Shown piece by piece: positions 1 to 64,000 of a DNA stretch of 64,000 bases. The stretch spans positions 643,053-707,052 of the forward strand of contig CAYVLY010000001.1 in NCBI GenBank assembly GCA_964452565.1, written 5' to 3'. The DNA comes from an uncultured Gammaproteobacteria bacterium (GTDB taxonomy: Bacteria; Patescibacteriota; Patescibacteriia; UBA9934). Within the stretch, counting starts at the first letter, position 1. Every line of letters begins with the position of its first letter. Under the pieces are notes generated by a model. That model saw only the letters and a program-made list of their open reading frames with translations. It was not told the DNA's origin and did no database searches. The position numbers and the translations under genes were made by a program.

Positions 1-9414: not shown

Positions 9415-10698
9415 ATGTCATATACGACACAAACAGATAAAAACAAGGTTACTTTTACCATCACCATTCCGGCAGAAGAAGTTAAGGCAGCAATGAAAGA
9501 AGCTGCAACGCGGATAGGTGAGAGCTCAGATATTAAAGGATTCCGTCCCGGAAAAGCTGACTATGCTACGATCGAAAAGCGAGTTGGTGAAATGAAAATT
9601 CTTGAAGAGGCTACTGAAGGACTGGTTCGAGAGGCCTTCATGAAAGCATTGCTCGAAGAGAAAATCGAAAGTGTTGGTCAGCCATACTTTAACATGAACA
9701 AAATGGCTCCAGGAAATGATATGGAGTTTACTGCTGAAGTGTCGCTCATGCCAAAGATCCAAAAGCTTGCTGACTACAACAAACTTTCTGTGAAGAAAGG
9801 GGATGCGACTCCAAAGCAGGAGCTTATTGATCAATCAAAGAAAGATCTTGCAAGCATGCAAACAAAAGAAGTTCGCGCAAAGGCCGGATATGAACTCAAG
9901 CAAGGCGACAAGGCAGTTGTAAATCTTACAATGAAGAAAGATGGAGTTGTGGTTGAGGGTGGCGAAGGTCAGAATCACGGGATCTACACTACTGAGAGCT
10001 ACTATGTTGAGGGGTTTATCGACAAAATTATCGGAATGAAGGAAGGTGACTCCAGGTCATTTACTCTAAAATTCCCTAAAGAACATTATCAAAAGCATCT
10101 AGCCGGTCAGGACATTGAGTTCACTGTTGAGATGAAGGAGATCTTTGAACTTGACACTCCAGAGTTTGACGACAAGTTCGCGCAAGCGCTTGGAATGAAG
10201 GATATAAAGGAGCTCGAAGAAAAGCTTATTGAAAACCTTACAAAAGAAAACGAAATGGAAGAGGCTCGACGACAAGAAAAGGAGATGCTTGAGATGATTG
10301 CAGACAAATCTAAGTTCGATGACATCCCTGACATCCTTGTTAACCAAGAGGTTGAAAAAATGATCCATGAGATGCAGCAATCTATCTCACAACGTGGGAT
10401 GAAGCTTGAAGAGTACTTGCAGTCAATTGGAAAGACGATGGCAGATATGAAGCTCGATTTTGCACCAAATGCACTCACTCGAGTAAAAGTCTCTCTCATC
10501 TTGCGGGAGATCGCGAAGAACGAAGCTGTAAAGATCGACGCAAAAGAACTTGATTCAGAAATCGAAAAGGTTGCAAAGCAATACGAGGACAAAGAACAAA
10601 AAAAATACATCCAATCACCACAGTATCGGGACTTTGTGGAGATGCAGATGAAGAATAAAAAGGTTATTGACCTACTTCGATCAAAGATAGTTAAGTAA
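9415..10698 (+). CDS. tig: Trigger factor
   Basis: N-terminal GFRPGKA ribosome-binding motif, an FKBP-like middle domain, and typical length. Confidence 0.85.
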   Translation: MSYTTQTDKNKVTFTITIPAEEVKAAMKEAATRIGESSDIKGFRPGKADYATIEKRVGEMKILEEATEGLVREAFMKALLEEKIESVGQPYFNMNKMAPGNDMEFTAEVSLMPKIQKLADYNKLSVKKGDATPKQELIDQSKKDLASMQTKEVRAKAGYELKQGDKAVVNLTMKKDGVVVEGGEGQNHGIYTTESYYVEGFIDKIIGMKEGDSRSFTLKFPKEHYQKHLAGQDIEFTVEMKEIFELDTPEFDDKFAQALGMKDIKELEEKLIENLTKENEMEEARRQEKEMLEMIADKSKFDDIPDILVNQEVEKMIHEMQQSISQRGMKLEEYLQSIGKTMADMKLDFAPNALTRVKVSLILREIAKNEAVKIDAKELDSEIEKVAKQYEDKEQKKYIQSPQYRDFVEMQMKNKKVIDLLRSKIVK

Positions 10699-10716
10699 AA
10701 CCAATACAAAACAACA

Positions 10717-10744
10717 AAGAACCGCCTTCGGGCGGTTCTTTTGA
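10717..10744 (+). terminator. Intrinsic terminator after tig
   Basis: Hairpin gaaccgccttcgggcggttc followed by a T-run. Confidence 0.7.
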
Positions 10745-10833
10745 TATTGACAAAAAGGCGATAATACGGTATGTTCGAGGGTACCTTCAACCCCAGCCAC
10801 CAACCCCAAATGCAGCAATGCTGAAAGGACTGC

Positions 10834-11280
10834 ATGGATTCCTACACCCGCAGAGTAACCCTCAAATGGATTGCCATTATAGTTGGTGCCCTAGCTCTCC
10901 TGATCATCCCGTCATACATCGGGAGTCTCAAGGGGGAGCAGAACACCTGGCACCACCTTTCAACCACCTACCAACGCCATGATATGGAAGGATGCAGGCC
11001 CTGTGACGGTTCGGCACAAGAGTGCTGGCAACGAGCGAAGCTCAACGACTGCGAGAGCACGGAGAACAAGCAACTGTGCCAAAAGCGGAACAATGATGTG
11101 GACCCCTGCGTCAAGCACATCCATGGCTTTGCTGCGGCATACATCTACCAAAACGGAGATACGGCCATCCTCGTCATCGAACATCCTGAAAGGCGCTTGG
11201 GTCTTGCCCTGGCCCTTGCCAACCAGTTTGGCCTCGGCCCCACACGGGGCGAGTGCATCGACCGCAGGAGGGCCCAATGA
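10834..11280 (+). CDS. Hypothetical Cys-rich membrane-anchored protein in a GC-rich islet
   Basis: The ORF has clearly elevated GC compared with tig upstream. It has an N-terminal TM segment and no recognised domain. Confidence 0.35.
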   Translation: MDSYTRRVTLKWIAIIVGALALLIIPSYIGSLKGEQNTWHHLSTTYQRHDMEGCRPCDGSAQECWQRAKLNDCESTENKQLCQKRNNDVDPCVKHIHGFAAAYIYQNGDTAILVIEHPERRLGLALALANQFGLGPTRGECIDRRRAQ

Positions 11281-11711
11281 AGAACCGGGTTCGCAAACAA
11301 GACAATGTTCACCGGATCATCATCTCGTGGATGGTGCTCTGTCTCTACCTCGCCTTCTGCTCTGCGCTCAAAATGGCCACAGAACAGGTGGCTGAGCAGC
11401 GAACCAGGGCAAGGATCACGAAGTGCTTCGAGATGGCCTCGTCGTACGAAACATACCAGGCTCAGGAGAAAGCCCCTGGTATCAACTGCGGTTGGGGCAC
11501 CACCCTGCGCAAGAACGAAAGCGGCGCCATTGTGATCACAATGGACCAACGCATCGACTGGTACCGCATCCCGGGAAGCCAGCACATCGAGAAGATCAAA
11601 GACAACCCCTGGCTCCTCCTCTACCCAATTACCCGGGTGCTGGATCAAGCCTTTCCCGTGATGGACGAAGAGGGGTCTGCAGGCCAAGAAAACGGAGGCT
11701 TGCAAAAATAG
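11253..11711 (+). CDS. Hypothetical protein in a GC-rich islet
   Basis: GC-rich ORF that overlaps the previous one. It is followed by the hairpin gcctgaacgccttgccgcacctgcggtcaggc and a T-run. Confidence 0.35.
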   Translation: MHRPQEGPMKNRVRKQDNVHRIIISWMVLCLYLAFCSALKMATEQVAEQRTRARITKCFEMASSYETYQAQEKAPGINCGWGTTLRKNESGAIVITMDQRIDWYRIPGSQHIEKIKDNPWLLLYPITRVLDQAFPVMDEEGSAGQENGGLQK

Positions 11712-11780
11712 CATGGCGCTAAGTTCGACAGCCCATGCCTGAACGCCTTGCCGCACCTGCGGTCAGGCGTCATTCTTTTT

Positions 11781-12461
11781 TTATTCAAGCTTCGCTCCGG
11801 TTGATTCGCGCACTTCGCGGGCTTTTTGTTCAATTTCCAGCTCGCGAACAATGTAATCGCGATACTGATCGTATAAAATCTTCAAGCTTTGAAATTCCTG
11901 CTCGCGCTCTAGGATTTTCTTGTGTTGCATCTGAAAGGTCTCGATAAAATCCTTACGCCCTCGATCCCGATACTGCTCAATCGAGTAGTAGATGTATCCC
12001 ATGCGCTCAACAGCGTCGAAAAAACGACCCTCAACCGAATCCTCACCAACGATCTGATATGCACTCATGAACTTGTCGCGAACCGGTAAGGGTAGTTCCT
12101 TCATCAAACCTGTAGCTTGTTCGCGCTCAATCTCGTCAAGCATGGTCTTCACGCGTTCGTCTTGCTTAACAGCATAGCGGACATCACCAATACGACCCTC
12201 GCCAATGTCGTGCAGCAGTGCTGTAAGTAACAGCTGCTCACCATCAAGCTTTCTAAGTAAATTTCCCTGCTCCTCTTCAATCGCCAACATAGCAGCGGTT
12301 AGTGTGACTGCTCGAAATGTATGCTCAAGCACACTCTCACGCTCATGACGAGGAAGAGAGGGGAAGTGGGTCCATCTGTGGACCTGTGAGATCATTTCTG
12401 GCGTTTGGGTGAGTAGATGTCCCAGGGCTTCAATGGGTTGCATATGAACCCAGGTTCGCAC
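11781..12461 (-). CDS. HD-domain phosphohydrolase (YfbR-like)
   Basis: HD motif region LLHDIGEGRIGDV and a conserved His near the N-terminus. Confidence 0.65.
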   Translation of the reverse strand: MRTWVHMQPIEALGHLLTQTPEMISQVHRWTHFPSLPRHERESVLEHTFRAVTLTAAMLAIEEEQGNLLRKLDGEQLLLTALLHDIGEGRIGDVRYAVKQDERVKTMLDEIEREQATGLMKELPLPVRDKFMSAYQIVGEDSVEGRFFDAVERMGYIYYSIEQYRDRGRKDFIETFQMQHKKILEREQEFQSLKILYDQYRDYIVRELEIEQKAREVRESTGAKLE

Positions 12462-12557
12462 GACAAGCTATCAACGTCAAGTTTGAAGAGATCTGATCCA
12501 GATTGGTATAATTAAGACACAAGCAGGAGGAACTTCCTGTGTTTTTTAATCAAAAAT

Positions 12558-13571
12558 ATGCAAGTAATAGCTACCATTTGGAAAGATCCATACTATTTTG
12601 ACCGAAACCAAGCCATGATCGAAGCTGGGGTCGATGCTTTTCGCATTAAATGCTCACACTGGGGTGCTGATAAGATCTCTGAGGCGCTTGTTAAAGCCCG
12701 TGAGCAGATCAATCAATCGGGTCGAAACGTAATGCTGCTTGCGGATCTCCCCGAGGCAAAGCTCAGACTTGGTAAATTCCCTCAAAACAAAATCGAAACG
12801 CACGCAGGGCAGGAGTTTCGATTCCTACATGGCCCAGAAAGCTCTGACCCTCATGCATACATCCCGTTCCAAACTGAAAATCTTGCAGATCACTTACGTG
12901 TTGGTGAACAATTCTACATTCAAGATGGTCAGATGAGCTTTGAGGTGACCGCGATACACAGCCCAAACGAGTTTATTGCCAAAACATGCCACGCTGGTGA
13001 GATTGTACAAAAAACAGGCATGGCAATTCCGCGTGCGCTGGATCGATTGGATCATGTAGTCCCGCTTATCGACGATATTATTGAACACTTACCAAAGAGC
13101 AGGCCTGACCTTGTTGCCTTTTCATTTGTTAAATCGCGGGCAATGCTTGAACAGCTTCTTTCAAAGCTTGAAAAGCACACGACGCCTGACTGGAACCCCC
13201 GCGTCATAGCTAAAATCGAATCAAAGGAGGGGGTTGAAAATATCGACGAGATTCTCGAGCTCGTTCACGGCATTATGGTGGCCCGTGGGGACATGGCGCT
13301 TACCATGCCGTATGAATATGTTGGGTTGATTCAGAAAAAGTTGGTCGCAAAATCACGCGCAAAGGGTAAGTATTCGATTGTTGCTACCGGCGCGCTTACT
13401 TCAATGCTCTCACAAAACATTCCGCAACGCTCTGACATACTTGATGTGACCAATGCAGCGCTCGACGGCGCATCAGCCATCATGCTTTGCAACGAAACCG
13501 CTCACAGCGAACACCCAGAACGCTCTGTGACAGCCGTAAAGCGCATCATCCGCGCGGTTGAGGTATACTAA
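12558..13571 (+). CDS. Pyruvate-kinase-family protein. It has the barrel domain only and lacks the C-terminal regulatory domain.
   Basis: Pyruvate-kinase active-site region IMVARGDMAL, IAKIESKEGVENIDEI, and MLCNETAHSEHP, which resembles MLSGETA. Confidence 0.6.
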   Translation: MQVIATIWKDPYYFDRNQAMIEAGVDAFRIKCSHWGADKISEALVKAREQINQSGRNVMLLADLPEAKLRLGKFPQNKIETHAGQEFRFLHGPESSDPHAYIPFQTENLADHLRVGEQFYIQDGQMSFEVTAIHSPNEFIAKTCHAGEIVQKTGMAIPRALDRLDHVVPLIDDIIEHLPKSRPDLVAFSFVKSRAMLEQLLSKLEKHTTPDWNPRVIAKIESKEGVENIDEILELVHGIMVARGDMALTMPYEYVGLIQKKLVAKSRAKGKYSIVATGALTSMLSQNIPQRSDILDVTNAALDGASAIMLCNETAHSEHPERSVTAVKRIIRAVEVY

Positions 13572-13589
13572 GGACAACAACAATCACAT

Positions 13590-14363
13590 ATGTCAGAACT
13601 CATTATCCTAAAAGACTTGATCGTTAATGCGGGCGACAAGCTCAACAAGTTAACTCCAACACTCAGGCGCGGCGATGTCTCACATAAAAAGCTTGGCGAG
13701 ACTGTTACCAGGTTGGACAAAGAGATCAATAAGTACATCATCGATCAACTTCAAAATCAATTCCCAGATGATGACATTGTTAACGAAGAATCAGAGATGG
13801 TTGATGGAAATGGTACAAAAAGAAAGTGGTATGTTGACCCAATTGATGGCACAAACAACTTTGTGCACCATCTGCCATTTTATGCGATATCTATTGGCTT
13901 GAGAGACGAGGGTGGTTGGGCTCTTGGCGCTGTATATGATCCGCTTCGGAAGGATCTCTATTGGGCAGAGCGTGGAAAGGGCGCGCACTTGGGCGATAAG
14001 CAGATATCAGTCTCAAAGATAAAAACTCTTGAGGAAGCCATGGTATTTGAGGGTCATGGATATGGGGAAGAAATGCGCAACCAACACGCGCCAGTTATAA
14101 ATTCGATAAATTTAGAAATCCCTATGCGCCGCGATCTTGGTTCGGCCGCACTTATGGTGTGCTATGTGGCAGAAGGGAAGGGCGATGGGTTTATTGTTAC
14201 AGGAGTAAAATCCTGGGACTGCGCTGCGGCAGCACTTATTCTTGAAGAGGCTGGAGGAAAAGTAACAAACTATGCGGGCAATGCATGGGCGCCGGAAGAT
14301 CACACAATAATCGCATCAAACTCATTGCTGCATGATAAGCTTCTAAAGCTTACACGCACATGA
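13590..14363 (+). CDS. Inositol monophosphatase-family phosphatase (SuhB-like)
   Basis: WYVDPIDGTNNFVHHLP motif and a C-terminal WDCAAAALILEEAGG motif. Confidence 0.8.
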   Translation: MSELIILKDLIVNAGDKLNKLTPTLRRGDVSHKKLGETVTRLDKEINKYIIDQLQNQFPDDDIVNEESEMVDGNGTKRKWYVDPIDGTNNFVHHLPFYAISIGLRDEGGWALGAVYDPLRKDLYWAERGKGAHLGDKQISVSKIKTLEEAMVFEGHGYGEEMRNQHAPVINSINLEIPMRRDLGSAALMVCYVAEGKGDGFIVTGVKSWDCAAAALILEEAGGKVTNYAGNAWAPEDHTIIASNSLLHDKLLKLTRT

Positions 14364-14608
14364 TCCTTACTGTTCACATAAAACCAAATGCAAAAAAGGA
14401 CCAGGTGAAAGCCTGGCTTGATTCTGGGACTGTAAAAATCGACATTGCAGCGCCAGAGGTTGACAACAAGGCCAACAGGGCGCTTATCGAATTCCTTTCG
14501 AAAAACTTGGGGGCAGCTAAAAGCCTCATAACTATAAAACGCGGACACTCAAGCCGCGTTAAACATATTGAACTTCCAGATTCGGTTGATCTAAGTCTGA
14601 TCAAATAA
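14360..14608 (+). CDS. DUF167/YggU-family protein
   Basis: YggU-like sequence of about 80 aa, VKIDIAAPEVDNKANRALIEFLSK. Confidence 0.65.
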   Translation: MILTVHIKPNAKKDQVKAWLDSGTVKIDIAAPEVDNKANRALIEFLSKNLGAAKSLITIKRGHSSRVKHIELPDSVDLSLIK

Positions 14609-14713
14609 CAAACTTTCCATCCCGAGCGCCAGCCGAGGGATCTCACGAAACTAGATTCAAGAGATCTTTCGACTCCCTCTGGTCGCTCAAGATGGGGGGG
14701 TGCAATTCGACAA

Positions 14714-14965
14714 CTAGGGTTTATCAACCCCACCATCATTCCAAGGGTTGCATCTCAGTATTCGATAACCACCCTTCAAACACCCCCACACAACCCCATA
14801 CTTCAAGATCGCGCGCTTCGAGTACTCAGAACAGGTTGGGTGGAAGCGACAATATCCATGCGGAAACAATACCCTCATCGGACCATGGTCAAACGAGAGG
14901 GTTTTTTGATATGCAATTATTGGCCAGGTGGCCAGAGTGCGCCAATATCGAATTAGTCTTGCCAT
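14714..14965 (-). CDS. yidD: Membrane protein insertion efficiency factor YidD
   Basis: [19 protein letters not shown] motif. It lies next to rnpA, as is typical. Confidence 0.8.
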
Positions 14966-15297
14966 AGTTCAGCTTTTCGAAGTACCGCGAGGAGTAGCTC
15001 TTCTTTTTGCGCATATGTAAGCTCAAGCGACTTCGCTGATGTTAACAACACTACATCAAAGCCCGACTTAATCGAATCAAGGTGCAGTCGAATGATTTCC
15101 CTATACTGCCGCTTCACGCGGTTTCGCTTAACCGCACTCTTGTGAACCTTTGTCCCGACCACAATCGCGAATCGTGACTCGTCTCGATTGTTCTTCAAAA
15201 ACTTAATACCACAGACTGGATCAAAAACACTCTTACCGGTCTTAACCGTATTCTGAACCTCTAATTTTCTCTTTAATCGATTCTTTTGCTTGAACAT
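14953..15297 (-). CDS. rnpA: RNase P protein component
   Basis: Basic protein of about 114 aa with [22 protein letters not shown]. It is in the rpmH-rnpA-yidD neighbourhood. Confidence 0.8.
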
Positions 15298-15299
15298 AA

Positions 15300-15704
15300 T
15301 TAAGTCAAATCAGTAAATGGATTCATAGCCACCTCCCAAAGATGACCATCTAAATCTTGAAAATAGCCTGAATACCCGCCCCAAAATACATCCTGTGGCT
15401 CTTTTACGATTTTAGCGCCCAGTGTACGAGCCTCATCGATAACACGATCAACGTCTACCTTAGTTGGTTCAAGATGCGCCAGTGCTACACCTCGAAACCC
15501 CTCACCAAACTGATCTACGGCAGCATCCTGAGCTAATTTATCCCACGGAAAAAGCCCAAGCCAAGATCCGTCAGCTTTAAACATAACCATCTCCATATTA
15601 TCCTCATCGTTTCCGTGAACTTGAAATCCAAGCCCCTGGTAAAAAGCTTTTGCCTTGCGTAAATCTTGAACACCCAATGTTATTAGTCCGATTTTTGACT
15701 TCAT
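15300..15704 (-). CDS. Glyoxalase/VOC-family protein
   Basis: VOC fold size and pattern (GLGFQVHGN...WLGLF...HLWEV). Confidence 0.6.
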   Translation of the reverse strand: MKSKIGLITLGVQDLRKAKAFYQGLGFQVHGNDEDNMEMVMFKADGSWLGLFPWDKLAQDAAVDQFGEGFRGVALAHLEPTKVDVDRVIDEARTLGAKIVKEPQDVFWGGYSGYFQDLDGHLWEVAMNPFTDLT

Positions 15705-15753
15705 ATATGCTTAGTATAAAAGAAAATAGATCGCATTGCACGATCTATTGTCT

Positions 15754-15906
15754 TTAAGCCATGCGGGCTGCGACTGTAAGTCGCTTTCTGCCCCTGGCCC
15801 TGCGGCGCTTTAGTACTGCGCGTCCGGGCTTCGTTTGCATTCGCTTACGAAATCCGTGTTTACGAGCACGGCGCCGCTTTTTTGGTTGGTATGTCCTCTT
15901 TGGCAT
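15754..15906 (-). CDS. rpmH: 50S ribosomal protein L34
   Basis: The sequence [23 protein letters not shown]...GRKRLTV matches the L34 consensus. The annotated ORF is longer, and the internal Met is the likely true start. Confidence 0.85.
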
Positions 15907-16342
15907 ATGTGCTCTTAAGGCAATTCTGGTAAAAATCGCGATCTGTTGGCTCACGCCTGTGGTGTTCGACGCCGTACGTTCCAGTACGACTTACTTCGCT
16001 CCTCGCCGTGCACCAACATCTCATCGATTTTTCCCAACAATTGCATTTATTAATCCAAAGTGCCGAAACTATACAATTTAAACGGTTTTTTGTCAAGAAT
16101 CGGGGATAAACCCAGACTTTCACACACACTATCCACATTCTTTTCACATTTTGTACTATTTATTGCCACTTGCGACCTGTGGATATCTGATATATTATTC
16201 ACAGCGTCGACTGTGAGATATATTAATCCAGGTCTTTGCAAAATTCTATGAAATGTTGGTGCACGGGATGGCAGCCTTTGAGGCGTACTAGAACGTACGG
16301 TGAAAAGATGCCAGGGACCCATAAGCCAACAGGTCGTGAATT

Positions 16343-17779
16343 TTGCAGAGATCTGTTATTACCCCCATTGCTATGAACACCCACGAACTATGGCAGGCCA
16401 CTTTAGGCGAGCTTGAGCTAAAGCTCAGCAAAGCTCACTTTACTACGTGGTTTAGAAACACCTTTATTGTTGATTATGAAAATCACCAGGTGGTTGTGGG
16501 GGTTCCAAATACATTTACAAAAGCGTGGCTTGAGAAAAAGTATCACAAGGACATCTTAAATGCGCTTCAAAACATTACAGAACAGCCTTTGAAAGGACTG
16601 GGGTATCAAGTTGAAACACGCCCATCCGAACCAAAGGCTATTGTTTTTGAAACAGAGAAGCAAGTAACTGACGCTCCTGAACCACAACAGGCATACGAGG
16701 TTGCCGAAAGCCTTGGGTTCACAACTGCCGGTCAGGAAAGTGGCGGAACTAGGCCATCCTCACTCAATAAAAACTATACTTTCAACTCTTTTGTTGTAGG
16801 AAAACAAAATGAGCTCGCCTACGCTGCAGCCCAGGCTGTTGCCGCACACCCAGGAGGTACATACAACCCCGTTTTTGTGTATGGCGACGTGGGGCTAGGA
16901 AAAACACACCTTTTGCAGGCCGTTGGACACCACATCAAAAAACAAAATCCAAACGCACGTGTCTTATATGCCAGCTGCGAGCACTTCACCAATGATTTTA
17001 TCCAGGCTGTGCGCGCAGGAAGAGCAAAGGAATTTAAGGACAGGTACCGAAACGTTGATCTATTGCTCATCGACGACATTCAGTTCATTACAGGAAAAGA
17101 AGGAACCCAGGAGGAATTCTTCCATACCTTCAATGCGCTTCACCAGGAAAACAAACAGATCGTGATTTCCTCTGACAGGCCACCAAAAGCAATCGCAGCA
17201 CTTGAAAAGCGGCTTTTGTCGCGCCTAGAGTGGGGAATGTTGGTCGATATCGGGGCCCCAGACCTTGAAACACGTATCGCAATTCTTCAAATCAAGTGCC
17301 AAAAGCGTGGAATCGATTTAGCTCGAGACATTCTGCACTATGTTGCATCAAATATCTCATCAAATGTGCGAGAACTTGAGGGTGCTCTAAATAAAATAGT
17401 CGCTTACCACCAATTTAAAAACCTTGATCCAACACTTGAGACTGTAACTCCGATCGTTGATGGATTTGATCTGAACACGATCAAGAAGACCGTGTCTCCA
17501 AAGCACATCATTCAGACAGTTGCTGAGTACTTTGACATTGATATCTCTGATGTTCTTGGAAAGAGTCGCGAAAAGCGCCTAGCGTTTCCGCGACAAATCA
17601 TTATGTTCCTACTACGAGAAGAAATGAGCATCTCTTATCCATCGATTGGTCAGGAGCTTGGTGGAAGAGACCACACAACAGCAATGCACGCCTACTCTAA
17701 GATCCAAAAAATTCTCAAAGACGACGAACAGCTAAAAAGAGACCTTGATCTAATCAAACAAAAGATGTACTCCGGATAA
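16343..17779 (+). CDS. dnaA: Chromosomal replication initiator DnaA
   Basis: AAA+ Walker A motif GDVGLGKTHLL, sensor regions, and a C-terminal DNA-binding domain. It sits in the classical rpmH...dnaA-dnaN arrangement. Confidence 0.95.
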   Translation: MQRSVITPIAMNTHELWQATLGELELKLSKAHFTTWFRNTFIVDYENHQVVVGVPNTFTKAWLEKKYHKDILNALQNITEQPLKGLGYQVETRPSEPKAIVFETEKQVTDAPEPQQAYEVAESLGFTTAGQESGGTRPSSLNKNYTFNSFVVGKQNELAYAAAQAVAAHPGGTYNPVFVYGDVGLGKTHLLQAVGHHIKKQNPNARVLYASCEHFTNDFIQAVRAGRAKEFKDRYRNVDLLLIDDIQFITGKEGTQEEFFHTFNALHQENKQIVISSDRPPKAIAALEKRLLSRLEWGMLVDIGAPDLETRIAILQIKCQKRGIDLARDILHYVASNISSNVRELEGALNKIVAYHQFKNLDPTLETVTPIVDGFDLNTIKKTVSPKHIIQTVAEYFDIDISDVLGKSREKRLAFPRQIIMFLLREEMSISYPSIGQELGGRDHTTAMHAYSKIQKILKDDEQLKRDLDLIKQKMYSG

Positions 17780-18052
17780 AATCTGTGGACGGCCTGTGCG
17801 CCTGCATTGAACAACTATGTGATTTTCTGTGCATAGAGGTGAACACGGGGTGTGCATAAATACGACACAAAACTTGTTCAAAAAACTATGCACACAGAGA
17901 ACACCAACAAACGCACAGCAAACCCCCAACTGCACACAGCAAACCCCGGCCAAAACAAAGCAAAAAACAGACTTTTGCACTTCATCCACACCCCCTACTA
18001 TTACTACTATTTATATAAATATATAAACTTAAAACAATAACCAATAAGTCCC
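17780..18052. promoter_or_regulatory. Candidate oriC in the dnaA-dnaN intergenic region. It has degenerate DnaA boxes and an AT-rich unwinding element.
   Basis: Near-consensus boxes TGTGCATAA, TGTGCATAG, TGTGGACGG and TATGCACAC, followed by the AT-rich stretch ctactattactactatttatataaatatataaactt. Confidence 0.5.
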
Positions 18053-19174
18053 ATGAAGTTATCCTGCACAAAAGAGAACCTCTGTCAGGGGCTCTCCATA
18101 ACAAGCCATATAAGCACAAAGAACGTTAACTTGCCGATACTCAACAATGTTCTACTTAGGGCTGACCAGGGAGGACTTAAACTAATTTCAACAAACCTAG
18201 AAATCGCGCTCACTTGTTCCATTAGAGGAAAGCTTGAGCAGCAAGGAGAATACACAGTGCCATCAAAGTTGTTTTATGAATTTGTTAGTCTGTTGCCAGA
18301 CGAGGTGGTAAGCGTTGACCTTCATGACACCGGACTCTTCGTGTCATGCGCCAAGGCAAAGACAACAATCAATGGGATCTCTCCGGCAGAGTTTCCACTC
18401 ATTCCGCCGGTAGAGGGGGAGGTGAAATTTGAGGTTAATGTAGCCGATCTTAGAAAGGCGCTATCACAAACACTATTTGCAACTGCCACCAACGAGGCGC
18501 GACCAGAGCTTACCGGTGTATATATGAAATTTAAGAACGGCAAGCTGACAATGGCAGCAACAGACAGCTATCGTCTATCAGAAGTTCAGATAAAAGCACC
18601 ATCAAAGGATCAGGAGTACGAGGTTATTGTGCCGCAAAGAACCCTTGCTGAGCTAAACAGGGTCTTTAGTGTGTTTAAAGACGATGTAGAGGCCTCTGAG
18701 AGCGTTACAATGGAGCTTGCGAACAACCAAGTAGTCTTCCGATATGCTTCGGTTGAGCTGATCTCAAGAACCATTGAGGGTGTGTATCCAGATTATCGAC
18801 AAATCATCCCAGGCAAGCACGAAACCAAGGTTGTAGTAAATCGGCGGGACCTGGTTCAGGCGATTAAGAGCGTTAGTTTGTTCGCAAAGCAAGGACTATA
18901 CGATATTAAGATGAGTGCTAGGCCGGGCGAGGCATTGACGTTGTTTGCACAAGATGCAACTCGAGGAAAGAACGACGTTGATCTGAAGTGCGAGGTCGAA
19001 GGGAAAGAAAATACAATGGCTCTGAATTATCGATATGTTCTAGATGGGTTAAACTCGATCAATTCAGAAAGGGTCGAAATACGGATGATCGATCCGTCCA
19101 GCCCATTTGTACTAGCACCGCATGAAGACGAGAGCGACAAGTTCATCTACATCGTAATGCCGATCAGGCAATAG
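18053..19174 (+). CDS. dnaN: DNA polymerase III beta sliding clamp
   Basis: Three-domain beta-clamp pattern of about 370 aa, immediately downstream of dnaA. Confidence 0.9.
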   Translation: MKLSCTKENLCQGLSITSHISTKNVNLPILNNVLLRADQGGLKLISTNLEIALTCSIRGKLEQQGEYTVPSKLFYEFVSLLPDEVVSVDLHDTGLFVSCAKAKTTINGISPAEFPLIPPVEGEVKFEVNVADLRKALSQTLFATATNEARPELTGVYMKFKNGKLTMAATDSYRLSEVQIKAPSKDQEYEVIVPQRTLAELNRVFSVFKDDVEASESVTMELANNQVVFRYASVELISRTIEGVYPDYRQIIPGKHETKVVVNRRDLVQAIKSVSLFAKQGLYDIKMSARPGEALTLFAQDATRGKNDVDLKCEVEGKENTMALNYRYVLDGLNSINSERVEIRMIDPSSPFVLAPHEDESDKFIYIVMPIRQ

Positions 19175-19180
19175 GAAGAA

Positions 19181-19222
19181 AAACAAAAACCACCCGCGGA
19201 CAGCGGGTGGTTTTTTTGTTTT
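19181..19222. terminator. Bidirectional intrinsic terminator between dnaN and the PBP gene
   Basis: Hairpin ccacccgcggacagcgggtgg flanked by an A-run on one side and a T-run on the other. Confidence 0.7.
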
Positions 19223-19226
19223 GTGA

Positions 19227-22187
19227 TTATTCCGTTGTTTCTTCTTCGGACTCCTCCCCTGTTTCTGACAAATACTCGAACGGATTTTCAGCTGCAGCGG
19301 TTTCGGTCCCCATGATTGAAACTTGAACAGGTTCGATGTCTATGTTGTTGTCTCCGCCGTCTGTAACAAATCCATAGATTAGATAGTCACCCTCGCCTGG
19401 GAGTGCCCAGCTTACAGTGTTCACTGCGGACGGCGCCTCGATGTGTTCGATAAGGCTCGTGGTGCTGTCCCAAAGATTCTGAGCATATAATGTCATTGAG
19501 AGAATGTCTGACTCATTCATCTCTACAACCACCGTATATGGCTCTCCATTGGCTTCGATTTCCTGCCCATTGAATGGATTGGTAATCGTGACATTTGCTG
19601 TGTCAGCGTCCTCGGCTACGTCGATCTTAATGTCGTCACTTCCTTGGTTGTCAACGTCGTCATACGCGACAACTGTGAGTGTGTGCGTTCCAGAATCGAC
19701 CCAACTTGGGAGTTCGAGATCAATGTCTGATGTATTGCTGGTCTGCTTTACCACAACGCCATCGATTTGATATTCGATTCGATCAACCCCGCGACGTGCA
19801 GTTGCCTTGACTTCTACACTGAATTCGCGGCCAACAGAGTCGTTGTTGTCAGGCGACTTAATCGACACATCTGGTTCGTTTCGATCGGTGTGCACGTCGT
19901 CCTCTTCTGTTGGGATCTCACACTCCTCAAGTGGTGCCTGTCCCTCCTCGAGACTCTCATTATAATTTGTGATGTATGATTGCACTGCAGACTCCCAACG
20001 CTCGTAGGCGCCATCAACCGGCTCGCTTACAACACCGCCTGTTGGGTCGTCTGGGTTTATGTAGTAGAGGATGTTGTGATATTCGCCACAAACCTTAGTT
20101 TCCTTGTATCGTTCCGGAGTTTTATCTGTTGCAAGCTTTCCTGACGCTGTGTCAATTGTGACCTCTTCGCTTGGCAGGGTTCCATCAAGCACCGCGATGC
20201 CAGTAATTGGGATCTCAGGCGCGTTGAAGTATTCGATTGGCTCATCAGCAAGCGCGGCATACATAAACTCGTTCCAGATTGGTGCTGCCACTGAGCTTCC
20301 TCCAGATCCACGGTTCATTGCTGTACCGTCTGTGTTCCCTGTCCAAACTCCAGCAACAAGCTGCGGAGTATATCCAATGGTCCAGGCGTCCTTGTAGTCG
20401 TTTGTAGTTCCAGTTTTTGCTGCAGCTGGTCGAGATCCTAGTGTCAGATACCCACCAGCGCCAAAGAATGGAGCTCGAGCTGAGTCATCTGAAAGTACAT
20501 TGGTAATCATTCGCGCCAGGTTAGTGTCAAGCGCGTCTTTTCCGTCGCTTTCTTCCCACTCTTCAAGCACTTCTCCGTCAGAATCTTCGACCTTCAAGAT
20601 AGAAACAGGCTCATAATATGTTCCCTCATTTGCGAACACGGCATATGCAGACACGTGTTCGATCAACTTGACCTCAGCGCCACCAAGCACCATTGAAAGC
20701 CCGTATTGAGCTGGGTCAGTGAGTGTTGTGTAGCCAAGTCGCCCGGCAAAATCAGCTGCAGCATTAACACCAACAAGGTAAAGCATCTTAACAGCTGGGA
20801 TATTTAAGGATCCCTGCAGTGCACTTCGAATAGTTAGCGGCCCATGCTCTTTTAGGTCATAGTTTTTCGGAGAATACGGACCAGTAGCCGTTCCAAACTC
20901 AGTCTCAACATCCCACAAGAGCGTATTTGGCGTGTAGCCCGCTTCAAATCCCGCAGTGTATACAATTGGTTTAAATGATGAGCCTGGCTGAAGTGGTTGC
21001 TGTGTAACGTTTACCTGCCCGTCAATGTCGTCATCAAAGTAGTCAACTGATCCAACCATAGCCACAATGTGTCCGTTGTCTGGGTCAATCGCAACAAGGC
21101 CAGAGTTGTTAAAGCCATAAGTTTCTGATCGTGCGTCTCGGTTATTTAGTACCGCCTCTTCTGCTGCCATTTGCATGTCATAGTCGATTGATGTGACAAC
21201 AGTCATTCCGCCCTGCTCTACTTCCTTTTGACCATACTCCTCTTCAAGCTGCTCCTTTACCCAAAGAACAAAGTGTGGAGCGTCAATGTCAGAGTAGTAA
21301 GCTGTTATGCTGGTGTCCTCCAGCATTGCAGCGTCGGCTTCTTCTTGTGTTATGTATCCCAACTCTGCCATATCGCCTAAGATCCAATTTCTTCGTCCTT
21401 CGAGCTCATCAGGATTATTAAGATAATATGTTGTTGCCTGTGGAAGCGCAGCAAGTGTTGCTGCCTGAGAAAGACTTAGATCCTCGACTGCAGAATCGTA
21501 ATATGCGCTTGCTGCAGCCTGCACACCATAGTTGCGTGATCCGTACGGAATCTCGTTCAAGTACAGCTGCATGATTTCGTCTTTTGTATAGCGTCGTTCA
21601 AGCGCCAGCGACAGAATGATCTCTTTAAACTTTCTAGTAAAGGTTTTTTCATTTGAAAGAATGGCGTTTTTAACAAGTTGCTGTGTAATGGTTGATGCGC
21701 CTTGAGATTTACTCAAAGTCACCACATCAACAAAGATTGCGCGCAAGATTCCTCTGTAGTCGATGCCCCCATGCTCATAAAAGCTCCGATCCTCAGCTGT
21801 GATAGTTGCCCAGACCATGTACTCGGGGATCTGGTCGAGCGTCACTAGTGTTCGCTTTTCGTCCCCTGCAATCTCGTAGAGAAGATGTTCTCCGGTTCTG
21901 TCATAAATCTTAGTCGACTGCGGAACCTCGCGGATTGTCAGTGAGTTTGGGTCTGGCAGGTCTTTAGAAAGCCAGGCAAAAGCACCTAGCAAAAATATGC
22001 TCCCCAGCAGCGCCACGGCCACAAGTACCAATAGGACATTTTTGATAAGCGTGGGTCGATCTGCCTTTTTTAGATATGCGAAATAGGAATCTAGCCTTCG
22101 CTTCCAGCCTTTTTTGCGCGAAGAAGCCCAAGTATGGTTTCTGCGGCGCGGAGAATGGGGTCGACTCATAGTAAACAAGATTATCAA
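19227..22187 (-). CDS. Class A penicillin-binding protein (transglycosylase/transpeptidase) with a long Ig-like, acidic C-terminal extension
   Basis: GT51 motifs EDRSFYEHGGID and RKFKEI. Transpeptidase motifs SSFKP and KTGTTND. It has an N-terminal TM helix and about 250 extra C-terminal residues that end in an acidic tail. Confidence 0.85.
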   Translation of the reverse strand: MIILFTMSRPHSPRRRNHTWASSRKKGWKRRLDSYFAYLKKADRPTLIKNVLLVLVAVALLGSIFLLGAFAWLSKDLPDPNSLTIREVPQSTKIYDRTGEHLLYEIAGDEKRTLVTLDQIPEYMVWATITAEDRSFYEHGGIDYRGILRAIFVDVVTLSKSQGASTITQQLVKNAILSNEKTFTRKFKEIILSLALERRYTKDEIMQLYLNEIPYGSRNYGVQAAASAYYDSAVEDLSLSQAATLAALPQATTYYLNNPDELEGRRNWILGDMAELGYITQEEADAAMLEDTSITAYYSDIDAPHFVLWVKEQLEEEYGQKEVEQGGMTVVTSIDYDMQMAAEEAVLNNRDARSETYGFNNSGLVAIDPDNGHIVAMVGSVDYFDDDIDGQVNVTQQPLQPGSSFKPIVYTAGFEAGYTPNTLLWDVETEFGTATGPYSPKNYDLKEHGPLTIRSALQGSLNIPAVKMLYLVGVNAAADFAGRLGYTTLTDPAQYGLSMVLGGAEVKLIEHVSAYAVFANEGTYYEPVSILKVEDSDGEVLEEWEESDGKDALDTNLARMITNVLSDDSARAPFFGAGGYLTLGSRPAAAKTGTTNDYKDAWTIGYTPQLVAGVWTGNTDGTAMNRGSGGSSVAAPIWNEFMYAALADEPIEYFNAPEIPITGIAVLDGTLPSEEVTIDTASGKLATDKTPERYKETKVCGEYHNILYYINPDDPTGGVVSEPVDGAYERWESAVQSYITNYNESLEEGQAPLEECEIPTEEDDVHTDRNEPDVSIKSPDNNDSVGREFSVEVKATARRGVDRIEYQIDGVVVKQTSNTSDIDLELPSWVDSGTHTLTVVAYDDVDNQGSDDIKIDVAEDADTANVTITNPFNGQEIEANGEPYTVVVEMNESDILSMTLYAQNLWDSTTSLIEHIEAPSAVNTVSWALPGEGDYLIYGFVTDGGDNNIDIEPVQVSIMGTETAAAENPFEYLSETGEESEEETTE

Positions 22188-22457
22188 TGATTTGTAAGAT
22201 TATACGAAATTTTGCCGATTTTGGCAAAAAATAGTGGATTTTTTCTGTGCTAATTTTGGCTCAAAATCAGACTTATTCATTGACTTTTGGGGTCAAATAT
22301 GCTATAGTATTGATCCCTCGTAAAGCGAGGGTTTTTTGATACATGGGTTTTCCTGTTCAAAAAGCCTAAGGTTGAGAGGGGTCGATTGAGTGAGAATTCG
22401 CATAAAGAATGAACTGCTTTTACGCAGCTTATCCTTTAATCGAATTCAATAAACCCT

Positions 22458-22985
22458 ATGAAATACATTTCTCTAAAGGAGGTGCTTACGGTCATCAAAA
22501 AGTCTCCGATTGAGTGTGCATTAATTGGACTATTAACTTTTGCATTGGCCTATGTTGTTCTCCCAATTGAAGCCTCTGCAAGTATGGACTTGGATTACAC
22601 TAACGAAGCTTTGGCTCTCGAAATAGATGCAATCCAGAATAACTTCCGTGAATATGGACAGTTGCCAGAGTCTGACTTGCGAGGACCAGCCTACACTATT
22701 ACGGTGCCGGCAACTGCTTATAACTCGCTTCCAGAGCAGACTGATGACACCCCGTTTATTACGGCCTCTGGAACAACTACTCGTCACGGAGTGCTTGCGG
22801 CAAACTTCTTGCCAATTGGTACCCGCGTGAAGATCCCAGAGATCTACGGTGATGATATCTTTGTCGTAGAGGATCGCATGAACGCGCGATATTGGGAACG
22901 AGTAGACATCTGGATGGAAAGCTATGATGATGCGATCCAGTTCGGATACCAAAACATTGAAATTGAGGTTTACCCAAACCAATAA
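22458..22985 (+). CDS. 3D-domain protein (MltA/YabE-like cell-wall-binding domain) with an N-terminal TM helix
   Basis: C-terminal 3D-domain pattern TASG...G.VA.....P.GT...I...G...V.DR (YTITVPATAYNS...FVVEDRMNARY). Confidence 0.6.
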   Translation: MKYISLKEVLTVIKKSPIECALIGLLTFALAYVVLPIEASASMDLDYTNEALALEIDAIQNNFREYGQLPESDLRGPAYTITVPATAYNSLPEQTDDTPFITASGTTTRHGVLAANFLPIGTRVKIPEIYGDDIFVVEDRMNARYWERVDIWMESYDDAIQFGYQNIEIEVYPNQ

Positions 22986-23147
22986 AATAAACAAAAACCC
23001 CGGCCGTGAGTCGCGGGTTTTTGTTTTTGTAGAACCCAGAGCCTTTGCATTTAACTGGGTTCTGAGGTCTGGTGTCTGGGTTCTGCCCACAGGTCTTTTT
23101 TTGTTTGGTGCGAAATGCTAAGATATATCCAGTAATAAAGCATTTCT

Positions 23148-23690
23148 ATGAAAAAAGCGATATTTGGTCTTTTTGCCCTGGTGCTACTAGGGGCAGGCTG
23201 TATGCCAGCGGCCACAGTAGAGGGTGATTGGTTCTTAGCATTTGATTTGCCAGACGGGTGGGTCATGGTCCGCGAATACAACATGGGCGGCGAGGCTGTT
23301 CCAGTTGACGAGGGGGTTTCGCGTGAGATTTCGGACATTGTTCTCCAAAGCACATCGTCCCATATCTATACAAGTTCGGTTGAGCTAGATGAGGAGGCCC
23401 TTGCAATGACCGGGGAGATTGTGGCCGATCACTTCACCTACATTCGAGTATTAAAGCTTGATGATAGGCGTGTGATTCCTTCTGAATCAGAAAATATGGG
23501 AGACGGTTTCTACAAGGAAGATATGTGTGAGGGCGTTGAGAGTTGCGAGCTTGAGAGGGCTGATAGATACCGTTACTACTTTGAGACCGATACATCAAAA
23601 TACCAGTTTCTTGTCACACAGGCCGGTCAGGAGATTGAGGAGGCTGAAGGTGTCATCCTGAGCGCGACAGAGGTTACAGTAATTGAGTAA
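23148..23690 (+). CDS. Hypothetical lipoprotein
   Basis: Signal peptide with lipobox LLGAGC. No recognised domain. Confidence 0.45.
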   Translation: MKKAIFGLFALVLLGAGCMPAATVEGDWFLAFDLPDGWVMVREYNMGGEAVPVDEGVSREISDIVLQSTSSHIYTSSVELDEEALAMTGEIVADHFTYIRVLKLDDRRVIPSESENMGDGFYKEDMCEGVESCELERADRYRYYFETDTSKYQFLVTQAGQEIEEAEGVILSATEVTVIE

Positions 23691-24597
23691 TTTTAAGATA
23701 AAAGTAAAAAAGAGGCTTATGAAAAAGATTTTATTGTCATGTGCGCTTGTGGCTATGGCTGCAGTAGTCGCGCTTCCAGCGTCAGCTGCATTGGAATTCC
23801 CAACAGTGGCTGGTTTGGAGCCGGGATCACTCATCAAGAGCGCGGCATCAAGCACCGTCTATTACTTTGGTGAAGATGAGATGCGTTACGGATTCCCAAA
23901 CGAGAACACGTACTTCACCTGGTATGACGACTTTGATTCAGTTGAGACGATCGCTGTGTCTGAGATGGACATGGTCCCATTCGGAGGAATGGTTACATAC
24001 AGGCCGCAGCTTGGAAACGATGGGGCTACAACCAGATTGCTAAAATTATCTACTGGATCTGAGGTATACGTTCCAATTGGTAGCAACATGCTTGCTGCGA
24101 TTAAGAATGTAGATAACGCCAACGCATTATTTGGTGATTATTGGATGGACCTCGTTGATGATCTTCCAGATGTATTTGTCCCGCACTACACAGTGCTTGG
24201 TGGTGTTTTGGCAGATGACGTGAGTTTTATCGATTTAGATGATTACACAATCTCAGACAGCATTGACCTTTTTGAAACAACTGGCGTGATGATGTATGAA
24301 GACCCGCTTCGTTTTGCTGCAGAAGACGAGGAGGTTGAGCTTGATGATGACGGAGATCACTGCTCTGATTCCTACTGCGGTTACAATGTCGTTAGAGTTA
24401 ACCAAGGTGAAACAATTAAGTTTGTAAACTACACAACAGAGACACTAACGGTTCGTGAGTCAGATAATAACCTGTTCACAACGGGTAGTATTGATCCAGA
24501 AGGGATCGTTGTGTTAACCATCGATCTAGAGCCAGGTGAATATGATTTCCGAGCAGATGAGGACTGGGACATGATGGGTGTGTTAGTTGTTGAGTAA
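23683..24597 (+). CDS. Hypothetical secreted acidic protein
   Basis: Signal peptide MKKILLSCALVAMAAVVALPASA, acidic C-terminal half. No recognised domain. Confidence 0.4.
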   Translation: MSNFKIKVKKRLMKKILLSCALVAMAAVVALPASAALEFPTVAGLEPGSLIKSAASSTVYYFGEDEMRYGFPNENTYFTWYDDFDSVETIAVSEMDMVPFGGMVTYRPQLGNDGATTRLLKLSTGSEVYVPIGSNMLAAIKNVDNANALFGDYWMDLVDDLPDVFVPHYTVLGGVLADDVSFIDLDDYTISDSIDLFETTGVMMYEDPLRFAAEDEEVELDDDGDHCSDSYCGYNVVRVNQGETIKFVNYTTETLTVRESDNNLFTTGSIDPEGIVVLTIDLEPGEYDFRADEDWDMMGVLVVE

Positions 24598-24753
24598 AGT
24601 TGAGATAATCAAAAGCACCCCACGACGGGGTGTTTTTGATTTCACTTTTTACGGTTCAACCCTATTTGTAAGAAGTGATTTTTTATATGAGACGCCCTTG
24701 ATCGGATCAGGGGCATCCAGGGCTATTCGATTATATCAAATAGTCATGGATAG

Positions 24754-24830
24754 TGGAGGCCACGGCCGGACTCGAACCGGCGAATAGCGGTTTTGCAGAC
24801 CGCAGCGTTAACCAACTTCGCCACGTGGCC
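24754..24830 (-). tRNA. tRNA-Cys (anticodon GCA)
   Basis: Cloverleaf traced by hand: acceptor GGCCACG, D-arm GGCGAAGTTGGTTAACGC, anticodon stem GCGGT/ACCGC with loop CTGCAAA, T-arm GGTTCGAGTCC, CCA encoded. Confidence 0.85.
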
Positions 24831-24931
24831 TTATCAATGGGTTGTAGGAAGGTATTCCTGTCGACCACCTGTCAAAGATGAGCTGCGGAGCAGCGCCTGT
24901 CCGCCAAAGCTCCGATGGGAGCGACGGTGGA

Positions 24932-24954
24932 TTAACCAACTTCGCCACGTGGCC
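24932..24954 (-). repeat. Direct duplicate, 23 nt long, of the tRNA-Cys 5' end. It lies in the tRNA leader, 101 bp upstream of the tRNA (minus-strand sense).
   Basis: ggccacgtggcgaagttggttaa at 24932-24954 is identical to 24808-24830. A sigma70-like promoter (TTGAAA, 17-nt spacer, TACAAT) lies just upstream at 24963-24991 on the minus strand. Confidence 0.7.
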
Positions 24955-25038
24955 ACGCGAGGATTGTAGCAGGTTTGAGGTCTTTTTTCAAGCATAGAAC
25001 CCGCCGGTGAGGGCGGGCACGGTAGCGCGGGCAGAGAG

Positions 25039-25260
25039 TCATCGGCACATCGTAGGCGGATTGGCGTACAAGCTGTCCGTGATGCAGCCCACACATCCAC
25101 TGAGCCTAACGGGCGCGTAGAGCTTCTTAGGGCATAGGCGAATACCGGGAGCGGTGTGCCGAACCTCGACAGAGGCCCTCTCTGTTTCGAATTCGATCAT
25201 CTGACCAAGCGCAGCTGTCTCGTGTCGAGGTCTGGGATGGAAGGGGCACCAGGCGTTCAT
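25039..25260 (-). CDS. Possible small GC-rich ORF (73 aa) preceded by a GGAGG ribosome-binding site. It could instead be part of a structured RNA.
   Basis: GGAGG lies 4 nt upstream of the ATG. The protein has no recognisable features. The surrounding 300 bp is visibly GC-rich and hairpin-rich. Confidence 0.2.
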   Translation of the reverse strand: MNAWCPFHPRPRHETAALGQMIEFETERASVEVRHTAPGIRLCPKKLYAPVRLSGCVGCITDSLYANPPTMCR

Positions 25261-25281
25261 GTTGCCTCCAATGGCAGTGAG

Positions 25282-25710
25282 TTAACGAACCTCTTGCAAG
25301 ATCCGTACGATTTGGTCAAGTTGTAGTGATGCTAGGTTTTTTGGCACAACTTCATCCGCAGCTTTCTGAACATCTGTGTGCATTTCCTCAAAAACTTCAT
25401 TCTTCAGAGCCTCGGGCGCGCACAGTACCAGGTCGGCCGGTTCCTTCTGAAGTTCTTTCATGAGGTACTTACTCAAGCTCTTGTACATTGCTAGTCGAAC
25501 ATTGTGCTTATCTTCATCAAAATCACGAGGTCCGTCGTTGCTTGTTCCACTTTGCATGCCCTCACGATCGATTTCTTTGGCCTTAAACTCTTTCACCTCT
25601 TCGATCTCGCGATCCTTTGCGATATATACACGCGCAAGCTCATTGTTTGTGACAACAATGTAGGTTTTTTGCTCGTAGGGTTGATAATGATGTGAGATTT
25701 CCATATGCAT
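25282..25710 (-). CDS. Hypothetical protein (142 aa)
   Basis: Clean ORF. No motif recognised with confidence. Confidence 0.4.
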   Translation of the reverse strand: MHMEISHHYQPYEQKTYIVVTNNELARVYIAKDREIEEVKEFKAKEIDREGMQSGTSNDGPRDFDEDKHNVRLAMYKSLSKYLMKELQKEPADLVLCAPEALKNEVFEEMHTDVQKAADEVVPKNLASLQLDQIVRILQEVR

Positions 25711-25754
25711 ATATTATACCAAGTCAGACGCAAAGCTGATATAATGCCTGTGAT

Positions 25755-26459
25755 ATGAAAGGAGGATTGAAAAATCGTGTTGGTTTTTTCATTCGAGAGA
25801 TTGTTTTTGGTTTTGAAGACTCGTTAGTTTCGACCCTGGGCGTTGTGACAGGAGTTGCTGCAGGAACTCAGAGTCAATTTGTGGTTGTGCTAACAGGCGT
25901 GGTGCTCATTTTCGTTGAAGGACTCTCAATGGCTGCCGGAAGTTACCTCTCATCTAAGTCTGCGCGTGAGGTCTTTGAGGATCGTAAGCGTCAGGACGGT
26001 TCACGCATGCTTCAAGAACGAATTTCAGACAACGAGTCGCTTGAGCAGGCCTTGAAGCGCAAAAAGTTTTCCAAAGATCAAGTTTCCCGTATTGCAGACG
26101 TGCTTACACAGGAACGCAAGCTTTGGATAAAAGAAGTCCAGCGCTGCGAATATCGATTTGCACCCGCGGTCTCTGGTTCACCCGTTGCCTCTGGTGTTGT
26201 GATGGGCGCGTTTTATCTCATTGGAGGAATTTTCCCACTTCTACCATATTTCTTTCTACCAGTGCTTGAGGCGATCGTTCCATCGATCATTATCACTGGC
26301 CTGGTATTGTTTGGGCTCGGATTTGCAAAAGGGAAGGTCGTGGGTGGTCATCCGCTAAAGAGTGGATTTGAGATGACCCTTATATCACTAACAGCCGCAT
26401 TGCTTGGATATCTAATTGGCCGGCTTGTAGCAACTTATTTTGGAATTGATATTTATTAA
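25755..26459 (+). CDS. VIT1/CCC1-family membrane transporter (Fe/Mn)
   Basis: N-terminal signature FGFEDSLVSTLGVVTGVAAG and C-terminal TM helices. Confidence 0.7.
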   Translation: MKGGLKNRVGFFIREIVFGFEDSLVSTLGVVTGVAAGTQSQFVVVLTGVVLIFVEGLSMAAGSYLSSKSAREVFEDRKRQDGSRMLQERISDNESLEQALKRKKFSKDQVSRIADVLTQERKLWIKEVQRCEYRFAPAVSGSPVASGVVMGAFYLIGGIFPLLPYFFLPVLEAIVPSIIITGLVLFGLGFAKGKVVGGHPLKSGFEMTLISLTAALLGYLIGRLVATYFGIDIY

Positions 26460-26461
26460 TT

Positions 26462-27460
26462 GTGTTCTTACACCGATTACAAAAAATACATGCAACAGAA
26501 TTCCCGCGCGGGAGGAAGTGGATTAATGGCAATCCAATGACCTTGAAGTCACTGAAGGGCAAGGTCGTGCTTTTAGATTTTTGGACATACTCATGCATTA
26601 ATTGCATTCGAACGCTTGAGCATCTGCGCGCGTGGCATAAACGTTATGCTGATAAGGGGTTGGTGATTATTGGGATTCATACGCCAGAGTTCGAGTTTGA
26701 AAAAGATCAGGCTAATGTTGAGAGCGCGGTAAAGCGACTTAAGGTCAAATACCCAGTTGTTCTTGATTCTGATTACAAAATCTGGACGGCGTATGCTAAT
26801 CGATGGTGGCCACGTAAGTTGCTTTTGAATAAAGATGGAGAAATAATCTACGATCACATTGGCGAGGGCGGATATGCTGAAACCGAGTCTCAGATTCAAA
26901 AAGCTCTTCGTGAGATTGGTGTAGATGACCTGCCAGAGATTGTGCCTGACGTATCGGTCGGCGGCGGGATCTGCTACCGAACAACCCCAGAAACATATCT
27001 TGGATTTTTGCGTGGTAGATTTGGAAATGCACATGGCGTAATCCCGGGCGCTGAGGTTGATTTTACTGATAGGGGCGAGCATCAAGATAATCTAGTGTAT
27101 CTACACGGTCATTGGGTAATTGACAAGGAACGACTGAGTCATACAAGAGCCCTGGCTACTGCTAATGAATACCTGGCTTTGAAGTACAGCGGTTTCTCAG
27201 TAAACCTTGTTGCTGGGTCGCTAAAGAAGAATAGAGCGGCTGAGGTTGAAATCGAGCTAGATGGCAACCCATTGCCTGAAGATATGATTGGCACCAATGT
27301 TGAAATGAAGAATGGAAGGGCGGTTGTGCGCATGACTGCATCGCGTATGTACAACTTGGTTGACTCGGACGTTTATCACAAGGGTACCCTGAAGCTTAAG
27401 ACAGCGTCTGATCGCTTGAGCATGTATGCTTTTACTTTTGGTGGGTGTAAAGGGCAATAA
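26462..27460 (+). CDS. Thioredoxin-fold (TlpA/ResA-like redoxin) protein with a C-terminal extension
   Basis: CxxC motif in the context VVLLDFWTYSCINCIRTLEHL. The true start may be at the internal Met. Confidence 0.6.
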   Translation: MFLHRLQKIHATEFPRGRKWINGNPMTLKSLKGKVVLLDFWTYSCINCIRTLEHLRAWHKRYADKGLVIIGIHTPEFEFEKDQANVESAVKRLKVKYPVVLDSDYKIWTAYANRWWPRKLLLNKDGEIIYDHIGEGGYAETESQIQKALREIGVDDLPEIVPDVSVGGGICYRTTPETYLGFLRGRFGNAHGVIPGAEVDFTDRGEHQDNLVYLHGHWVIDKERLSHTRALATANEYLALKYSGFSVNLVAGSLKKNRAAEVEIELDGNPLPEDMIGTNVEMKNGRAVVRMTASRMYNLVDSDVYHKGTLKLKTASDRLSMYAFTFGGCKGQ

Positions 27461-27609
27461 TATGTCACCCCTGCGTAGGCAGGGGTCCATCGAGGTGTTG
27501 AGCTCGACATAACGATGGATCCCGGCTCGGTGGCCGGGATGACAAGTTATAAGAAGCATGAACCCCACGCGCCTGAGAGGCGGTGGGGTTTTGATGTACG
27601 AGGCGGCGG

Positions 27610-28440
27610 CTAGCGCGAGCCGTGACGGGCGAACCAGGGGCCCTCCAACGGGAACTGGGCGGCCAGTTCGGGCTCGAGCTCGGTACCCAACCTATATCCA
27701 AACACATGCCGGGCAACACCCTCGACAAGCTTCAGGCTCTCGCGACCGAAGTACGTAGCCTTGAGCAAGAGCTTGGAGTTACACTGCACAAGCTGGCCCG
27801 CGGTCTCGAGCATGGGCCCGTTGCGACACAGTGCGTTGTAGGAACGCTCATCGAGAATCCCATTGCCGCACAAGACCGCAAGCTCCGTCGTAAGGGGGAG
27901 CTTGGTGGGCTCCGGCAGCAGATCGCGGACTTCGGCCGGGATCGGTGTCTCGAGTTCGATCCCGAGTTCACCAAGCACCCTTTCGATCTCGTTGAGCGCA
28001 CGGAACGTGAATAGGCCACTGGCCTCGAGCTCGGCCCTGGTCTTTATGGCGATCTGCCAGATATACTGGGCGTTGTAGCGCGCCAGGCATCTCCAGGTAT
28101 GGTTTGAGAGCTCTAACTCATCGCAGCGCCTCAGGAGGTTCTGGTCGAGGCCGTTGAGCAGTTCGCGCTCGCGTGCTTCGGCCTTGAACTCGGCGAGCTC
28201 AGCCCGAAGTTGGGCGTTCTCGGCCTGGGCGGCTTCGAGTTGGGCCTTCAGATGTTCGTTCTCGGTATGCAACCTTTGTTTTTGTCGCTGAAGTGATTCC
28301 ACAAATGTGCTTTGCATGAAGGCGTCCTTGTACTTTGGTAAGGTTAGTATTGATGGGGCGAATCCGTTGAAATGGTTGGTAACATTAGCAAATAAATGCA
28401 GCACTGTCAACCATGATAGAATAATTGACAGAATGCACAA
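27610..28440 (-). CDS. Hypothetical protein with a coiled-coil region and an RNA-polymerase alpha-subunit CTD-like helix-hairpin-helix domain. It lies in a GC-rich islet.
   Basis: The segment LLRRCDELELSNHTWRCLARYNAQYIWQIAIKTRAELEASGLFTFRALNEIERVLGELGIEL parallels the RpoA alpha-CTD consensus (L.R.VD.LELSVRS.NCLK...I..IGDL...TE.EL...NFGKKSL.EI...L...GL.L). GC content looks markedly higher than in the neighbouring genes. Confidence 0.45.
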   Translation of the reverse strand: MCILSIILSWLTVLHLFANVTNHFNGFAPSILTLPKYKDAFMQSTFVESLQRQKQRLHTENEHLKAQLEAAQAENAQLRAELAEFKAEARERELLNGLDQNLLRRCDELELSNHTWRCLARYNAQYIWQIAIKTRAELEASGLFTFRALNEIERVLGELGIELETPIPAEVRDLLPEPTKLPLTTELAVLCGNGILDERSYNALCRNGPMLETAGQLVQCNSKLLLKATYFGRESLKLVEGVARHVFGYRLGTELEPELAAQFPLEGPWFARHGSR

Positions 28441-28464
28441 ATTTTCTTATTCTGAGGCATCGAT

Positions 28465-29670
28465 ATGAAACCCAAGCAAGTATATCTAGATCACTCAGCA
28501 TTGACCCCAACTCGCAGAGAGGTGGTTGATTTGATGTGCAAGATCGAAGATCGAAAACTGGGCAATCCATCAAGTATGCATATGGGGGGTAAGGAAGCCC
28601 GGGATCTAATCGAAGATGCTCGAAAGACCGTGGCCGATGCTATGGATGCGCGTCCCGACGAGATCGTTTTTACTGGAAGCGGAACCGAGTCAGATAATAT
28701 GGCGATTCTTGGGGCCGCCCGAGCGCATACGGCTCATGGGAAGCATATTGTTTCATGTAAGACCGAGCATCCAGCAGTTCTCGAAACTCTTCGATATCTA
28801 GAAGAGAAAGAGGGGTTTGAGGTGACTCTACTCGACGTCGATGAGTACGGACAGGTTTCGATCGATGACGTAAAAAATGCACTTCGCGATGATACGATTC
28901 TTGTTACAATCATGTATGCGAATAATGAGATCGGAACTATTCATCCGATTTCAGATATCGGTCGCATGCTTCAAAAACAGCGGAAACAGAACAAGACACC
29001 ATATCCATTGTTTCACACTGATGCCTGCCAAGCCTTTGGGTATCTTGATATGCGCGTCGAAGCGTTGCATGTCGATCTAATGACCGTGAATTCGTCAAAG
29101 ATCTATGGACCAAAAGGTGTAGGTGCTTTGTTTGTTAAGCGCGGTGTGAAGATCGCGCCCATCACATTTGGTGGATCACAGGAGAAAAGACTTCGACCCG
29201 GAACTGAGAATGTGACGGGAATTGTGGGATTTGCCAAGGCGGTTGAGCTGGCCCGAAAGGGTTGTGAGAAGGAAGTGAAGCGGCTAACAAAGCTTCGCGA
29301 TTGGTTTATCGATGAGATCAAAGATCAAATACCAAAAGTTCGATTAAATGGCCACCCAGAGCAGCGACTTCCAAATAACGTCAACATTTCATTTTTAGAT
29401 ATCGAAGGCGAGGCGCTTTTGTTATATCTCGACGCCGAAGGTGTTCAGGCTTCGTCTGGGTCTGCGTGTACAAGCGAAAAGCTTGATCCAAGTCATGTCA
29501 TTCTAGCGCTTGGAGTCCCATTTGAAGTGGCGCATGGAAGTATTCGATTTAGTTTGGGCCGATCTACGACCAAGAAGGATCTGAAGCGCGTTCTTGGTGT
29601 GCTCCCAGGGATCGTTGAACGTCTTCGCAAGATAAGCCCAGTAAAGATCTCAAGAGAATTTGAAAATTAG
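28465..29670 (+). CDS. Cysteine desulfurase (NifS/IscS family)
   Basis: PLP-binding region SSKIYGPKGVGALFV and active-site loop SSGSACTS. Confidence 0.85.
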   Translation: MKPKQVYLDHSALTPTRREVVDLMCKIEDRKLGNPSSMHMGGKEARDLIEDARKTVADAMDARPDEIVFTGSGTESDNMAILGAARAHTAHGKHIVSCKTEHPAVLETLRYLEEKEGFEVTLLDVDEYGQVSIDDVKNALRDDTILVTIMYANNEIGTIHPISDIGRMLQKQRKQNKTPYPLFHTDACQAFGYLDMRVEALHVDLMTVNSSKIYGPKGVGALFVKRGVKIAPITFGGSQEKRLRPGTENVTGIVGFAKAVELARKGCEKEVKRLTKLRDWFIDEIKDQIPKVRLNGHPEQRLPNNVNISFLDIEGEALLLYLDAEGVQASSGSACTSEKLDPSHVILALGVPFEVAHGSIRFSLGRSTTKKDLKRVLGVLPGIVERLRKISPVKISREFEN

Positions 29671-30166
29671 TATGGTAGATGATTTTGTTGCCAAAGAGGT
29701 AGAAGGAACAAGTGGCGATGTTGTTAATCGAGGCGAGTCGTGTTCTTGGTTTTATTCAGATATTGTAAGAGAGCACTTTTTTAATCCGCAGAATTTTCTT
29801 GAAGGCGAACTCGGGGAAGGAGAATACAATGCTACAGGTCGAGTTGGCTCTCCAGCTTGTGGTGATGAGCTTAAGATCTGGCTGTGGGTTGATCCAGAGA
29901 CCGAAAAGATTAAGAAGTTCTGGTGGAAGACCTTTGGATGTGCTTCCGCAATTGCTTCAACTTCGATAACTTCGGTAATTGTTACTGAAAATGATGGCAT
30001 GACTCTTGATGAGGCCTGCAATTTAAAGCCCCAAGACATAGTGGTACGCCTTGGGGGCTTGCCCCCACGAAAGATTCACTGCTCAGTCCTTGCGGATCAG
30101 GCACTAAGAGATGCTATTAATGATTATTATCTTAGAAGCGAGCAATCTGATAAAATGACAACATAA
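29660..30166 (+). CDS. NifU/IscU-like Fe-S cluster scaffold protein
   Basis: Conserved Cys pattern GSPACGDELKIW...FGCASAIASTS...HCS. Confidence 0.7.
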   Translation: MKISMVDDFVAKEVEGTSGDVVNRGESCSWFYSDIVREHFFNPQNFLEGELGEGEYNATGRVGSPACGDELKIWLWVDPETEKIKKFWWKTFGCASAIASTSITSVIVTENDGMTLDEACNLKPQDIVVRLGGLPPRKIHCSVLADQALRDAINDYYLRSEQSDKMTT

Positions 30167-30210
30167 TGAAATATTTATAAAGTTTCACAATGTGAACGAT
30201 CGTTCATGAT

Positions 30211-30495
30211 GTGAAGCGCCAAAAGATTATGAAAATAACAATAAAAGTAGATCCAGATTTGTGCATTGGTGCTGCAAGTTGTGTGGTGATTGATAACACA
30301 AGCTTTGAGCTCAATGAAGACAACAGGGCCTATGTGCTTGATCATGGAGAGGCGCCCAATGAGCCAACATATGAGCGGGAAGTTGAGGTAACTCAAGAAG
30401 AGTTGGATCGGGTTCTTATGGCAGCACAGTCTTGTCCAACAATGGCAGTGATCGTGACAGATGAAAATGGCAAGCAGTTATATCCTGAAATATAG
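30211..30495 (+). CDS. Small ferredoxin (single-cluster type)
   Basis: Pattern DPDLCIGAASCVVI ... SCPTMAVIV, as in single [3Fe-4S]/[4Fe-4S] ferredoxins. Confidence 0.55.
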   Translation: MKRQKIMKITIKVDPDLCIGAASCVVIDNTSFELNEDNRAYVLDHGEAPNEPTYEREVEVTQEELDRVLMAAQSCPTMAVIVTDENGKQLYPEI

Positions 30496-30498
30496 AAT

Positions 30499-31668
30499 AT
30501 GAAATTTGTAATTATTGGCGGTGGGGTTGCAGGAACCACTGCGGCGGAAGAAATTCGAAAGCGCGACCCAAAAGCCGAGATAACTATTATTGAGCAGGAG
30601 CCGCACAGGCTTTACTCAAAAGTTTTGCTTGCAAAGTATGTAACCGATGAGCTTGATCGCGATCGGTTGTTTTTAAAAACAGAGAATTGGTATTCAGAAA
30701 AGAACATCGAGTTAATGAGTGGTGTACGCGTTTTGCAGATCAACTCGAAAAACAAATTTGTTGAGACATCTGATAAACGGGAGATTCCGTACGATAAATT
30801 AATCATAGCAACCGGCCAGCAACCAAAAATGCTTGAGGTTGATATACGCGGAATGGCATACTTTCGAACACTTGATGATGCCGAGGTTTTGAAGTCATTG
30901 ATTTCCGAGCTTAAATCAAAGCCGAGAGATCAGCAGCGGATGATTATTATTGGCGGTGCGTTTATCTCAATGGAGTATGTTCACATTGCACAGGCACTTG
31001 ATATTCCTGTTTCGATCATTCTCCGATCTGGCGGTTTTTGGTCAAGGATTATTTCCGAAGAGTCTCAGCAGATGCTTTTGAAAAAGGCTGAAGATCTCGG
31101 AATCGACATTCACACAAACCAAACATTTGATATCCTGGGGGACACAGAATTCGAAGGCGTGAAACTTTCCAGTGGCACAGAGATTAAAGGTTCGATCCTG
31201 GCGGTTGGAGTTGGAATCCAGACTGATGGTCAGTGGTTGATTGAATCAGGTATTGAGGTGGGGCGTGGTGCAACATGTGACAAGCGCTTTGAGATTCAGG
31301 AAGATATCTACACGATCGGTGACGTGTGTGAGTTTGAAGATGGTATTATGGAGCGAGCCATGCATGTTGGTAACTGGACCAACTCAATTCAGCAAGGAAG
31401 ATGTGTTGCAGCAAATGTACTTAGTGAGAAGTGTGATTATGAGTTTGTAAGCTCGTATGCGACCCGACTTGGAGACATTGAGATCACATTCATTGGCGAC
31501 ACAGACCGATCAATCGCACAGGATGTCTGTCGAATTGAAGACGGTGATGCTGTTATCGAGCTATTTGATCGAGGTAACAGAACTGTTGGCGCAGTGATTC
31601 TAGGTTCAACAAAAGAACGTACAAAAATCACAAAAGCAATTCAAGAAAAGCAACTTTATGAGCTCTAA
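30499..31668 (+). CDS. FAD/NAD(P)-dependent pyridine-nucleotide-disulfide-family oxidoreductase (ferredoxin or rubredoxin reductase-like)
   Basis: Two Rossmann dinucleotide motifs: FVIIGGGVAGTTAA and MIIIGGAFISMEY. Confidence 0.75.
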   Translation: MKFVIIGGGVAGTTAAEEIRKRDPKAEITIIEQEPHRLYSKVLLAKYVTDELDRDRLFLKTENWYSEKNIELMSGVRVLQINSKNKFVETSDKREIPYDKLIIATGQQPKMLEVDIRGMAYFRTLDDAEVLKSLISELKSKPRDQQRMIIIGGAFISMEYVHIAQALDIPVSIILRSGGFWSRIISEESQQMLLKKAEDLGIDIHTNQTFDILGDTEFEGVKLSSGTEIKGSILAVGVGIQTDGQWLIESGIEVGRGATCDKRFEIQEDIYTIGDVCEFEDGIMERAMHVGNWTNSIQQGRCVAANVLSEKCDYEFVSSYATRLGDIEITFIGDTDRSIAQDVCRIEDGDAVIELFDRGNRTVGAVILGSTKERTKITKAIQEKQLYEL

Positions 31669-32734
31669 GCATCCACTAGATAATACAAGGACATATACAA
31701 CATACGATACCGCGGACATTGTTTTTGGTGTTGAGCGACTTTCGCAGCAGATGAAGGCTGCATTTGAAGACACAAAAGCGATCAAGATACCAGGGGCGTA
31801 CTTGGGGGTTGATCGTGTATTGGTTGCTGGAATGGGCGGTTCGTCTCTTGGGTCCCATGTTTTAAAAACCGGACTTGCAGATCACATAAAGGTGCCTGTT
31901 GAGTTGTTGCGTGGATATAATCTCCCGTCATGGGTAAATTCAAAGACACTTGTGGTTCTATCAAGTTTTTCAGGAAATACAGAAGAGGTTTTGTATGTTG
32001 CAAAGCAGGCAAGGGAGGCTAAGGCAAAGATTGTGGGGATTGCTAGCGGCGGCAAGCTGGCATCTTTAGTAAAGCGACAAAAGTACCCAGCTTATTTATT
32101 TAAACCAGGCGATTTAGCCAAGGAGCCGCGTCTTGGACTTGGGTTCTCAATTGCAGGAACCCTTGGACTTCTTGAGCAAGTTAGACTTGTTAAAGTGTCA
32201 AAAAAAGAAAAGATAAATTGGTTGCGTGCCATGGCAGAGGTAGTTGATAGCTGCGCCCTTGATGTCCCAGTTAAAGAAAATCCAGCAAAGCAAGTTGCGG
32301 TGGCCTTAAAGGGTAGGCCCATGCTAGTTGTCGGGTCCGAGCATCTGGCAGGCATTACACATGTGTTTACCAACCAGATAAATGAGACAGCAAAGCAGTT
32401 TGCACAGTCACACGAATTACCTGAGCTTAACCATCACCTCATGGAGGGCCTCACGTTCCCAAAAGGGCTATTTTCAAAGTTCACCGTTGTGATGCTTAAG
32501 TCAAAGCACTATCACGCACGAACTCAAAAGAGGTATCCGATTACAGCAAAGGTATTTGAAAAGCTTGGGGCAGAGGTGATTGAATATGAAGCTCGCGGGG
32601 AAACTAAGTTTGAGGAGGTAGTGGAGGTATTGCAGTTCGGAAGCTTTGCAAGTTATTATCTAGCCATGTCTAATAAAGTCGACCCAAAAGACATTCCATA
32701 TGTTGAGTGGTTTAAAAAGCAATTGGACAGATAA
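31658..32734 (+). CDS. Bifunctional phosphoglucose/phosphomannose isomerase (SIS domain)
   Basis: SIS motifs VLVAGMGGSSLG and VLSSFSGNTEE. Confidence 0.7.
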   Translation: MSSKHPLDNTRTYTTYDTADIVFGVERLSQQMKAAFEDTKAIKIPGAYLGVDRVLVAGMGGSSLGSHVLKTGLADHIKVPVELLRGYNLPSWVNSKTLVVLSSFSGNTEEVLYVAKQAREAKAKIVGIASGGKLASLVKRQKYPAYLFKPGDLAKEPRLGLGFSIAGTLGLLEQVRLVKVSKKEKINWLRAMAEVVDSCALDVPVKENPAKQVAVALKGRPMLVVGSEHLAGITHVFTNQINETAKQFAQSHELPELNHHLMEGLTFPKGLFSKFTVVMLKSKHYHARTQKRYPITAKVFEKLGAEVIEYEARGETKFEEVVEVLQFGSFASYYLAMSNKVDPKDIPYVEWFKKQLDR

Positions 32735-32879
32735 TAATAGAACAAAGACTACAGAACTCAGATCACAGATAAGGATCGGCGAAAGCTGATTCTTTTGTTT
32801 TTACACTGGGTTCTGTGTTCCAGCCGTCGCTACTTCGTAGCTATGGCCGGCAGGCTGCTTTCTGCTATAATAAAGCCGT

Positions 32880-33527
32880 ATGAAAAAATACCCAGGACCC
32901 GTCTCAAAAATAATCTTTGACAAATCTGTAGTCTCTTTTTGCTGCAAAAACTTTAGATCTCGTCAACATAGCTATGGTTATGTTTCCTCGATCTTCAGCC
33001 TTTTCGCTAAAAAGATCCATACAGATTTTCTAAAGCTATTTCTGAGACGGGTCCTCGCAGTGTTTTTATTAACCCTTGGTTTATTTGGCGTCGGTGCGCC
33101 TGTGGTTCAGGCACAGTCTATTGCGGATCGTTATGATGACATCCAAGATCAGGGTCTTATTTTTGCCGGAATTTGTCCTGGGTCAAACGAAACTTGCGAC
33201 TGTAGAGATTATGGAAAGTGTACCCTGGAAGACATGATGCAGTTGCTTGTTAATCTAAGTGTATTCATTTTCGGAATAACAGGCTCTGTCATGATGTTGA
33301 TCATTGTATACGGGGGATTTAAGTGGATAATGGCGCACGGAGAATCTGCAATGGTCGAAGAGGGCAGAAAGGCGCTTATTGGAGGGCTCGTCGGACTGGC
33401 AATAATCATGGGCGCCTATGCTGCCATAAACGTTATCGTGTCTGTTATAAAAACCGGAGAGATTCCAACTACCGACATTGAAGAAACCATTGGTGAGGGG
33501 GCTGAGGATATTATTGATACGCAATAG
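32880..33527 (+). CDS. TrbC/VirB2-like pilin paralog 1. The start is uncertain and may be a non-ATG codon downstream.
   Basis: Signal-like hydrophobic segment, then IVYGGFKWIMAHGESAMVEEGRKALIGGLVGLAIIMGAYAAINVI. This motif is shared with the five downstream ORFs. Confidence 0.5.
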   Translation: MKKYPGPVSKIIFDKSVVSFCCKNFRSRQHSYGYVSSIFSLFAKKIHTDFLKLFLRRVLAVFLLTLGLFGVGAPVVQAQSIADRYDDIQDQGLIFAGICPGSNETCDCRDYGKCTLEDMMQLLVNLSVFIFGITGSVMMLIIVYGGFKWIMAHGESAMVEEGRKALIGGLVGLAIIMGAYAAINVIVSVIKTGEIPTTDIEETIGEGAEDIIDTQ

Positions 33528-33551
33528 GTAAAATCCTGATATAATCACTTT

Positions 33552-33893
33552 ATGAAAAAGATAAAAGCTATTATTGCAAGTATTAGTGTTATGGCCTTGC
33601 CATATGTGGTACATGCGCAAGTTTCCCTTACAAACCCTCTTGGCGAGAATGATGTTCGGGTGATCATTGGAACGGTGATCAAGGGTGCATTATCAGTTGC
33701 AGGTACTTTGGCGCTTTTAATGTTCGTATATGGAGGGATCTTGTGGCTTACGGACATGGGAAAGGGTGATCAGGTGAAAAAGGGTAAGGACATTTTGGTT
33801 TGGGCAACACTTGGAATCATCTTGATTGCTGGGGCGTATGTGTTGACCACCGCTATCTTCAACGCAATCCTCATGGGAAGCGTTGAGGGGTAG
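33552..33893 (+). CDS. TrbC/VirB2-like pilin paralog 2
   Basis: Signal peptide, then FVYGGILWLTDMGKGDQVKKGKDILVWATLGIILIAGAYVLT. Confidence 0.55.
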   Translation: MKKIKAIIASISVMALPYVVHAQVSLTNPLGENDVRVIIGTVIKGALSVAGTLALLMFVYGGILWLTDMGKGDQVKKGKDILVWATLGIILIAGAYVLTTAIFNAILMGSVEG

Positions 33894-33980
33894 CCTCTTT
33901 CCATCCCGAGCGACCGCAGGGAGTCGGGGGATCTATTAACTCAAAGATTAATTTAATCATTTAAGTAATTAAGCATTACT

Positions 33981-34385
33981 ATGACAAAAACATTGGCCAT
34001 GTTTGCACTTAGTTTCTTGCTTGTCGTCCCAGTTTTGGGAACTATGAGCTTGAGCACTGGTGTTCACGTTGCGCATGCGCAACAACTTGAAACTGAGGAT
34101 TTCTTCGAAGATGAGTTCTCAGAGAGTACTGGCTTAGGTCAAGCCGACCTAAAGTCAACAATTGGAAACCTTATTCGAGTATTCCTAGGGTTCCTTGGAA
34201 TTATCGCTGTTGTGATGGTTCTTCTTGGTGGATTTAAATGGATGACAGCTAGTGGTAATGAAGACAAGGTTGCGGAGGCAAAGCGGCTGCTCATTGCTGG
34301 TGTGGTTGGTCTTGCGATCATCTTGTCAGCGTACGCAATAACAAGCTTTGTTATTGAGTCGGTGATCACGGCATCAGCCGATTAG
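33981..34385 (+). CDS. TrbC/VirB2-like pilin paralog 3
   Basis: Signal peptide, then LLGGFKWMTASGNEDKVAEAKRLLIAGVVGLAIILSAYAIT. Confidence 0.55.
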   Translation: MTKTLAMFALSFLLVVPVLGTMSLSTGVHVAHAQQLETEDFFEDEFSESTGLGQADLKSTIGNLIRVFLGFLGIIAVVMVLLGGFKWMTASGNEDKVAEAKRLLIAGVVGLAIILSAYAITSFVIESVITASAD

Positions 34386-34429
34386 TTTTCACATGACCGT
34401 TTGTCCGCACGCTGTGGGGACATTCGGCT

Positions 34430-34789
34430 ATGCGAAAATATATCGCCCTTGCAGTCATTGGATTGCTTCTTAGCCCAACCCTTACATTTGGACAGTTAGA
34501 TCCAAGCGAGACCGGATTAGAGTCTACTGGGGAGGAGGCATATGGAACACTTGATCAATCAATAGGTCAGTGGGTTGGATCAAAGATCATCACCCCTGCA
34601 CTTGCCCTTGTTGGTGTTATATTCTTGGTACTCATGGTTTATGCTGGGTTCCTATGGATGACAGCTGGAGGAAAGTCAGACCAGGTTCAGAAAGCAAAGG
34701 ACCTGATGATACGCGCTATTATTGGAGTAATCATAATCTCCGCAGCGTATGCAATTACAACCTTTGTGTTCAGAGCTATAGGTAGCTAG
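34430..34789 (+). CDS. TrbC/VirB2-like pilin paralog 4
   Basis: Signal peptide, then MVYAGFLWMTAGGKSDQVQKAKDLMIRAIIGVIIISAAYAIT. Confidence 0.55.
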   Translation: MRKYIALAVIGLLLSPTLTFGQLDPSETGLESTGEEAYGTLDQSIGQWVGSKIITPALALVGVIFLVLMVYAGFLWMTAGGKSDQVQKAKDLMIRAIIGVIIISAAYAITTFVFRAIGS

Positions 34790-34790
34790 T

Positions 34791-35153
34791 ATGAAAAAGA
34801 TAATCACAGCGTTTACCCTGTCTGCGTTCTGCGTTCTGGGTTCTGTATTCTGGGCCAACGCCCAAGACTTCACAGGTCAACTAGATGAGGCTCAAAGTGA
34901 AGTTGGATTTGCACAAACTGATATTGCGACAATGATCGGTACTATTATCGGAGTAGCCCTTTCAGTCCTAGGAATACTACTTTTACTTCTTATAATCTAT
35001 GCTGGATTCCTATGGATGACAGCTGGAGGTGAAACAGATAAGACCAAAAAGGCTAAGGATTATATGATTAATGCAGTCATTGGTTTGATCATAACCCTAG
35101 CGGCCTATGCGATTTCGCAATTTGTTATTAATGCTATTCAGGGTACGACATAG
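34791..35153 (+). CDS. TrbC/VirB2-like pilin paralog 5
   Basis: Signal peptide, then IIYAGFLWMTAGGETDKTKKAKDYMINAVIGLIITLAAYAIS. Confidence 0.55.
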   Translation: MKKIITAFTLSAFCVLGSVFWANAQDFTGQLDEAQSEVGFAQTDIATMIGTIIGVALSVLGILLLLLIIYAGFLWMTAGGETDKTKKAKDYMINAVIGLIITLAAYAISQFVINAIQGTT

Positions 35154-35219
35154 AAAAGTATCGTGAATAATGATAAAATACTATTACTTATTAATTTAAG
35201 AGCTCTTAATTCATATACT

Positions 35220-35603
35220 ATGAGATATCTCGAAAAGCTAGGTGTGCTGCTCGCAATTGGACTTTTGTCTGTCCCAATGCTTGCTGCACCAGTTCATGCG
35301 CAAGATATCGGTACACACCTTGATACTGCTGCAGGTTCTGCAGGGCTATCAGCAAGTACTGACCTTGCAACTATTATTGGTAGCTTGATCAATGTATTCT
35401 TGACCATTCTTGGTATTATCTTGCTCGTCTTAATCCTTTATGCTGGATTCCTATGGATGACAGCTGGAGGTGAGACAGATAAGACAAAGAAGGCTAAGGA
35501 CATCATGATCAATGCGGTTATTGGATTGATCATCCTGCTTGCAGCGTATGCGATTTCAAATTTTGTAATCGAAGCGCTTGGAGAGGCAGGAGTAGCTGAC
35601 TAG
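35220..35603 (+). CDS. TrbC/VirB2-like pilin paralog 6. The C-terminal half is nearly identical to paralog 5.
   Basis: ILYAGFLWMTAGGETDKTKKAKDIMINAVIGLIILLAAYAIS. The likely start is MRYLEK at 35220 rather than the ORF-track start. Confidence 0.55.
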   Translation: MRYLEKLGVLLAIGLLSVPMLAAPVHAQDIGTHLDTAAGSAGLSASTDLATIIGSLINVFLTILGIILLVLILYAGFLWMTAGGETDKTKKAKDIMINAVIGLIILLAAYAISNFVIEALGEAGVAD

Positions 35604-35621
35604 GCAAAATACAATCAGACA

Positions 35622-35659
35622 AAAAAATTACCAGGGACATGCCCTGGTAATTTTTTATG
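35622..35659 (+). terminator. Intrinsic terminator after the pilin array
   Basis: Hairpin taccagggacatgccctggta followed by a T-run. Confidence 0.7.
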
Positions 35660-35685
35660 TTTAAAGTGTTTAACCATTTGGCTCT

Positions 35686-35751
35686 ACCTCACTTGTTTAA
35701 AGTGTTGACTCCAAAATAAACATTTGAACAACTTAAACATATTAAACAAAA
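35686..35751. repeat. Left terminal inverted repeat (66 bp) of the GC-rich cassette
   Basis: cctcacttgtttaaagtgttgactccaaaataaacatttgaacaacttaaacatattaaacaaaaa equals the reverse complement of 39106-39171, with one mismatch. Confidence 0.85.
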
Positions 35752-35849
35752 ACCCTTGGCTGTGGCAGGGTTTTTACAAAGCAACAACCCCGCCACACCT
35801 CATAAGGGAGGGGGCGGGGTCACGGGTCACCTTCACAACACTTCTTGAG

Positions 35850-37649
35850 CTACGGGCAGAAGCTGGGCTTCTTGTCCTTGCCCTTGAAATGCTCGCACAC
35901 CTTCTGCTTCGTGTCCTGGGGCTCTGAGGAGGACTCGTGATGGGTCGTTGAGCTCGAGGGCACGGTGGCACTTGCGTTCTGTGAGCCGTTGAAGGCGAAC
36001 GAAAGCCCGAGTAGTACGAAGGCCAGAGGCAGGATGACGAAGAAGGCGTGCAGTAGCATGCTCCCGCCCTTTTGTGCGAGGCGTTTCCGTTCGAGTGCGT
36101 TCCAGTGATGCGGGGCAAAGGACATGAACTCCATGATGAAGTAGATGAGCATTGCCGCGACCATGAACGTATGCCAGCCTGTCATGCGTGTGACCGACCT
36201 TGTCCAGACGATCGTATCGAAGACCCAGAACATGGCCCATCCAGCGCCGAATCCCAAGGGGATCAGGGTCCCCATGAGAATTGCCAGGTGACGAGACCAG
36301 GGTTCGCGTCCACGTCCATCGTTGGCCTGCTGGCCATTGTCATCGCGCAGGATCTGGGTACTGAACCTCTGTTCAGCCCAGCGCACCAGGGGTGCGATCA
36401 GGCTTTCCCGGCTGAACGGGTTGAACTTGCTCAGCAGAGATTTGATAGCCGTCGGCAGTTTGTGGTACGGGGCAAAGATCGACCGGAAGACTGTGAAGAG
36501 CAGCACACTGCTAAGTATATGGCTCCCACTCAGGCGTAGTGGCGGGTAGTGCCAGTCGCCTGTGAGCAGGACCAGGCAGTTCAGGAAGCCGGGCTTTTCA
36601 ATGAAGCCCAATCCGTAGGACCAGAGATCCACGCTGCGGAGATAAAGGAGCGCGATAGGGATGAACCCGATCAGCCAGAGGGCGCCGATGAACAGCAGGG
36701 CGCCTCCACCCCACCCCAGCCACTTTGGCAGCCTGTTCTGGGCGAGGTTTTCGCCCCAGGCATACAGCCGGTCCTTGGGTACAAGGGCGTCGAGCTTGTC
36801 GAGTGCGACCATGAGCCAGCCCATCGGGCCAGTGCAGTGACGCTTGGCTGTCATGATGAGCCGTCGTTGGTCTTCCCAGGGGCGCATACGAGCCCACTCG
36901 AAGCCATTGTCGTGATCGTAGGGATTGAGCGTACGTCGAACCTCGTTAGGATTACTCTCAATCGCTCGAGGCAGCCCATAGCTGATCTGCCACGCGTCAC
37001 CTTCGAGTCCGTTGCTATCGTTGTCGCCATTTCGGCGGGCGGGCGTGTCGTCGCTACGCTGCTCATCTTCTGCGGCAGCCAGAATACCCATAAGCACGTC
37101 GATTTCTCGCATGGTCCAGGTAGTCCAGATGCTCAGCGGGGGCTCAGGGATGGCTTGCATGTTCGGGAGTACGCCATGTGCCTCTTCTGCGGCGCTGCCC
37201 AACGCTTCCCGGACTTCTTGTTGGGTAGGGCGGTGGCCCTGTCGAGCACGAACGGCCAAGTTGCGCAGGCCAATGCCGATACGTTCGGACACTTCCTCGA
37301 CCGCCATGCCAGCAATCGGGTTGCCCTGCGCCAGCCTGCGGCCGACAAGTTCTCCGATGAGGTTGAGCGCAACAGCGGTCAGCTGTGGCGGCACAACCAT
37401 GAGCAGAAAGTTCACCAGGCGACCGATATGGCCATCAAGCGCGTTGAGGTTTTGGGGATCTGATCGGCTGATGGCGCGCTCGAGAGCTTCTGCCATGTGT
37501 TCGATCGGAATCTTGATATAGAGGGGGATGTCGTCCATGACGTGTACCTCGTTGTGAAGGTTGATTTGGTATGGGACGGGTCGTTGATCCGTCCCAAAGA
37601 CAGGGAGATCAAGACGGCTAAACTTAGCATTGAAAACAGCTTTTGTCAA
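35850..37649 (-). CDS. Hypothetical polytopic membrane protein (599 aa), GC-rich cassette cargo
   Basis: Multiple hydrophobic helices in the C-terminal half. No recognised catalytic motif. GC-rich codon usage. Confidence 0.4.
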   Translation of the reverse strand: MTKAVFNAKFSRLDLPVFGTDQRPVPYQINLHNEVHVMDDIPLYIKIPIEHMAEALERAISRSDPQNLNALDGHIGRLVNFLLMVVPPQLTAVALNLIGELVGRRLAQGNPIAGMAVEEVSERIGIGLRNLAVRARQGHRPTQQEVREALGSAAEEAHGVLPNMQAIPEPPLSIWTTWTMREIDVLMGILAAAEDEQRSDDTPARRNGDNDSNGLEGDAWQISYGLPRAIESNPNEVRRTLNPYDHDNGFEWARMRPWEDQRRLIMTAKRHCTGPMGWLMVALDKLDALVPKDRLYAWGENLAQNRLPKWLGWGGGALLFIGALWLIGFIPIALLYLRSVDLWSYGLGFIEKPGFLNCLVLLTGDWHYPPLRLSGSHILSSVLLFTVFRSIFAPYHKLPTAIKSLLSKFNPFSRESLIAPLVRWAEQRFSTQILRDDNGQQANDGRGREPWSRHLAILMGTLIPLGFGAGWAMFWVFDTIVWTRSVTRMTGWHTFMVAAMLIYFIMEFMSFAPHHWNALERKRLAQKGGSMLLHAFFVILPLAFVLLGLSFAFNGSQNASATVPSSSTTHHESSSEPQDTKQKVCEHFKGKDKKPSFCP

Positions 37650-37659
37650 CTTAGTGAGG

Positions 37660-37688
37660 TTGACAAAGTAGCTAAAATTGGCTACAGT
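37660..37688 (+). promoter_or_regulatory. Sigma70-like promoter inside the cassette (TTGACA, 17-nt spacer, TACAGT) for the two plus-strand cargo genes
   Basis: TTGACA at 37660-37665 and TACAGT at 37683-37688. The ribosome-binding site GGAGAA lies upstream of the ATG at 37769. Confidence 0.45.
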
Positions 37689-37768
37689 TAGACGTCTGCA
37701 GAGCTCTCGTGAACTCGAGTTTCTGTAAACAAGTTTACCCCCGTCCCCTTTCCAACCCGGAGAACACC

Positions 37769-38380
37769 ATGAACATCTTGTTCGTCCTTCTCGCCCTGCT
37801 CGGGCTCCAGAGCGCCGAGGCCGGTTCTTGCAAGGAGATCTGTCCTGCGAACAAGCCCTGCTTCATCCACTACGTCGACCGCGTGCATACCACGAACGGC
37901 TGGTACCCGTGTGGCCATGGCAATCGCGCCCAGGTCCACGTGCAGTACCAGTCCAGTCGCCGCCGTACGCAGACGCGTGGCCGCGTGCACTTCCAGACCA
38001 GCCCGACCCACTACCCACCCCAGCAGTCCTACGCGGTGCCGGTGGACCCGTACCACCAGCACGGCAACCCAGTCCAGCCGCAGCTGCAGGAGGCGCAGAT
38101 CGTCGAGAGCGAGGCCGAAATCCTGGCACAGGAGCACTGGGATCAGGAACGTCGCGCCGAAGTACAGCAGGCCGAGACTCAGCGGGCTGCTGCCGAGGCT
38201 CAGAGCGATCAGCTCAGGGGTCAGACCCAGCAGCAGCAGGCCAAGATCGACAGCTTGACCAAGCAGCGTGACGCAGCCCGCAAGAAGGCCGATGAGCAGG
38301 AGGCTCGCGCCGACGAGGCCGACGAGCTTCTGCTCGAAGTCGCCGAAGAGCTCGCAGCACCACAGTCGGGGGAGGAGTAG
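37769..38380 (+). CDS. Hypothetical secreted protein with a Q/A/E-rich coiled-coil C-terminal half (cassette cargo)
   Basis: Signal peptide MNILFVLLALLGLQSAEA and coiled-coil-like low-complexity sequence. The start is taken at the internal ATG that has a ribosome-binding site. Confidence 0.4.
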   Translation: MNILFVLLALLGLQSAEAGSCKEICPANKPCFIHYVDRVHTTNGWYPCGHGNRAQVHVQYQSSRRRTQTRGRVHFQTSPTHYPPQQSYAVPVDPYHQHGNPVQPQLQEAQIVESEAEILAQEHWDQERRAEVQQAETQRAAAEAQSDQLRGQTQQQQAKIDSLTKQRDAARKKADEQEARADEADELLLEVAEELAAPQSGEE

Positions 38381-38383
38381 TAC

Positions 38384-39019
38384 ATGTACAACCTCCTCCT
38401 CGTACTGTTGCTGATTGCAGCCAGCTTTGCTCAGTCTCGCCATGCACCCCCTCCGGTGCAGCAGGCACCGGTGACGCAGGCCCATCAGAGTTCGTATTCG
38501 ACCATGATCGATCGGAACCAGATGGTTCCAGGCCGGTGTTATGTTGGCATGCAAGTCACTGGTGCTGGTGCTGGCTGGTTCGAAGCCACCCTCACCAACG
38601 ACACTCCTGCGCCGGTTCGTCTGACCATCGATGGCATCACTGTGCGTGTGTGGAAGCCCATGCAGATGCTTGCTCAGACCGCAGATGGCCAGCAGACTGC
38701 TGTGACGCGGCCTTCGACCGACCGCGTGGTCGTGAACAATGGCGGAGCTGACCAGGAGAGCTATGTGCTCAACCCTGGCGAGCGCTGCCATATGGTGCTG
38801 CCAACCACGCAGCTGGACAAGGCTGGGCGCGCACGCTGGCTCGTGGTCATGGAACAGCTTCGTGCCGTGAATCCCAACGGTCAGTACGCCACACTCGGCG
38901 TACAGGGCAGGCTTCACACCACCGAACACTCGACCATGTTCAGTGTGAACGACTGGTGGGTCATGTTCCAGACCAACAGGAAGACTCTGAACTTCCGGTT
39001 CAGCACCAAGTTCCGCTAG
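38384..39019 (+). CDS. Hypothetical secreted protein (cassette cargo)
   Basis: Signal peptide MYNLLLVLLLIAASFAQS, followed by a terminator hairpin ccgcccctcctcttggagagggcgg. Confidence 0.4.
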   Translation: MYNLLLVLLLIAASFAQSRHAPPPVQQAPVTQAHQSSYSTMIDRNQMVPGRCYVGMQVTGAGAGWFEATLTNDTPAPVRLTIDGITVRVWKPMQMLAQTADGQQTAVTRPSTDRVVVNNGGADQESYVLNPGERCHMVLPTTQLDKAGRARWLVVMEQLRAVNPNGQYATLGVQGRLHTTEHSTMFSVNDWWVMFQTNRKTLNFRFSTKFR

Positions 39020-39105
39020 CACTTCTCCGCATTCGTCCGTCCGCCGCCCCTCCTCTTGGAGAGGGCGGTTTTGCTTATGTAAAAAATCCCCGGCAGAGCC
39101 GGAGA

Positions 39106-39171
39106 TTTTTGTTTAATATGTTTAAGTTGTTCAAATGTTTATTTTGGAGTCAACACTTTAGACAAGTGAGG
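39106..39171. repeat. Right terminal inverted repeat (66 bp) of the GC-rich cassette
   Basis: Reverse complement of 35686-35751, matching at 65 of 66 positions. Confidence 0.85.
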
Positions 39172-39193
39172 CGCAGCCGAGCGATTAAACATC

Positions 39194-40582
39194 TTAATCG
39201 CCTTTCTTATACGTATCTGACACCTGTGAGGCTGCTGCACTCATTGTATTATCTGGATCTTCCACACCTGCAAGCACTGCATCGATCAATCCTTCAAACA
39301 CATCTTCCATAACACCTGCGTCATATCCGCTGTACCAGCTTTGTGCCGTTAGAGTTTGTTCTGCAAAAGCACCAAGCAATATGTCGTCCAGCTGTGCTGC
39401 AATAAGGTCACGTAGAGCTGTTGGCTTTTGAGCTTCTTCAAGATAATTCACAACCTGCTCCTCTTCTGTTGCAAAAAGGATAAAGTTCCACGCCCATTCT
39501 GGGTTTTCACTTGAAGCAGAGACACACTCCACCCAGTAGTTCGCAAAGTTAACCTCACGACCACCAGAGATCTGAGGAACTGTAGTGATTCCATAGTTTA
39601 ACTTTGGTGCCGCTGCTTGCAGGAGCGGGATGTGGTAGCTATATCCCAAGAACATTGCGGTCTCTCCATTTGCAAAGCTCTCGAACGAGCTATCAAAGTT
39701 ATCATTCCATGTGTAGACTTCTTTGGTAGGGTTTGCAAAGTCAGTATAAAAGCTTGCAGCGTCATAACTTGGGTAAACATCCTCTGGTGCATCGTCTGGA
39801 ATCTCATGGAATTGCACTCGCCCACGTTCATCTATCATCTGCGATCCATTTTGCATCATCAAAAGTGAAAGAATGTCTGCTGCGCGCTCAACATTTTCTG
39901 AAGTCCCCAGGGCTGCCCCTGATTGTTCGACGTTTCCGTCGCTATCATACGATGTAAGAGCAATGACATCCTCTTGGAACTGGCTCCAGCTCTCTGCTGG
40001 GTTAGCGATGCCCGCGGCATTTAAAAGATCCTTATTATAGAAGAGCGCCAAACTATCCATTGACATTGGCAGACCATAAATCATTTCTACAGGGTCAATG
40101 TCTGGGTCTGGTTGATAGTCAAGCACAACATCATATGCGACTTGATCAACAAAGCTGGACTCAAGCTCACGCATACTCATTGTCGCATTTGTTCTTGAAA
40201 CCACCACAGTCTCTTTACGCAGCGTTCCCTGAAGCTCTTGATATGTCACCGTTGTTGAACTTGGCATTGGTTCAAGTAATACCTGATATGCAGGTAGCCA
40301 TGTATTGTGAAGCGAGAGAATGTCAGGACCTCGATCTTCAGCAAACGCTTGAATAAGCTCATCTTCGTACTCATCAAACCTAAGTTTCTTATATTCGATG
40401 CTGATGTTTGGGTGATAAGCGCGATAATTGTCCACGATAACATCAAATGTATCGTCATCATCAAACACGCGCCAAATGACCAAGTCGACATCCTCTAGAG
40501 AAGCTGAGCTTCCTGATCCCCCACATCCTGCCCCCATGGTGAAAAGCAGAACAAGTAAGAGTAGTGCGGCTAGTTTTTTCAT
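39194..40582 (-). CDS. ABC transporter extracellular solute-binding lipoprotein (probably carbohydrate-type, family 1)
   Basis: Lipobox LLFTMGAGCGGS. Size and overall pattern fit a sugar solute-binding protein. Confidence 0.55.
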   Translation of the reverse strand: MKKLAALLLLVLLFTMGAGCGGSGSSASLEDVDLVIWRVFDDDDTFDVIVDNYRAYHPNISIEYKKLRFDEYEDELIQAFAEDRGPDILSLHNTWLPAYQVLLEPMPSSTTVTYQELQGTLRKETVVVSRTNATMSMRELESSFVDQVAYDVVLDYQPDPDIDPVEMIYGLPMSMDSLALFYNKDLLNAAGIANPAESWSQFQEDVIALTSYDSDGNVEQSGAALGTSENVERAADILSLLMMQNGSQMIDERGRVQFHEIPDDAPEDVYPSYDAASFYTDFANPTKEVYTWNDNFDSSFESFANGETAMFLGYSYHIPLLQAAAPKLNYGITTVPQISGGREVNFANYWVECVSASSENPEWAWNFILFATEEEQVVNYLEEAQKPTALRDLIAAQLDDILLGAFAEQTLTAQSWYSGYDAGVMEDVFEGLIDAVLAGVEDPDNTMSAAASQVSDTYKKGD

Positions 40583-40583
40583 A

Positions 40584-41453
40584 TTACAAAAGAGATTTTA
40601 TAAATTTGCGCATTTCTGTCTTGAGTTCTTTATGCTCAAGTGCAAGCGCGATATTTGTTTTAAGCCACGATTCTTTTGTCCCAGTGTCTCGATATACTCC
40701 ATCAACGATTTTGATATACATTGGATGTTCTTCAGCCAGCTTGGCAATAGCATCTACCAGCCAAACCTCACCACCTTTACCGCGTTTAGTTTTGTGCAAA
40801 ACACTGAAAATTTCTGGAGGTAAGATATACCCTCCAACGGCCGCAATGTCAGACTTAGCTTTTTCTGGTCCAGGCTTTTCAACAAGTCCCTTTGCCTGCC
40901 AAACGTCTTTATCAACCTCTGCCACAGGATCTGCAATCGCAAATCGTTTCTTGCCTTCGTCTCCAACCTTGAGCCCTGTTAGAACAATATCTTCGTATTT
41001 GTCATAAACATCAATGAGCTGCTGAAGATGAGGCTTTTTCCCTCCAGAAAAGAATTCATCTCCCCATACAACTGCAAAGGGCTCATCACCAATTACATGT
41101 TCGGCATTTAATACTGGTGTCCCATTTCCATAAGGACCTTTCTGACGGATGTATGTGAAGTTCGCCATGTCTGCGATTTTTTTGATGCGCTCACGGATGT
41201 CGTCTTTTTTTTGCTTTTTGAGCCAGGCCTGAAGTTCGTAGTTGTAGTCAAAGTGATCCTCCACCGCACGCTTTGCCGCACCAGTTACTAGAATGATGTC
41301 TGTAATTCCACTATCAACTGCCCCCTCCACAACGTATTGTATAACAGGCTTATCAATAATCGGCATCATCTCCTTTGGCATGGCCTTTGTTACGGGAAGG
41401 AATCGAGTTCCATACCCTGCCACTGGAATCACAACTTTTCTTATTTTTTGCAT
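40584..41453 (-). CDS. galU: UTP-glucose-1-phosphate uridylyltransferase
   Basis: N-terminal signature KVVIPVAGYGTRFLPVTKAMPKEMMPIIDKP. The start is taken at MQKIRK. Confidence 0.8.
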   Translation of the reverse strand: MQKIRKVVIPVAGYGTRFLPVTKAMPKEMMPIIDKPVIQYVVEGAVDSGITDIILVTGAAKRAVEDHFDYNYELQAWLKKQKKDDIRERIKKIADMANFTYIRQKGPYGNGTPVLNAEHVIGDEPFAVVWGDEFFSGGKKPHLQQLIDVYDKYEDIVLTGLKVGDEGKKRFAIADPVAEVDKDVWQAKGLVEKPGPEKAKSDIAAVGGYILPPEIFSVLHKTKRGKGGEVWLVDAIAKLAEEHPMYIKIVDGVYRDTGTKESWLKTNIALALEHKELKTEMRKFIKSLL

Positions 41454-41569
41454 AAAATTTGAGGGATTTAAGTACATTGATTATATCAGAGCGGGCTTTG
41501 TGGTGAAAGAAAAATACCAACACCTTTCTAGGATGTGGTGGGCAGTGTGATTGACATGTATGAGGTGTC

Positions 41570-42385
41570 GTGATAGCTTATTTACTCACCTTAAGCTGGG
41601 AAACGGAGGTAAAAATGACCCAGTCACGAGATGAGAGAAAGGAGTTTCTCCGACAGGAGATGCTGCGCGATATGGAAGTCGGCATGGAGGCCGCGCGTCG
41701 GCAGGTTGGTGGGGCTGCCAAAAGTGGCGCCCACCCACTCAGGGTCTTCGAGATTGCTGGTCGTATGATGCACCAGTCCCTTGCAGAGAGGTTGGAGCTC
41801 CAGGAGGGTGACGAGGAGCTCATGCAAGAGATAGCTCGTGAGGAGCATGCTCACAGGCTGAGGTCTTCTATTGCCGGCTTGACCGAGGCCGCCAACGAGA
41901 TCAGCGCCCATTGGGGTCCGATGACCCAGCAACTTGAGCGTGATCGACAGGGTCCGGTGAACATCCAACCTGGTGATATCTGCGCTTTGCCAGGTGTGAT
42001 AGACAAGGAGAGGGACGCGCTGAAATCCACCGCACTGTATGTGGTTGATCGAGACGGGGATACGCTCGTTGTCTGTCCGCTGCATGTTGACATAACCGTG
42101 CATGGCATCAAGACCAAGCGCGACTACGATGTTGTCCTTGTTGGTAAGGATAGCCCCCTTTCTGCGTTTCCGACGAGCAAGACGGCCGTCCGGCCCTGGT
42201 TGACACGCAGGATTCCAGCGAGCGCAATCACAAATCACCCAGCCGCGCGGCTCTACGAAGAGCAGCATCAACGAGTCGTCGAGGCCTATGAGTTCAAGTC
42301 CAGTCGCCGCAAGCGGCCGTGGGCCAAGCCTGCCTGGGATGCCGCGTGGAGGTCTGTAATCCAGCGACTCGTGAGCAACAACTAG
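41570..42385 (+). CDS. Hypothetical protein in a GC-rich islet
   Basis: Clean ORF with elevated GC. No recognised motif. Confidence 0.35.
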   Translation: MIAYLLTLSWETEVKMTQSRDERKEFLRQEMLRDMEVGMEAARRQVGGAAKSGAHPLRVFEIAGRMMHQSLAERLELQEGDEELMQEIAREEHAHRLRSSIAGLTEAANEISAHWGPMTQQLERDRQGPVNIQPGDICALPGVIDKERDALKSTALYVVDRDGDTLVVCPLHVDITVHGIKTKRDYDVVLVGKDSPLSAFPTSKTAVRPWLTRRIPASAITNHPAARLYEEQHQRVVEAYEFKSSRRKRPWAKPAWDAAWRSVIQRLVSNN

Positions 42386-42473
42386 GGTGTGATTTCCTGC
42401 AACACACTCATACGTATCAACACCCAGCCATCTCGTGGTTGGGTGCTTATAGTTTCAACAAAGAAAACTTCGA

Positions 42474-43763
42474 TCAGTTCGAGATTTTTTGTTTGTAGTT
42501 TGTTGTGATGAATCCCGCTAACAAGACCCACGTCATCACAGCAAGGTCATTTTTGAAATAGGGGACGTCGACAAGGCCGTGTATGAAGATTGTTAGTAAG
42601 GCGGCGAAGAGGGCGAGTTTGATCGGATTTCGATAGTCGATGGATCCCCGATCGGAGTCGGGGATGACAAACGAACGAATAATCAAGATTCCGAACCAGA
42701 TAAGAACGATGAGGCCGATAAGGCCGAGTTCGGTCCAGGTGTTTAGGAAAATGTTATGTGGGTATTGGAAAATTTCGTATAGGGTCGCATCGTGGTATGG
42801 CTCAAGAGCTTCTGGGTAACCATTAAGCCCAGCGCCAAAGAAAGGCTTGTCTTTCAAGAGTTCGATCATTTCGGTCCACTGCGAGATTCGGACTTGTCCA
42901 GAATAGTCTTGGAGTAAGAGTTTCTCGCGTGAGGTGGGGATCAAGAGCGAGAATAAGACCAATAGGACCGATAGGGCCAATAAGACGTATTTTGTTTTTC
43001 GTTTGATACTTGAGAATAGTAATGCAATAACCACAGCGGCTGGTATTGCAACTAGAGCGGCCTCAGTTTGTCCAAGGATTATCGCAATTACGCCGAGGAG
43101 GATTGTGAGGATCGGTAAGATTCGTGAGATCCCTCGACTGCGCTCGGGGTGGAGAAAGAGAAGAATAGCGTTCAGGGATACAATCGGCGCCAGGAAAAGC
43201 CCCAATGCATTGGGATAATCAAAGAAACTTGTTACGCGGAGCTCAATGTCCCATGGGGTTGGGATGCCGATGCCTGTAAGGTACTGCACGATTGCAAAGA
43301 TCGAAATAACGATTGCCGATAAGCTCAAGGCTTGTAGAGATCGGATCCAATCGTTTCGATTGAACGTAGTGATCATCATGGTAGCCACGAGAATTGGCTC
43401 AATGAAGTATGCTTTCCAGATTCCAAGCGCTGAGAAAAGGTCTGGCGCAACAACAGCGCCAAAGCTTGCAGCTGCAATAAGCAGAAGAGTTGGTTGGATC
43501 CATACAGTGCCTCCACCTCGAGCAAGGCGAGAGGTTTTCTTGAGAAGATTTTTTCTGGTGTTGGGACGTGATAATCGATAAGCCCAGATGATCACACAGA
43601 TCAAAATCAAAACCTCCAGGGCTGTTGAGGGAATCGGCCCAACATCGAATCGTAAAAGATAAATCGGAAGAAGCCCAGATAACAAAACAAGCGCCATCTT
43701 AAGATTGCGCCATGCAAGGATTGCGAATGCGATGAATAGGATTGTTAGGGGGAAGAGGTACAT
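42474..43763 (-). CDS. Polytopic membrane protein, O-antigen ligase/Wzy-like
   Basis: About 10-12 TM helices with a larger periplasmic loop. It lies next to a Wzx-like flippase gene. Confidence 0.4.
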   Translation of the reverse strand: MYLFPLTILFIAFAILAWRNLKMALVLLSGLLPIYLLRFDVGPIPSTALEVLILICVIIWAYRLSRPNTRKNLLKKTSRLARGGGTVWIQPTLLLIAAASFGAVVAPDLFSALGIWKAYFIEPILVATMMITTFNRNDWIRSLQALSLSAIVISIFAIVQYLTGIGIPTPWDIELRVTSFFDYPNALGLFLAPIVSLNAILLFLHPERSRGISRILPILTILLGVIAIILGQTEAALVAIPAAVVIALLFSSIKRKTKYVLLALSVLLVLFSLLIPTSREKLLLQDYSGQVRISQWTEMIELLKDKPFFGAGLNGYPEALEPYHDATLYEIFQYPHNIFLNTWTELGLIGLIVLIWFGILIIRSFVIPDSDRGSIDYRNPIKLALFAALLTIFIHGLVDVPYFKNDLAVMTWVLLAGFITTNYKQKISN

Positions 43764-43863
43764 AGTTAGTTATCGAAGACCTCCCCTGGCCCCTCCTTCG
43801 TAAGGAGGGGAACCGAAATCTTGACCCTCCCCCTTACGAAGGGGGAGACGGAGGGGGTTTTAT

Positions 43864-45300
43864 CTATGGCTGGCTTATTGGTGGCTTCTCTGGTAGGAAC
43901 AAGTTAATCACTTCTTTTGGCTTTGGTCCACCAAGCGCCGTTAGTGCCGCTACGTATATGATCATTGCGCAAGGTATAAGTATCAAGACATGTACGTTTG
44001 GCAAGATCACCAGAATGATGAACATCACGACACTTGCGAGGATCGCCTTGGAGAGCATCTTGAGAGATGGGAAGTACTTGCTTACACGCCAGACAACATA
44101 GAAGGTGAGAGTTCCAATCAAGGCTTCTGAGAAAAGTGTCAGCCATGCTGCAGCCCACATTCCATGGGTTGGGATGAAGTAGATATAACCAGCAACAGTT
44201 AGAACAGCAACAGCTAAGTAGCCCCATGTCATCACTTTCTGTTTATTAAGCGCCACGATCGCGTGTCCAAATAAAGAGTTCCAGAACACAATAGCTGCAG
44301 CAGGTCCTAAGATCATAAGCATACGTCCAGATTCTCTAAACTCCATTCCAGCAACGAGCTGCATTATCGGCACCCCAAGCGCAATTGTCCCAAAGATAAT
44401 CGGAGTTGCAGCAATGGACAGGAAGTCAAACGATCTTTGCATGTAGGTTTTGAATCTCTTAGTGCGTGAGGCGCTCCAGGCTGCAACAAGAAGAGGGAGG
44501 GCGATCCCCATATACATCACAGGTATTGCAGCAACCACGTCCACCACCTTATAGGCAGCTCCATAAAGTCCAGTCTCTGCATTGTCTCTAAAGATTGATA
44601 AAAAGACGATGTCACCGCGTAAGTAGATAAGGTTAAAGAAGATCGATGCTCCGATCGGCCAGCTACGCAAGATGATTTTCTTCCAAATGGCTGTGTTGAG
44701 TCTTGGCTTGAATGAAACTAGTGCTCTAGTCTGTGTGAGCATGAGCATGAGCTGGATTGCGTTTCCAATAACAAGCAACCAGATGACATCAACTACGCCA
44801 AAATCAAATATCGGAGCCAACAAAACCCCAATTAACACCGCGGTTCGGTTAGCAAGCTCAGCAATGACCGCTTTAGACATGAGCATACGTTTTTGAAAGA
44901 CACCGACAAACATCTGGGAGGTTGTTCCAAAGAGATAGGAGAATGCGCCGACCGCAATGGCAAGTTGGATAATATTATCGTACGGGAAAAAGATAGCAAC
45001 AACTGGTGCAAGTGCTAAGAAAACAATCGCGGATATTATTCTCAGGGTCAAAAGGTTTCCGAGAAGCGTTGCCTCATCTGCCTTTTTCTCTGAGATCATT
45101 TGCGTTGTTGTGAGTGTAAGGCCAAAATCGACAATCACTGCAAATATCGATAGAAACGATAGAGCAATTGTAAATTGACCATAACCTTCAACACCGAGAT
45201 GTCGAGCCAAGACTGCAACTGTAAATACACCCAGGAGTGTGGCTGCGGTCTTTCCAATGATCTGGATAGCAGCATTTTGTGCTAGCGCTTTTGTTTTGTT
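43864..45300 (-). CDS. Polysaccharide biosynthesis flippase (Wzx/MOP superfamily)
   Basis: N-terminus KTKALAQNAAIQIIGKTAATLLGVFTVAVLARHLG, typical of Wzx/MurJ-type exporters, with about 14 TM helices. The start is taken at the internal MNKTKAL. Confidence 0.55.
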   Translation of the reverse strand, partial: NKTKALAQNAAIQIIGKTAATLLGVFTVAVLARHLGVEGYGQFTIALSFLSIFAVIVDFGLTLTTTQMISEKKADEATLLGNLLTLRIISAIVFLALAPVVAIFFPYDNIIQLAIAVGAFSYLFGTTSQMFVGVFQKRMLMSKAVIAELANRTAVLIGVLLAPIFDFGVVDVIWLLVIGNAIQLMLMLTQTRALVSFKPRLNTAIWKKIILRSWPIGASIFFNLIYLRGDIVFLSIFRDNAETGLYGAAYKVVDVVAAIPVMYMGIALPLLVAAWSASRTKRFKTYMQRSFDFLSIAATPIIFGTIALGVPIMQLVAGMEFRESGRMLMILGPAAAIVFWNSLFGHAIVALNKQKVMTWGYLAVAVLTVAGYIYFIPTHGMWAAAWLTLFSEALIGTLTFYVVWRVSKYFPSLKMLSKAILASVVMFIILVILPNVHVLILIPCAMIIYVAALTALGGPKPKEVINLFLPEKPPISQP

Positions 45301-45386
45301 CATAATAGCTACAGTATAACAGTGCTCGGTGCTCGGTGCACAGCTTTGTGATGAAATATGATAAAATGTGTGTGTAATAAAAATAT

Positions 45387-46142
45387 ATGGCAAAGGAATT
45401 GAAAAGACTATTAAAATCGATTGGCCTAATGCCTAGCGAGGCAAAGGTCTATTTGGCAGCTTTGGAGCTCGGCGCGTCGCCAGTGCAGGCTATTGCAACT
45501 AAGTCTGGCATATCCCGGACAGCAGCATATGATGCGATAGGTATGCTTTCTGAACGCGGGCTTATGAGTAGCTCGATTGTCGGCAAAAAGCAGCTGTACG
45601 CATCAGAGGATCCAGAGCGGCTTGTATCTTATTTGAAAGAAGAGCAGCAAAAGTTTAAAACAAAAATCGAGGATGTTACCCGATCAATCGATGCTTTGAA
45701 GCTGTTGGGTGGCGGCGCTAAGCCGATTGTAAAAGTATACGAGGGGAAGGAGGCGCTTTCAGCGTACTTTGATTATATTGAAAGGGTGAAGCCATCTGAG
45801 TTTGATGAAATCTCAAACGTTGATGATGTTTATAATTATTTGGAAGAGAACGTTCTACTTGCTGCTAGAAAGGCATATAAGCACACACCAAAGAATGCTC
45901 GAATTTTACTCCATGGTCCTGCCAGGAATCCAAGAAAGGGCTATCAGTATAAGATGTTGCCAGAGGATTTAGAATTTAGAGGCAATATAACGATTTTCGA
46001 TAAATACATTTTCTTTATTTCATATATCGGTTCAATGACAGTCATCGTCATGGAAAGTGAAATGTTTGCAAATTCGATGAGGGCATTGTTTGAAACAATG
46101 TGGAGATCTGGGAAAAAGGCAAAGTTTATTTCAAAGAAATAG
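45387..46142 (+). CDS. TrmB-family helix-turn-helix transcriptional regulator
   Basis: N-terminal HTH segment LMPSEAKVYLAALELGASPVQAIATKSGISRTAAYDAI. Confidence 0.6.
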   Translation: MAKELKRLLKSIGLMPSEAKVYLAALELGASPVQAIATKSGISRTAAYDAIGMLSERGLMSSSIVGKKQLYASEDPERLVSYLKEEQQKFKTKIEDVTRSIDALKLLGGGAKPIVKVYEGKEALSAYFDYIERVKPSEFDEISNVDDVYNYLEENVLLAARKAYKHTPKNARILLHGPARNPRKGYQYKMLPEDLEFRGNITIFDKYIFFISYIGSMTVIVMESEMFANSMRALFETMWRSGKKAKFISKK

Positions 46143-47554
46143 GAAAACCGCCGGCGCAGGGCACCGGCGGTGGCACGAAGGGTCTGTTCTAGACTCCACC
46201 CATGTTGGCCTCCTCCGAGAAAATTCAGAAGTCTTCCTATATCCGCGTTCGAAACGGTCGTACGTGGTGATGGTTTTTGACCCCGATGGGGTCGTTTGAC
46301 TTTTGATTCTCCGGTGGAGTTATGGGGGTCGTCGCATAGAACGGGATTCGCTAGGCGTTCATGACGACTCCAGGTGTTTTTTGCAGCGGGATGCCGCGGA
46401 CGAACACGCGCGCTGGGCGAGCGTGACCCAGTACTATACATGAAAAGTGGTTAGTTGTCAATAGGAAGATAGAAAGCTAAAAGAAGAAAGCCTGAAGTAT
46501 ACAGAAAAAACCGATGGAAATCGGGTTTTTTTTTGTTTAATTTTAGCTAAATATGCTCAAAATGAGCTATTTTTGTACATTAAGGGCTTGACAGATTTTT
46601 ATAGTTGTGATAGGTTTCTTTGTTCGCTGGTGAGCCAAATAGCTCAAGCGAGCACTTTACAGCCTTAAATCGCCACCCTTTGCAGTATCCTGAGTTGATC
46701 AAGGTATTACAAAGGGGTAGGTGATGCGCTAAGCCATAATCCCTGGGAGCCACGCAGGTGGTAATGCAGTATGTCCCAATCGAGCTCATGGGTTACGACT
46801 TTAAGTCGACCCCGCCGCTGGACACGGCAGGCATCCTGATGCATGAGTAAGAATACTGCAATGACCGATATCACCCGAGGCACGCCATTCAGGCATCCTC
46901 TCCATCGAGAGTAAGGATGGGTATGTGACAGGGAATGATAGGTAAAACAGTAGGCCCTCCTATGTCCAAAGGTAGGACCGCTGAGCGTGATTCGTGTTTG
47001 GGGCGGAGCCGCATACTGCGGCCCCCCCACTTCGAAATAATATTCACTTGGTCCTCATCTGAACGTATCCCCCATGCGCGTTCAGATGAGGATCTGGAGG
47101 ATACGTGGAAACCTCGACCCCTGTTGTGTACGGCCGATAACCACCGCTGCCTTGGCAGCATAAAAGAGGCAGAAACGGTTCATCTGGAGGGTTATTAATA
47201 AAGCTATAGCCTTACCAACTGAGAGAGAGCCCTGGATTTATTCCAGGGAACTGGGAAGAGAGACCCAGTTCTCTGGAATGGATCACCAAACCCTAACACA
47301 GGAGTAGCTGATCACTACTCATACGTGTGGGCCCCTAACGGGCCAGCGAGCTTGGTTCACCACCTCTCCTTCGAAGCTTCGGTATCAAGGCAAGGTGGAA
47401 CTGACCAGCTCCAAACCTCGAGTAATAGTGACGCGGCGTAGCGGAAAGATCATCCGTCGTCACGTCACCGAACCCAAGTAGTCGAATTCGTCGACGTAAA
47501 TCTTGGGCCGCCCCTGCTAGGAGATTGACAAAGTCGATAATCTAGGAGGTGCGT

Positions 47555-47620
47555 ATGGAAACAATAATCTATCTAAGTTATTCAATAATCATCGGAATGT
47601 TGTTAGCTGTAGGTGTATAG
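47555..47620 (+). CDS. Speculative 21-aa hydrophobic peptide with a strong Shine-Dalgarno sequence, inside an otherwise ORF-free region. It is followed by a long stem-loop.
   Basis: AGGAGGT lies 5 nt upstream of the ATG. The peptide is METIIYLSYSIIIGMLLAVGV. A 15-bp imperfect stem follows at 47624-47675. Confidence 0.15.
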   Translation: METIIYLSYSIIIGMLLAVGV

Positions 47621-48446
47621 AATTGCAGGTAGCTGAGAGTTGATTCGATCGAATCGTTTCTCAGTTGCCTGCAAGTAGGACAATGCAGGCCAACACGCAA
47701 GGTGATGATTCTAGGGCAAATATGACGGCCCACAGTGAACAGAATAGCTTCGTGCATCTGTTAAGGATCATTCCTATATACTGGCGCTCGTTCGTCGCAC
47801 TGATTCCCAGCAAGGGGTCAGGATCCGCCCATGTCGTGGCGGGCAGTATGTAGCAAGACACTGTTAAGTGCACATGGCCCACCATAGCCGTGGCACGAAG
47901 AGAGAGTGATACATTCAGAGAAACGCGGTCGAGCGCGTATTCCTGACACCTCTTAGTCATTCCCATTTGTGTCTGTGGTTGGGCCCCTCCTGGTGGCCAT
48001 CCTTGCGCGGTGCATAGGCTCCCACAGGCATAACCTTCTTGAGCGGTAGACTACACAAGCCGAGCCTGGATGACCCATAGAGGCCATAGGGGTTGTCGTG
48101 AGACCGGCTGACCAGTAGCTACCGCAAAGCGGGTGGGGAGATGAAAGCCCCCATCTGATATTCAACCTCTTTCGCATTGGCTCTGGAGTAACACGTACGC
48201 CCCTTGGCTACCCTACAAGATACACGGGGTAGAGCGAGGAACGCGTGTCAGAGCTTCGAGAACGAGTGCGGGTGAGCCACGGGCCCCGCAACGTTCAACC
48301 CCATCCCCCTCTCCACAAGGAGGTGGTCAGGCGCAAGCCAGACCGCTTAGACCTCCAAACGTGTGTGAGGGGGTCTTTGTTTTGTGTGAACATCCTGTTG
48401 AAAACATATTTTATCCACCCGCCCAGGTGCGCTATAATCAAAACGC

Positions 48447-50267
48447 ATGAAATCAATGCAAATTGTTATGAATGTATTACAAAAGTGGGGAATATTAACC
48501 GCATTACTTGTTTGCGGGTTCTTTTTTATCTCAACTGCAGTTCAAGCTGCATCATATGAGGCTGTACCCGTTACAATCTCAGGAAGTGGTGAGCTAACCA
48601 TGGCCCCGGGCGAAGTCAAAGAGGTGAGCGTTACTTTTTTGAATAGAGGGAATATTACTTGGTTCAACGACGGCGATGGATATATTTCACTATACACATA
48701 CGATCCAAAGTATCGATCAAGTTCATTTGATCCTGGGACATGGCTTGGTCCAGATCGAGTAAAACGGATCATCGAGGCTGTGGTAGAACCTGGAGAAACA
48801 GCGAGTATGACATTTGAGCTGCACGCGCCAGATACTGAGGGGTCTTATGAAGAGGTTTTTCATCTAGCATCTGAAGATACGGCTTGGGTTGACGGTGGGG
48901 AGATAAGTTTTTCCATCAATGTAACAAGCGAGATTCAGGAATCTTTGACTGCTTTAGAGTCTCAAGACGGTGATAGCGGATTAGGAGCTGAGCTAACACT
49001 TTTGAGCGCGAATCAGGTAAAGGCAAAGGCTGGAACACCGATATTACTCACGGCTGGATTTGAGAATATTGGAACAACAAGTTGGAGTTCGTATTCATTG
49101 AATGAAATGGATGTTGCATATGCATCAACATCTGTGAGTTTTGACCATCCATCTTGGTCAGGGACACAACTTGCGTATGTATCTGATGTCATTGCACCAG
49201 GCGAGGTGGCATATGTGAGCTTTGCTTTGATGTCGCCTGATGTTAACGGGACTCACACTGCCGAGTTCCAGTTCTCAGCAAATGGTGAGGATATTGAGAA
49301 TGCGATTGTTAAGCTTCCAGTGGAAGTGACTGGCGGCGCAGCAGCAGTTGATGACGAGGCAGATCAGAGTAGTGAAATTGTTTTGGACGAAGAGCCAATC
49401 ATAAGGGTTGGGATTCTAACTATAGACGAGGAAACTGATTATGAGACAGTGGTTACTTCGTATGAGTCAGATTTTTATCTTGAGGATACAGAGGGTAACT
49501 TGCTGGCCGAGCTCAATGCTGGAGAACTGGTTACGGGCTACTACGATGGAGGCAAGTATTATTTTGACCGTGGACGTGGCCAAGAGGTCTCATCATATGG
49601 ACTTCGATGGGTGCCAGAGGAAGAGAATGCAGTCATGACCATTGTGAACTTTGATTATCGCGAGACGCGCAATGGCGGGTATGCGTACAACACATATCGA
49701 AATATTTTGGAGCTAAGATATAATGATTACAAAGATCGAACTTGGGTTATTAATGAGCTTCCGATCGAACAGTATTTATACGGACTGGCAGAAACATCGA
49801 ATGTGTCTCCGAGCGAATATCAGAAAGCACTTGTTACAGCGGCAAGGACATATGCTTACGCAAATGCTCGTTATGATGTGTCAGAGAGGGGTGAGTATAT
49901 GCATGTGAATGCTTATGCGGACGATCAAGTATATCGTGGTTATGAGCACGAAGAAGGTTCACCAACGATTGTGCAAGCGGTTGTAGATACGCGAGGTGTT
50001 ATCGTGACCTATGATGCTGAGTTGGCTATTACACCGTACTTCTCAAGGTCAGATGGAAGAACAAGGGACTGGTCCGAAGTCTGGGCTGGTTCAAAGGCGT
50101 GGTGTAAGTCAGTGGAGGTTCCTTGGGATGAGGGTAATACGCTTTGGGGGCATGGTATTGGAATGTCAGCACTCGGCGCTCTCCATATGGCAAACGATGG
50201 TTACGAGTGGGACGAGATTTTGAAGTATTTCTATACTGACATTGAACTGGAGCAGTGGTGGGAGTGA
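48447..50267 (+). CDS. SpoIID/LytB-domain protein with N-terminal Ig-like repeats and a signal peptide
   Basis: C-terminal SpoIID pattern EQYLYGLAE...ALVTAARTYAY...YFSRSDGRTRDWSEVW. Confidence 0.7.
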   Translation: MKSMQIVMNVLQKWGILTALLVCGFFFISTAVQAASYEAVPVTISGSGELTMAPGEVKEVSVTFLNRGNITWFNDGDGYISLYTYDPKYRSSSFDPGTWLGPDRVKRIIEAVVEPGETASMTFELHAPDTEGSYEEVFHLASEDTAWVDGGEISFSINVTSEIQESLTALESQDGDSGLGAELTLLSANQVKAKAGTPILLTAGFENIGTTSWSSYSLNEMDVAYASTSVSFDHPSWSGTQLAYVSDVIAPGEVAYVSFALMSPDVNGTHTAEFQFSANGEDIENAIVKLPVEVTGGAAAVDDEADQSSEIVLDEEPIIRVGILTIDEETDYETVVTSYESDFYLEDTEGNLLAELNAGELVTGYYDGGKYYFDRGRGQEVSSYGLRWVPEEENAVMTIVNFDYRETRNGGYAYNTYRNILELRYNDYKDRTWVINELPIEQYLYGLAETSNVSPSEYQKALVTAARTYAYANARYDVSERGEYMHVNAYADDQVYRGYEHEEGSPTIVQAVVDTRGVIVTYDAELAITPYFSRSDGRTRDWSEVWAGSKAWCKSVEVPWDEGNTLWGHGIGMSALGALHMANDGYEWDEILKYFYTDIELEQWWE

Positions 50268-50330
50268 TTGCCAGAACCCAGCCGAAGGCCCTGAGCCTGT
50301 CGAAGGGAACCCAGAACACAGATTAAATTA

Positions 50331-50354
50331 AAGGCCGGCGCGAGCCGGTTTTTG
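50331..50354 (+). terminator. Intrinsic terminator after the SpoIID-like gene
   Basis: Hairpin ccggcgcgagccgg followed by a T-run. Confidence 0.6.
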
Positions 50355-50356
50355 AA

Positions 50357-50398
50357 TAAAAAAAAGAAGACCAGCATCGAGGTGCTAGTCTTGAGGGG
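50357..50398 (-). terminator. Minus-strand intrinsic terminator, copy 1 of a duplicated element
   Basis: Minus-strand reading: cccccctcaagactagcacctcgatgctggtct followed by tcttttttttatt. Confidence 0.55.
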
Positions 50399-50615
50399 GT
50401 GAAGTGGACAGCGGACGCTCCGCTGAAACAGGTGCCGCTTCTTGACCTGATCCAGCGTAGCGCCGCTGCCCACCCGGGGCCTGTAGGAAGTTGACCACAC
50501 CTCCACCAAGCGTGGCTCAGATCTTCTCGATCTGACCGTCCAAGACCCCTGTGGCTCCCGTTCCACCCGGTAAGAGTAGAGTAACAGAAACATGTACCTT
50601 GTCAAGGACGGTCTT

Positions 50616-50663
50616 AAATAAAAGAAGAAGACCAGCATCGAGGTGCTGATCTTGAGGGGGGGT
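50616..50663 (-). terminator. Minus-strand intrinsic terminator, copy 2 of a duplicated element
   Basis: Near-identical hairpin agatcagcacctcgatgctggtct followed by tcttcttttattt on the minus strand. Confidence 0.55.
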
Positions 50664-50904
50664 TTGTGAGTGGCGGCCATGCTGGTGGCTCCCGTCCGAA
50701 CCAGTCAGCGCGACCGGCCACCACTCACACGAGGCCTCCGCAGGTCCAAGCTGCCCGCCGTGTCCGCACAAAGCACGGCGTTTTACCCCCCCTGGCAGAG
50801 GGGTAGCCTCCTGCAGTGACCCCGTTGCTCACCCTCCGTGAGATTTGAGTATAAAGACTATAAACAAAAAAGCACAACCTGTCAATAGTTGTGCTGCCTG
50901 ATTC

Positions 50905-51474
50905 TTAAACAAGCTCAGCAAGGAGTTTTTGGAAAAGTCTCAGCGGCATTCCCCTGAGCTGATCCTCAGTAGCTTCAGAGTATTTGATGTATGGCTTGAT
51001 TAAAGGGTCTTCTAACTGAATTCCACCTGCGCAATGGAGTACGTGTCCTTTTTTGATAATCTGATCAACAACCTCGTCCGGAAGCTGTTCTTTGAGAAGG
51101 GTTTTTGAAATATCAAGTCCATCAGCGCGCTCTCCATCTGATGTGTCAATTAAAACCATGCCATTTATTATCTCTGCCGGATGTTTGTGATAGCTTAAAA
51201 TAAAAGACCGAGCTTCTTGCTTGTCTTTTGGCTTTTCGCGGATCTGGCCATCACAAACTACAACCTGGTCAGATGCAATGATAATTGCATCGCCATCAAC
51301 TTGCCCCTCGATCTCATCTGCTTTGGCATGTGCAATCTTCAAAACAAGCTCACGCGGATCATCACATCTTATTGCCTGCTCGTCGATCTCAGGCTTAATA
51401 ATCTCAAAATCATATCCTCGGCGTTCTAGTATCGCCCGCCTGCCTTTAGAAGATGATCCAAGGATCAACCTCAT
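50905..51474 (-). CDS. maf: Maf-family nucleoside triphosphate pyrophosphatase
   Basis: N-terminus LILGSSSKGRRAIL and overall Maf pattern. Confidence 0.75.
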   Translation of the reverse strand: MRLILGSSSKGRRAILERRGYDFEIIKPEIDEQAIRCDDPRELVLKIAHAKADEIEGQVDGDAIIIASDQVVVCDGQIREKPKDKQEARSFILSYHKHPAEIINGMVLIDTSDGERADGLDISKTLLKEQLPDEVVDQIIKKGHVLHCAGGIQLEDPLIKPYIKYSEATEDQLRGMPLRLFQKLLAELV

Positions 51475-52019
51475 AAACCACTTGATGCGTCTCCATGCCT
51501 TAGCTTGGCTTGCTCAACCAACTCGGAAACCCGAGCCTTAATTTTTACAGGGTCATTTACTCGTTTGAACTCAAAACGTTCACGGGTTCCAGCAGTCTGA
51601 ATGTATACATAACCATAGCTCAAGATTGTTGCTAGGAATCCATGCGTCTCAGCGGTCACATCTTGCACTTGGTTTAAGTGAAGCTCAGATATAACACGGG
51701 AGAATAGTCCTTTTTGTTCTATATTTATCACCCTCCGTGTTGTTACGATCCATGTATCAAGATAATAGTCAGTAAACATCGTCATGAGGATCGCCAGGGT
51801 GAAAAGCATGTAGATCGACAAGAGCAGGGTTCCAAACTGACCCCAATATGTAGTCCAATCAACCCCATTGTCTGTCAAAAGATAATAAAATATAAAGGGG
51901 ATTGCAACAAAGACTGCTGCAAAGAATAGAATCTTGAATATCTCAATCCAGTGTCTGCGCAAAAATAAAATCGGCTTTTCATCACGCTCCTGGTTTGGTA
52001 GCTGTCTTAGGCTGATCAT
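51471..52019 (-). CDS. Membrane protein with a bacterial PH (bPH_2/YdbT-like) domain
   Basis: Two TM helices followed by a PH-like region, EQKGLFSRVISELHLNQVQDV. Confidence 0.5.
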   Translation of the reverse strand: MISLRQLPNQERDEKPILFLRRHWIEIFKILFFAAVFVAIPFIFYYLLTDNGVDWTTYWGQFGTLLLSIYMLFTLAILMTMFTDYYLDTWIVTTRRVINIEQKGLFSRVISELHLNQVQDVTAETHGFLATILSYGYVYIQTAGTRERFEFKRVNDPVKIKARVSELVEQAKLRHGDASSGL

Positions 52020-52273
52020 AGAATTGGATTTAGAATTGAACTTGTTATGTCATCAAGCATGAGCTCCTGAGTCCAGTCATATTGAATAATCAAGACATAG
52101 GAATATCCTATCACTGTGATTGTGGCACCAAGATATAGGAGCACAACAACGGCTGTTTTAAAACCTTGAAGCCCAAATGCAAGCAAGTGCATGACATTGA
52201 ATATTACAAAGATTCCAGCGGCAAGTAGGAATACAGCGTAAAGAATCAAGAAAAAATACATCGGAATGATCAT
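52016..52273 (-). CDS. Small hydrophobic membrane protein (85 aa)
   Basis: Two predicted TM helices, translationally coupled to its neighbours. Confidence 0.4.
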
Positions 52274-53310
52274 AAAAGTGTGTCAGTTGGTTTTTGTAGA
52301 TCTAAATGTGTATAGCCTTTGTCTGTCACGATGCGCCCGCGGGGTGTGCGTTCGATGAATCCTAGTTGTAGCAGGAATGGCTCGTAGATTTCCTCAAGCG
52401 ACGCTGTTTCTTCTTGAGTGGCTGCAGCTAGGGTTGTTAGTCCAACAGGCCCGCCGTTAAATTTATCAATAATTACTTTCAGAATTCCCCGATCAACTGC
52501 ATCTAATCCAAGTGGGTCGATCGCAAGCATATCAAGTGCTGCGTCTGCGATGTCAGATGTTAGATTTCCGTCATGCTTTACTTCTGAATAGTCTCGAACG
52601 CGTTTTAAAAGTCTGTTTGCGATTCGTGGCGTTTGCCTAGATCGATTTGCAATTGTCTGACATGTTTTGTTGTCGGTCTTAACTCCTAGGATTCCGGCGC
52701 TTCGATCAACAATACTGCCCATCTCTTCATCGTTATAGAAATTTAGTCTGTATGTTGATCCAAATCGATCGCGTAGTGGAGATGATAAGAGCGATGGTCG
52801 GGTGGTGGCTCCGATGATCGTAAACTTCTCAAGCCCAAGTCGAAGCGTCCGTGCTGATGGCCCTTTTCCTACAACTAGATCTAGTGCGAAGTCTTCCATG
52901 GCAGGGTAGAGCACTTCCTCGATCGCTCTATTCATTCTATGGATCTCGTCGATAAATAAGATGTCGCCTTTTTGAAGGTTTGAAAGGATTGCGGCCAAGT
53001 CCCCAACACGTTCTAGGGCTGGCCCACTAGTGATCCGGATATTGCCGTCCATCTCATTTGCAATGATGTGTGCCAGGGTTGTTTTCCCAAGTCCTGGGTT
53101 TCCGTATAAGAGTGTGTGGTCAATCGGTTCGCCACGCTTTTTTGCAGCATTAATAAAAATGTGCAGACCCTGCTTTAAATCCTCCTGACCTACAAATTCC
53201 TCCAAAGTTCGTGGACGCAAGCTTACCTCAAAAGTCTCTTCTTCAGTCTGTGGGGATCCAGAGACCTCTCGGGTTTGTGCTTGCACCTCATCAAAATTCG
53301 ACTCAATCAT
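52270..53310 (-). CDS. ruvB: Holliday junction branch-migration helicase RuvB
   Basis: Walker A motif [11 protein letters not shown] and RuvB-specific C-terminal winged-helix region. The start is taken at the internal MIESNF, because the longer ORF runs into the tRNA-Leu gene. Confidence 0.85.
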
Positions 53311-53364
53311 ACTGATTCTATTATACAGCAAACAATAAAATCCCACATTGATATGGGATTCTAT

Positions 53365-53450
53365 TGGTACCGCGGGCGGGAATCGAACCCGCACGACCTT
53401 TCGGTCCGGGGATTTTAAGTCCCCTATGTCTACCATTCCACCACCGCGGC
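53365..53450 (-). tRNA. tRNA-Leu (anticodon TAA)
   Basis: Hand-folded: acceptor GCCGCGG, anticodon stem GGGGA/TCCCC with loop CTTAAAA, long variable arm GGACCGAAAGGTCG, T-arm GGGTTCGATTCCC, CCA encoded. Confidence 0.8.
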
Positions 53451-53599
53451 AACGGCATGAATATACACTATTTTGTGGTTTTTTTCAAGGTCATGGGCCC
53501 CAGAAAGCAGTGAACCCTACACTGGGTAGTGTAGGGCGCGATCCTCGCGGCACAGAGCCGAGCGGGCGTACGTGAGTGCGGCGAGTCGAGGTACTAGTT

Positions 53600-54217
53600 T
53601 TAAAGCATCTCATGGAGAATGTCGATCACCGGATGGGCGGCGGTTCGGGAGATGGCGACCCATGCTTGCTCGATCATCTGCATGGGTGTGAAGTCGCCAT
53701 GTAGCCGGACCAGGCTGATCTGCTCGTGACTGAAGGCTTTGGTCAGGGGCACGCCAGGACCCCCGTAGTAGGGCCCGTCCGGTCCGTTGGAGCAGGGGAC
53801 GTAGAACTTCGCATACGCAAACGTGATGCTATTGGCGATGAACCAATCCTTCAGGGCGCGCAGTTCAGTTGCGCCGCCATGCAGGACGCGGTAGGCCTCG
53901 TTCGGAACAGGGCCGTCGGGGGTCTTCATCAGCGGCATGGGTCCGAAGATCCAGCAGAGCTCTCTGTTTTCATCGTCGAGCTGCACCAGCTCCAGGAACC
54001 TGCCAGCAAGGTTGGGTCGAACTGCGACGATGCCGCAGTTGTGGCAGATCTCGAAGTCTGCGGTCAGGGGGTCGATTTCTGGTGCCATTTTTCCTCCAAA
54101 TGCTTCCCAAGCAGCTGCCAGGGTCAGCTTTGGTGTTAAGTCCAGACTGCTTCCGAAATGGTCAGCGCCTAGACAGGACTCTGGGATGGCGATCCCAAAG
54201 ACGAAATGATAGCTCAA
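53600..54217 (-). CDS. Hypothetical protein in a GC-rich islet on the 5' side of tRNA-Leu(TAA)
   Basis: ORF with GC-rich codon usage. No recognised motif. Confidence 0.35.
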   Translation of the reverse strand: MSYHFVFGIAIPESCLGADHFGSSLDLTPKLTLAAAWEAFGGKMAPEIDPLTADFEICHNCGIVAVRPNLAGRFLELVQLDDENRELCWIFGPMPLMKTPDGPVPNEAYRVLHGGATELRALKDWFIANSITFAYAKFYVPCSNGPDGPYYGGPGVPLTKAFSHEQISLVRLHGDFTPMQMIEQAWVAISRTAAHPVIDILHEML

Positions 54218-54393
54218 AACATTCCATGTGTCAATCCCAGTATAACAAAAACACCCCAGAAAAGTCTGGGGTATCTTTGGAGCGGCAGACCCTAAACCAG
54301 ATGTTGGCGTACGACTACCATTGATTCAGGGCGGGCCGGGTTAGCTTAGCTGCGGTTTGTAAGTGAATAGGTTTTTGGATATCATAATTACAT

Positions 54394-55194
54394 ATGAAAT
54401 TCAAAAATAAAACAGCATTGGTTACAGGTGCAGCGCTTGGATATAAGGATGGAGGTCCATCAATAGGAAGCGCAATAGCTCTTAAACTAGCTTCTGAGGG
54501 AGCAAAGGTGGTCGTTGTCGATATTCTTGAGGAGATGGGGCAGCGTACTGCTGATAAGGTAATAGCAAATGGAGGTGAGGCAGTTTATATAAAAGCAAAT
54601 GTGGCTAATTCAGATGAAGTAAAAAAGGCTGTGCAATACGTAGAAGACAAGTTTGGTGAGCTGCATTGTCTCGTGAACTGTGCTGCGGGATATGAGGGCG
54701 ATATATTCAACTCTGTTATTGATACACCCGAGGAAGATTGGATGGATGTTTTCAACATTAATCTTCATGGGTATTATCGTTTTGCCAAATACACACTTCC
54801 TCTTATTATGAAGAGTGGAGGAGGCACCATTGTGAATGTATCCTCTATGGCCGCTTTTCAAGTTGTGCCAAACTTTGCAGCATATCCTGTAACAAAGGCG
54901 GCTATTAATGGTCTCACCCGCGTTCTAGCCGTTGACCATGCTCCAAAAATAAGAACCAACGCTATTTGTCCAGGATTTGTCAAAATAGAAAATTCAGAAA
55001 ATGATCGTTCTCCAGCAGAGTTGAAGAAATGGCATGCCAAGATCGCAAAGAGCTACCCAGCAAAGCGACTTTGCTCAGTTGACGAGATAGCAGAAGTAGC
55101 TTGTTTTTTGGCATCTGAGGACTCATCTTATATAAATGGAGAGTGTATTCAAGTAGATTCCGGCAGATTTATAGGTGACATCCATCAGTACTAA
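54394..55194 (+). CDS. Short-chain dehydrogenase/reductase (SDR) family oxidoreductase
   Basis: TGAALG(x)G cofactor motif, catalytic YxxxK (YPVTKAAINGL), and NAICPGF. Confidence 0.8.
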   Translation: MKFKNKTALVTGAALGYKDGGPSIGSAIALKLASEGAKVVVVDILEEMGQRTADKVIANGGEAVYIKANVANSDEVKKAVQYVEDKFGELHCLVNCAAGYEGDIFNSVIDTPEEDWMDVFNINLHGYYRFAKYTLPLIMKSGGGTIVNVSSMAAFQVVPNFAAYPVTKAAINGLTRVLAVDHAPKIRTNAICPGFVKIENSENDRSPAELKKWHAKIAKSYPAKRLCSVDEIAEVACFLASEDSSYINGECIQVDSGRFIGDIHQY

Positions 55195-55293
55195 GGGGCG
55201 ACAAGGCTGGATAACTAAAAAAAGATCCTGGATATAGCCTGAGGTCTTTTTTTGTTCCAAGAAAAACAGCCATCTCGCGATGACTTTTTTTCT

Positions 55294-55368
55294 TGGAGCG
55301 GCAGACCGGGTTCGAACCGGCGACCTCTTCCTTGGCAAGGAAGCGTTCTACCACTGAACTACTGCCGC
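55294..55368 (-). tRNA. tRNA-Gly (anticodon GCC)
   Basis: Hand-folded: GCGGCAG acceptor, anticodon stem CTTCC/GGAAG with loop TTGCCAA, T-arm GGTTCGAACCC, CCA encoded. Confidence 0.85.
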
Positions 55369-55393
55369 GTGGTAATAACTAATTTTGGTTGTG

Positions 55394-55444
55394 TGGAAGC
55401 GTTCCCTGCCTGCCGGCAGGCAGGTACCACTGAACTACTGCCGC
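55394..55444 (-). repeat. Truncated tRNA-Gly-like pseudo-copy upstream of tRNA-Gly. The first 20 nt are identical. A 20-nt palindromic insertion, cctgcctgccggcaggcagg, follows, and after it the copy diverges.
   Basis: gcggcagtagttcagtggta is identical to the tRNA 5' end. The palindrome is followed by gaacgcttcc, which matches tRNA positions 21-30. The T-arm is missing. Confidence 0.7.
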
Positions 55445-55541
55445 GTGCGAATAAATAGTATCGAAATGGCGGTCTAACGTCAATAAAAGATGACGCCCGG
55501 CGCGCATGAGGTGCGGCCGGGCGAGATCGAACTGATTCTTC

Positions 55542-55895
55542 TCAGGAGAACTCTGAAGGTAGTAGAAGGGGCGGTTGGGTAGGCTTCTCTCCCGGAGGGG
55601 GGATTCCCGATGGGAACCAGTTCTTGAGCACCATGCAGCGCGGGCTGTGCATCACGTTCGTCGGGCAGGCGGCCTTCTTGAGGTCCAGGCCTCGCGGCGT
55701 CACCCACCAGGGGGTCGCCAGAAGGATCGCATGCTGCTCGGGCCATGGCTGATCTACGAGTGCCAGGCCTTGGGGACGAAGTGCGGCCGGTGGCTCTGCC
55801 GGTGCTACGTACAGCCCAACACTACGGTCAGACTGCGTTGTCGCCAGGGTGATCCCGACGACGAGTGCGAGTGCGAGGCACCAATGTATCGTCAT
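55542..55895 (-). CDS. Hypothetical small secreted protein in a GC-rich islet
   Basis: Signal peptide MTIHWCLALALVVGITLA. GC-rich, Pro/Ala-rich sequence. The start is taken at the internal Met. Confidence 0.3.
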   Translation of the reverse strand: MTIHWCLALALVVGITLATTQSDRSVGLYVAPAEPPAALRPQGLALVDQPWPEQHAILLATPWWVTPRGLDLKKAACPTNVMHSPRCMVLKNWFPSGIPPPGEKPTQPPLLLPSEFS

Positions 55896-55962
55896 GGGGA
55901 TCTCCTTGAGGTTCAAAAAAAATACTACTGTGAGGTAGTATTTTTGTCAAGAATCGATCACT

Positions 55963-56517
55963 TTATAGCTTTTCGATAACTTCTTCATGCCGCTCAAACG
56001 CATATTGAAGCGCTGCGATTTCGCATTCATGACCCTTGTGCATTTCAACCAGGCCGTCGACATGGCCAAAGAGGCTGTCGATTTTCCTGTTTGTTTCTTT
56101 GAAGCGAGTATTCATATTAATTCGCTGCTCCTGCTGATCAAATTCAAGCCTATCAAATCGAGCATTCATCTGATCTTTTGTGTCTCGCGTTTCTGCTTTT
56201 ATGCGCCCAAGTTCTTCACCATTAATACTTACCCTTTCATTTGTGACTCGAAGTTCGGATTTTATTTGAGCCAGCTGATTGTTTGTTTCTTTTTGTTGCT
56301 TTTCAGCCTTATCGAAACGTTCGTCAATAGCATTGAGCTGTTCATCCATGCGCCGGTCATTTAGATCAAATCTCTGATCCATGGCATCAAATCGTTGATT
56401 TATACCATCGAACCGTTTGTCCATGCCGTCAAATCGCTTGTCTATTTTGTTAAGGCGATTTGTTATTTGTCCAAGAATTCCTTGGATATTGTCAAGAGTT
56501 GTTTGCATACGTTTTCT
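55963..56517 (-). CDS. Hypothetical coiled-coil protein with tandem heptad-like RFD repeats
   Basis: Repeating units DKRFDGM / DKRFDGI / NQRFDAM / DQRFDLN, reflected in a DNA periodicity of about 21 bp. The start is taken at MRKRMQ. Confidence 0.4.
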   Translation of the reverse strand, partial: RKRMQTTLDNIQGILGQITNRLNKIDKRFDGMDKRFDGINQRFDAMDQRFDLNDRRMDEQLNAIDERFDKAEKQQKETNNQLAQIKSELRVTNERVSINGEELGRIKAETRDTKDQMNARFDRLEFDQQEQRINMNTRFKETNRKIDSLFGHVDGLVEMHKGHECEIAALQYAFERHEEVIEKL

Positions 56518-56607
56518 CATACAAGATTTATTATACACGGTGCGTTTGGGGTGGTTTTCACCCCAAACGCACTTGCACACACTGTGTGCACAGCGGATAT
56601 CAACAGT

Positions 56608-56802
56608 CTAAGTCTGCGGATTGGTTCTCGCCCATCTGATTCCATTATTATTACCCGCTCTGTACTGCTCTTTTGCAACCTCGAACATAAAGTCCTTAAT
56701 ACGCTCTCCCATGTCGGCTGGAATACCCAAATTGTTAATAAGTTCCTGCGCCCGATTGCTTAATCTGCTCATCCACATGCCTTTTGTTTTCTCATCAGTC
56801 AT
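56608..56802 (-). CDS. Hypothetical small protein (64 aa)
   Basis: Clean short ORF between two larger minus-strand genes. No motif recognised. Confidence 0.3.
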   Translation of the reverse strand: MTDEKTKGMWMSRLSNRAQELINNLGIPADMGERIKDFMFEVAKEQYRAGNNNGIRWARTNPQT

Positions 56803-56813
56803 ATTTTATCTAG

Positions 56814-59558
56814 TTAAGCTCCAGCAGGAGCAGTTTGTAAGTTTGTGCGTCGCACAAAGAAGTAAGCTAGTCCGATCAAAGCTGCTAGAAGTAACCCACC
56901 ACCAATCCATGGCGTGATGTTATTACTCTGTGCTGCCGCAACAGGTACTTCATCACTAACCTCCTTATTGACCTCTTCCTGAATTTGCACAACGTCTTGC
57001 GAAGTTCTTGGGTACACACGCTGTTCACCACTAACGGTTCGGAGAACTCCTGTGATCTCAAGCTCTGAACTCATTGAGCTCCACTGCATACCTTCATGTG
57101 TGTTTGCGACAATGGTGACACTGCCCGTTGAGTCACGAAGGACAATCTTTGTGTCGTTCATATCAATCACCTCGCCACGAACAGTAACTAATGATCCATC
57201 TAGCATTGAATCCAATCCATTGATCGATGTACTTGTTGCATTCAAGTCAACATGGCCGGTGATCTGGACATCTCCCATTTCAGAAAGCTTAACCCTTTGC
57301 TCCCCACGACTTTCAGAAAGCTCACCACTAGCAGTTACAACATCTCCAAGCTTCAACATTGGCCAGTCTGCGTAGTAGAAGTAGAGTTGCGCACCTTCGA
57401 TGAATGCAATCTGCGACCCAAACGTTCCAGGAAGCGCCGTTACAATCCCGCTGACAACTACCTCATCTGCTGAAGCAGATGAATAGCTTGAGTTTGATTT
57501 GCTGCTAGAACTTGATGAGCTCGAAGTGGTTTTTGGCGTCTCTGCTATGGCAACAACGCGATGGGTTTCTGGTTCAGTGGAAACGTCATTATCATTTCCC
57601 GTGCTTGCCTGCTGATCATGTTGAACATCTTTGTGTTCATCTTGTTGATCAGTGCTGGACTCGGATGTTTCTGTGGTTGATGACTCTGACTGTGCTTCAT
57701 CTTCTGTGTTTTGGGTTCCGTTTTCTGTATCCTGTTGATTTTGCTCCTCCTCATAGTTTATTTCGTTAGCTGCAGATTTTGTTATGTCCGACGTAACAGC
57801 CCAGTCAGATCCACTCAGTGCCAGACTCTCGCCCTTGTTGGGCTTATCAACCTCCTCAGTTCCATAGCTTATGGAATCTATCAGATCACCAGCAGGGTCA
57901 TATAGGTACACTGTGTCGCCACCATTATTAAGTTTGCCCTTGGGCTCCTCGACCACCGCGTATTCATTAGGCCCGATCGTTCCTTTGAGCTCTGTTTTTC
58001 GATCAGTAGCATCAGCTACAGACCATCCAGTGAGGTCGATCGAATTATCGGTCGTATTGTATAGCTCGACCCATTCGACCTCACCCTCAACAGGGTCACT
58101 CACAAGTTCGTTAATGATCAACACACCCGATTCATACGAGAGAGATTCACTGGTCTCAGATTCATCTGAGTCGTCAGTTTGATTAACGACCTCGTCATCC
58201 ACGGCCTCTTCTTCCGCCTCTTCTTCGTCAGCTTCAAGAGATCCCTCGGCTTCGCTCGGGATGGAGGGGGTATCGACTTCTTCAACCTCCTCGATTGCAT
58301 CAGATTCCTGAACCTCATCAGAGAAGATGTTAAGTGACCCCGGAGTCGGCTCTGTAGTTACGGTCCAGACGTTTTCGATTAGTGCTAAAGAGTAGCTTTT
58401 TTCTGGCGCTTCGATTTCATCGGTTCCGTAGGTAATCGAATCAACAACACTTCCATCAGGATCTACAAGCTCGATTGTGTCGCCACCATTGTTAAGTTGC
58501 CCTGAGGGGCTGTAAATGACCGCATAGCTTCCTGATTCGATTGAAGTTTTATCAAATACGGATGACCGTTCAATTGCATCATGCACTGTCCAACCTTCAA
58601 GTTCGACTGAATCACCTGTCGGGTTGTAGATCTCAACCCACTCTTCTTGGTCCTCAGCGGGATCGCTTACAAATTCATTAATAACCAGTGAGCTTTGATC
58701 CGCCTCTTTGACCCCCTCAGTCTCCTCAGTAGTATCGGACGTTACGTAGAGTGTTCCTGGTGTTCCAAGTTGATTAGAGTCACTTAAGTTCGTATTTGAT
58801 CCTGAGCTGTACCATCCAAGCGTTGCAAGGTCGCGCTGCATCGATGCCTTAGGGTCTGTGGATCCAGATGGAGGAGATCCCCCGTCTCCGGCAACATCAA
58901 CAACAGTTCCGTCTGGCATAGCAAGCATGATCTCAAGTGATGAGTTGCTTAAAGATACCGAGGCGGTCACAAGATCAGGCCGCACCGTTAAAGTTGTCTT
59001 GTCTGAGCCAAGATCGTAATTAGATACAAGCAATACATTGCCGGCAGCAAGCATGGTGCCGTCCGCAAGTGCTATCGCATTTCCAGAGGTGGCACATCCG
59101 GTGAGAATCCACCCGCTAAGATCCACATCCGCACCATGTGCGTTATAGAGTTCAATCCACTCATCGGCCTGTGAGAGTTCGCTTCCGGCCCAGTTAACCT
59201 CACCGATGAGGATATTTGGGACTTCTGTGGCGATTTCAGTACTGGCTGTTTCGACTCCAGATCCATCGGCCGCTGATCCTTTTGAGGATTCTTCCGCGGC
59301 TTCTTCAACAGTGGGTTCGTCAGTTTCTGATTCATCTCCTGTCGATCCTTCGGATTCTTGAGAATCTGGTTCTTCGACGACTTCTGGTCCATCTGCCTGT
59401 TCGGTCGTTGCGTCAGACTCAACTGTTTCTGTTTCTTCGAGCACGACTTGTTGCTCATCTGTACTCTCTGTTGTAGTTTGTGGTGCTTCCTGTGCACTGG
59501 CGGGTATTGCCAGCACAAAAAACACGAAGCAGAAGAGTCCATATAATAGTTTTTTCAT
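56814..59558 (-). CDS. Large secreted surface protein with three lamin-tail-domain (LTD) repeats, acidic or Ser-rich linkers and a C-terminal TM anchor
   Basis: Signal peptide MKKLLYGLFCFVFFVLAIPASA. LTD cores repeat three times: ILIGEVNWAGSE..WIELYN, LVINEFVSDPAED..WVEIYN and LIINELVSDPVEG..WVELYN. C-terminal anchor LLLAALIGLAYFFVRRT. Confidence 0.65.
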   Translation of the reverse strand: MKKLLYGLFCFVFFVLAIPASAQEAPQTTTESTDEQQVVLEETETVESDATTEQADGPEVVEEPDSQESEGSTGDESETDEPTVEEAAEESSKGSAADGSGVETASTEIATEVPNILIGEVNWAGSELSQADEWIELYNAHGADVDLSGWILTGCATSGNAIALADGTMLAAGNVLLVSNYDLGSDKTTLTVRPDLVTASVSLSNSSLEIMLAMPDGTVVDVAGDGGSPPSGSTDPKASMQRDLATLGWYSSGSNTNLSDSNQLGTPGTLYVTSDTTEETEGVKEADQSSLVINEFVSDPAEDQEEWVEIYNPTGDSVELEGWTVHDAIERSSVFDKTSIESGSYAVIYSPSGQLNNGGDTIELVDPDGSVVDSITYGTDEIEAPEKSYSLALIENVWTVTTEPTPGSLNIFSDEVQESDAIEEVEEVDTPSIPSEAEGSLEADEEEAEEEAVDDEVVNQTDDSDESETSESLSYESGVLIINELVSDPVEGEVEWVELYNTTDNSIDLTGWSVADATDRKTELKGTIGPNEYAVVEEPKGKLNNGGDTVYLYDPAGDLIDSISYGTEEVDKPNKGESLALSGSDWAVTSDITKSAANEINYEEEQNQQDTENGTQNTEDEAQSESSTTETSESSTDQQDEHKDVQHDQQASTGNDNDVSTEPETHRVVAIAETPKTTSSSSSSSSKSNSSYSSASADEVVVSGIVTALPGTFGSQIAFIEGAQLYFYYADWPMLKLGDVVTASGELSESRGEQRVKLSEMGDVQITGHVDLNATSTSINGLDSMLDGSLVTVRGEVIDMNDTKIVLRDSTGSVTIVANTHEGMQWSSMSSELEITGVLRTVSGEQRVYPRTSQDVVQIQEEVNKEVSDEVPVAAAQSNNITPWIGGGLLLAALIGLAYFFVRRTNLQTAPAGA

Positions 59559-59719
59559 AGATATTCAGTTTTGAATGAACAGGATCCTGACAAAAAATTC
59601 CCCACACGCATTGGTAGCGTATAGGGAGTATTTGTATATTCATTACCTCATGTTTGAGGTGCTAGGTCAAGGGTAGGTGTGGAAAGATAAAACAAAACCG
59701 CTGACTTTGCAGTCAACAG

Positions 59720-59742
59720 TTTTGTGGTGGGCGAGAAGGGAC
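59720..59742 (-). repeat. Direct duplicate, 23 nt long, of the tRNA-Leu(TAG) 3' end. It lies 190 bp downstream of the tRNA (minus-strand sense).
   Basis: ttttgtggtgggcgagaagggac at 59720-59742 is identical to 59912-59934. A further inverted, degenerate tRNA fragment (aaggcgtaagggctctcgtccc) sits between the two copies at about 59857-59879. Confidence 0.7.
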
Positions 59743-59916
59743 GTCGGCCCTCGTCGAGCTGAGCTCGACTTCAGCCTCCCAGCCTGCGTCGCTCAAAAAT
59801 GTATAAACGATGTTTAGCCACTTCTCTCGCTATCCTCGGCTGAACGAACCCTGTACATGAAGGCGTAAGGGCTCTCGTCCCTAAAATACAAAATCCAGTC
59901 TTGCGACTGAATTTTG

Positions 59917-60001
59917 TGGTGGGCGAGAAGGGACTCGAACCCTTACGCCTTGCGGCACTAGTTCCTAAGACTAGCGTGTCTACCAATTCCACCACCCGCC
60001 C
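59917..60001 (-). tRNA. tRNA-Leu (anticodon TAG)
   Basis: Hand-folded: acceptor GGGCGGG, anticodon stem CTAGT/ACTAG with loop CTTAGGA, long variable arm GTGCCGCAAGGCGTAAG, T-arm AAGGGTTCGAGTCCCTT, CCA encoded. Confidence 0.8.
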
Positions 60002-60067
60002 ATGGGTGCGAATTGCGACAGTATTATTACACAAATATACAAATTAATCAAGGCCTGGGGGTTATTG

Positions 60068-60101
60068 AAAAGCAAAAACGGACCCGTGTGAGGGGTCCGT
60101 T
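60068..60101 (-). terminator. Minus-strand intrinsic terminator after the MotB-like gene
   Basis: Minus-strand reading: acggacccctcacacgggtccgt followed by ttttgctttt. Confidence 0.6.
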
Positions 60102-60126
60102 GTGAACGGGAGTGCGCTTGAGCGAC

Positions 60127-60780
60127 CTAGTCGTCGCCGATGCGCAGGAGGTAGACGGCGATCCGTCGCCTTCCAGAGGCAGGGCTGGTTCCGGGGTTGT
60201 CGCCCAGGAACTGGTCAGGCCCGCTGCCAGAGGTCATGATCGTGATGTCCGTGATGTCTGCCGGTAGGTTCTGGTAGATCGTGTTGCCCACGAATGTGGC
60301 ACGGAGCTTTGCCAGATCTATGTTGTTGCACGGAGCTGGCAGTTTGGATCCGGCTTCGACAGCCTCGGCATAGGCATGGTCCCATCCGGCGCACGAGCCG
60401 CCGTTCATGGCGGTGCCGTCGGTGAAGCCCACGACCTGAACCAGGTTGAACCCTTCGTCGCGCATGCGCTGGGCGATCTGCGGGACGATATCGGTGCGGA
60501 TGCGATCCGCGACCTCGTCATCTTCCGATCGACCACTCTTGAAGACGTAGCCTGCGGCCTCGCTGAGCACGAACACCTGGTCGGTGATTGGCGTGAGGGG
60601 CTCGGGTTCGGGTTCCTCGATCTCTTGCTGCGCACGGATCAGTGGCAACAGCACGAACGCTGCGAGCATGAACATGATCACCAGGAACGAACAGTCGATG
60701 AGTGGAACGAAGAGCATGTGCGCTTCGTCGTCATCGCCTCCTTGCCCTGAGAGTCTGTAGAGGTTGATGTGTCGGAACAT
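60127..60780 (-). CDS. MotB/ExbD/TolR-family stator subunit with a C-terminal OmpA-like peptidoglycan-binding domain (ZorB-like)
   Basis: TM helix with conserved Asp, MLFVPLIDCSFLVIMFML, as in ExbD/TolR PFIDVMLVLL. C-terminal VQVVGFTDGTAMNGGS...NIDLAKLRATFV resembles OmpA/MotB V.GHTD..GS...N..LS..RA..V. GC-rich. Confidence 0.55.
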   Translation of the reverse strand: MFRHINLYRLSGQGGDDDEAHMLFVPLIDCSFLVIMFMLAAFVLLPLIRAQQEIEEPEPEPLTPITDQVFVLSEAAGYVFKSGRSEDDEVADRIRTDIVPQIAQRMRDEGFNLVQVVGFTDGTAMNGGSCAGWDHAYAEAVEAGSKLPAPCNNIDLAKLRATFVGNTIYQNLPADITDITIMTSGSGPDQFLGDNPGTSPASGRRRIAVYLLRIGDD

Positions 60781-60783
60781 GGA

Positions 60784-62097
60784 TCACTCCCCGTCCAGCT
60801 CGACGGACACCTGCTTGACCAGCCCGAGAGCCTCCATGAGCTTGGGATTTGAGCGGATCTTGGCAGCCAGGGTGGAGAGTCGAGCGGGCAGGAACCGCAG
60901 GCTATCGGACACGGCTGCAACACCAGGCCCATGGGAGGCTAGACCACCGACTGCCATATCGAGCTCACCGAGGCTTGCTATCGTGCCTTCTGGGATATCC
61001 AAGCTACCGACTGCCGTCGCGATGCCTTCGAGGGCCTTCAGGCCTCGCTCCATCTTTGCGGCATCCAGGGACTCGAACTGCGCGGCGCTGTCCTTGATGG
61101 TACCGAGCGCGCTGACGCCCTTGCTGACGTCGGCTCCTATGAGTGCAGCCAGGACATCCACGGCGAGCTGCAGTTGGGTGTTGACGTCGGTCAGGCCGGC
61201 TGCATCCACGTTACCGAGACGATCGAGCTGGGTGAAGACGGCATCGATGCTCTCGGCGTCGAGGCCCGCGAAGGCCGCGATGTATCTGTAGTATGCGTCG
61301 AGGACCTTCATGCCATTGCTGGCGTCTTCTCCTGTGAGTGCAGCCAGGACATCCACGGCGAGCTGCAGTTGGGTGTTGACGTCGGTCAGGCCGGTTGAAT
61401 CTATGCCATCCAGGCGCTCGAGCTCGCTGAACACCAGGGCTAGCTGTTCGGAGTCGACCTGGGCCAGGGCAGCTGTGCCTTGACCGGCCAGTTCCAGGGT
61501 CTCGGCCGCTGCTCGCTTCTCGCCGATGCCGGTCAGGTGTTCGTTGATCTTGCTCAACACACCCACCCTCTGACCTACTAGCTTGAGGCCTTCGTTCAGG
61601 TCGCCCAGGAGGGTGCGAACGCTGTTGAGTCGGCCCATGCGGTCGCCTGAGCTCTCGGCGCGCTCCATGTTGTGCGCGACTAGACCGGTGACCTTTTCGA
61701 GATCTTCCATCAGGTCGATGGAGGCCCGGATGTGTTCGTCCTGGCTCTTGGAGCGCATGACGAACAGGGCGCTCATGACGAGCGTACCGATCCAGCCCTC
61801 CAGGGAGGTGACAACGCAGATGCCGATGTCGTGCATAAGCTGTTGGTTGCTGGGGATCGCGCTGGCGCTATAGTCCATCAGGAAGAAGGTGGCGCCAATA
61901 ATGGTCCCCAGTACACCGAGCATCATGCTCGACGTCTTGAACCACACTGCGAGCTTGGCTCGGTCAGGCGGTCGTGTGAGGACCTGGCGGATGCTGAGGA
62001 TGAGCAAGATCGCCCACAACAGCGACCAGAAGATTGTGAATGCCATAATGATGTCTCCTTTCGGTAGACAGTGGAGGTTTTTGTGATACACTGGCAA
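60784..62097 (-). CDS. MotA/ExbB/TolQ-family ion-channel subunit with a coiled-coil C-terminal tail of about 300 aa that contains internal repeats (ZorA-like architecture)
   Basis: N-terminal TM core with MMLGVLGTIIGATFF (compare LGLLGTVIGL of MotA/TolQ/ExbB) and a following helix. It is then a long tail with duplicated blocks, GLTDVNTQLQLAVDVLAAL appearing twice (DNA repeats at about 61140-61210 and 61330-61400). It overlaps the downstream MotB-like gene by 4 bp. The probable start is the internal Met near 62046. Confidence 0.55.
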   Translation of the reverse strand: MPVYHKNLHCLPKGDIIMAFTIFWSLLWAILLILSIRQVLTRPPDRAKLAVWFKTSSMMLGVLGTIIGATFFLMDYSASAIPSNQQLMHDIGICVVTSLEGWIGTLVMSALFVMRSKSQDEHIRASIDLMEDLEKVTGLVAHNMERAESSGDRMGRLNSVRTLLGDLNEGLKLVGQRVGVLSKINEHLTGIGEKRAAAETLELAGQGTAALAQVDSEQLALVFSELERLDGIDSTGLTDVNTQLQLAVDVLAALTGEDASNGMKVLDAYYRYIAAFAGLDAESIDAVFTQLDRLGNVDAAGLTDVNTQLQLAVDVLAALIGADVSKGVSALGTIKDSAAQFESLDAAKMERGLKALEGIATAVGSLDIPEGTIASLGELDMAVGGLASHGPGVAAVSDSLRFLPARLSTLAAKIRSNPKLMEALGLVKQVSVELDGE

Positions 62098-62282
62098 CTT
62101 TGGTAAGGGGCCGGTGTTGCCAGGAGGCGGACTGATTTTTAGTAAAAACTACAAAGCATTCCGCCGCCTGATAACCTCGAAAATTAGCAGGAAATAAGGA
62201 TTTTGTCAATGATTGGCCGAATTTTCTTGAATTATTAGCCTATAATGCTATGCTGCAACTCCCGTGATATACTCATAGGGTT

Positions 62283-62879
62283 ATGAAAATTGTATTAGTA
62301 CACGGCTACAAGGGTAGTTCTCGAACCAACTTTTTTCCATGGCTTACTGACGAGCTTCGTAAACAGGGGCATGAGGTGGTTTGTTTAGATCTGCCAAATC
62401 CAGAAAATCCAGATCCAGAAGAGTGGACAAAGTATTTGGTTGAAGAGGTAGGGCCGATTGATGATGAGACTATTATTTTCGGACATAGCTTAGGTGGCAA
62501 TGCGGCAATCAGATTTTTAGAAGCTGCTGAGGCTCATTCAACACCACGTGCATGTGTTATTTCATCAACGCCATGGATGATTCGTAATGAACGATTTCGT
62601 GGATTCTTTCTTTCAGAGCTAGATTTTGATGTTTTAATGTGGAAGGCGTCACGCTTTGTGGTCGTCCATTCTAAGGACGATGACGTAATTCCATTTGATC
62701 ACGCACAAAAGTACGCAGATGTACTGCACGCGAAGTTGATTGAAGTGGACGGCTGTGGGCACTTTGATGGTGAGCAGTACCCGGTGCTACTTGAGACGAT
62801 CGAGAACTGCATAAAAGAAGAGATACAATTTGAGCCGGGAGAGGGAATAGAAAACGAGTACGAGGAAGTTGATAGATGA
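62283..62879 (+). CDS. Alpha/beta serine hydrolase of the YdeN/RBBP9 family
   Basis: N-terminus KIVLVHGYKGS with nucleophile motif GHSLGG. Confidence 0.65.
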   Translation: MKIVLVHGYKGSSRTNFFPWLTDELRKQGHEVVCLDLPNPENPDPEEWTKYLVEEVGPIDDETIIFGHSLGGNAAIRFLEAAEAHSTPRACVISSTPWMIRNERFRGFFLSELDFDVLMWKASRFVVVHSKDDDVIPFDHAQKYADVLHAKLIEVDGCGHFDGEQYPVLLETIENCIKEEIQFEPGEGIENEYEEVDR

Positions 62880-62970
62880 TGAAAAAGAACCGGCCGTGAG
62901 GCTGGTTCTTTTGATGGTGGTATTCCAGCCACCATCCATCCCGAGCGACCGTAGGGAGTTGAGGGATCTT

Positions 62971-63393
62971 CTAGTAATGGTATTCCTTACTGTGATTGAT
63001 TGTGCACGCGCGGTAGAGTTGTTCTAAAAAGATCAAATGCGTCAGGTCGTGCGTAGTTGTCATTGGTGAAAGAGAAAGTCGTAAGTCGGCTTTGTTTTTT
63101 ATTTCATCTGATAAACCCTTAGCACCACCAAGAATTACCGCGATGTGCTGGCCTTGGTCTTCAAGGGTTTTGATTTTCAAAGCAAACTCTTTCGAGTTCA
63201 TGGTTTGTCCGAATTCATCTAGCACGATCAGGTATGTATCTGATGGAATTCTATCAGAGAGATCGTCTGTAGATTTCAATATCCGGTGTTCGAATTTAAC
63301 AAAGGCTTTTAGGGGTTTCAAAAGTTCATTTCGAATTTGATCAAACCCACCCTTAGGTAGATCACCAACCGAATAAAAATCAAGATAAATCAT
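62971..63393 (-). CDS. rlmH: 23S rRNA (pseudouridine1915-N3)-methyltransferase RlmH (SPOUT)
   Basis: Pattern IVLDEFGQ...VILGGAKGL...LSLSPMTTTHDL...LEQLYRA, typical of RlmH. Confidence 0.75.
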   Translation of the reverse strand: MIYLDFYSVGDLPKGGFDQIRNELLKPLKAFVKFEHRILKSTDDLSDRIPSDTYLIVLDEFGQTMNSKEFALKIKTLEDQGQHIAVILGGAKGLSDEIKNKADLRLSLSPMTTTHDLTHLIFLEQLYRACTINHSKEYHY

Positions 63394-63479
63394 AGTTTTA
63401 GCTTTATAAGTCGAATTCTCCCATTATTAGCCAAAAAGTCAACCCGAAACCTTATCCCCACCTAGTCATAATGAATTAC

Positions 63480-63508
63480 TTGACATCATCTGATACCTAT
63501 TATACAAT
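63480..63508 (+). promoter_or_regulatory. Consensus sigma70 promoter (TTGACA, 17-nt spacer, TACAAT) upstream of the 23S rRNA leader
   Basis: TTGACA at 63480-63485 and TACAAT at 63503-63508. Confidence 0.6.
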
Positions 63509-63715
63509 TCTCGCGCATTCACAATTTATCTACTACTCCGTTTGTCCCGTGTGTGGGGACTTCAGGGAGTGTATGAGGGAAGTAAGTTCGGGAAAACATA
63601 CACCTCGCAATATAACTGGGTAGTGGGACCTAAGCGGTTCTGCTGTACAAGGCAGAATTTTTGTTCGGAAAATTTCCGAGTCAGAGATGAAGCGCTCATT
63701 ATGAGAATTTCTCTC

Positions 63716-63732
63716 TGATCTTTCACAATTTA
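63716..63732 (+). promoter_or_regulatory. boxA-like rRNA antitermination element in the 23S leader
   Basis: TGATCTTTCACAATTTA compared with E. coli boxA TGCTCTTTAACAATTTA. Confidence 0.5.
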
Positions 63733-63849
63733 GAGTCAAATAACAATCAACGAAACGCGAGATTTCTTCGGAAATCTCAAATTCAAAAAATGAAATTTCT
63801 TAATTGAAATTTCGAGTTAAAGTCTTTTAACTTAAACGTCTTGAGTGAG

Positions 63850-64000
<151 letters not shown>

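What the first reader, a model, noticed from the sequence alone, without database searches (positions are those of the whole stretch)
32880..35603. Tandem array of six TrbC/VirB2-like pilin paralogs
Seen in sequence: six consecutive plus-strand ORFs of 113-215 aa each. Each has an N-terminal signal or hydrophobic segment and a shared core, (Y/L)(A/G)GF(L/K)WMTAGG..DK.KKAKD..I.A.IGL.I.L.AYAI. This is two hydrophobic helices around a basic loop, which is the organisation of TrbC/VirB2 type-IV-secretion pilins. Paralogs 5 and 6 are nearly identical in their C-terminal halves, pointing to recent duplication. Inference: this is an expanded, diversifying pilin repertoire, for example for antigenic or adhesive variation. 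It is not accompanied in this window by VirB4, VirB6 or other T4SS machinery.
Basis: partly seen in the sequence, partly recalled or inferred. Interest (0 to 1): 0.6.

Follow-up and report, generated by a model that had tools for sequence, protein, structure and literature searches.

The report
Six-gene VirB2-like pilin operon, Patescibacteria
This is a real operon of six small pilin-like membrane proteins in an ultra-small (Patescibacteria, Uhrbacteria-like) bacterium; such arrays are already described in this phylum, so it is an ordinary new example, and its six copies are old, conserved and distinct rather than a recently expanded, varying repertoire.

Summary
Six consecutive plus-strand genes (32880-35603) all match Pfam PF18895 (T4SS_pilin) above the curated cut-off. 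Each has a signal peptide ending [V/A]-x-A|Q (F-G|Q in pil4), two hydrophobic helices and a short charged loop. A profile-profile comparison with annotated VirB2/TrbC pilins gives 87.5% probability and aligns the cleavage site and the conserved Trp.

The organism is a Patescibacterium of class ABY1, closest to Candidatus Uhrbacteria SI037_bin110. Tandem VirB2-like pilin arrays are already published for this phylum: 441 arrays of 2-11 genes, and a six-gene essential array in Southlakia epibionticum. This is therefore a new member of a known kind.

- Each paralog has a 1:1 ortholog (67-86% identity) in a related genome, against 21-57% between paralogs.
- The order of paralog types is conserved across many genomes.
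- dN is far below dS.
- pil5 and pil6 are only 76% identical in DNA over their C-terminal halves.

No T4SS machinery lies in the window or within 10 kb of 80 related loci. The rest of the genome could not be searched.

Side findings: a conserved sugar-binding lipoprotein/GalU partner, a palindromic insertion in pil1, a GC-rich neighbouring island, and giant pilin-domain adhesins in relatives.

The parts
32771..32804 (+). Terminator-like hairpin plus T-run after the upstream pgi-like gene (ends 32734). It marks the upstream boundary of the pilin transcription unit.
   Evidence: 10-pair stem, T-rich tail
32863..32871 (+). Extended -10 promoter-like element TGcTATAAT, 8 nt before the pil1 ATG. 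A TATAAT sits at the same spacing in the L001 ortholog, which suggests a leaderless or very short-leader transcript (inference).
   Evidence: sequence read directly; TATAAT and its spacing conserved with L001
32880..33527 (+). pil1: 215-aa PF18895 pilin. It is the long type, with a Cys-containing exposed N-domain (…GICPGSNETCDCRDYGKC…) and an acidic C-tail. Signal peptide cleavage is predicted after VQA78|Q.
   Evidence: 29.3 bits; an identical 215-aa protein is recorded from NCBI and from a second assembly
32892..33054 (+). In-frame palindromic insertion of about 160 nt inside the pil1 signal-peptide coding region. It is absent from all orthologs found and has 12-nt perfect terminal inverted repeats GGACCCGTCTCA. 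As RNA, 32875-33075 folds into one long hairpin.
   Evidence: I1; dG -64.6 kcal/mol, z = -9.0
33540..33545 (+). TATAAT 6 nt before the pil2 ATG, conserved in L001. Possible internal promoter (inference).
33552..33893 (+). pil2: 113-aa PF18895 pilin. Cleavage is predicted after VHA22|Q. The mature N-terminus VSLTNPLG..D.R.I is conserved in the pil2 orthologs inspected.
   Evidence: (28.0 bits)
33981..34385 (+). pil3: 134-aa PF18895 pilin. Cleavage is predicted after AHA33|Q. It has an acidic exposed segment and is the most widely recognisable orthogroup.
   Evidence: (39.4 bits; PF04956 20.6 bits, below cut-off)
34430..34789 (+). pil4: 119-aa PF18895 pilin. Cleavage is predicted after TFG21|Q.
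   Evidence: (31.6 bits)
34791..35153 (+). pil5: 120-aa PF18895 pilin. Cleavage is predicted after ANA24|Q. Its start lies 1 nt after the pil4 stop.
   Evidence: 35.4 bits; P0020; NF045849 40.0 bits
35220..35603 (+). pil6: 127-aa PF18895 pilin, with the start at M19 of the 146-aa ORF that begins at GTG 35163. Cleavage is predicted after VHA27|Q.
   Evidence: 42.3 bits; P0001 = 127 aa; AF2 hairpin, core pLDDT 88-97; NF045849 41.6 bits
35622..35662 (.). Perfect 15-nt inverted repeat (AAAAAATTACCAGGG / CCCTGGTAATTTTTT) with a 5-nt loop, flanked by an A-run and a T-run. It is probably a bidirectional terminator between the convergent pil6 and the 599-aa gene.
   Evidence: I5
39194..40582 (-). SBP_bac_1-type sugar-binding lipoprotein (lipobox …MGAGC). 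In 28 of 34 evaluable related arrays its ortholog lies directly upstream of the array on the same strand. Here and in the closest relatives it is displaced to the other side, on the opposite strand. A functional link is inferred from synteny only.
40584..41477 (-). GalU-like UTP-glucose-1-phosphate uridylyltransferase. Its ortholog precedes the lipoprotein gene in 23 of those 28 arrays.
   Evidence: (TIGR01099, 290 bits, below the 326.8 cut-off)

Best explanation
The region is a self-contained operon in a Patescibacterium of class ABY1, an Uhrbacteria relative. It is bounded by terminator-like hairpins and has its own TATAAT just before pil1. It encodes six non-redundant paralogs of the PF18895 'T4SS_pilin' family, the Patescibacterial counterpart of VirB2/TrbC conjugative pilins.

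Shown: each protein has an N-terminal signal sequence ending in [V/A]-x-A|Q (F-G|Q in pil4), then a variable segment of 15-45 residues, two long hydrophobic helices joined by a 4-10-residue charged loop, and a short tail.

Inferred: the proteins are exported by Sec and cut by signal peptidase I to leave an N-terminal Gln. They then sit in the membrane with the N-terminus out, the loop in and the C-terminus out, as VirB2 does. From that pool they are extracted and polymerised by the MPF_FATA-like T4SS of Patescibacteria, encoded elsewhere in the genome, into a pilus-like filament or conduit at the contact with a host cell.

The six types are each conserved 1:1 and in the same order across genomes, each with its own conserved exposed motif. 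They most likely play distinct structural roles, comparable to one major subunit plus specialised minor or tip subunits. pil1, with its Cys-rich ectodomain and acidic tail, is the obvious specialised member. They are unlikely to be interchangeable variants.
For: Family membership:
- PF18895 is above the gathering score for all six.
- 79 of 80 family members also match NCBIfam NF045849, a Mycoplasma ICE 'pilin-like conjugal transfer protein'.
- PF04956 TrbC gives sub-threshold hits for pil3 and pil6, and 8 of the 120 listed homologs of pil6 carry a precomputed PF04956 hit.
- hhalign of 80 family members against 8 annotated MPF_T VirB2/TrbC proteins gives 87.5% probability and E = 3.6e-6 over 77 columns. 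It aligns A|Q with A|Q and the conserved Trp with Trp.

Architecture:
- Hydropathy and cleavage motifs fit a signal peptide plus two TM segments.
- The AF2 model has helices at 49-81 and 86-122 with pLDDT 88-97.

Conservation:
- A syntenic six-gene array in Ca. Uhrbacteria SI037_bin110 has 1:1 orthologs at 67-86% identity.
- The order of paralog types is colinear in many loci.
- dN/dS is about 0.04-0.08 over whole genes, with dS saturated.
- Array size peaks at 6: 15 of 37 complete arrays.

Literature:
- 441 VirB2-like arrays of 2-11 genes are reported in Patescibacteria (PMC12102498).
- The six PF18895 genes SEML1_0014-0019 of S. epibionticum lie beside a VirB6-like gene. The entries read (SEML1_0017-0019) are scored essential, and the paper and a review call the pilin array essential (PMC10633639, PMC12857230).
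Against: - No VirB4, VirB6, VirB3, VirB8 or VirD4 gene lies in the 64-kb window.
- None lies within 10 kb of any of the 80 related pilin loci. Recurrent neighbours are housekeeping genes, and no large P-loop ORF resembles VirB4. The link to a T4SS therefore rests on family homology and on another class, Saccharimonadia.
- No pilus has been observed in any Patescibacterium (PMC12857230).
- PF04956 itself is below its cut-off.
- Foldseek against the PDB found only generic helical hairpins, with no E-value at or below 0.001.
- The conserved neighbour in ABY1 is a sugar-binding lipoprotein, not T4SS machinery.
- The major/minor-subunit idea is inference from conservation only.
Confidence: 0.6

Rival explanations
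1. T4SS-independent envelope module. The PF18895 hairpin is simply a two-helix membrane anchor or display module. The six small proteins, together with the conserved sugar-binding lipoprotein and GalU, form or decorate a cell-surface structure. That structure would serve host attachment or sugar capture without any T4SS.
For: - In 28 of 34 evaluable ABY1 arrays the SBP_bac_1 lipoprotein gene lies directly upstream on the same strand, 23 of them with GalU before it, while the outer flanks vary.
- No T4SS gene lies within 10 kb of any of the 80 loci.
- The same domain forms the N-terminus of proteins of 600-3,400 aa rich in Ig-like domains (Big_5, Big_7, TIG, fn3). There it looks like an anchor for adhesins.
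Against: - The family is homologous to conjugative pilins and to a Mycoplasma ICE conjugal-transfer protein.
- In Saccharimonadia the array lies inside the T4SS locus and is essential along with it.
- Many ABY1 genomes are listed as carrying VirB4, located elsewhere, near comF/recG/radA.
- In the window lineage the lipoprotein/GalU pair has been separated from the array with no loss of any pilin.
Confidence: 0.25
2. One reading: a recently expanded, diversifying repertoire of interchangeable pilin variants. It would be used for antigenic or adhesive variation, as proposed for the VirB2 paralogs of Bartonella and Anaplasma.
For: - Paralogs are very divergent (21-57% identity), mostly in the exposed N-terminal segment.
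- pil5 and pil6 exposed segments evolve fastest (pN 0.31; dN 0.45, omega about 0.28).
- Array size varies from 4 to 12 among relatives.
- The published survey offers host-range versatility as a possibility.
Against: - Orthologs are 1:1, in conserved order, and each type has its own conserved exposed motif across genomes.
- dN is far below dS in all six genes.
- The pil5/pil6 duplication predates the split from SI037_bin110, and there is no sign of gene conversion.
- All six lie in one co-directional operon, with no invertible element or silent-cassette arrangement.
Confidence: 0.1
3. A different small-membrane-protein family: holin, bacteriocin immunity protein, VirB3/PrgI-like protein, or type IV (PilA-type) pilin.
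For: The proteins are small and have two hydrophobic helices.
Against: - The six pilins have no holin or other annotated-function PHROG match. The only hit is one weak match for pil4, to an unknown-function family (E = 0.0015).
- No competing Pfam family comes near its cut-off.
- A cleavable Sec signal with A-x-A|Q is present. VirB3 and PrgI lack one. PilA-type pilins instead carry a G|F/M…E prepilin site, which is absent here (sequences; the VirB3/PrgI and PilA criteria come from my own knowledge).
- No phage or bacteriocin genes lie nearby.
Confidence: 0.03

Closest known systems
VirB2-like (PF18895) pilin arrays of Patescibacteria: the six-gene essential array SEML1_0014-0019 of Southlakia epibionticum (Wang et al. 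2023, PMC10633639) and the 441 arrays surveyed by Quinonero-Coronel et al. 2025 (PMC12102498)
   Same: Same Pfam family, tandem co-directional arrangement, six genes, strong divergence between paralogs, chromosomal location, and proximity to the replication origin (dnaA lies about 15 kb away here).
   Different: Here, and throughout the ABY1 relatives sampled, the array is not inside or beside a T4SS gene cluster. Its conserved partner is an SBP-type lipoprotein plus GalU. The maximum paralog identity (57.5% for pil5/pil6) is slightly above the published maximum of 54%. pil1 carries a unique palindromic insertion.
TrbC/VirB2 conjugative pilins of Gram-negative MPF_T systems (Agrobacterium VirB2, RP4 TrbC; Pfam PF04956)
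   Same: A signal peptide ending A-x-A|Q, invariant in the 8 annotated VirB2/TrbC proteins aligned. A mature protein of about 75-100 residues with two hydrophobic helices and a short loop. A conserved Trp after helix 1. Remote homology by hhalign (87.5%).
   Different: - PF04956 scores are below the gathering cut-off.
- The organism is a monoderm.
- There are no adjacent virB1, virB3 or virB4 genes.
- There are six paralogs instead of one.
- The loop is Lys/Asp-rich (GGxxDKxxKAKD).
- Cyclisation and phospholipid-containing pilus assembly are unknown here.
NCBIfam NF045849, 'Mbov_0395 family pilin-like conjugal transfer protein' of Mycoplasma integrative conjugative elements
   Same: pil5 and pil6 reach the curated cut-off (40.0 and 41.6 bits against 40). 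79 of 80 relatives match at E <= 1e-3. The host is also a monoderm with an MPF_FATA-type T4SS.
   Different: The window genes are in a housekeeping chromosomal context, with no integrase, relaxase or coupling protein. pil1-pil4 are below the cut-off. Nothing beyond the model's name was available to me on the Mycoplasma protein.
Tandem VirB2 paralogs of Bartonella and Anaplasma T4SS loci
   Same: Several divergent virB2 copies lie in a row.
   Different: Those are thought to give antigenic or host-adhesion variation (as cited in PMC12102498). Here the copies are stable orthogroups under purifying selection.

Membership tests
Pfam PF18895 T4SS_pilin (Patescibacterial VirB2-like pilins) | Profile HMM score at or above the gathering cut-off (26.6 bits) | tested here: met
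   Scores of 29.3, 28.0, 39.4, 31.6, 35.4 and 42.3 bits for pil1-pil6
Pfam PF18895 T4SS_pilin (Patescibacterial VirB2-like pilins) | Cleavable signal peptide followed by a two-helix hydrophobic hairpin with a short charged loop | tested here: met
   Hydropathy and cleavage motifs; AF2 model with helices 49-81 and 86-122 at pLDDT 88-97. No dedicated signal-peptide predictor was available.
Pfam PF18895 T4SS_pilin (Patescibacterial VirB2-like pilins) | Occurs in a Patescibacterial genome, commonly as a tandem array | tested here: met
   The closest genome is Ca. Uhrbacteria SI037_bin110, with the same six-gene synteny. Arrays of 4-12 genes occur in relatives.
Pfam PF18895 T4SS_pilin (Patescibacterial VirB2-like pilins) | A T4SS (VirB4 plus VirB6-like and other components) is encoded in the same genome | not testable with these tools
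   Only 64 kb of the 709.5-kb contig is held. No such gene lies in the window or within 10 kb of 80 related loci. The literature places ABY1 T4SS loci near comF/recG/radA.
Pfam PF04956 TrbC/VirB2 | Profile HMM score at or above the gathering cut-off (27.9 bits) | tested here: not met
   Best scores are 20.6 bits (pil3) and 19.5 bits (pil6). The other four give no hit.
Pfam PF04956 TrbC/VirB2 | Detectable homology to bona fide VirB2/TrbC pilins | tested here: inconclusive
   hhalign of A3 against A4 gives 87.5% probability and E = 3.6e-6 over 77 columns, covering the signal peptide through helix 1 only. Hydrophobic-helix bias cannot be excluded. The PDB profile search found no pilin.
Pfam PF04956 TrbC/VirB2 | Signal peptidase site A-x-A|Q leaving an N-terminal Gln | tested here: met
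   The motif is invariant in 8 annotated VirB2/TrbC proteins. It reads VQA|Q, VHA|Q, AHA|Q, ANA|Q and VHA|Q in pil1, 2, 3, 5 and 6, and TFG|Q in pil4. Actual cleavage was not tested.
Pfam PF04956 TrbC/VirB2 | Gene embedded in a virB/trb operon (virB1-virB2-virB3-virB4…) | tested here: not met
   The flanking genes are pgi-like and a 599-aa unknown membrane protein. Compare the canonical plasmid loci.
Pfam PF04956 TrbC/VirB2 | Polymerises into an extracellular pilus (with phospholipid); head-to-tail cyclisation in some members | not testable with these tools
   This needs microscopy or mass spectrometry. The cyclisation of VirB2/TrbC is recalled from the literature and was not tested here.
NCBIfam NF045849 Mycoplasma ICE pilin-like conjugal transfer protein | Score at or above the curated cut-off (40 bits) | tested here: inconclusive
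   pil6 scores 41.6 and pil5 scores 40.0, so both meet it. pil3 at 36.4 and pil4 at 21.2 fall below it, and pil1 and pil2 give no hit. 79 of 80 relatives match at E <= 1e-3.
NCBIfam NF045849 Mycoplasma ICE pilin-like conjugal transfer protein | Carried on an integrative conjugative element | tested here: not met
   The neighbourhood is housekeeping and syntenic between species. No integrase, relaxase or T4CP was found.
Type IV pilins (PilA-type, T4P/T2SS) | Class III signal peptide with a G|F/M-x-x-x-E prepilin peptidase site and a single N-terminal hydrophobic helix | tested here: not met
   No such motif occurs in any of the six sequences, and each has two TM helices after a Sec-type signal.
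Holins / bacteriocin immunity proteins | Match to a holin or immunity family; phage or bacteriocin gene context | tested here: not met
   The only PHROG hit for the six pilins is one weak match for pil4, to an unknown-function family. No Pfam holin or immunity hit was found. No phage or bacteriocin genes lie nearby.

The most novel reading that the evidence does not exclude
In ABY1 Patescibacteria the pilin array is not an accessory of the T4SS gene cluster. It is the core of a separate, conserved module: GalU, an orphan sugar-binding lipoprotein, and about six fixed, non-interchangeable pilin types, supplemented elsewhere by giant pilin-domain adhesins. This module would build a heteromeric surface filament or conduit for host attachment and nutrient (sugar) capture. 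The family would have entered Patescibacteria together with the MPF_FATA T4SS from a Mollicutes-type ICE that already had a pilin-like protein, contrary to the current view that monoderm T4SSs lack VirB2 homologs.
Probability: 0.15. Interest if true: 0.65.

Novelty: new member of a known kind. Interest (0 to 1): 0.3.

Why it matters
Patescibacteria make up a large share of bacterial diversity and live attached to other microbes. In the one species where genetics is possible, the pilin array and the T4SS are essential, but their function is unknown. This locus adds no new category.

The comparative data do sharpen the question. The six paralogs behave as fixed, distinct components rather than variable antigens. 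In this class they travel with a sugar-binding lipoprotein rather than with T4SS genes. Both points can be tested and bear on how these cells attach to and feed from hosts. The match to a Mycoplasma ICE pilin-like family also bears on where the pilins of a monoderm T4SS came from.

Tried and rejected
2. The profile search of PDB sequences returned only spurious summed repeat matches to designed 'Pizza' propellers.
3. tblastn of pil6 against 72,556 plasmids found no match.
4. The source contig could not be retrieved. The exact pil6 protein is not in the gene-position index and carries no accession or name. The genome could therefore not be searched for VirB4/VirB6.
5. I looked for VirB4 near pilin genes in 80 related loci, by clustering, a Walker-A screen and Pfam on cluster representatives. 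I found only housekeeping proteins: HisRS, LepB, PNPase, LeuRS, RelA/SpoT, Der, an LCP-family protein, and FtsH-like proteins (some were identified from the sequence by eye).
6. I tested whether the adjacent 599-aa membrane protein is VirB6-like. It has no Pfam, NCBIfam or PHROG hit and only two relatives in 5.8 billion proteins. Its structure was not predicted, because the alignment would be too shallow.
7. Gene conversion or recent duplication of pil5/pil6 is rejected.
8. The 444-aa minus-strand ORF 37688-39022 is rejected as a shadow ORF in GC-rich DNA. The conserved genes there are two plus-strand ORFs.
9. The first attempt at a 12-sequence alignment query for related loci failed for lack of a conserved stretch. 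A 6-sequence alignment worked.


Full report
**1. Observation**

The six plus-strand ORFs exist at the stated coordinates. All six match Pfam PF18895 (T4SS_pilin) above the curated gathering score of 26.6, with 29.3, 28.0, 39.4, 31.6, 35.4 and 42.3 bits. PF04956 (TrbC/VirB2) appears only below its cut-off, for pil3 (20.6 bits) and pil6 (19.5 bits).

Pairwise identities run from 21% to 57.5%. The public version of pil6 starts at M19 of the 146-aa ORF, giving 127 aa (P0001).

**2. Anatomy**

- **Protein architecture.** Hydropathy shows, in every copy, a basic N-terminus plus a hydrophobic signal segment. The signal ends in VQA|Q, VHA|Q, AHA|Q, TFG|Q, ANA|Q and VHA|Q for pil1 to pil6. A variable hydrophilic stretch of 15-45 residues follows. 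After it come two TM-length segments separated by a short loop that carries both Lys/Arg and Asp/Glu.
- **Predicted structure.** An AlphaFold2 model of pil6, built from 80 homologs, gives two long antiparallel helices (49-81 and 86-122). Block-mean pLDDT is 88-97 over the hairpin core and 54-69 over the signal peptide and exposed segment.
- **Transcription unit.** The array looks like a discrete unit. A terminator-like hairpin follows the upstream pgi-like gene at 32771-32794. An extended -10 element (TGcTATAAT, 32863-32871) lies 8 nt before the pil1 ATG. A second TATAAT lies 6 nt before the pil2 ATG. Both TATAAT boxes are conserved at the same spacing in the closest relative.
- **Gene spacing and 3' end.** Intergenic gaps are 1-87 nt. 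A perfect 15-nt inverted repeat with flanking A-run and T-run lies at 35622-35656, after pil6.

**3. Organism and context**

pil6 and pil5 occur as exact sequences on one NCBI contig of 709,517 bp. The nearest named relatives are Candidatus Uhrbacteria and other Patescibacteria. The published survey's genome table places Uhrbacteria assemblies in class ABY1.

The window carries dnaA (16343-17779) and dnaN. The cumulative GC-skew minimum falls at about 20-22 kb, so the array lies about 15 kb from the origin on the leading strand.

I scanned all but one (1-948) of the distinct ORFs of 150 aa or more against Pfam. They are housekeeping genes or unknowns. None is VirB4, VirB6, VirB3, VirB8 or VirD4, or a relaxase.

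**4. Related loci**

Ca. Uhrbacteria SI037_bin110 (GCA_018673485.1) has the same gene order: VIT1, redoxin, SufS, NifU, an oxidoreductase, pgi, six pilins, then a membrane protein of about 540 aa.

- **Orthology.** It is one-to-one. Each window pilin is 67-86% identical to its positional counterpart and 24-68% to the others.
- **Wider sampling.** A scan of 185,579 species-representative genomes gave 462 confirmed relatives, and the best 80 loci were fetched.
- **Two locus types.** Using an HMM of the pilins, I found two architectures. The first is arrays of small pilins, with 4-12 genes and a mode of 6 (15 of 37 complete arrays). The second is a pair of large proteins, 600-900 aa and 1,900-3,400 aa. 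Each starts with a PF18895 domain followed by Big_5, Big_7, TIG or fn3 Ig-like domains. The pair usually follows signal peptidase I and HisRS genes, which I identified from the sequence.
- **Conserved order.** In the small arrays the best-match order pil1-type, pil2-type, pil3-type, pil4-type, then pil5/6-type recurs in many genomes. The bit-score margins are large for types 1-3.
- **Conserved exposed motifs.** The type 1 and type 2 orthologs inspected keep their own exposed motif: '…DIQDQG(L/I)IFAGIC…C.C' for pil1 and 'V.LTNPLG..D.R' for pil2.

**5. Test of 'recent duplication / diversification'**

The C-terminal halves of pil5 and pil6 are 82% identical in protein and 76% in DNA. The corresponding values between orthologs are 84-85% and 73-74%. 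The same pil5/pil6 split exists in the relative. The duplication is therefore older than the species split, and there is no clear sign of gene conversion.

Nei-Gojobori estimates between orthologs give whole-gene dN of 0.08-0.18 against dS above 1.4, which is saturated. That puts omega at about 0.04-0.08. The exposed segments are also constrained, with omega about 0.09 for pil3 and pil4 and about 0.28 for pil6. These values are approximate because of the saturation, but the direction is unambiguous. No invertible or cassette-like repeat structure is present.

**6. Relation to canonical pilins**

I took eight annotated VirB2/TrbC genes from MPF_T plasmids, each lying immediately upstream of a virB3-family gene and, in seven of the eight, downstream of a virB1-type lytic transglycosylase gene. 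Their alignment has an invariant A-x-A|Q site, the same motif as in five of the six window pilins.

The profile-profile comparison of 80 family members with these eight gives 87.5% probability and E = 3.6e-6 over 77 columns. It aligns the cleavage site and the Trp after helix 1.

NCBIfam adds a link I did not find in the literature searches run here. Its model NF045849, 'Mbov_0395 family pilin-like conjugal transfer protein' of Mycoplasma ICEs, is matched by pil6 (41.6 bits) and pil5 (40.0 bits) at its cut-off of 40. 79 of 80 family members also match it at E <= 1e-3.

No holin or other annotated-function phage family matches the six pilins. No plasmid carries a close relative.

**7. What is already known**

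- Quinonero-Coronel et al. 2025 searched 3,035 Patescibacterial genomes with PF18895 and PF04956, among other profiles. They reported 441 arrays of 2-11 VirB2-like genes in 383 assemblies, with mean identity 25% and maximum 54%. In ABY1 the T4SS loci lie with comF, recG and radA.
- Wang et al. 2023 showed by Tn-seq that the T4SS cluster of Southlakia epibionticum, including its predicted pilin subunits, is essential. Their tables list PF18895 hits for SEML1_0014-0016 next to the VirB6-like SEML1_0013. They score SEML1_0017-0019 as essential.
- A 2025 review describes the array as six VirB2-like pilins. It notes that no pilus has yet been seen and that the function of the system is unknown.

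The window's array is therefore a further example of a described feature.

**8. Mechanism**

Shown: family membership, the signal-peptide-plus-hairpin architecture, operon organisation, stable orthogroups and purifying selection.

Inferred: Sec export, cleavage before Gln, and an N-out / loop-in / C-out topology. That topology fits the giant fusion proteins, whose Ig-like domains follow helix 2. Also inferred is extraction and polymerisation by a distally encoded MPF_FATA-like T4SS into a filament or conduit at the host interface. In this picture the six types fill distinct structural roles, and pil1 is a specialised member.

The main rival is a T4SS-independent surface module. It is kept alive by two facts. 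First, no T4SS gene lies near any of the 80 ABY1 loci. Second, in 28 of 34 evaluable arrays an SBP_bac_1 lipoprotein gene lies directly upstream on the same strand, 23 of them preceded by GalU, while the outer flanks differ. In the window, L001 and L048, the array has been rearranged relative to this pair. The pair now lies at 39194-41477 on the minus strand.

**9. Verdict**

The family assignment is supported, but the evolutionary and functional inference is not. This is a new member of a known kind and of modest interest. The additional comparative observations are worth recording as leads.

Noticed in passing
window 32892-33054 (inside pil1): An in-frame insertion of about 160 nt follows codon 4 of pil1. 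It is a single long imperfect palindrome with 12-nt perfect terminal inverted repeats (GGACCCGTCTCA). As RNA, 32875-33075 folds into one hairpin (dG -64.6 kcal/mol, z = -9.0). It adds about 54 residues before the signal-peptide core. It is absent from all 9 orthologs found, which are 161-177 aa. It is present in two independent assemblies of this organism, so it is not an assembly artefact. It looks like a MITE or REP-type element, and its effect on pil1 is unknown. No other copy of its terminal repeat occurs in the window or in the 91 loci fetched.
   Followed up: partly
window 35850-39100: A GC-rich island, with GC 0.59-0.62 against 0.43 in the array, lies directly beside the array. It holds a 599-aa protein (35850-37649, minus strand) with a hydrophilic N-half and 4-6 TM segments in the C-half. 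This protein has no family match and only two relatives in 5.8 billion proteins. The island also holds two plus-strand ORFs with N-terminal signal-like hydrophobic segments (37709-38380 and 38384-39019). The 444-aa minus-strand ORF there is a shadow ORF. Very divergent orthologs of the 599-aa gene (23-29% identity) lie beside the array in four relatives, and GC-rich ORFs beside the arrays are recurrent.
   Followed up: partly
window 39194-41477 (minus strand); L005-L083 upstream of arrays: An 'orphan' SBP_bac_1 sugar-binding lipoprotein, with no ABC permease or ATPase beside it, is paired with GalU. The two form a conserved block with the pilin array in ABY1 genomes. The lipoprotein lies directly upstream on the same strand in 28 of 34 arrays, 23 of them with GalU before it. 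In the window's lineage the array has been rearranged away from the pair.
   Followed up: partly
L009 9914-20290, L035 7269-15802 and about 30 other loci: Relatives carry a second locus type, including a second contig of the same Uhrbacteria genome as L001. It consists of two adjacent large proteins, 600-900 aa and 1,900-3,400 aa. Each has an N-terminal PF18895 pilin domain followed by Big_5, Big_7, TIG or fn3 domains. The pair usually lies downstream of signal peptidase I and HisRS genes. These may be pilin-anchored giant adhesins.
   Followed up: partly
pil3-pil6 and 79 of 80 homologs (alignment A3): These proteins match NCBIfam NF045849, a 'pilin-like conjugal transfer protein' of Mycoplasma ICEs. 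This sits awkwardly with the published statement that MPF_FATA (monoderm) T4SSs lack VirB2 homologs. It hints that the Patescibacterial pilins could have come with that machinery.
   Followed up: partly
window 32866-32879 and 33540-33551; L001 equivalents: TATAAT boxes lie only 8 nt and 6 nt upstream of the pil1 and pil2 start codons. They are conserved in a relative whose synonymous sites are saturated. No Shine-Dalgarno sequence is evident, which suggests leaderless or near-leaderless mRNAs.
   Followed up: no
window 60000-62100: A second GC-rich island (GC 0.61) lies just beside a tRNA-Leu gene (59917-60001). It holds two minus-strand genes with no family match: a 437-aa protein with N-terminal TM segments and internal repeats, and a 217-aa protein. 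It is unrelated to the first island or to any fetched locus. It may be horizontally acquired.
   Followed up: partly
window 56814-59558 (minus strand) and 63851-64000: A 914-aa protein carries three Lamin Tail Domains. The first 148 nt of a 23S rRNA gene lie at the window's end, with no 16S gene upstream in the window.
   Followed up: no
locus titles: Many of the fetched Patescibacteria-like contigs are titled 'uncultured Gammaproteobacteria bacterium' (the TPA_asm binchicken/SRP assemblies). The gene content and pilin arrays of those inspected match ABY1 Patescibacteria, so these record titles appear to be mislabelled.
   Followed up: no

What the first reader, a model, noticed from the sequence alone, without database searches (positions are those of the whole stretch)
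46143..48446. A 2.3-kb ORF-free, GC-elevated, hairpin-dense region between the TrmB-like regulator and the SpoIID-like gene
Seen in sequence: no frame has an ORF with a plausible protein; the longest are about 100 codons of low-complexity junk. Yet the region contains many long perfect or near-perfect stems, for example cctcatctgaacg...cgttcagatgagg (13 bp) and gcaggtagctgagag...ctcagttgcctgc. It also has a plus-strand terminator at about 46512-46540 and a tiny SD-preceded 21-aa hydrophobic ORF (47555-47620). Inference: one or more large structured RNAs, a decayed mobile element or prophage remnant, or cargo from an organism using a different genetic code. Candidates include an ornate large RNA class, an ORF-less group II intron or an RNase P-like RNA. 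A few RNase P-like strings, such as aggccataggggtt, were noticed but are not in canonical order.
Basis: seen in the sequence. Interest (0 to 1): 0.55.

Follow-up and report, generated by a model that had tools for sequence, protein, structure and literature searches.

The report
Two hidden RNA genes beside TrmB
The "empty" 2.3 kb is two conserved, back-to-back RNA genes in a Candidatus Uhrbacteria genome (a short RNA studded with 3-4-codon mini-genes, and a 1.76-kb folded RNA with one 21-residue membrane-peptide gene) that match no known RNA family.

Summary
Window 46143-48446 has no long ORF under any genetic code tested, is moderately GC-elevated, and folds far better than shuffled sequence. 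It is neither decayed DNA nor an assembly chimera. An independent assembly matches it exactly, and five further related sequences carry a homologous element.

The region is composite:
- A minus-strand unit of about 285 nt (46426 to 46140). It has a near-consensus promoter and its own terminator. Its conserved parts are ribosome-binding sites followed by mini-ORFs (MNA*, MGGV*).
- An AT-rich spacer with a plus-strand terminator.
- A plus-strand unit of about 1.76 kb (46623-48385). It has a conserved extended -10 promoter, a nearly invariant 250-nt structured core, a hairpin that hides the ribosome-binding site, a 21-codon ORF under purifying selection (METIIYLSYSIIIGMLLAVGV), a fast-evolving 500-nt stretch, and a conserved tail and terminator.

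Both units travel with the upstream TrmBL2-like regulator gene as a roughly 3-kb module. Very close relatives lack the module, and more distant ones carry it in other genomic contexts.

There is no Rfam, Pfam, phage or plasmid match. It is not a group II intron, RNase P RNA, or a known ornate RNA. The function is inferred, not shown: most likely a structure-gated, dual-function RNA.

The parts
45387..46142 (+). TrmBL2-like winged-helix regulator gene (251 aa). It is co-inherited with the two RNA units as one module.
   Evidence: Pfam TrmB HTH. The AF2 model's best PDB matches are TrmBL2 and TrmB. Its presence or absence tracks the RNA units.
46433..46461 (-). Promoter of the minus-strand unit (TTGACA-17-TATAGT, 11 of 12 matches).
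   Evidence: Nearly invariant in the close relatives. An equivalent TTGACA sits at the same relative position in about 18 more distant loci.
46140..46426 (-). Mini-ORF RNA of about 285 nt. It is mRNA-like and lies antisense to the 3' UTR of the TrmB mRNA.
46351..46373 (-). SD (CUGGAG) plus mini-ORF AUG AAC GCC UAG (MNA*).
   Evidence: Sequence. Conserved as GGAGUCRUCAUGAACGC in three of the four aligned close relatives; L010 differs there.
46189..46217 (-). SD (GGAGGAGG) plus mini-ORF AUG GGU GGA GUC UAG (MGGV*).
   Evidence: The SD-AUG-GGN-...-stop pattern recurs in nearly all orthologous loci.
46137..46171 (-). Intrinsic terminator of the minus-strand unit (11-bp GC stem, then UUUCCUAUUU). 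It abuts the TrmB stop codon.
   Evidence: Compensatory changes in the stem. Equivalent terminators in other loci.
46511..46533 (+). Hairpin plus U-run. It is the plus-strand terminator for read-through from TrmB, and also reads as a terminator on the minus strand.
   Evidence: A hairpin plus T-run sits at the same place in most of the 22 spacers.
46535..46552 (.). Conserved spacer box GTTTAATTTTAGCTAAAT, with palindrome TTTAGCTAAA at 46542-46551. Candidate operator or UP element.
   Evidence: The function is inferred only.
46588..46616 (+). Promoter of the long RNA: TTGACA, 17-nt spacer with extended -10 TG, then TAGGTT.
   Evidence: It scores 10 of 12 with TG in L005, L011 and L014.
46623..48385 (+). 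Long structured transcript of about 1.76 kb. Ends are inferred from the promoter and terminator.
46623..46663 (+). 5' terminal stem-loop (UUCGCUG...AGCGAG).
   Evidence: Inner stem covaries: GAGC/GCUC in the window, GAGG/CCUC in L005.
46664..47041 (+). 378-nt segment present only in the window and L005.
   Evidence: Absent from L010, L011, L014 and L053.
47042..47290 (+). Nearly invariant structured core: a long hairpin with an invariant UCCCCCAUGC loop, a multi-helix domain, and a roughly 27-bp hairpin with an alternative pairing.
   Evidence: Mean column identity is 81-88% over the core, against about 73-76% nucleotide identity for alignments spanning the neighbouring genes. Covariation in 6 sequences. 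Model R1 finds only the clade members among the loci held.
47511..47549 (+). Hairpin that pairs the sORF's Shine-Dalgarno (AGGAGG, 47544-47549) with upstream CCCCUGCUAGG.
   Evidence: Helix 25: 98.6% of cells paired, 2 compensatory pairs.
47555..47620 (+). 21-codon ORF METIIYLSYSIIIGMLLAVGV, a single hydrophobic helix.
   Evidence: Same length in 5 lineages. Variable sites by codon position are 10/4/18, and dN/dS is 0.1-0.3.
47623..47674 (+). Strong hairpin directly after the sORF stop. It has no U-run.
   Evidence: G-U to G-C or A-U changes are valid only on the plus strand.
47675..48189 (+). Fast-evolving 3' segment. The window's version has no detectable homologue in the relatives.
   Evidence: No blastn match in 47680-48183. 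Weaker z-scores of -1 to -1.7.
48190..48385 (+). Conserved 3' tail hairpins and intrinsic terminator (stem about 48349-48376, then UUUGUUUUG).
   Evidence: 9 pairs with compensatory changes. nhmmer finds the tail in all full-length relatives.

Best explanation
The gap between the TrmB-like gene and the SpoIID-like gene holds two divergently transcribed RNA genes. Together with the TrmBL2-like regulator they form a roughly 3-kb accessory module in Candidatus Uhrbacteria.

Unit 1, minus strand, about 285 nt. It starts at a near-consensus promoter and ends at its own terminator next to the TrmB stop codon. Its conserved parts are not helices but two ribosome-binding sites, each followed by a 3-4-codon ORF. 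It therefore most likely works by being engaged by ribosomes. The TrmB mRNA appears to read through to the terminator at 46511-46533, so unit 1 is also a cis-antisense partner of the TrmB 3' UTR.

Unit 2, plus strand, about 1.76 kb. It is a long structured RNA whose only coding element is a 21-residue membrane peptide. The peptide's Shine-Dalgarno is locked in a conserved hairpin. I propose a dual-function, structure-gated RNA. The nearly invariant 250-nt core would act as the sensor or binding platform (or as a regulator in its own right), and a conformational or processing event would free the ribosome-binding site so the peptide is made. The TrmBL2-like protein probably controls the divergent promoters through the conserved spacer box.

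Shown: the anatomy, its conservation, the covariation, purifying selection on the sORF, the mini-ORF enrichment, and module gain or loss.

Inferred: the transcript ends, translation, the gating, and the regulator link.
For: Real sequence: an independent assembly is 100% identical over 6.5 kb.

Homologous ORF-free regions lie between the same genes in L005, L010, L011 and L014, and part of one is in L053.

Only two promoters recur, at fixed aligned positions. The minus-strand one is found by scan in all five full-length sequences. The plus-strand one is found by scan in three and is conserved in the alignment in all five. The same divergent pair lies downstream of TrmB orthologues of 38-56% identity.

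Structure: 30 pairs carry double changes, against 12.6 +/- 2.5 in shuffles and 4-9 with partners slid. 90% of cells are paired, against about 40% slid. The tail and terminator covary, and the core covaries in 6 sequences. The plus strand is favoured (-161.7 vs -143.1 kcal/mol).

sORF: dN/dS is 0.1-0.3 with saturated synonymous sites. A related 23-24-aa ORF (METLMFLVW...) sits at the analogous place in L018, L019 and L020.

Mini-ORFs in 22 minus-strand RNAs: 64 SD+start sites against 11.6 +/- 3.5 in shuffles; 41 ORFs of 6 codons or fewer against 2.2 +/- 1.5; 29 with second codon GGN against 0.8. The reverse complement gives 15, 4 and 2.

Module behaviour: it is absent from L003, L046-L051 and L052, where SpoIID lacks the upstream module (Polysacc_synt abuts SpoIID in L003 and L046-L051). 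This includes L051, whose partial Polysacc_synt is 91% identical to the window's. The module sits in other contexts in L019, L020, L024, L027, L028, L030, L035 and L038.
Against: No transcript data: both 5' and 3' ends are predicted only.

There are only 5-6 related sequences for the long RNA, two of them close to each other. The tested structure was derived from those same sequences, so the covariation statistics are favourable by construction.

The core could not be found outside the clade by covariance model. L012 shows only a marginal sequence match (E about 0.01).

About 900 nt of the RNA (the 378-nt insertion and the 515-nt variable part) is poorly conserved or clade-specific, so much of the length may carry no function.

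No ligand, partner or phenotype is known. The mini-ORF peptides are not conserved in sequence, so why ribosomes should be recruited is unexplained.
Confidence: 0.6

Rival explanations
1. A type I toxin-antitoxin-like cassette. The 21-aa hydrophobic peptide is a membrane toxin. Its long folded mRNA keeps the ribosome-binding site hidden, and one of the RNAs acts as antitoxin.
For: The peptide's size and hydrophobicity resemble Ibs- or ShoB-type toxins (own knowledge). The SD is sequestered in a conserved hairpin. The module is accessory and patchily distributed.
Against: No conserved antisense promoter overlaps the sORF or its leader. Cognate minus- and plus-strand RNAs pair no better than non-cognate ones (-77.0 vs -74.2 +/- 11.5). 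By my recollection a leader of about 930 nt and a trailer of about 760 nt are far beyond known type I mRNAs. Several module-bearing lineages have no sORF (L012, L023).
Confidence: 0.15
2. A single purely noncoding giant RNA (ribozyme or RNP scaffold, like OLE, GOLLD or ROOL), in which the tiny ORF is incidental.
For: The core is more conserved at nucleotide level than the neighbouring genes, including loop nucleotides. The RNA has many covarying helices. The region has the GC-rich, ORF-free look typical of such RNAs.
Against: The sORF shows a clear coding signature. Roughly half the RNA is variable or clade-specific. In relatives the plus-strand RNA before its first terminator is only about 115-310 nt. 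No Rfam large-RNA family matches.
Confidence: 0.15
3. The plus-strand RNA is merely a long regulatory 5' leader of the SpoIID-like gene.
For: It has the same orientation and lies directly upstream. In L018, L019 and L020 a short leader-like RNA with a terminator precedes downstream sequence.
Against: A conserved intrinsic terminator ends the RNA. The SpoIID promoter region is conserved and is retained unchanged in relatives that lack the module. The module also occurs away from SpoIID.
Confidence: 0.05
4. Non-functional DNA: a decayed gene, a mobile-element or prophage remnant, foreign DNA read in another code, or an assembly chimera.
For: Relative to very close genomes the whole module is an insertion or deletion. 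The 47675-48189 segment is unique to this lineage.
Against: The sequence is identical in an independent assembly. Relatives conserve the promoters, terminators, core and sORF. No long ORF appears under any code. There are no Pfam remnants, no phage or plasmid similarity, and no terminal repeats.
Confidence: 0.03

Closest known systems
Dual-function RNAs such as Staphylococcus aureus RNAIII (encodes the 26-aa delta-haemolysin) and SgrS/SgrT (comparison from own knowledge)
   Same: A highly structured, promoter-to-terminator RNA whose small ORF takes up only a few percent of its length. It is transcribed divergently from a neighbouring unit, across a short regulatory spacer, next to a regulator gene.
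   Different: About 3.5 times longer than RNAIII. No sequence or Rfam relationship. No target genes are known. It is found in CPR bacteria, and its size varies from about 115 nt to 1.76 kb between relatives.
Type I toxin mRNAs (tisB, ibs/sib, zorO, shoB; own knowledge)
   Same: A short, very hydrophobic peptide. Its ribosome-binding site is occluded by conserved mRNA structure.
   Different: No overlapping or complementary antitoxin RNA was found. The UTRs are far longer. Some module-bearing relatives lack the sORF.
Large ornate bacterial ncRNAs (OLE, GOLLD, ROOL, raiA, HEARO) in Rfam
   Same: A large, GC-rich, ORF-poor intergenic region with many covarying helices and invariant loop nucleotides.
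   Different: No covariance-model match at gathering score or at E<=10. It contains a selected ORF and large non-conserved stretches.
Minigenes and start-stop mini-ORFs (lambda bar minigenes, own knowledge; E. coli start-stop sites, bioRxiv 10.1101/520783; axe-txe minigene, PMC8708949, titles and abstracts seen)
   Same: A strong Shine-Dalgarno and a start codon followed almost at once by a stop. The peptide sequence itself is not conserved.
   Different: Here 2-3 such units sit on a dedicated small RNA with its own promoter and terminator. They are conserved across loci whose TrmB orthologues are only 38-56% identical to the window's, with a marked preference for GGN or AAC as the second codon.
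Enterococcus prgQ/prgX-type loci (regulator, small hydrophobic peptide gene and counter-transcripts; own knowledge)
   Same: A regulator gene next to a small hydrophobic peptide ORF, with overlapping sense and antisense transcription at the regulator's end.
   Different: The regulator is TrmBL2-like, not RRNPP. The peptide lacks a basic N-terminus. There is no evidence of export or import genes.

Membership tests
Known Rfam large ncRNAs (OLE, GOLLD, ROOL, HEARO, raiA and others) | Match to the family covariance model at or near the gathering score | tested here: not met
   The whole window at gathering score gives only tRNAs and an LSU rRNA end. The region at E<=10 gives only sub-threshold noise. 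Twenty related loci give nothing at gathering score.
Group II intron (ORF-less) | Domain V/VI catalytic core recognisable by the Rfam group II intron model; six-domain order | tested here: not met
   No group II intron hit, even at E<=10.
RNase P RNA | Conserved P4 and CR-I to CR-V core in canonical order (Rfam RNase P models) | tested here: not met
   No hit. The 'aggccataggggtt' string lies in the non-conserved segment 47675-48189.
tmRNA / tRNA-like | tRNA-like domain plus tag reading frame (ARAGORN, Rfam) | tested here: not met
   ARAGORN finds four tRNAs elsewhere in the window and no tmRNA.
Type I toxin-antitoxin | Small hydrophobic toxin ORF | tested here: met
   21 aa with GRAVY 1.84, conserved.
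Type I toxin-antitoxin | Antisense or partially complementary antitoxin RNA acting on the toxin mRNA | tested here: not met
   No conserved antisense promoter. No cognate-specific pairing between the two RNAs.
Type I toxin-antitoxin | Toxicity of the peptide | not testable with these tools
   Needs expression experiments.
Dual-function (coding plus regulatory) RNA | Independent transcript with a translated small ORF | tested here: inconclusive
   The promoter, terminator and coding signature are conserved. Transcription and translation have not been observed.
Dual-function (coding plus regulatory) RNA | RNA-level function separate from the ORF | tested here: inconclusive
   The core is conserved above coding-gene level and covaries. 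No target or partner has been identified.
TrmB-family regulator (neighbouring gene) | N-terminal winged HTH, coiled coil and C-terminal PLD-like domain | tested here: met
   Pfam PF01978. The PDB profile search hits TrmB and TrmBL2. Foldseek's top hits are TrmBL2 chains (E 3e-12), and the C-terminal part matches the Nuc/PLD fold.
IS200/IS605 element RNA (considered after L053) | The RNA lies within the element's ends and is linked to TnpA/TnpB | tested here: not met
   In L053 the Y1 transposase unit, flanked by its own hairpins, is inserted into the spacer upstream of the intact plus-strand promoter. No transposase is present in the other loci.

The most novel reading that the evidence does not exclude
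A lineage-specific regulatory module of CPR bacteria built from two previously undescribed RNA classes and co-inherited with a TrmBL2-like DNA-binding protein. One class is a small RNA whose conserved function is to load ribosomes on 2-5-codon mini-ORFs (a translation-sensing or ribosome-titrating device, and an antisense partner of the regulator's mRNA). The other is an evolutionarily expandable structured RNA, from about 115 nt to 1.76 kb, that carries a gated membrane-peptide gene.
Probability: 0.3. Interest if true: 0.75.

Novelty: new variant of a known kind. Interest (0 to 1): 0.62.

Why it matters
CPR/Patescibacteria genomes are small and almost entirely uncultured, and I know of very few RNA genes described for them beyond the universal ones. 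A 3-kb module that is mostly RNA, kept under selection in such reduced genomes, implies an important function.

The minus-strand RNA gives a clean comparative example of conserved mini-ORFs where the act of translation, not the peptide, appears to be selected.

The plus-strand RNA shows how a short RNA can grow fifteen-fold by acquiring modules while keeping an invariant core.

Both are concrete targets for metatranscriptomics, structure probing and heterologous tests. They also show that gene callers place spurious ORFs here (a 165-aa call in the Logan contig).

Tried and rejected
- Alternative genetic codes and single-stop reassignments: no gene-sized frame.
- blastn against phage and plasmid collections: no match.
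- Paralogues or terminal repeats within the window: none.
- Pfam on ten region ORFs, and PADLOC and NCBIfam on TrmB, SpoIID and the sORF: nothing informative.
- ARAGORN for tmRNA: none.
- Single-sequence nhmmer with the L012 RNAs: no cross-hits.
- Covariance model R1 of the core: finds only the clade members. L012 and the other distant loci are not recovered.
- Viral-contig pattern scans: zero hits for a 22-mer. Six hits for a 17-mer were chance, with no R1 match.
- Trans-pairing between the minus- and plus-strand RNAs: cognate pairs are no better than non-cognate.
- A hammerhead-like CUGAUGAG at the 5' end of the plus-strand RNA in L005, L010 and L014: the window has CUGGUGAG and Rfam gives no hit, so I dropped it.
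- A pseudoknot between the UCCCCCAUG loop and the downstream CUGGAGGAU: possible by eye, but RNAalifold prefers a hairpin extension. Unresolved.
- Window-wide enrichment of SD+mini-ORFs: none (5 found, 5.6 expected). The signal is specific to the orthologous minus-strand RNAs.
- Literature searches found no description of this locus.
Full report
**Observation**

Window 46143-48446 lies between a TrmB-family gene (45387-46142, +) and a SpoIID/N_BRCA1_IG gene (48447-50267, +).

- ORFs: no frame is open for more than 129 codons under code 11. Reassigning TGA, TAG or TAA does not create a gene-sized frame.
- GC content: 0.513 against 0.415 and 0.452 for the two neighbours and 0.474 for the window. 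It is uneven, from 0.316 in an internal spacer to 0.597 at the 3' end.
- Folding: in 200-nt windows the energy lies 2-8 standard deviations below dinucleotide shuffles over most of the region, and near zero in the flanking genes.
- The quoted hairpins, the terminator and the 21-codon ORF are all present.

**Not an artefact and not a known RNA**

- A Logan assembly of run SRR8146440 reproduces window 43781-50301 without a mismatch.
- Rfam 15 finds nothing in the region at gathering score or at E<=10 beyond noise, and nothing in 20 related loci at gathering score.
- ARAGORN finds no tmRNA.
- There is no DNA similarity to phage or plasmid collections, no repeat of the region elsewhere in the window, and no Pfam signal in ten of its ORFs.

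**Relatives**

The flanking proteins identify the organism as Candidatus Uhrbacteria. Searches through SpoIID, through TrmB, and through a spurious ORF that overlaps the core brought in related loci.

- Four further full-length versions of the region lie between the same two genes: L005 (=L002), L010, L011 and L014. A partial sixth is in L053.
- The L005 version is identical in four different metagenome assemblies and in a partial fifth contig.
- An alignment to L002 that spans the neighbouring genes and the first two thirds of the region is about 74% identical overall. Within the region, conservation is mosaic.

**Anatomy**

A promoter scan of the five full-length sequences finds only two sites that recur at fixed aligned positions.

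- The minus-strand promoter, TTGACA-17-TATAGT at 46461-46433, is found in all five and is nearly invariant.
- The plus-strand promoter is TTGACA at 46588, a 17-nt spacer with an extended -10 TG, then TAGGTT/TAGATT. The scan finds it in three sequences, and the alignment shows it conserved in all five.
- Between them is an AT-rich spacer. It holds a hairpin plus U-run (46511-46533) and a conserved box, GTTTAATTTTAGCTAAAT.

The same layout recurs downstream of about 18 more distant TrmB orthologues (38-56% identity): a minus-strand promoter, a spacer of 115-162 nt (most with a plus-strand terminator), and a plus-strand promoter. The region is therefore two opposed transcription units, not one element.

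**Minus-strand unit (about 46426 to 46140)**

It ends in an 11-bp GC hairpin followed by UUUCCUAUUU, next to the TrmB stop codon. Relatives have equivalent terminators.

Consensus folding of this unit is weak (-17 kcal/mol). What is conserved are Shine-Dalgarno sequences followed by a start codon and, within 2-5 codons, a stop. In the window these are CUGGAG-N5-AUG AAC GCC UAG (MNA*) and GGAGGAGG-N6-AUG GGU GGA GUC UAG (MGGV*).

Counts across 22 orthologous RNAs:

| Measure | Observed | Shuffles | Reverse complement |
|---|---|---|---|
| SD+start sites | 64 | 11.6 +/- 3.5 | 15 |
| ORFs of 6 codons or fewer | 41 | 2.2 +/- 1.5 | 4 |
| Second codon GGN | 29 | 0.8 | 2 |

The peptides differ between loci (MGGV, MGNC, MGSV, MGTG, MF, MW and others), so the peptide itself is probably not what is selected. 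The pattern is not a general property of the window.

The hairpin after the TrmB stop has no U-run on the plus strand, and a plus-strand terminator sits at 46511-46533. The TrmB mRNA therefore probably runs antisense across this whole unit. That is an inference.

**Plus-strand unit (about 46623 to 48385, 1.76 kb)**

In order along the RNA:

- A 5' stem-loop whose inner helix covaries.
- A 378-nt segment found only in the window and L005.
- A 250-nt core at 47042-47290. Its mean column identity is 81-88%, higher than the nucleotide identity of alignments spanning the neighbouring genes, and it includes an invariant UCCCCCAUGC loop.
- A moderately conserved stretch.
- A hairpin (47511-47549) that pairs the AGGAGG Shine-Dalgarno with an upstream CCCCUGCUAGG. 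It is 98.6% paired, with two compensatory pairs.
- The 21-codon ORF.
- A 27-bp hairpin whose substitutions are G-U to G-C or A-U changes, valid only on the plus strand.
- About 515 nt with no detectable homologue in the relatives.
- A conserved tail and an intrinsic terminator with compensatory changes.

On the 5-sequence alignment of 47030-47700, 30 of 180 predicted pairs show changes on both sides. Shuffles give 12.6 +/- 2.5, and sliding the partners gives 4-9. Ninety percent of cells pair, against about 40% slid. A caveat applies: the structure was predicted from these same few sequences, and two of them are close relatives.

The plus strand folds better than the minus strand (-161.7 vs -143.1 kcal/mol, and -60.8 vs -46.3 for the tail).

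**The small ORF is a gene**

All five full-length versions keep 21 codons:

- METIIYLSYSIIIGMLLAVGV
- METIIYISYSLVIGALLAIGV
- METMIYIGYSVTIGLLLAMFV
- METIICISYSLIIGALLAVGV
- METIICISYSLIIGALLAVGI

Variable sites fall 10/4/18 by codon position. Synonymous sites are near saturation, while pN is 0.02-0.25, giving dN/dS of 0.1-0.3.

A second clade (L018, L019, L020) has a 23-24-codon ORF beginning MET(L/I)..FLVW. It sits immediately after the terminator of a plus-strand RNA of about 135 nt. Other module-bearing lineages (L012, L023) have none.

**The module**

The backbone order Wzy, Polysacc_synt, SpoIID, bPH, RuvB is conserved.

- The TrmB gene and both RNA units are present together in the window, L005, L010, L011, L014, L012 and L023.
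- They are absent together in L003, L004 and L046-L051, where Polysacc_synt abuts SpoIID, and in L052, where a different gene lies upstream of SpoIID. L051's partial Polysacc_synt is 91% identical to the window's.
- In L019, L020, L024, L027, L028, L030, L035 and L038 the TrmB and RNA arrangement lies in other contexts.
- No terminal repeats mark the junctions.
- The regulator models as wHTH, coiled coil and a PLD-like domain, and is closest to archaeal TrmBL2.
- In relatives the plus-strand RNA before its first terminator is about 115-135 nt (L027, L030, L025, L018-L020) or about 310 nt (L012). The window clade's 1.76 kb is therefore an expansion. L012 retains a weak match to the core.

**Interpretation**

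Shown: two conserved promoter-to-terminator units, RNA-level selection on a structured core and tail, a selected 21-aa membrane-peptide gene whose ribosome-binding site is paired, mini-ORFs as the conserved feature of the opposite unit, and co-inheritance with a TrmBL2-like regulator.

Inferred: the long RNA is a dual-function or structure-gated transcript, broadly like RNAIII or a type I toxin mRNA. The short RNA acts through ribosome loading and as an antisense partner of the TrmB 3' UTR. The regulator acts on the shared spacer.

A type I toxin-antitoxin reading is weakened by the lack of any antisense promoter or cognate pairing. A purely noncoding giant RNA is weakened by the coding signature and by the large non-conserved parts. 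A SpoIID leader is weakened by the conserved terminator and the independent SpoIID promoter. Decay, foreign code and chimera are excluded.

**Novelty**

No Rfam family matches, and full-text searches found no description of this locus. The kinds are known: structured or dual-function RNA, and mini-ORFs. The combination, the size range and the phylogenetic setting are new. Function remains untested.

Noticed in passing
window 35850-39022, 60127-62097, 41570-42385, 50231-50680, 10834-11756, 53600-54217: Several other GC-rich islands (0.54-0.62, against about 0.45 background). Their long ORFs have no Pfam hit, and some carry signal peptides or TM segments. Relatives differ at these places: window 41509-42507 and 50263-51482 do not align to L002, and L005 has a Peptidase_S11 gene after SpoIID where the window has a GC-rich stretch followed by a Maf gene.
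   Followed up: partly
window 63851-64000: The 5' end of a 23S rRNA gene, with no 16S rRNA anywhere in the preceding 63.8 kb. The rRNA genes appear to be unlinked.
   Followed up: no
L053 50-640: In one relative, an IS200/IS605-type Y1 transposase unit flanked by CCCCG...CGGGG hairpins has inserted into the inter-promoter spacer. It sits just upstream of the conserved GTTTAATTTTAGCC box and leaves the plus-strand promoter and core intact.
   Followed up: partly
L011 5824-6582: The TrmB orthologue carries an in-frame stop codon at the position of a nearly invariant Gly (G58), while both RNA units are intact. This is a nonsense mutation or a sequencing error. Other genes on the contig read normally in code 11.
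   Followed up: partly
L018 about 1753-1827, L019 about 1682-1753, L020 about 6084-6158: A second family of tiny hydrophobic ORFs (METLMFLVWMGAISTIAGLSWNI and relatives). They start a few bases after the terminator U-run of the short plus-strand RNA, with no Shine-Dalgarno, and are followed by a long GC-rich stretch.
   Followed up: partly
L005-L009, intergenic 2466 nt: The homologous region is identical, with zero mismatches, in four metagenome assemblies and in a partial fifth contig. One clonal population appears to be widespread.
   Followed up: no
window 45944-46441 (-): The public gene call on the Logan contig places a 165-aa 'protein' here. It overlaps the TrmB 3' end and the mini-ORF RNA, has no Pfam hit, and is almost certainly spurious.
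   Followed up: yes
window 47093-47101, 47183-47191, 47541-47549: The motif AUCU(A)GGAGG occurs three times in the long RNA. The third copy is the sORF's Shine-Dalgarno. The first two lie in the invariant core and are paired in the consensus fold.
   Followed up: partly
L048 10551-11800, L049 8310-9559: Relatives that lack the module carry bAvd and reverse-transcriptase (RVT_1) genes a few kb downstream. This looks like a diversity-generating retroelement.
   Followed up: no
window 46245-46259 with 46137-46146 (minus strand): The conserved AUAGGAAGACUUCUG of the mini-ORF RNA can pair with the UUUCCUAUU tract after its own terminator stem (compensatory changes). This long-range helix would enclose the MGGV mini-ORF and the terminator.
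   Followed up: partly

What the first reader, a model, noticed from the sequence alone, without database searches (positions are those of the whole stretch)
60040..62180. GC-rich two-gene MotA/ExbB-like plus MotB/ExbD-OmpA-like stator module with a long coiled-coil tail (ZorA/ZorB-like) and no motility, TonB or Tol partners
Seen in sequence: two translationally coupled minus-strand genes. They are a 437-aa protein (60784..62097) and a 217-aa protein (60127..60780). The larger protein's first ~120 aa carry the hallmark last two TM helices of the MotA/TolQ/ExbB channel family (LGVLGTIIGATFF). The rest is a repetitive helical tail of about 300 aa with duplicated LTDVNTQLQLAVDVLAAL blocks. The smaller protein has an ExbD/TolR/MotB-type TM helix with the conserved Asp (PLIDCSFLVIMF) plus an OmpA-like C-terminal domain. 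Established knowledge: stator pairs normally work with a flagellar rotor, TonB, TolA or gliding machinery. A MotA-like protein with a long C-terminal coiled-coil tail paired with a MotB-like peptidoglycan binder is the defining architecture of the ZorA/ZorB core of Zorya anti-phage systems. Inference: nothing resembling TonB, TolA, a flagellar gene or ZorC/D/E is nearby. The flanking genes are a tRNA and an unrelated hydrolase. The block is GC-rich in an AT-rich genome and abuts tRNA-Leu(TAG), which itself carries att-like debris. This looks like a horizontally acquired, minimal ion-driven module. It could be a truncated or novel Zorya-like defence system or a new energiser.
Basis: partly seen in the sequence, partly recalled or inferred. 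Interest (0 to 1): 0.85.

Follow-up and report, generated by a model that had tools for sequence, protein, structure and literature searches.

The report
Stand-alone ZorAB-like membrane motor pair
Two adjacent genes in a very small bacterial genome encode what looks like a stripped-down relative of the ion-driven ZorA/ZorB motor of the Zorya anti-phage system, but they have no nuclease partner, so what the motor drives is unknown.

Summary
The two minus-strand genes exist as described. A is more likely 420 aa, starting at ATG 62046 behind an AGGAG. B is 217 aa and starts 3 nt after A's stop.

A has three closely spaced TM helices and a roughly 320-aa amphipathic helical tail. In an exhaustive search of 1.84 billion proteins, its only match outside its own tiny family was a bona fide ZorA2. 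Profile comparison gave 90.6% and 78% against two ZorA2 proteins, versus 0.3–3.6% for TolQ, ExbB and MotA.

B has a single TM helix with an Asp that is invariant in six aligned homologues. It carries OmpA-type motifs, but no HMM match and only weak fold support.

The A+B pair recurs in four lineages of relatives and two genomic contexts. No third gene is conserved, and no ZorC–G gene was found in the window.

The GC3 excess (0.77 versus about 0.39) is real. However, orthologues share it at the same locus, and so do about ten other ORFan genes in the window. The att-like repeat lies on the far side of the tRNA. Recent tRNA-targeted acquisition is therefore not supported.

Verdict: a new, effector-less variant of the ZorAB-type motor. 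A defence role is unproven.

The parts
60784..62046 (-). Gene A: 420-aa ZorA2-like MotA/ExbB-superfamily subunit. The mechanical ORF extends to TTG 62097, giving 437 aa.
   Evidence: ORF. AGGAG at 62059-62055 and ATG at 62046. Homologues start at the same Met. PADLOC ZorA2 models E = 4.6e-6, 6.9e-5 and 1.2e-3. Exhaustive phmmer search. hhalign against ZorA2 proteins.
61759..62046 (-). Compact three-TM core of A: TM1 aa 1-23, TM2 aa 39-57 with LGVLGT, TM3 aa 76-96 with TSLEG. The TM1-TM2 loop is basic and about 15 aa long. The TM2-TM3 loop is about 18 aa long.
   Evidence: Hydropathy. Invariant columns G44 L46 G47 G51 T80 E83 G84. Colinear alignment to ZorA2 residues 22-132.
60787..61749 (-). 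Cytoplasmic (inferred) helical tail of A, aa ~100-420. It is Leu/Ala/Gly-rich with net charge -18. The tip, LRFLPARLSTLAAKIRSNP, is partly conserved.
   Evidence: All-helical in the low-confidence AF2 model. Hydrophobic period 3.42, reached by 0 of 300 shuffles. Composition. Tail length varies from about 170 to 320 aa among homologues. dN/dS about 0.69.
61104..61434 (-). Internal duplication in the tail: two 136-nt copies 195 nt (65 codons) apart.
   Evidence: Family D1, 82% identity. It corresponds to a 63-residue gap in the alignment with the L001 orthologue. Tandem Repeats Finder did not report it.
60127..60780 (-). Gene B: 217-aa MotB-like subunit. It has an N-terminal cytoplasmic stretch, one TM helix with Asp29 (codon 60694-60696), a short Glu/Pro linker, and an OmpA-like domain at aa ~66-214.
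60077..60101 (-). Intrinsic-terminator-like hairpin plus T-run just after B. It closes the two-gene unit before tRNA-Leu.
   Evidence: 9-bp stem with 6 GC pairs. The sequence is visible.
62098..62282 (.). Low-GC divergent intergenic region between A and the Ser-hydrolase gene. It is the presumed promoter region of the pair.
   Evidence: No sigma-70-like site was found on the minus strand here, so the promoter is inferred, not shown.

Best explanation
The two genes encode a self-contained, lineage-restricted relative of the ZorA/ZorB core of type II Zorya.

Inferred by analogy with solved ZorAB structures:
- Five A subunits surround two B subunits in the membrane.
- B is fixed to peptidoglycan through its OmpA-like domain.
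- Ions pass via B-Asp29 and the polar residues of A's TM2 and TM3 (Thr48, Thr80/Ser81, Glu83). This flow turns the A ring and its bundled cytoplasmic tail.
- The tail, through its partly conserved tip, passes the signal to a cytoplasmic partner that is not encoded next to the pair.

The most likely role is sensing or responding to disturbance of the cell envelope, for example during phage attack. The output is either an unlinked effector or the ion leak itself.

Shown here: superfamily membership, nearest relationship to ZorA2, architecture, conservation of the key residues, constraint on the pair that is weaker than on the flanking genes, and inheritance as a two-gene unit.

Inferred: 5:2 stoichiometry, rotation, peptidoglycan binding, and any defence role.
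For: Nearest relatives:
- An exhaustive phmmer search of 1.84 billion representatives returned only the protein itself, two family members and P0006.
- P0006 is a ZorA2, with PADLOC E = 3e-139.
- The only defence-library models matching window A were ZorA2 models. They also match the L001 A protein and P0004, but not P0005.
- ZorA2 is the only NCBIfam hit for A. No TolQ, ExbB or MotA model appears at E <= 1.
- hhalign of the A family gave 90.6% / E = 1.3e-6 against P0006 and 78% / 1.8e-5 against an annotated E. coli ZorA2. The same test gave 3.6% for TolQ, 1.3% for ExbB and 0.3% for MotA.

Architecture:
- A has the same compact three-TM layout as the ZorA2 P0006, followed by a long amphipathic helical tail.

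B subunit:
- The TM Asp is invariant in six homologues.
- The motifs GFTD, N..L...RA..V, GPDQ and RRxI appear in the OmpA order, with D121 and R160 invariant.
- The predicted topology matches the OmpA-like fold.

Conservation:
- A and B are always adjacent (0-14 nt apart) in four lineages and two different genomic contexts.
- dN/dS is 0.26 for B and 0.38 for the A core, against 0.69 for the tail.

Host capacity:
- The window encodes an ion-translocating pyrophosphatase and PBP1A, so an ion gradient and peptidoglycan are plausible.
Against: - All similarity to ZorA2 lies far below curated thresholds: NF041792 scores 11.9 bits against a cut-off of 700, and Pfam PF01618 scores 15.7 against 22.9 for the window protein.
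- B matches no ZorB, MotB or OmpA model. hhalign against ZorB2 gives only E = 0.04.
- The A model is unusable, with pLDDT 41.6.
- The tail shows no homology to ZorA tails. Its hydrophobic period (about 3.4) differs from that of the ZorA2 tail tested (3.75).
- No ZorE or any other Zorya effector is in the window or in related loci. In characterised systems ZorAB needs an effector (PMC11890865, PMC11946911).
- One lineage (L002) lacks the Asp, and one population (L004) has a split B. The function is therefore dispensable.
- Zorya is reported to be under-represented in single-membrane bacteria (PMC11946911).
Confidence: 0.55

Rival explanations
1. This is a lineage-specific envelope energiser unrelated to defence. 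The pair uses ion flow to power a surface or cell-wall process particular to these very small bacteria. Candidates are DNA uptake involving the neighbouring surface LTD-domain protein, pilus function, or host attachment.
For: - The pair sits at a conserved chromosomal locus between housekeeping genes in three lineages.
- It has no linked nuclease.
- No relatives were found on viral contigs or plasmids.
- The LTD-domain surface protein lies just beyond the tRNA in the window, L001 and L002.
- Non-flagellar MotA/ExbB relatives are known to be functionally very diverse (PMC12505986).
Against: - The nearest relatives are defence proteins.
- The tail evolves almost neutrally and changes length by indels and duplication. 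That is unusual for a housekeeping coupling device.
- The Asp is lost in one lineage and B is split in one population.
- Synteny with the LTD gene among close relatives is uninformative, and L006 shows a different context.
Confidence: 0.25
2. This is a decaying remnant of a type II Zorya system that lost ZorE. It is no longer functional, or is on its way out.
For: - There is no effector.
- Selection is relaxed relative to the flanking genes.
- The L002 lineage has a short 267-aa A and a B without the Asp. L004 has a split B.
Against: - Both reading frames are intact in the window, L001, L002 and L006 despite dS > 1 where it was measured (window versus L001) and A identity as low as 26-37%.
- The key residues are invariant in six B homologues.
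- dN/dS is well below 1 for B and for the A core.
Confidence: 0.1
3. This is the first reader's version: a recently acquired foreign island that integrated at tRNA-Leu.
For: - The compositional deviation is strong.
- A tRNA is adjacent, with a 23-nt repeat of its 3' end.
- Gene content around this tRNA varies between relatives.
Against: - The same pair, at the same locus and with the same GC3 excess, occurs in relatives separated by dS > 1.
- Nucleotide similarity runs without a break from the hydrolase gene into the 5' part of A.
- The repeat brackets 192 nt on the other side of the tRNA and is conserved in L001.
- No donor-like homologue exists in 1.84 billion protein representatives, in plasmids or in viral contigs.
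Confidence: 0.05
4. This is not a motor at all. A is a coiled-coil membrane protein, B is an unrelated wall-associated protein, and the resemblance to stator proteins is chance.
For: - All individual matches for the window proteins fall below curated thresholds.
- Foldseek gave no match for B.
Against: - Independent lines agree. The L001 orthologue passes Pfam PF01618.
- hhalign gives E = 1e-6 and 2e-5 against two different ZorA2 proteins, while the controls fail.
- tblastn with an E. coli ZorA2 picks the A gene as the top hit in all four loci.
- The Asp-TM plus OmpA-motif partner is always adjacent.
Confidence: 0.05

Closest known systems
ZorA2/ZorB2 core of type II Zorya (for example the E. 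coli plasmid NZ_CP127005.1 zorA2-zorB2-zorE locus, and the Sulfuricurvum kujiense ZorAB structure in PMC11890865)
   Same: - The A subunit has three closely spaced TM helices, an [GV]-[IV]-LGT motif in TM2, a T-S-[LI] motif in TM3, and a long C-terminal alpha-helical tail.
- The B subunit has one TM helix with an Asp, followed by a wall-binding domain with OmpA-type motifs.
- The genes are adjacent in the order A then B.
- This is the nearest family by exhaustive search and by profile comparison.
   Different: - There is no ZorE, and no conserved third gene of any kind.
- Scores lie far below the family cut-offs (11.9 bits against 700).
- B does not match ZorB models.
- The tail is unrelated in sequence, variable in length (about 170-320 aa), richer in Gly than the ZorA2 tail tested, and has a different hydrophobic period.
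- TM3 carries an invariant Glu where ZorA2 has Ala or Val.
- The host is a bacterium with a very small genome, probably with a single membrane.
Type I Zorya ZorAB (E. coli NCTC 9026 in PMC11946911; Shewanella ANA-3, PDB 8vvn)
   Same: - An ion-driven 5:2 motor with a peptidoglycan-binding ZorB dimer and a cytoplasmic ZorA tail.
   Different: - According to PMC11946911, type I ZorA has a membrane-proximal cytoplasmic domain with a beta-hairpin and a Ca2+ site, and a tail of about 500 residues (about 70 nm). It also needs ZorC and ZorD.
- None of these was seen here. No PADLOC ZorA1 model matched A.
Flagellar stator MotAB/PomAB
   Same: - B resembles MotB: an Asp at the cytoplasmic end of the TM helix and an OmpA-like C-terminal domain (hhalign E = 1.3e-3).
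   Different: - By established knowledge, MotA has four TM helices and a large cytoplasmic torque-generating domain.
- A has three TM helices and short loops, and shows no detectable similarity to MotA (0.3%).
- B has no plug or long linker.
ExbBD / TolQR
   Same: - The A subunit has three TM helices with the LGxxGT-type motif in TM2 and an acidic residue in TM3.
- The B subunit has an Asp in its TM helix.
   Different: - By established knowledge, ExbB and TolQ have a large cytoplasmic domain between TM1 and TM2 and no long tail.
- ExbD and TolR periplasmic domains are not OmpA-like.
- These systems need TonB or TolA and an outer membrane.
- hhalign gives only 1.3-3.6% over 22-33 columns.

Membership tests
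MotA/TolQ/ExbB channel superfamily (Pfam PF01618) | Match to the family model at the gathering score | tested here: inconclusive
   Window A scores 15.7 bits against a cut-off of 22.9. Its orthologue in L001 scores 35.8 bits, E = 7.8e-9, and passes.
MotA/TolQ/ExbB channel superfamily (Pfam PF01618) | Paired B subunit with a single TM helix carrying the essential Asp, encoded next to A | tested here: met
   D29 is invariant in six homologues and absent only in the L002 lineage. A and B are 0-14 nt apart in all loci.
MotA/TolQ/ExbB channel superfamily (Pfam PF01618) | A5B2 assembly and ion-driven rotation | not testable with these tools
   Only monomer prediction was available, and the A model has pLDDT 41.6.
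Type II Zorya (ZorA2-ZorB2-ZorE) | ZorA2 equivalog model at its curated cut-off | tested here: not met
   NF041792 scores 11.9 bits against a cut-off of 700. PADLOC ZorA2 models give only E = 4.6e-6 to 1.2e-3 over the TM core.
Type II Zorya (ZorA2-ZorB2-ZorE) | Compact three-TM core followed by a long helical C-terminal tail | tested here: met
   TM segments at aa 1-23, 39-57 and 76-96, the same spacing as ZorA2 P0006. Colinear hhalign alignments. Helical, amphipathic tail.
Type II Zorya (ZorA2-ZorB2-ZorE) | ZorB2 partner recognised by ZorB models | tested here: not met
   No PADLOC hit for any of four B homologues at E <= 10. hhalign against E. coli ZorB2 gives E = 0.04.
Type II Zorya (ZorA2-ZorB2-ZorE) | ZorE HNH nickase encoded with ZorAB | tested here: not met
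   No Zor effector family matched among 57 window proteins. tblastn with ZorE found nothing below E = 1 in the window, L001, L002 or L006. No conserved third gene. The rest of the roughly 0.71-Mb genome could not be read.
Type II Zorya (ZorA2-ZorB2-ZorE) | Protection against phage | not testable with these tools
   This needs an experiment.
Type I / III Zorya | ZorC+ZorD or ZorF+ZorG encoded with ZorAB, and a ZorA1/ZorA3-type A subunit | tested here: not met
   No ZorA1 or ZorA3 model hit for A. No ZorC/D/F/G hit in the window.
Flagellar stator MotAB | Four-TM MotA with a cytoplasmic torque-generating domain | tested here: not met
   A has three TM helices and loops of 15-18 aa. hhalign against E. 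coli MotA gives 0.3%.
ExbBD / TolQR | ExbB/TolQ-type A subunit, ExbD/TolR-type periplasmic domain, and a TonB or TolA partner | tested here: not met
   hhalign gives 1.3-3.6% over the TM2 motif only. Pfam ExbD gives E = 3, over the TM only. No TonB or TolA family is on record for the called genes next to the pair in any of four contexts.
OmpA-like peptidoglycan-binding domain (PF00691) | Match to the family model | tested here: not met
   No Pfam hit for B or its homologues. Only TIGR03350, the TssL OmpA domain, at E = 3e-4 and 20.8 bits against a cut-off of 139.8.
OmpA-like peptidoglycan-binding domain (PF00691) | Canonical motif blocks (G-x-T-D, N-x-x-L-x-x-x-R-A-x-x-V, G-x-G-P, R-R-x-x-[IV]) with the ligand-contacting Asp and Arg, and a beta-alpha-beta-alpha-beta-beta fold | tested here: inconclusive

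The most novel reading that the evidence does not exclude
A tail-bearing 5:2 ion motor works on its own, with no dedicated nuclease, in a very small and probably single-membrane bacterium. It could be a self-sufficient sensor of envelope breach whose output is the ion leak itself. Alternatively, it could energise a process peculiar to these bacteria.

It would belong to a flexible compartment of ORFan genes held at GC3 of about 0.75 in a genome with GC3 of about 0.39. Orthologues separated by dS > 1 keep that excess, which points to a force other than recent transfer: recurrent exchange with a GC-rich gene pool, biased gene conversion, or selection.
Probability: 0.25. Interest if true: 0.75.

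Novelty: new variant of a known kind. Interest (0 to 1): 0.5.

Why it matters
In every characterised Zorya system, ZorAB depends on soluble nuclease effectors, and Zorya is reported to be rare in single-membrane bacteria (PMC11946911, PMC11890865). A conserved ZorAB-like pair with no effector, in a bacterium whose longest contig is 0.71 Mb, would therefore be informative in one of three ways:
- It could show the minimal form of the sensor and what such a motor can do alone.
- It could point to effectors encoded elsewhere in the genome.
- It could reveal a non-defence use of a tail-bearing 5:2 motor.

The family is also nearly invisible in public data. The NCBI gene call for A omits the whole membrane domain, and in the related genome the gene was called on the wrong strand. 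The persistent two-class codon usage is a separate evolutionary puzzle.

Tried and rejected
- **Structure of A.** The AlphaFold2 model built from four sequences had pLDDT 41.6 and was not used for fold search.
- **Foldseek on the B model against the PDB.** No match at E <= 0.001.
- **afdb50 fold library.** It was not available.
- **Profile searches of the PDB.** The A profile returned only coiled-coil noise. The B profile gave E = 0.12 at best.
- **Genome-contig scan.** It returned one false positive, a diguanylate-cyclase sensor in a Clostridia bacterium.
- **Metagenome-contig scan.** It returned only the locus already held.
- **Viral-contig scans with both families, and a plasmid tblastn with A.** Nothing found.
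- **Organism name.** Cluster look-up and a literature search for FLOH01 gave nothing. The assignment to the candidate phyla radiation is my inference from the contig size and gene content.
- **Tandem Repeats Finder.** It missed the tail duplication. The seed-based repeat finder found it.
- **EEP-family gene downstream of B in L001 as a possible effector.** Rejected because it is absent from the window, from L002 and from L006.
- **Assembly chimera.** Rejected because the hydrolase-A junction recurs in independent NCBI, JGI and Logan assemblies.
Full report
**1. The observation**

Both minus-strand ORFs exist at the stated coordinates: 60784..62097 (437 aa from a TTG) and 60127..60780 (217 aa).

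The real start of the larger gene, A, is very probably the ATG at 62046. An AGGAG lies 8 nt upstream, and all homologues begin at the equivalent Met. That gives 420 aa.

A's TGA and B's ATG are separated by 3 nt, and a GGGGAG lies inside the end of A. Coupled translation is therefore plausible.

A terminator-like hairpin follows B at 60101-60077.

The repeated LTDVNTQLQLAVDVLAAL block is a 136-nt direct duplication, 82% identical and 195 nt apart. The orthologue in L001 lacks it.

The composition is strongly deviant:
- GC is 0.59-0.65 against 0.40-0.49 in the flanks.
- GC3 is 0.77 against 0.33-0.43 in housekeeping genes.
- The tetranucleotide distance to the background is 0.62, against 0.23 +/- 0.02 for 2-kb background chunks.

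**2. What the proteins are**

*Gene A.* A has three hydrophobic segments (aa 1-23, 39-57, 76-96). A basic loop of about 15 residues separates TM1 from TM2, and a loop of about 18 residues separates TM2 from TM3. About 320 residues follow. They are predicted to be helical (low-confidence model) and show a significant hydrophobic period of 3.42 (0 of 300 shuffles).

Family models give only weak hits for the window protein:
- Pfam MotA_ExbB: 15.7 bits, below the 22.9 cut-off.
- Three PADLOC ZorA2 models: E = 4.6e-6 to 1.2e-3.
- NCBIfam ZorA2: E = 0.06, with no TolQ, ExbB or MotA model listed.

The orthologue in L001 passes Pfam MotA_ExbB with 35.8 bits.

An exhaustive HMMER search of 1.84 billion cluster representatives found only four proteins: the NCBI call of A itself, two family members (P0004, P0005), and P0006 at E = 3.9e-4. 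P0006 is a genuine ZorA2 (PADLOC E = 3e-139). It is followed on its contig by a gene whose product has the DLMAGLMMVF-type TM helix seen in annotated ZorB2.

Like-for-like profile comparisons of the A family gave:

| Target | Probability | E-value | Aligned columns |
|---|---|---|---|
| ZorA2 P0006 | 90.6% | 1.3e-6 | 108 |
| Annotated E. coli plasmid ZorA2 | 78% | 1.8e-5 | 91 |
| E. coli TolQ | 3.6% | 0.012 | 33 |
| E. coli ExbB | 1.3% | 0.039 | 22 |
| E. coli MotA | 0.3% | 0.22 | 30 (tail region only) |

The A core is therefore a distant relative of the type II ZorA motor domain. It shares the compact three-TM layout.

*Gene B.* B has one TM helix with Asp29 at its cytoplasmic end. It is invariant in six aligned homologues and absent only in the L002 lineage.

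The external part matches no Pfam or PADLOC model. It does carry the OmpA-family motif blocks in the canonical order: VVGFTDGT, NIDLAKLRATFV, GSGPDQ and RRRIAVYLL. They align to the OmpA-like PA0833-PD, and D121 and R160 are invariant.

The AlphaFold2 model (pLDDT 71.8) has the matching beta-alpha-beta-alpha-alpha-beta-beta order.

Fold searches gave only weak support:
- Foldseek found nothing.
- hhalign gave E = 1.3e-3 against E. coli MotB, 4e-3 against TolR (TM only) and 0.04 against ZorB2.

I take B to be a MotB-style wall anchor. That rests on motifs and topology, not on a significant model match.

**3. Relatives and context**

The family is tiny. A has three homologues (one of them found only at the DNA level). 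The B search returned seven proteins, counting the window's own.

In every locus A and B are adjacent. In L001 and L002-L005 they sit beside the same Ser-hydrolase and RlmH genes as in the window. In L006 they lie between a glycyl-tRNA-synthetase-like gene (judged from its translation) and a Cys-rich lipoprotein gene. The unit that is conserved is therefore just A+B.

No ZorC/D/E/F/G model matches any of 57 window proteins. ZorE finds nothing by tblastn in the window or in the related loci.

L001 alone has an EEP-family gene and a UbiA-family gene between B and tRNA-Leu. Neither is in the window.

Between the window and L001, dN/dS was as follows (NG86; dS is 1.1-2.9, so the values are rough):

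| Gene or region | dN/dS |
|---|---|
| RlmH | 0.03 |
| Ser-hydrolase | 0.09 |
| B | 0.26 |
| A core | 0.38 |
| A tail | 0.69 |

The core and B are thus under constraint, while the tail is close to free. Total A length ranges from 267 to 420 aa. One lineage (L002) has lost the Asp, and one population (L004) has a split B, so the function is dispensable.

No relatives were found on viral contigs or plasmids.

**4. The horizontal-transfer inference**

The deviation is real, but it is neither recent nor unique:
- Orthologues keep it: GC3 is 0.77/0.72 in L001, 0.73/0.73 in L006 and 0.57/0.52 in L002, against 0.35-0.41 for their neighbours.
- Nucleotide similarity to L001 runs unbroken from the hydrolase gene into the 5' part of A.
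- About ten other genes in the window have GC3 of 0.58-0.80. Eight of the nine scanned have no Pfam match.
- Their codon usage correlates with that of A and B at r = 0.91, against -0.19 for housekeeping genes.

The 23-nt repeat of the tRNA-Leu 3' end brackets 192 nt on the far side of the tRNA. It is also present, with a partial tRNA-like copy, in L001. In L002-L004 the tRNA is next to B but inverted.

The tRNA neighbourhood is thus rearrangement-prone. The pair, however, is not an element integrated there.

Independent assemblies share the hydrolase-A junction, which excludes a chimera.

**5. Mechanism**

By analogy with solved ZorAB complexes (PMC11946911, PMC11890865), I propose the following, all of it inferred:
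- An A5B2 complex forms in the membrane.
- B is anchored to peptidoglycan.
- Ions pass B-Asp29 and the polar residues of A's TM2 and TM3.
- The A ring and its cytoplasmic tail turn.
- The tail tip contacts a partner that is not encoded nearby.

The window encodes an ion-translocating pyrophosphatase and PBP1A. An ion gradient and a cell wall are therefore available.

Whether the output is defence, or something else, cannot be decided. My estimates are:

| Reading | Probability |
|---|---|
| Pair is a MotA/ExbB-type motor | about 0.85 |
| ZorA2 is its closest known relative | about 0.7 |
| It acts in defence | about 0.35 |

**6. Comparison and verdict**

It works like a ZorAB core, but it is not a member of any defined Zorya type. 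The curated ZorA2 threshold, the ZorB models and the requirement for an effector were all tested and not met.

It is not a flagellar stator, and it is not ExbBD or TolQR.

I file it as a new, effector-less variant of the tail-bearing 5:2 motor kind, in an unusual host. Interest is moderate. The strongest open points are what the tail talks to, and why a class of ORFan genes keeps a GC3 of about 0.75 in this genome.

Noticed in passing
window 5243-5698, 11145-11756, 27610-28440, 35850-39020, 41570-42385, 53600-54217, 55542-55916 (plus 60127-62046): A second compositional class of genes has GC3 of 0.58-0.80, against about 0.39 for housekeeping genes. Eight of the nine scanned have no Pfam match, and several start with a signal-peptide-like or TM-like hydrophobic stretch. 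Their codon usage matches that of the A/B pair (RSCU r = 0.91) and is unrelated to that of housekeeping genes. Next to tRNA-Gly, the window and L001 both carry a GC-rich gene, but the L001 protein finds no match anywhere in the window. This suggests cargo turnover at that site.
   Followed up: partly
window 59720-59934; L001 13603-13899: Downstream of tRNA-Leu(tag) lies a second copy of its last 23 nt. It is preceded by a stretch that reads like a partial, degenerate tRNA copy and is followed by its own terminator-like hairpin. The arrangement is conserved in the related genome. It therefore looks like an old tRNA-derived element rather than fresh att debris.
   Followed up: partly
window 60784-62046; L001 8871-9959: Public gene calls hide this family. 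The NCBI product for A (P0001, 308 aa) starts at residue 113 and omits the whole membrane domain. In the related genome a 203-aa ORF on the opposite strand was called instead of A. Antisense ORFs are abundant in the GC-rich islands.
   Followed up: yes
L002 4741-5358; L004 1093-1711: In one lineage the B protein has no acidic residue in its TM helix, and the A protein is only 267 aa long. In one sample of that lineage B is split into 133-aa and 90-aa calls. These are possible signs of decay.
   Followed up: partly
window 56814-59558: A 914-aa surface protein carries repeated lamin-tail (LTD) domains, acidic low-complexity spacers and a C-terminal TM anchor. The orthologue in L001 is 1171 aa, so the repeat number varies. 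One protein in the window scan hits the PADLOC candidate family 'SNc+LTD' (E = 2.5e-5), presumably this one. The gene lies just beyond tRNA-Leu from the pair in the window, L001 and L002.
   Followed up: no
window 7325-9316, 16343-17779, 19227-22187: These genes encode a membrane ion-translocating pyrophosphatase (best NCBIfam model is the sodium-translocating type, 1040.9 bits), DnaA, and a class A penicillin-binding protein. The window is therefore near the likely replication origin, in an organism with peptidoglycan and a pyrophosphate-driven ion pump.
   Followed up: no
window 33981-35603: Four tandem paralogous genes of 119-146 aa each have an N-terminal signal-like segment and a shared C-terminal motif, L-x-x-G-F-x-W-M-T-A-(S/G)-G. 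They look like a small family of pilin-like or secreted membrane proteins (translations).
   Followed up: no
window 63851-64000: The 5' end of a 23S rRNA gene starts here. RlmH and protein-coding genes lie upstream rather than a 16S gene, so the rRNA genes may be unlinked.
   Followed up: no
window 55963-56580: A 205-aa protein consists of repeated (D/N)xRFDxM-type units and is predicted to be coiled-coil. It has normal low GC3 (0.39) and sits between two GC-rich islands. Pfam gives only coiled-coil noise.
   Followed up: no
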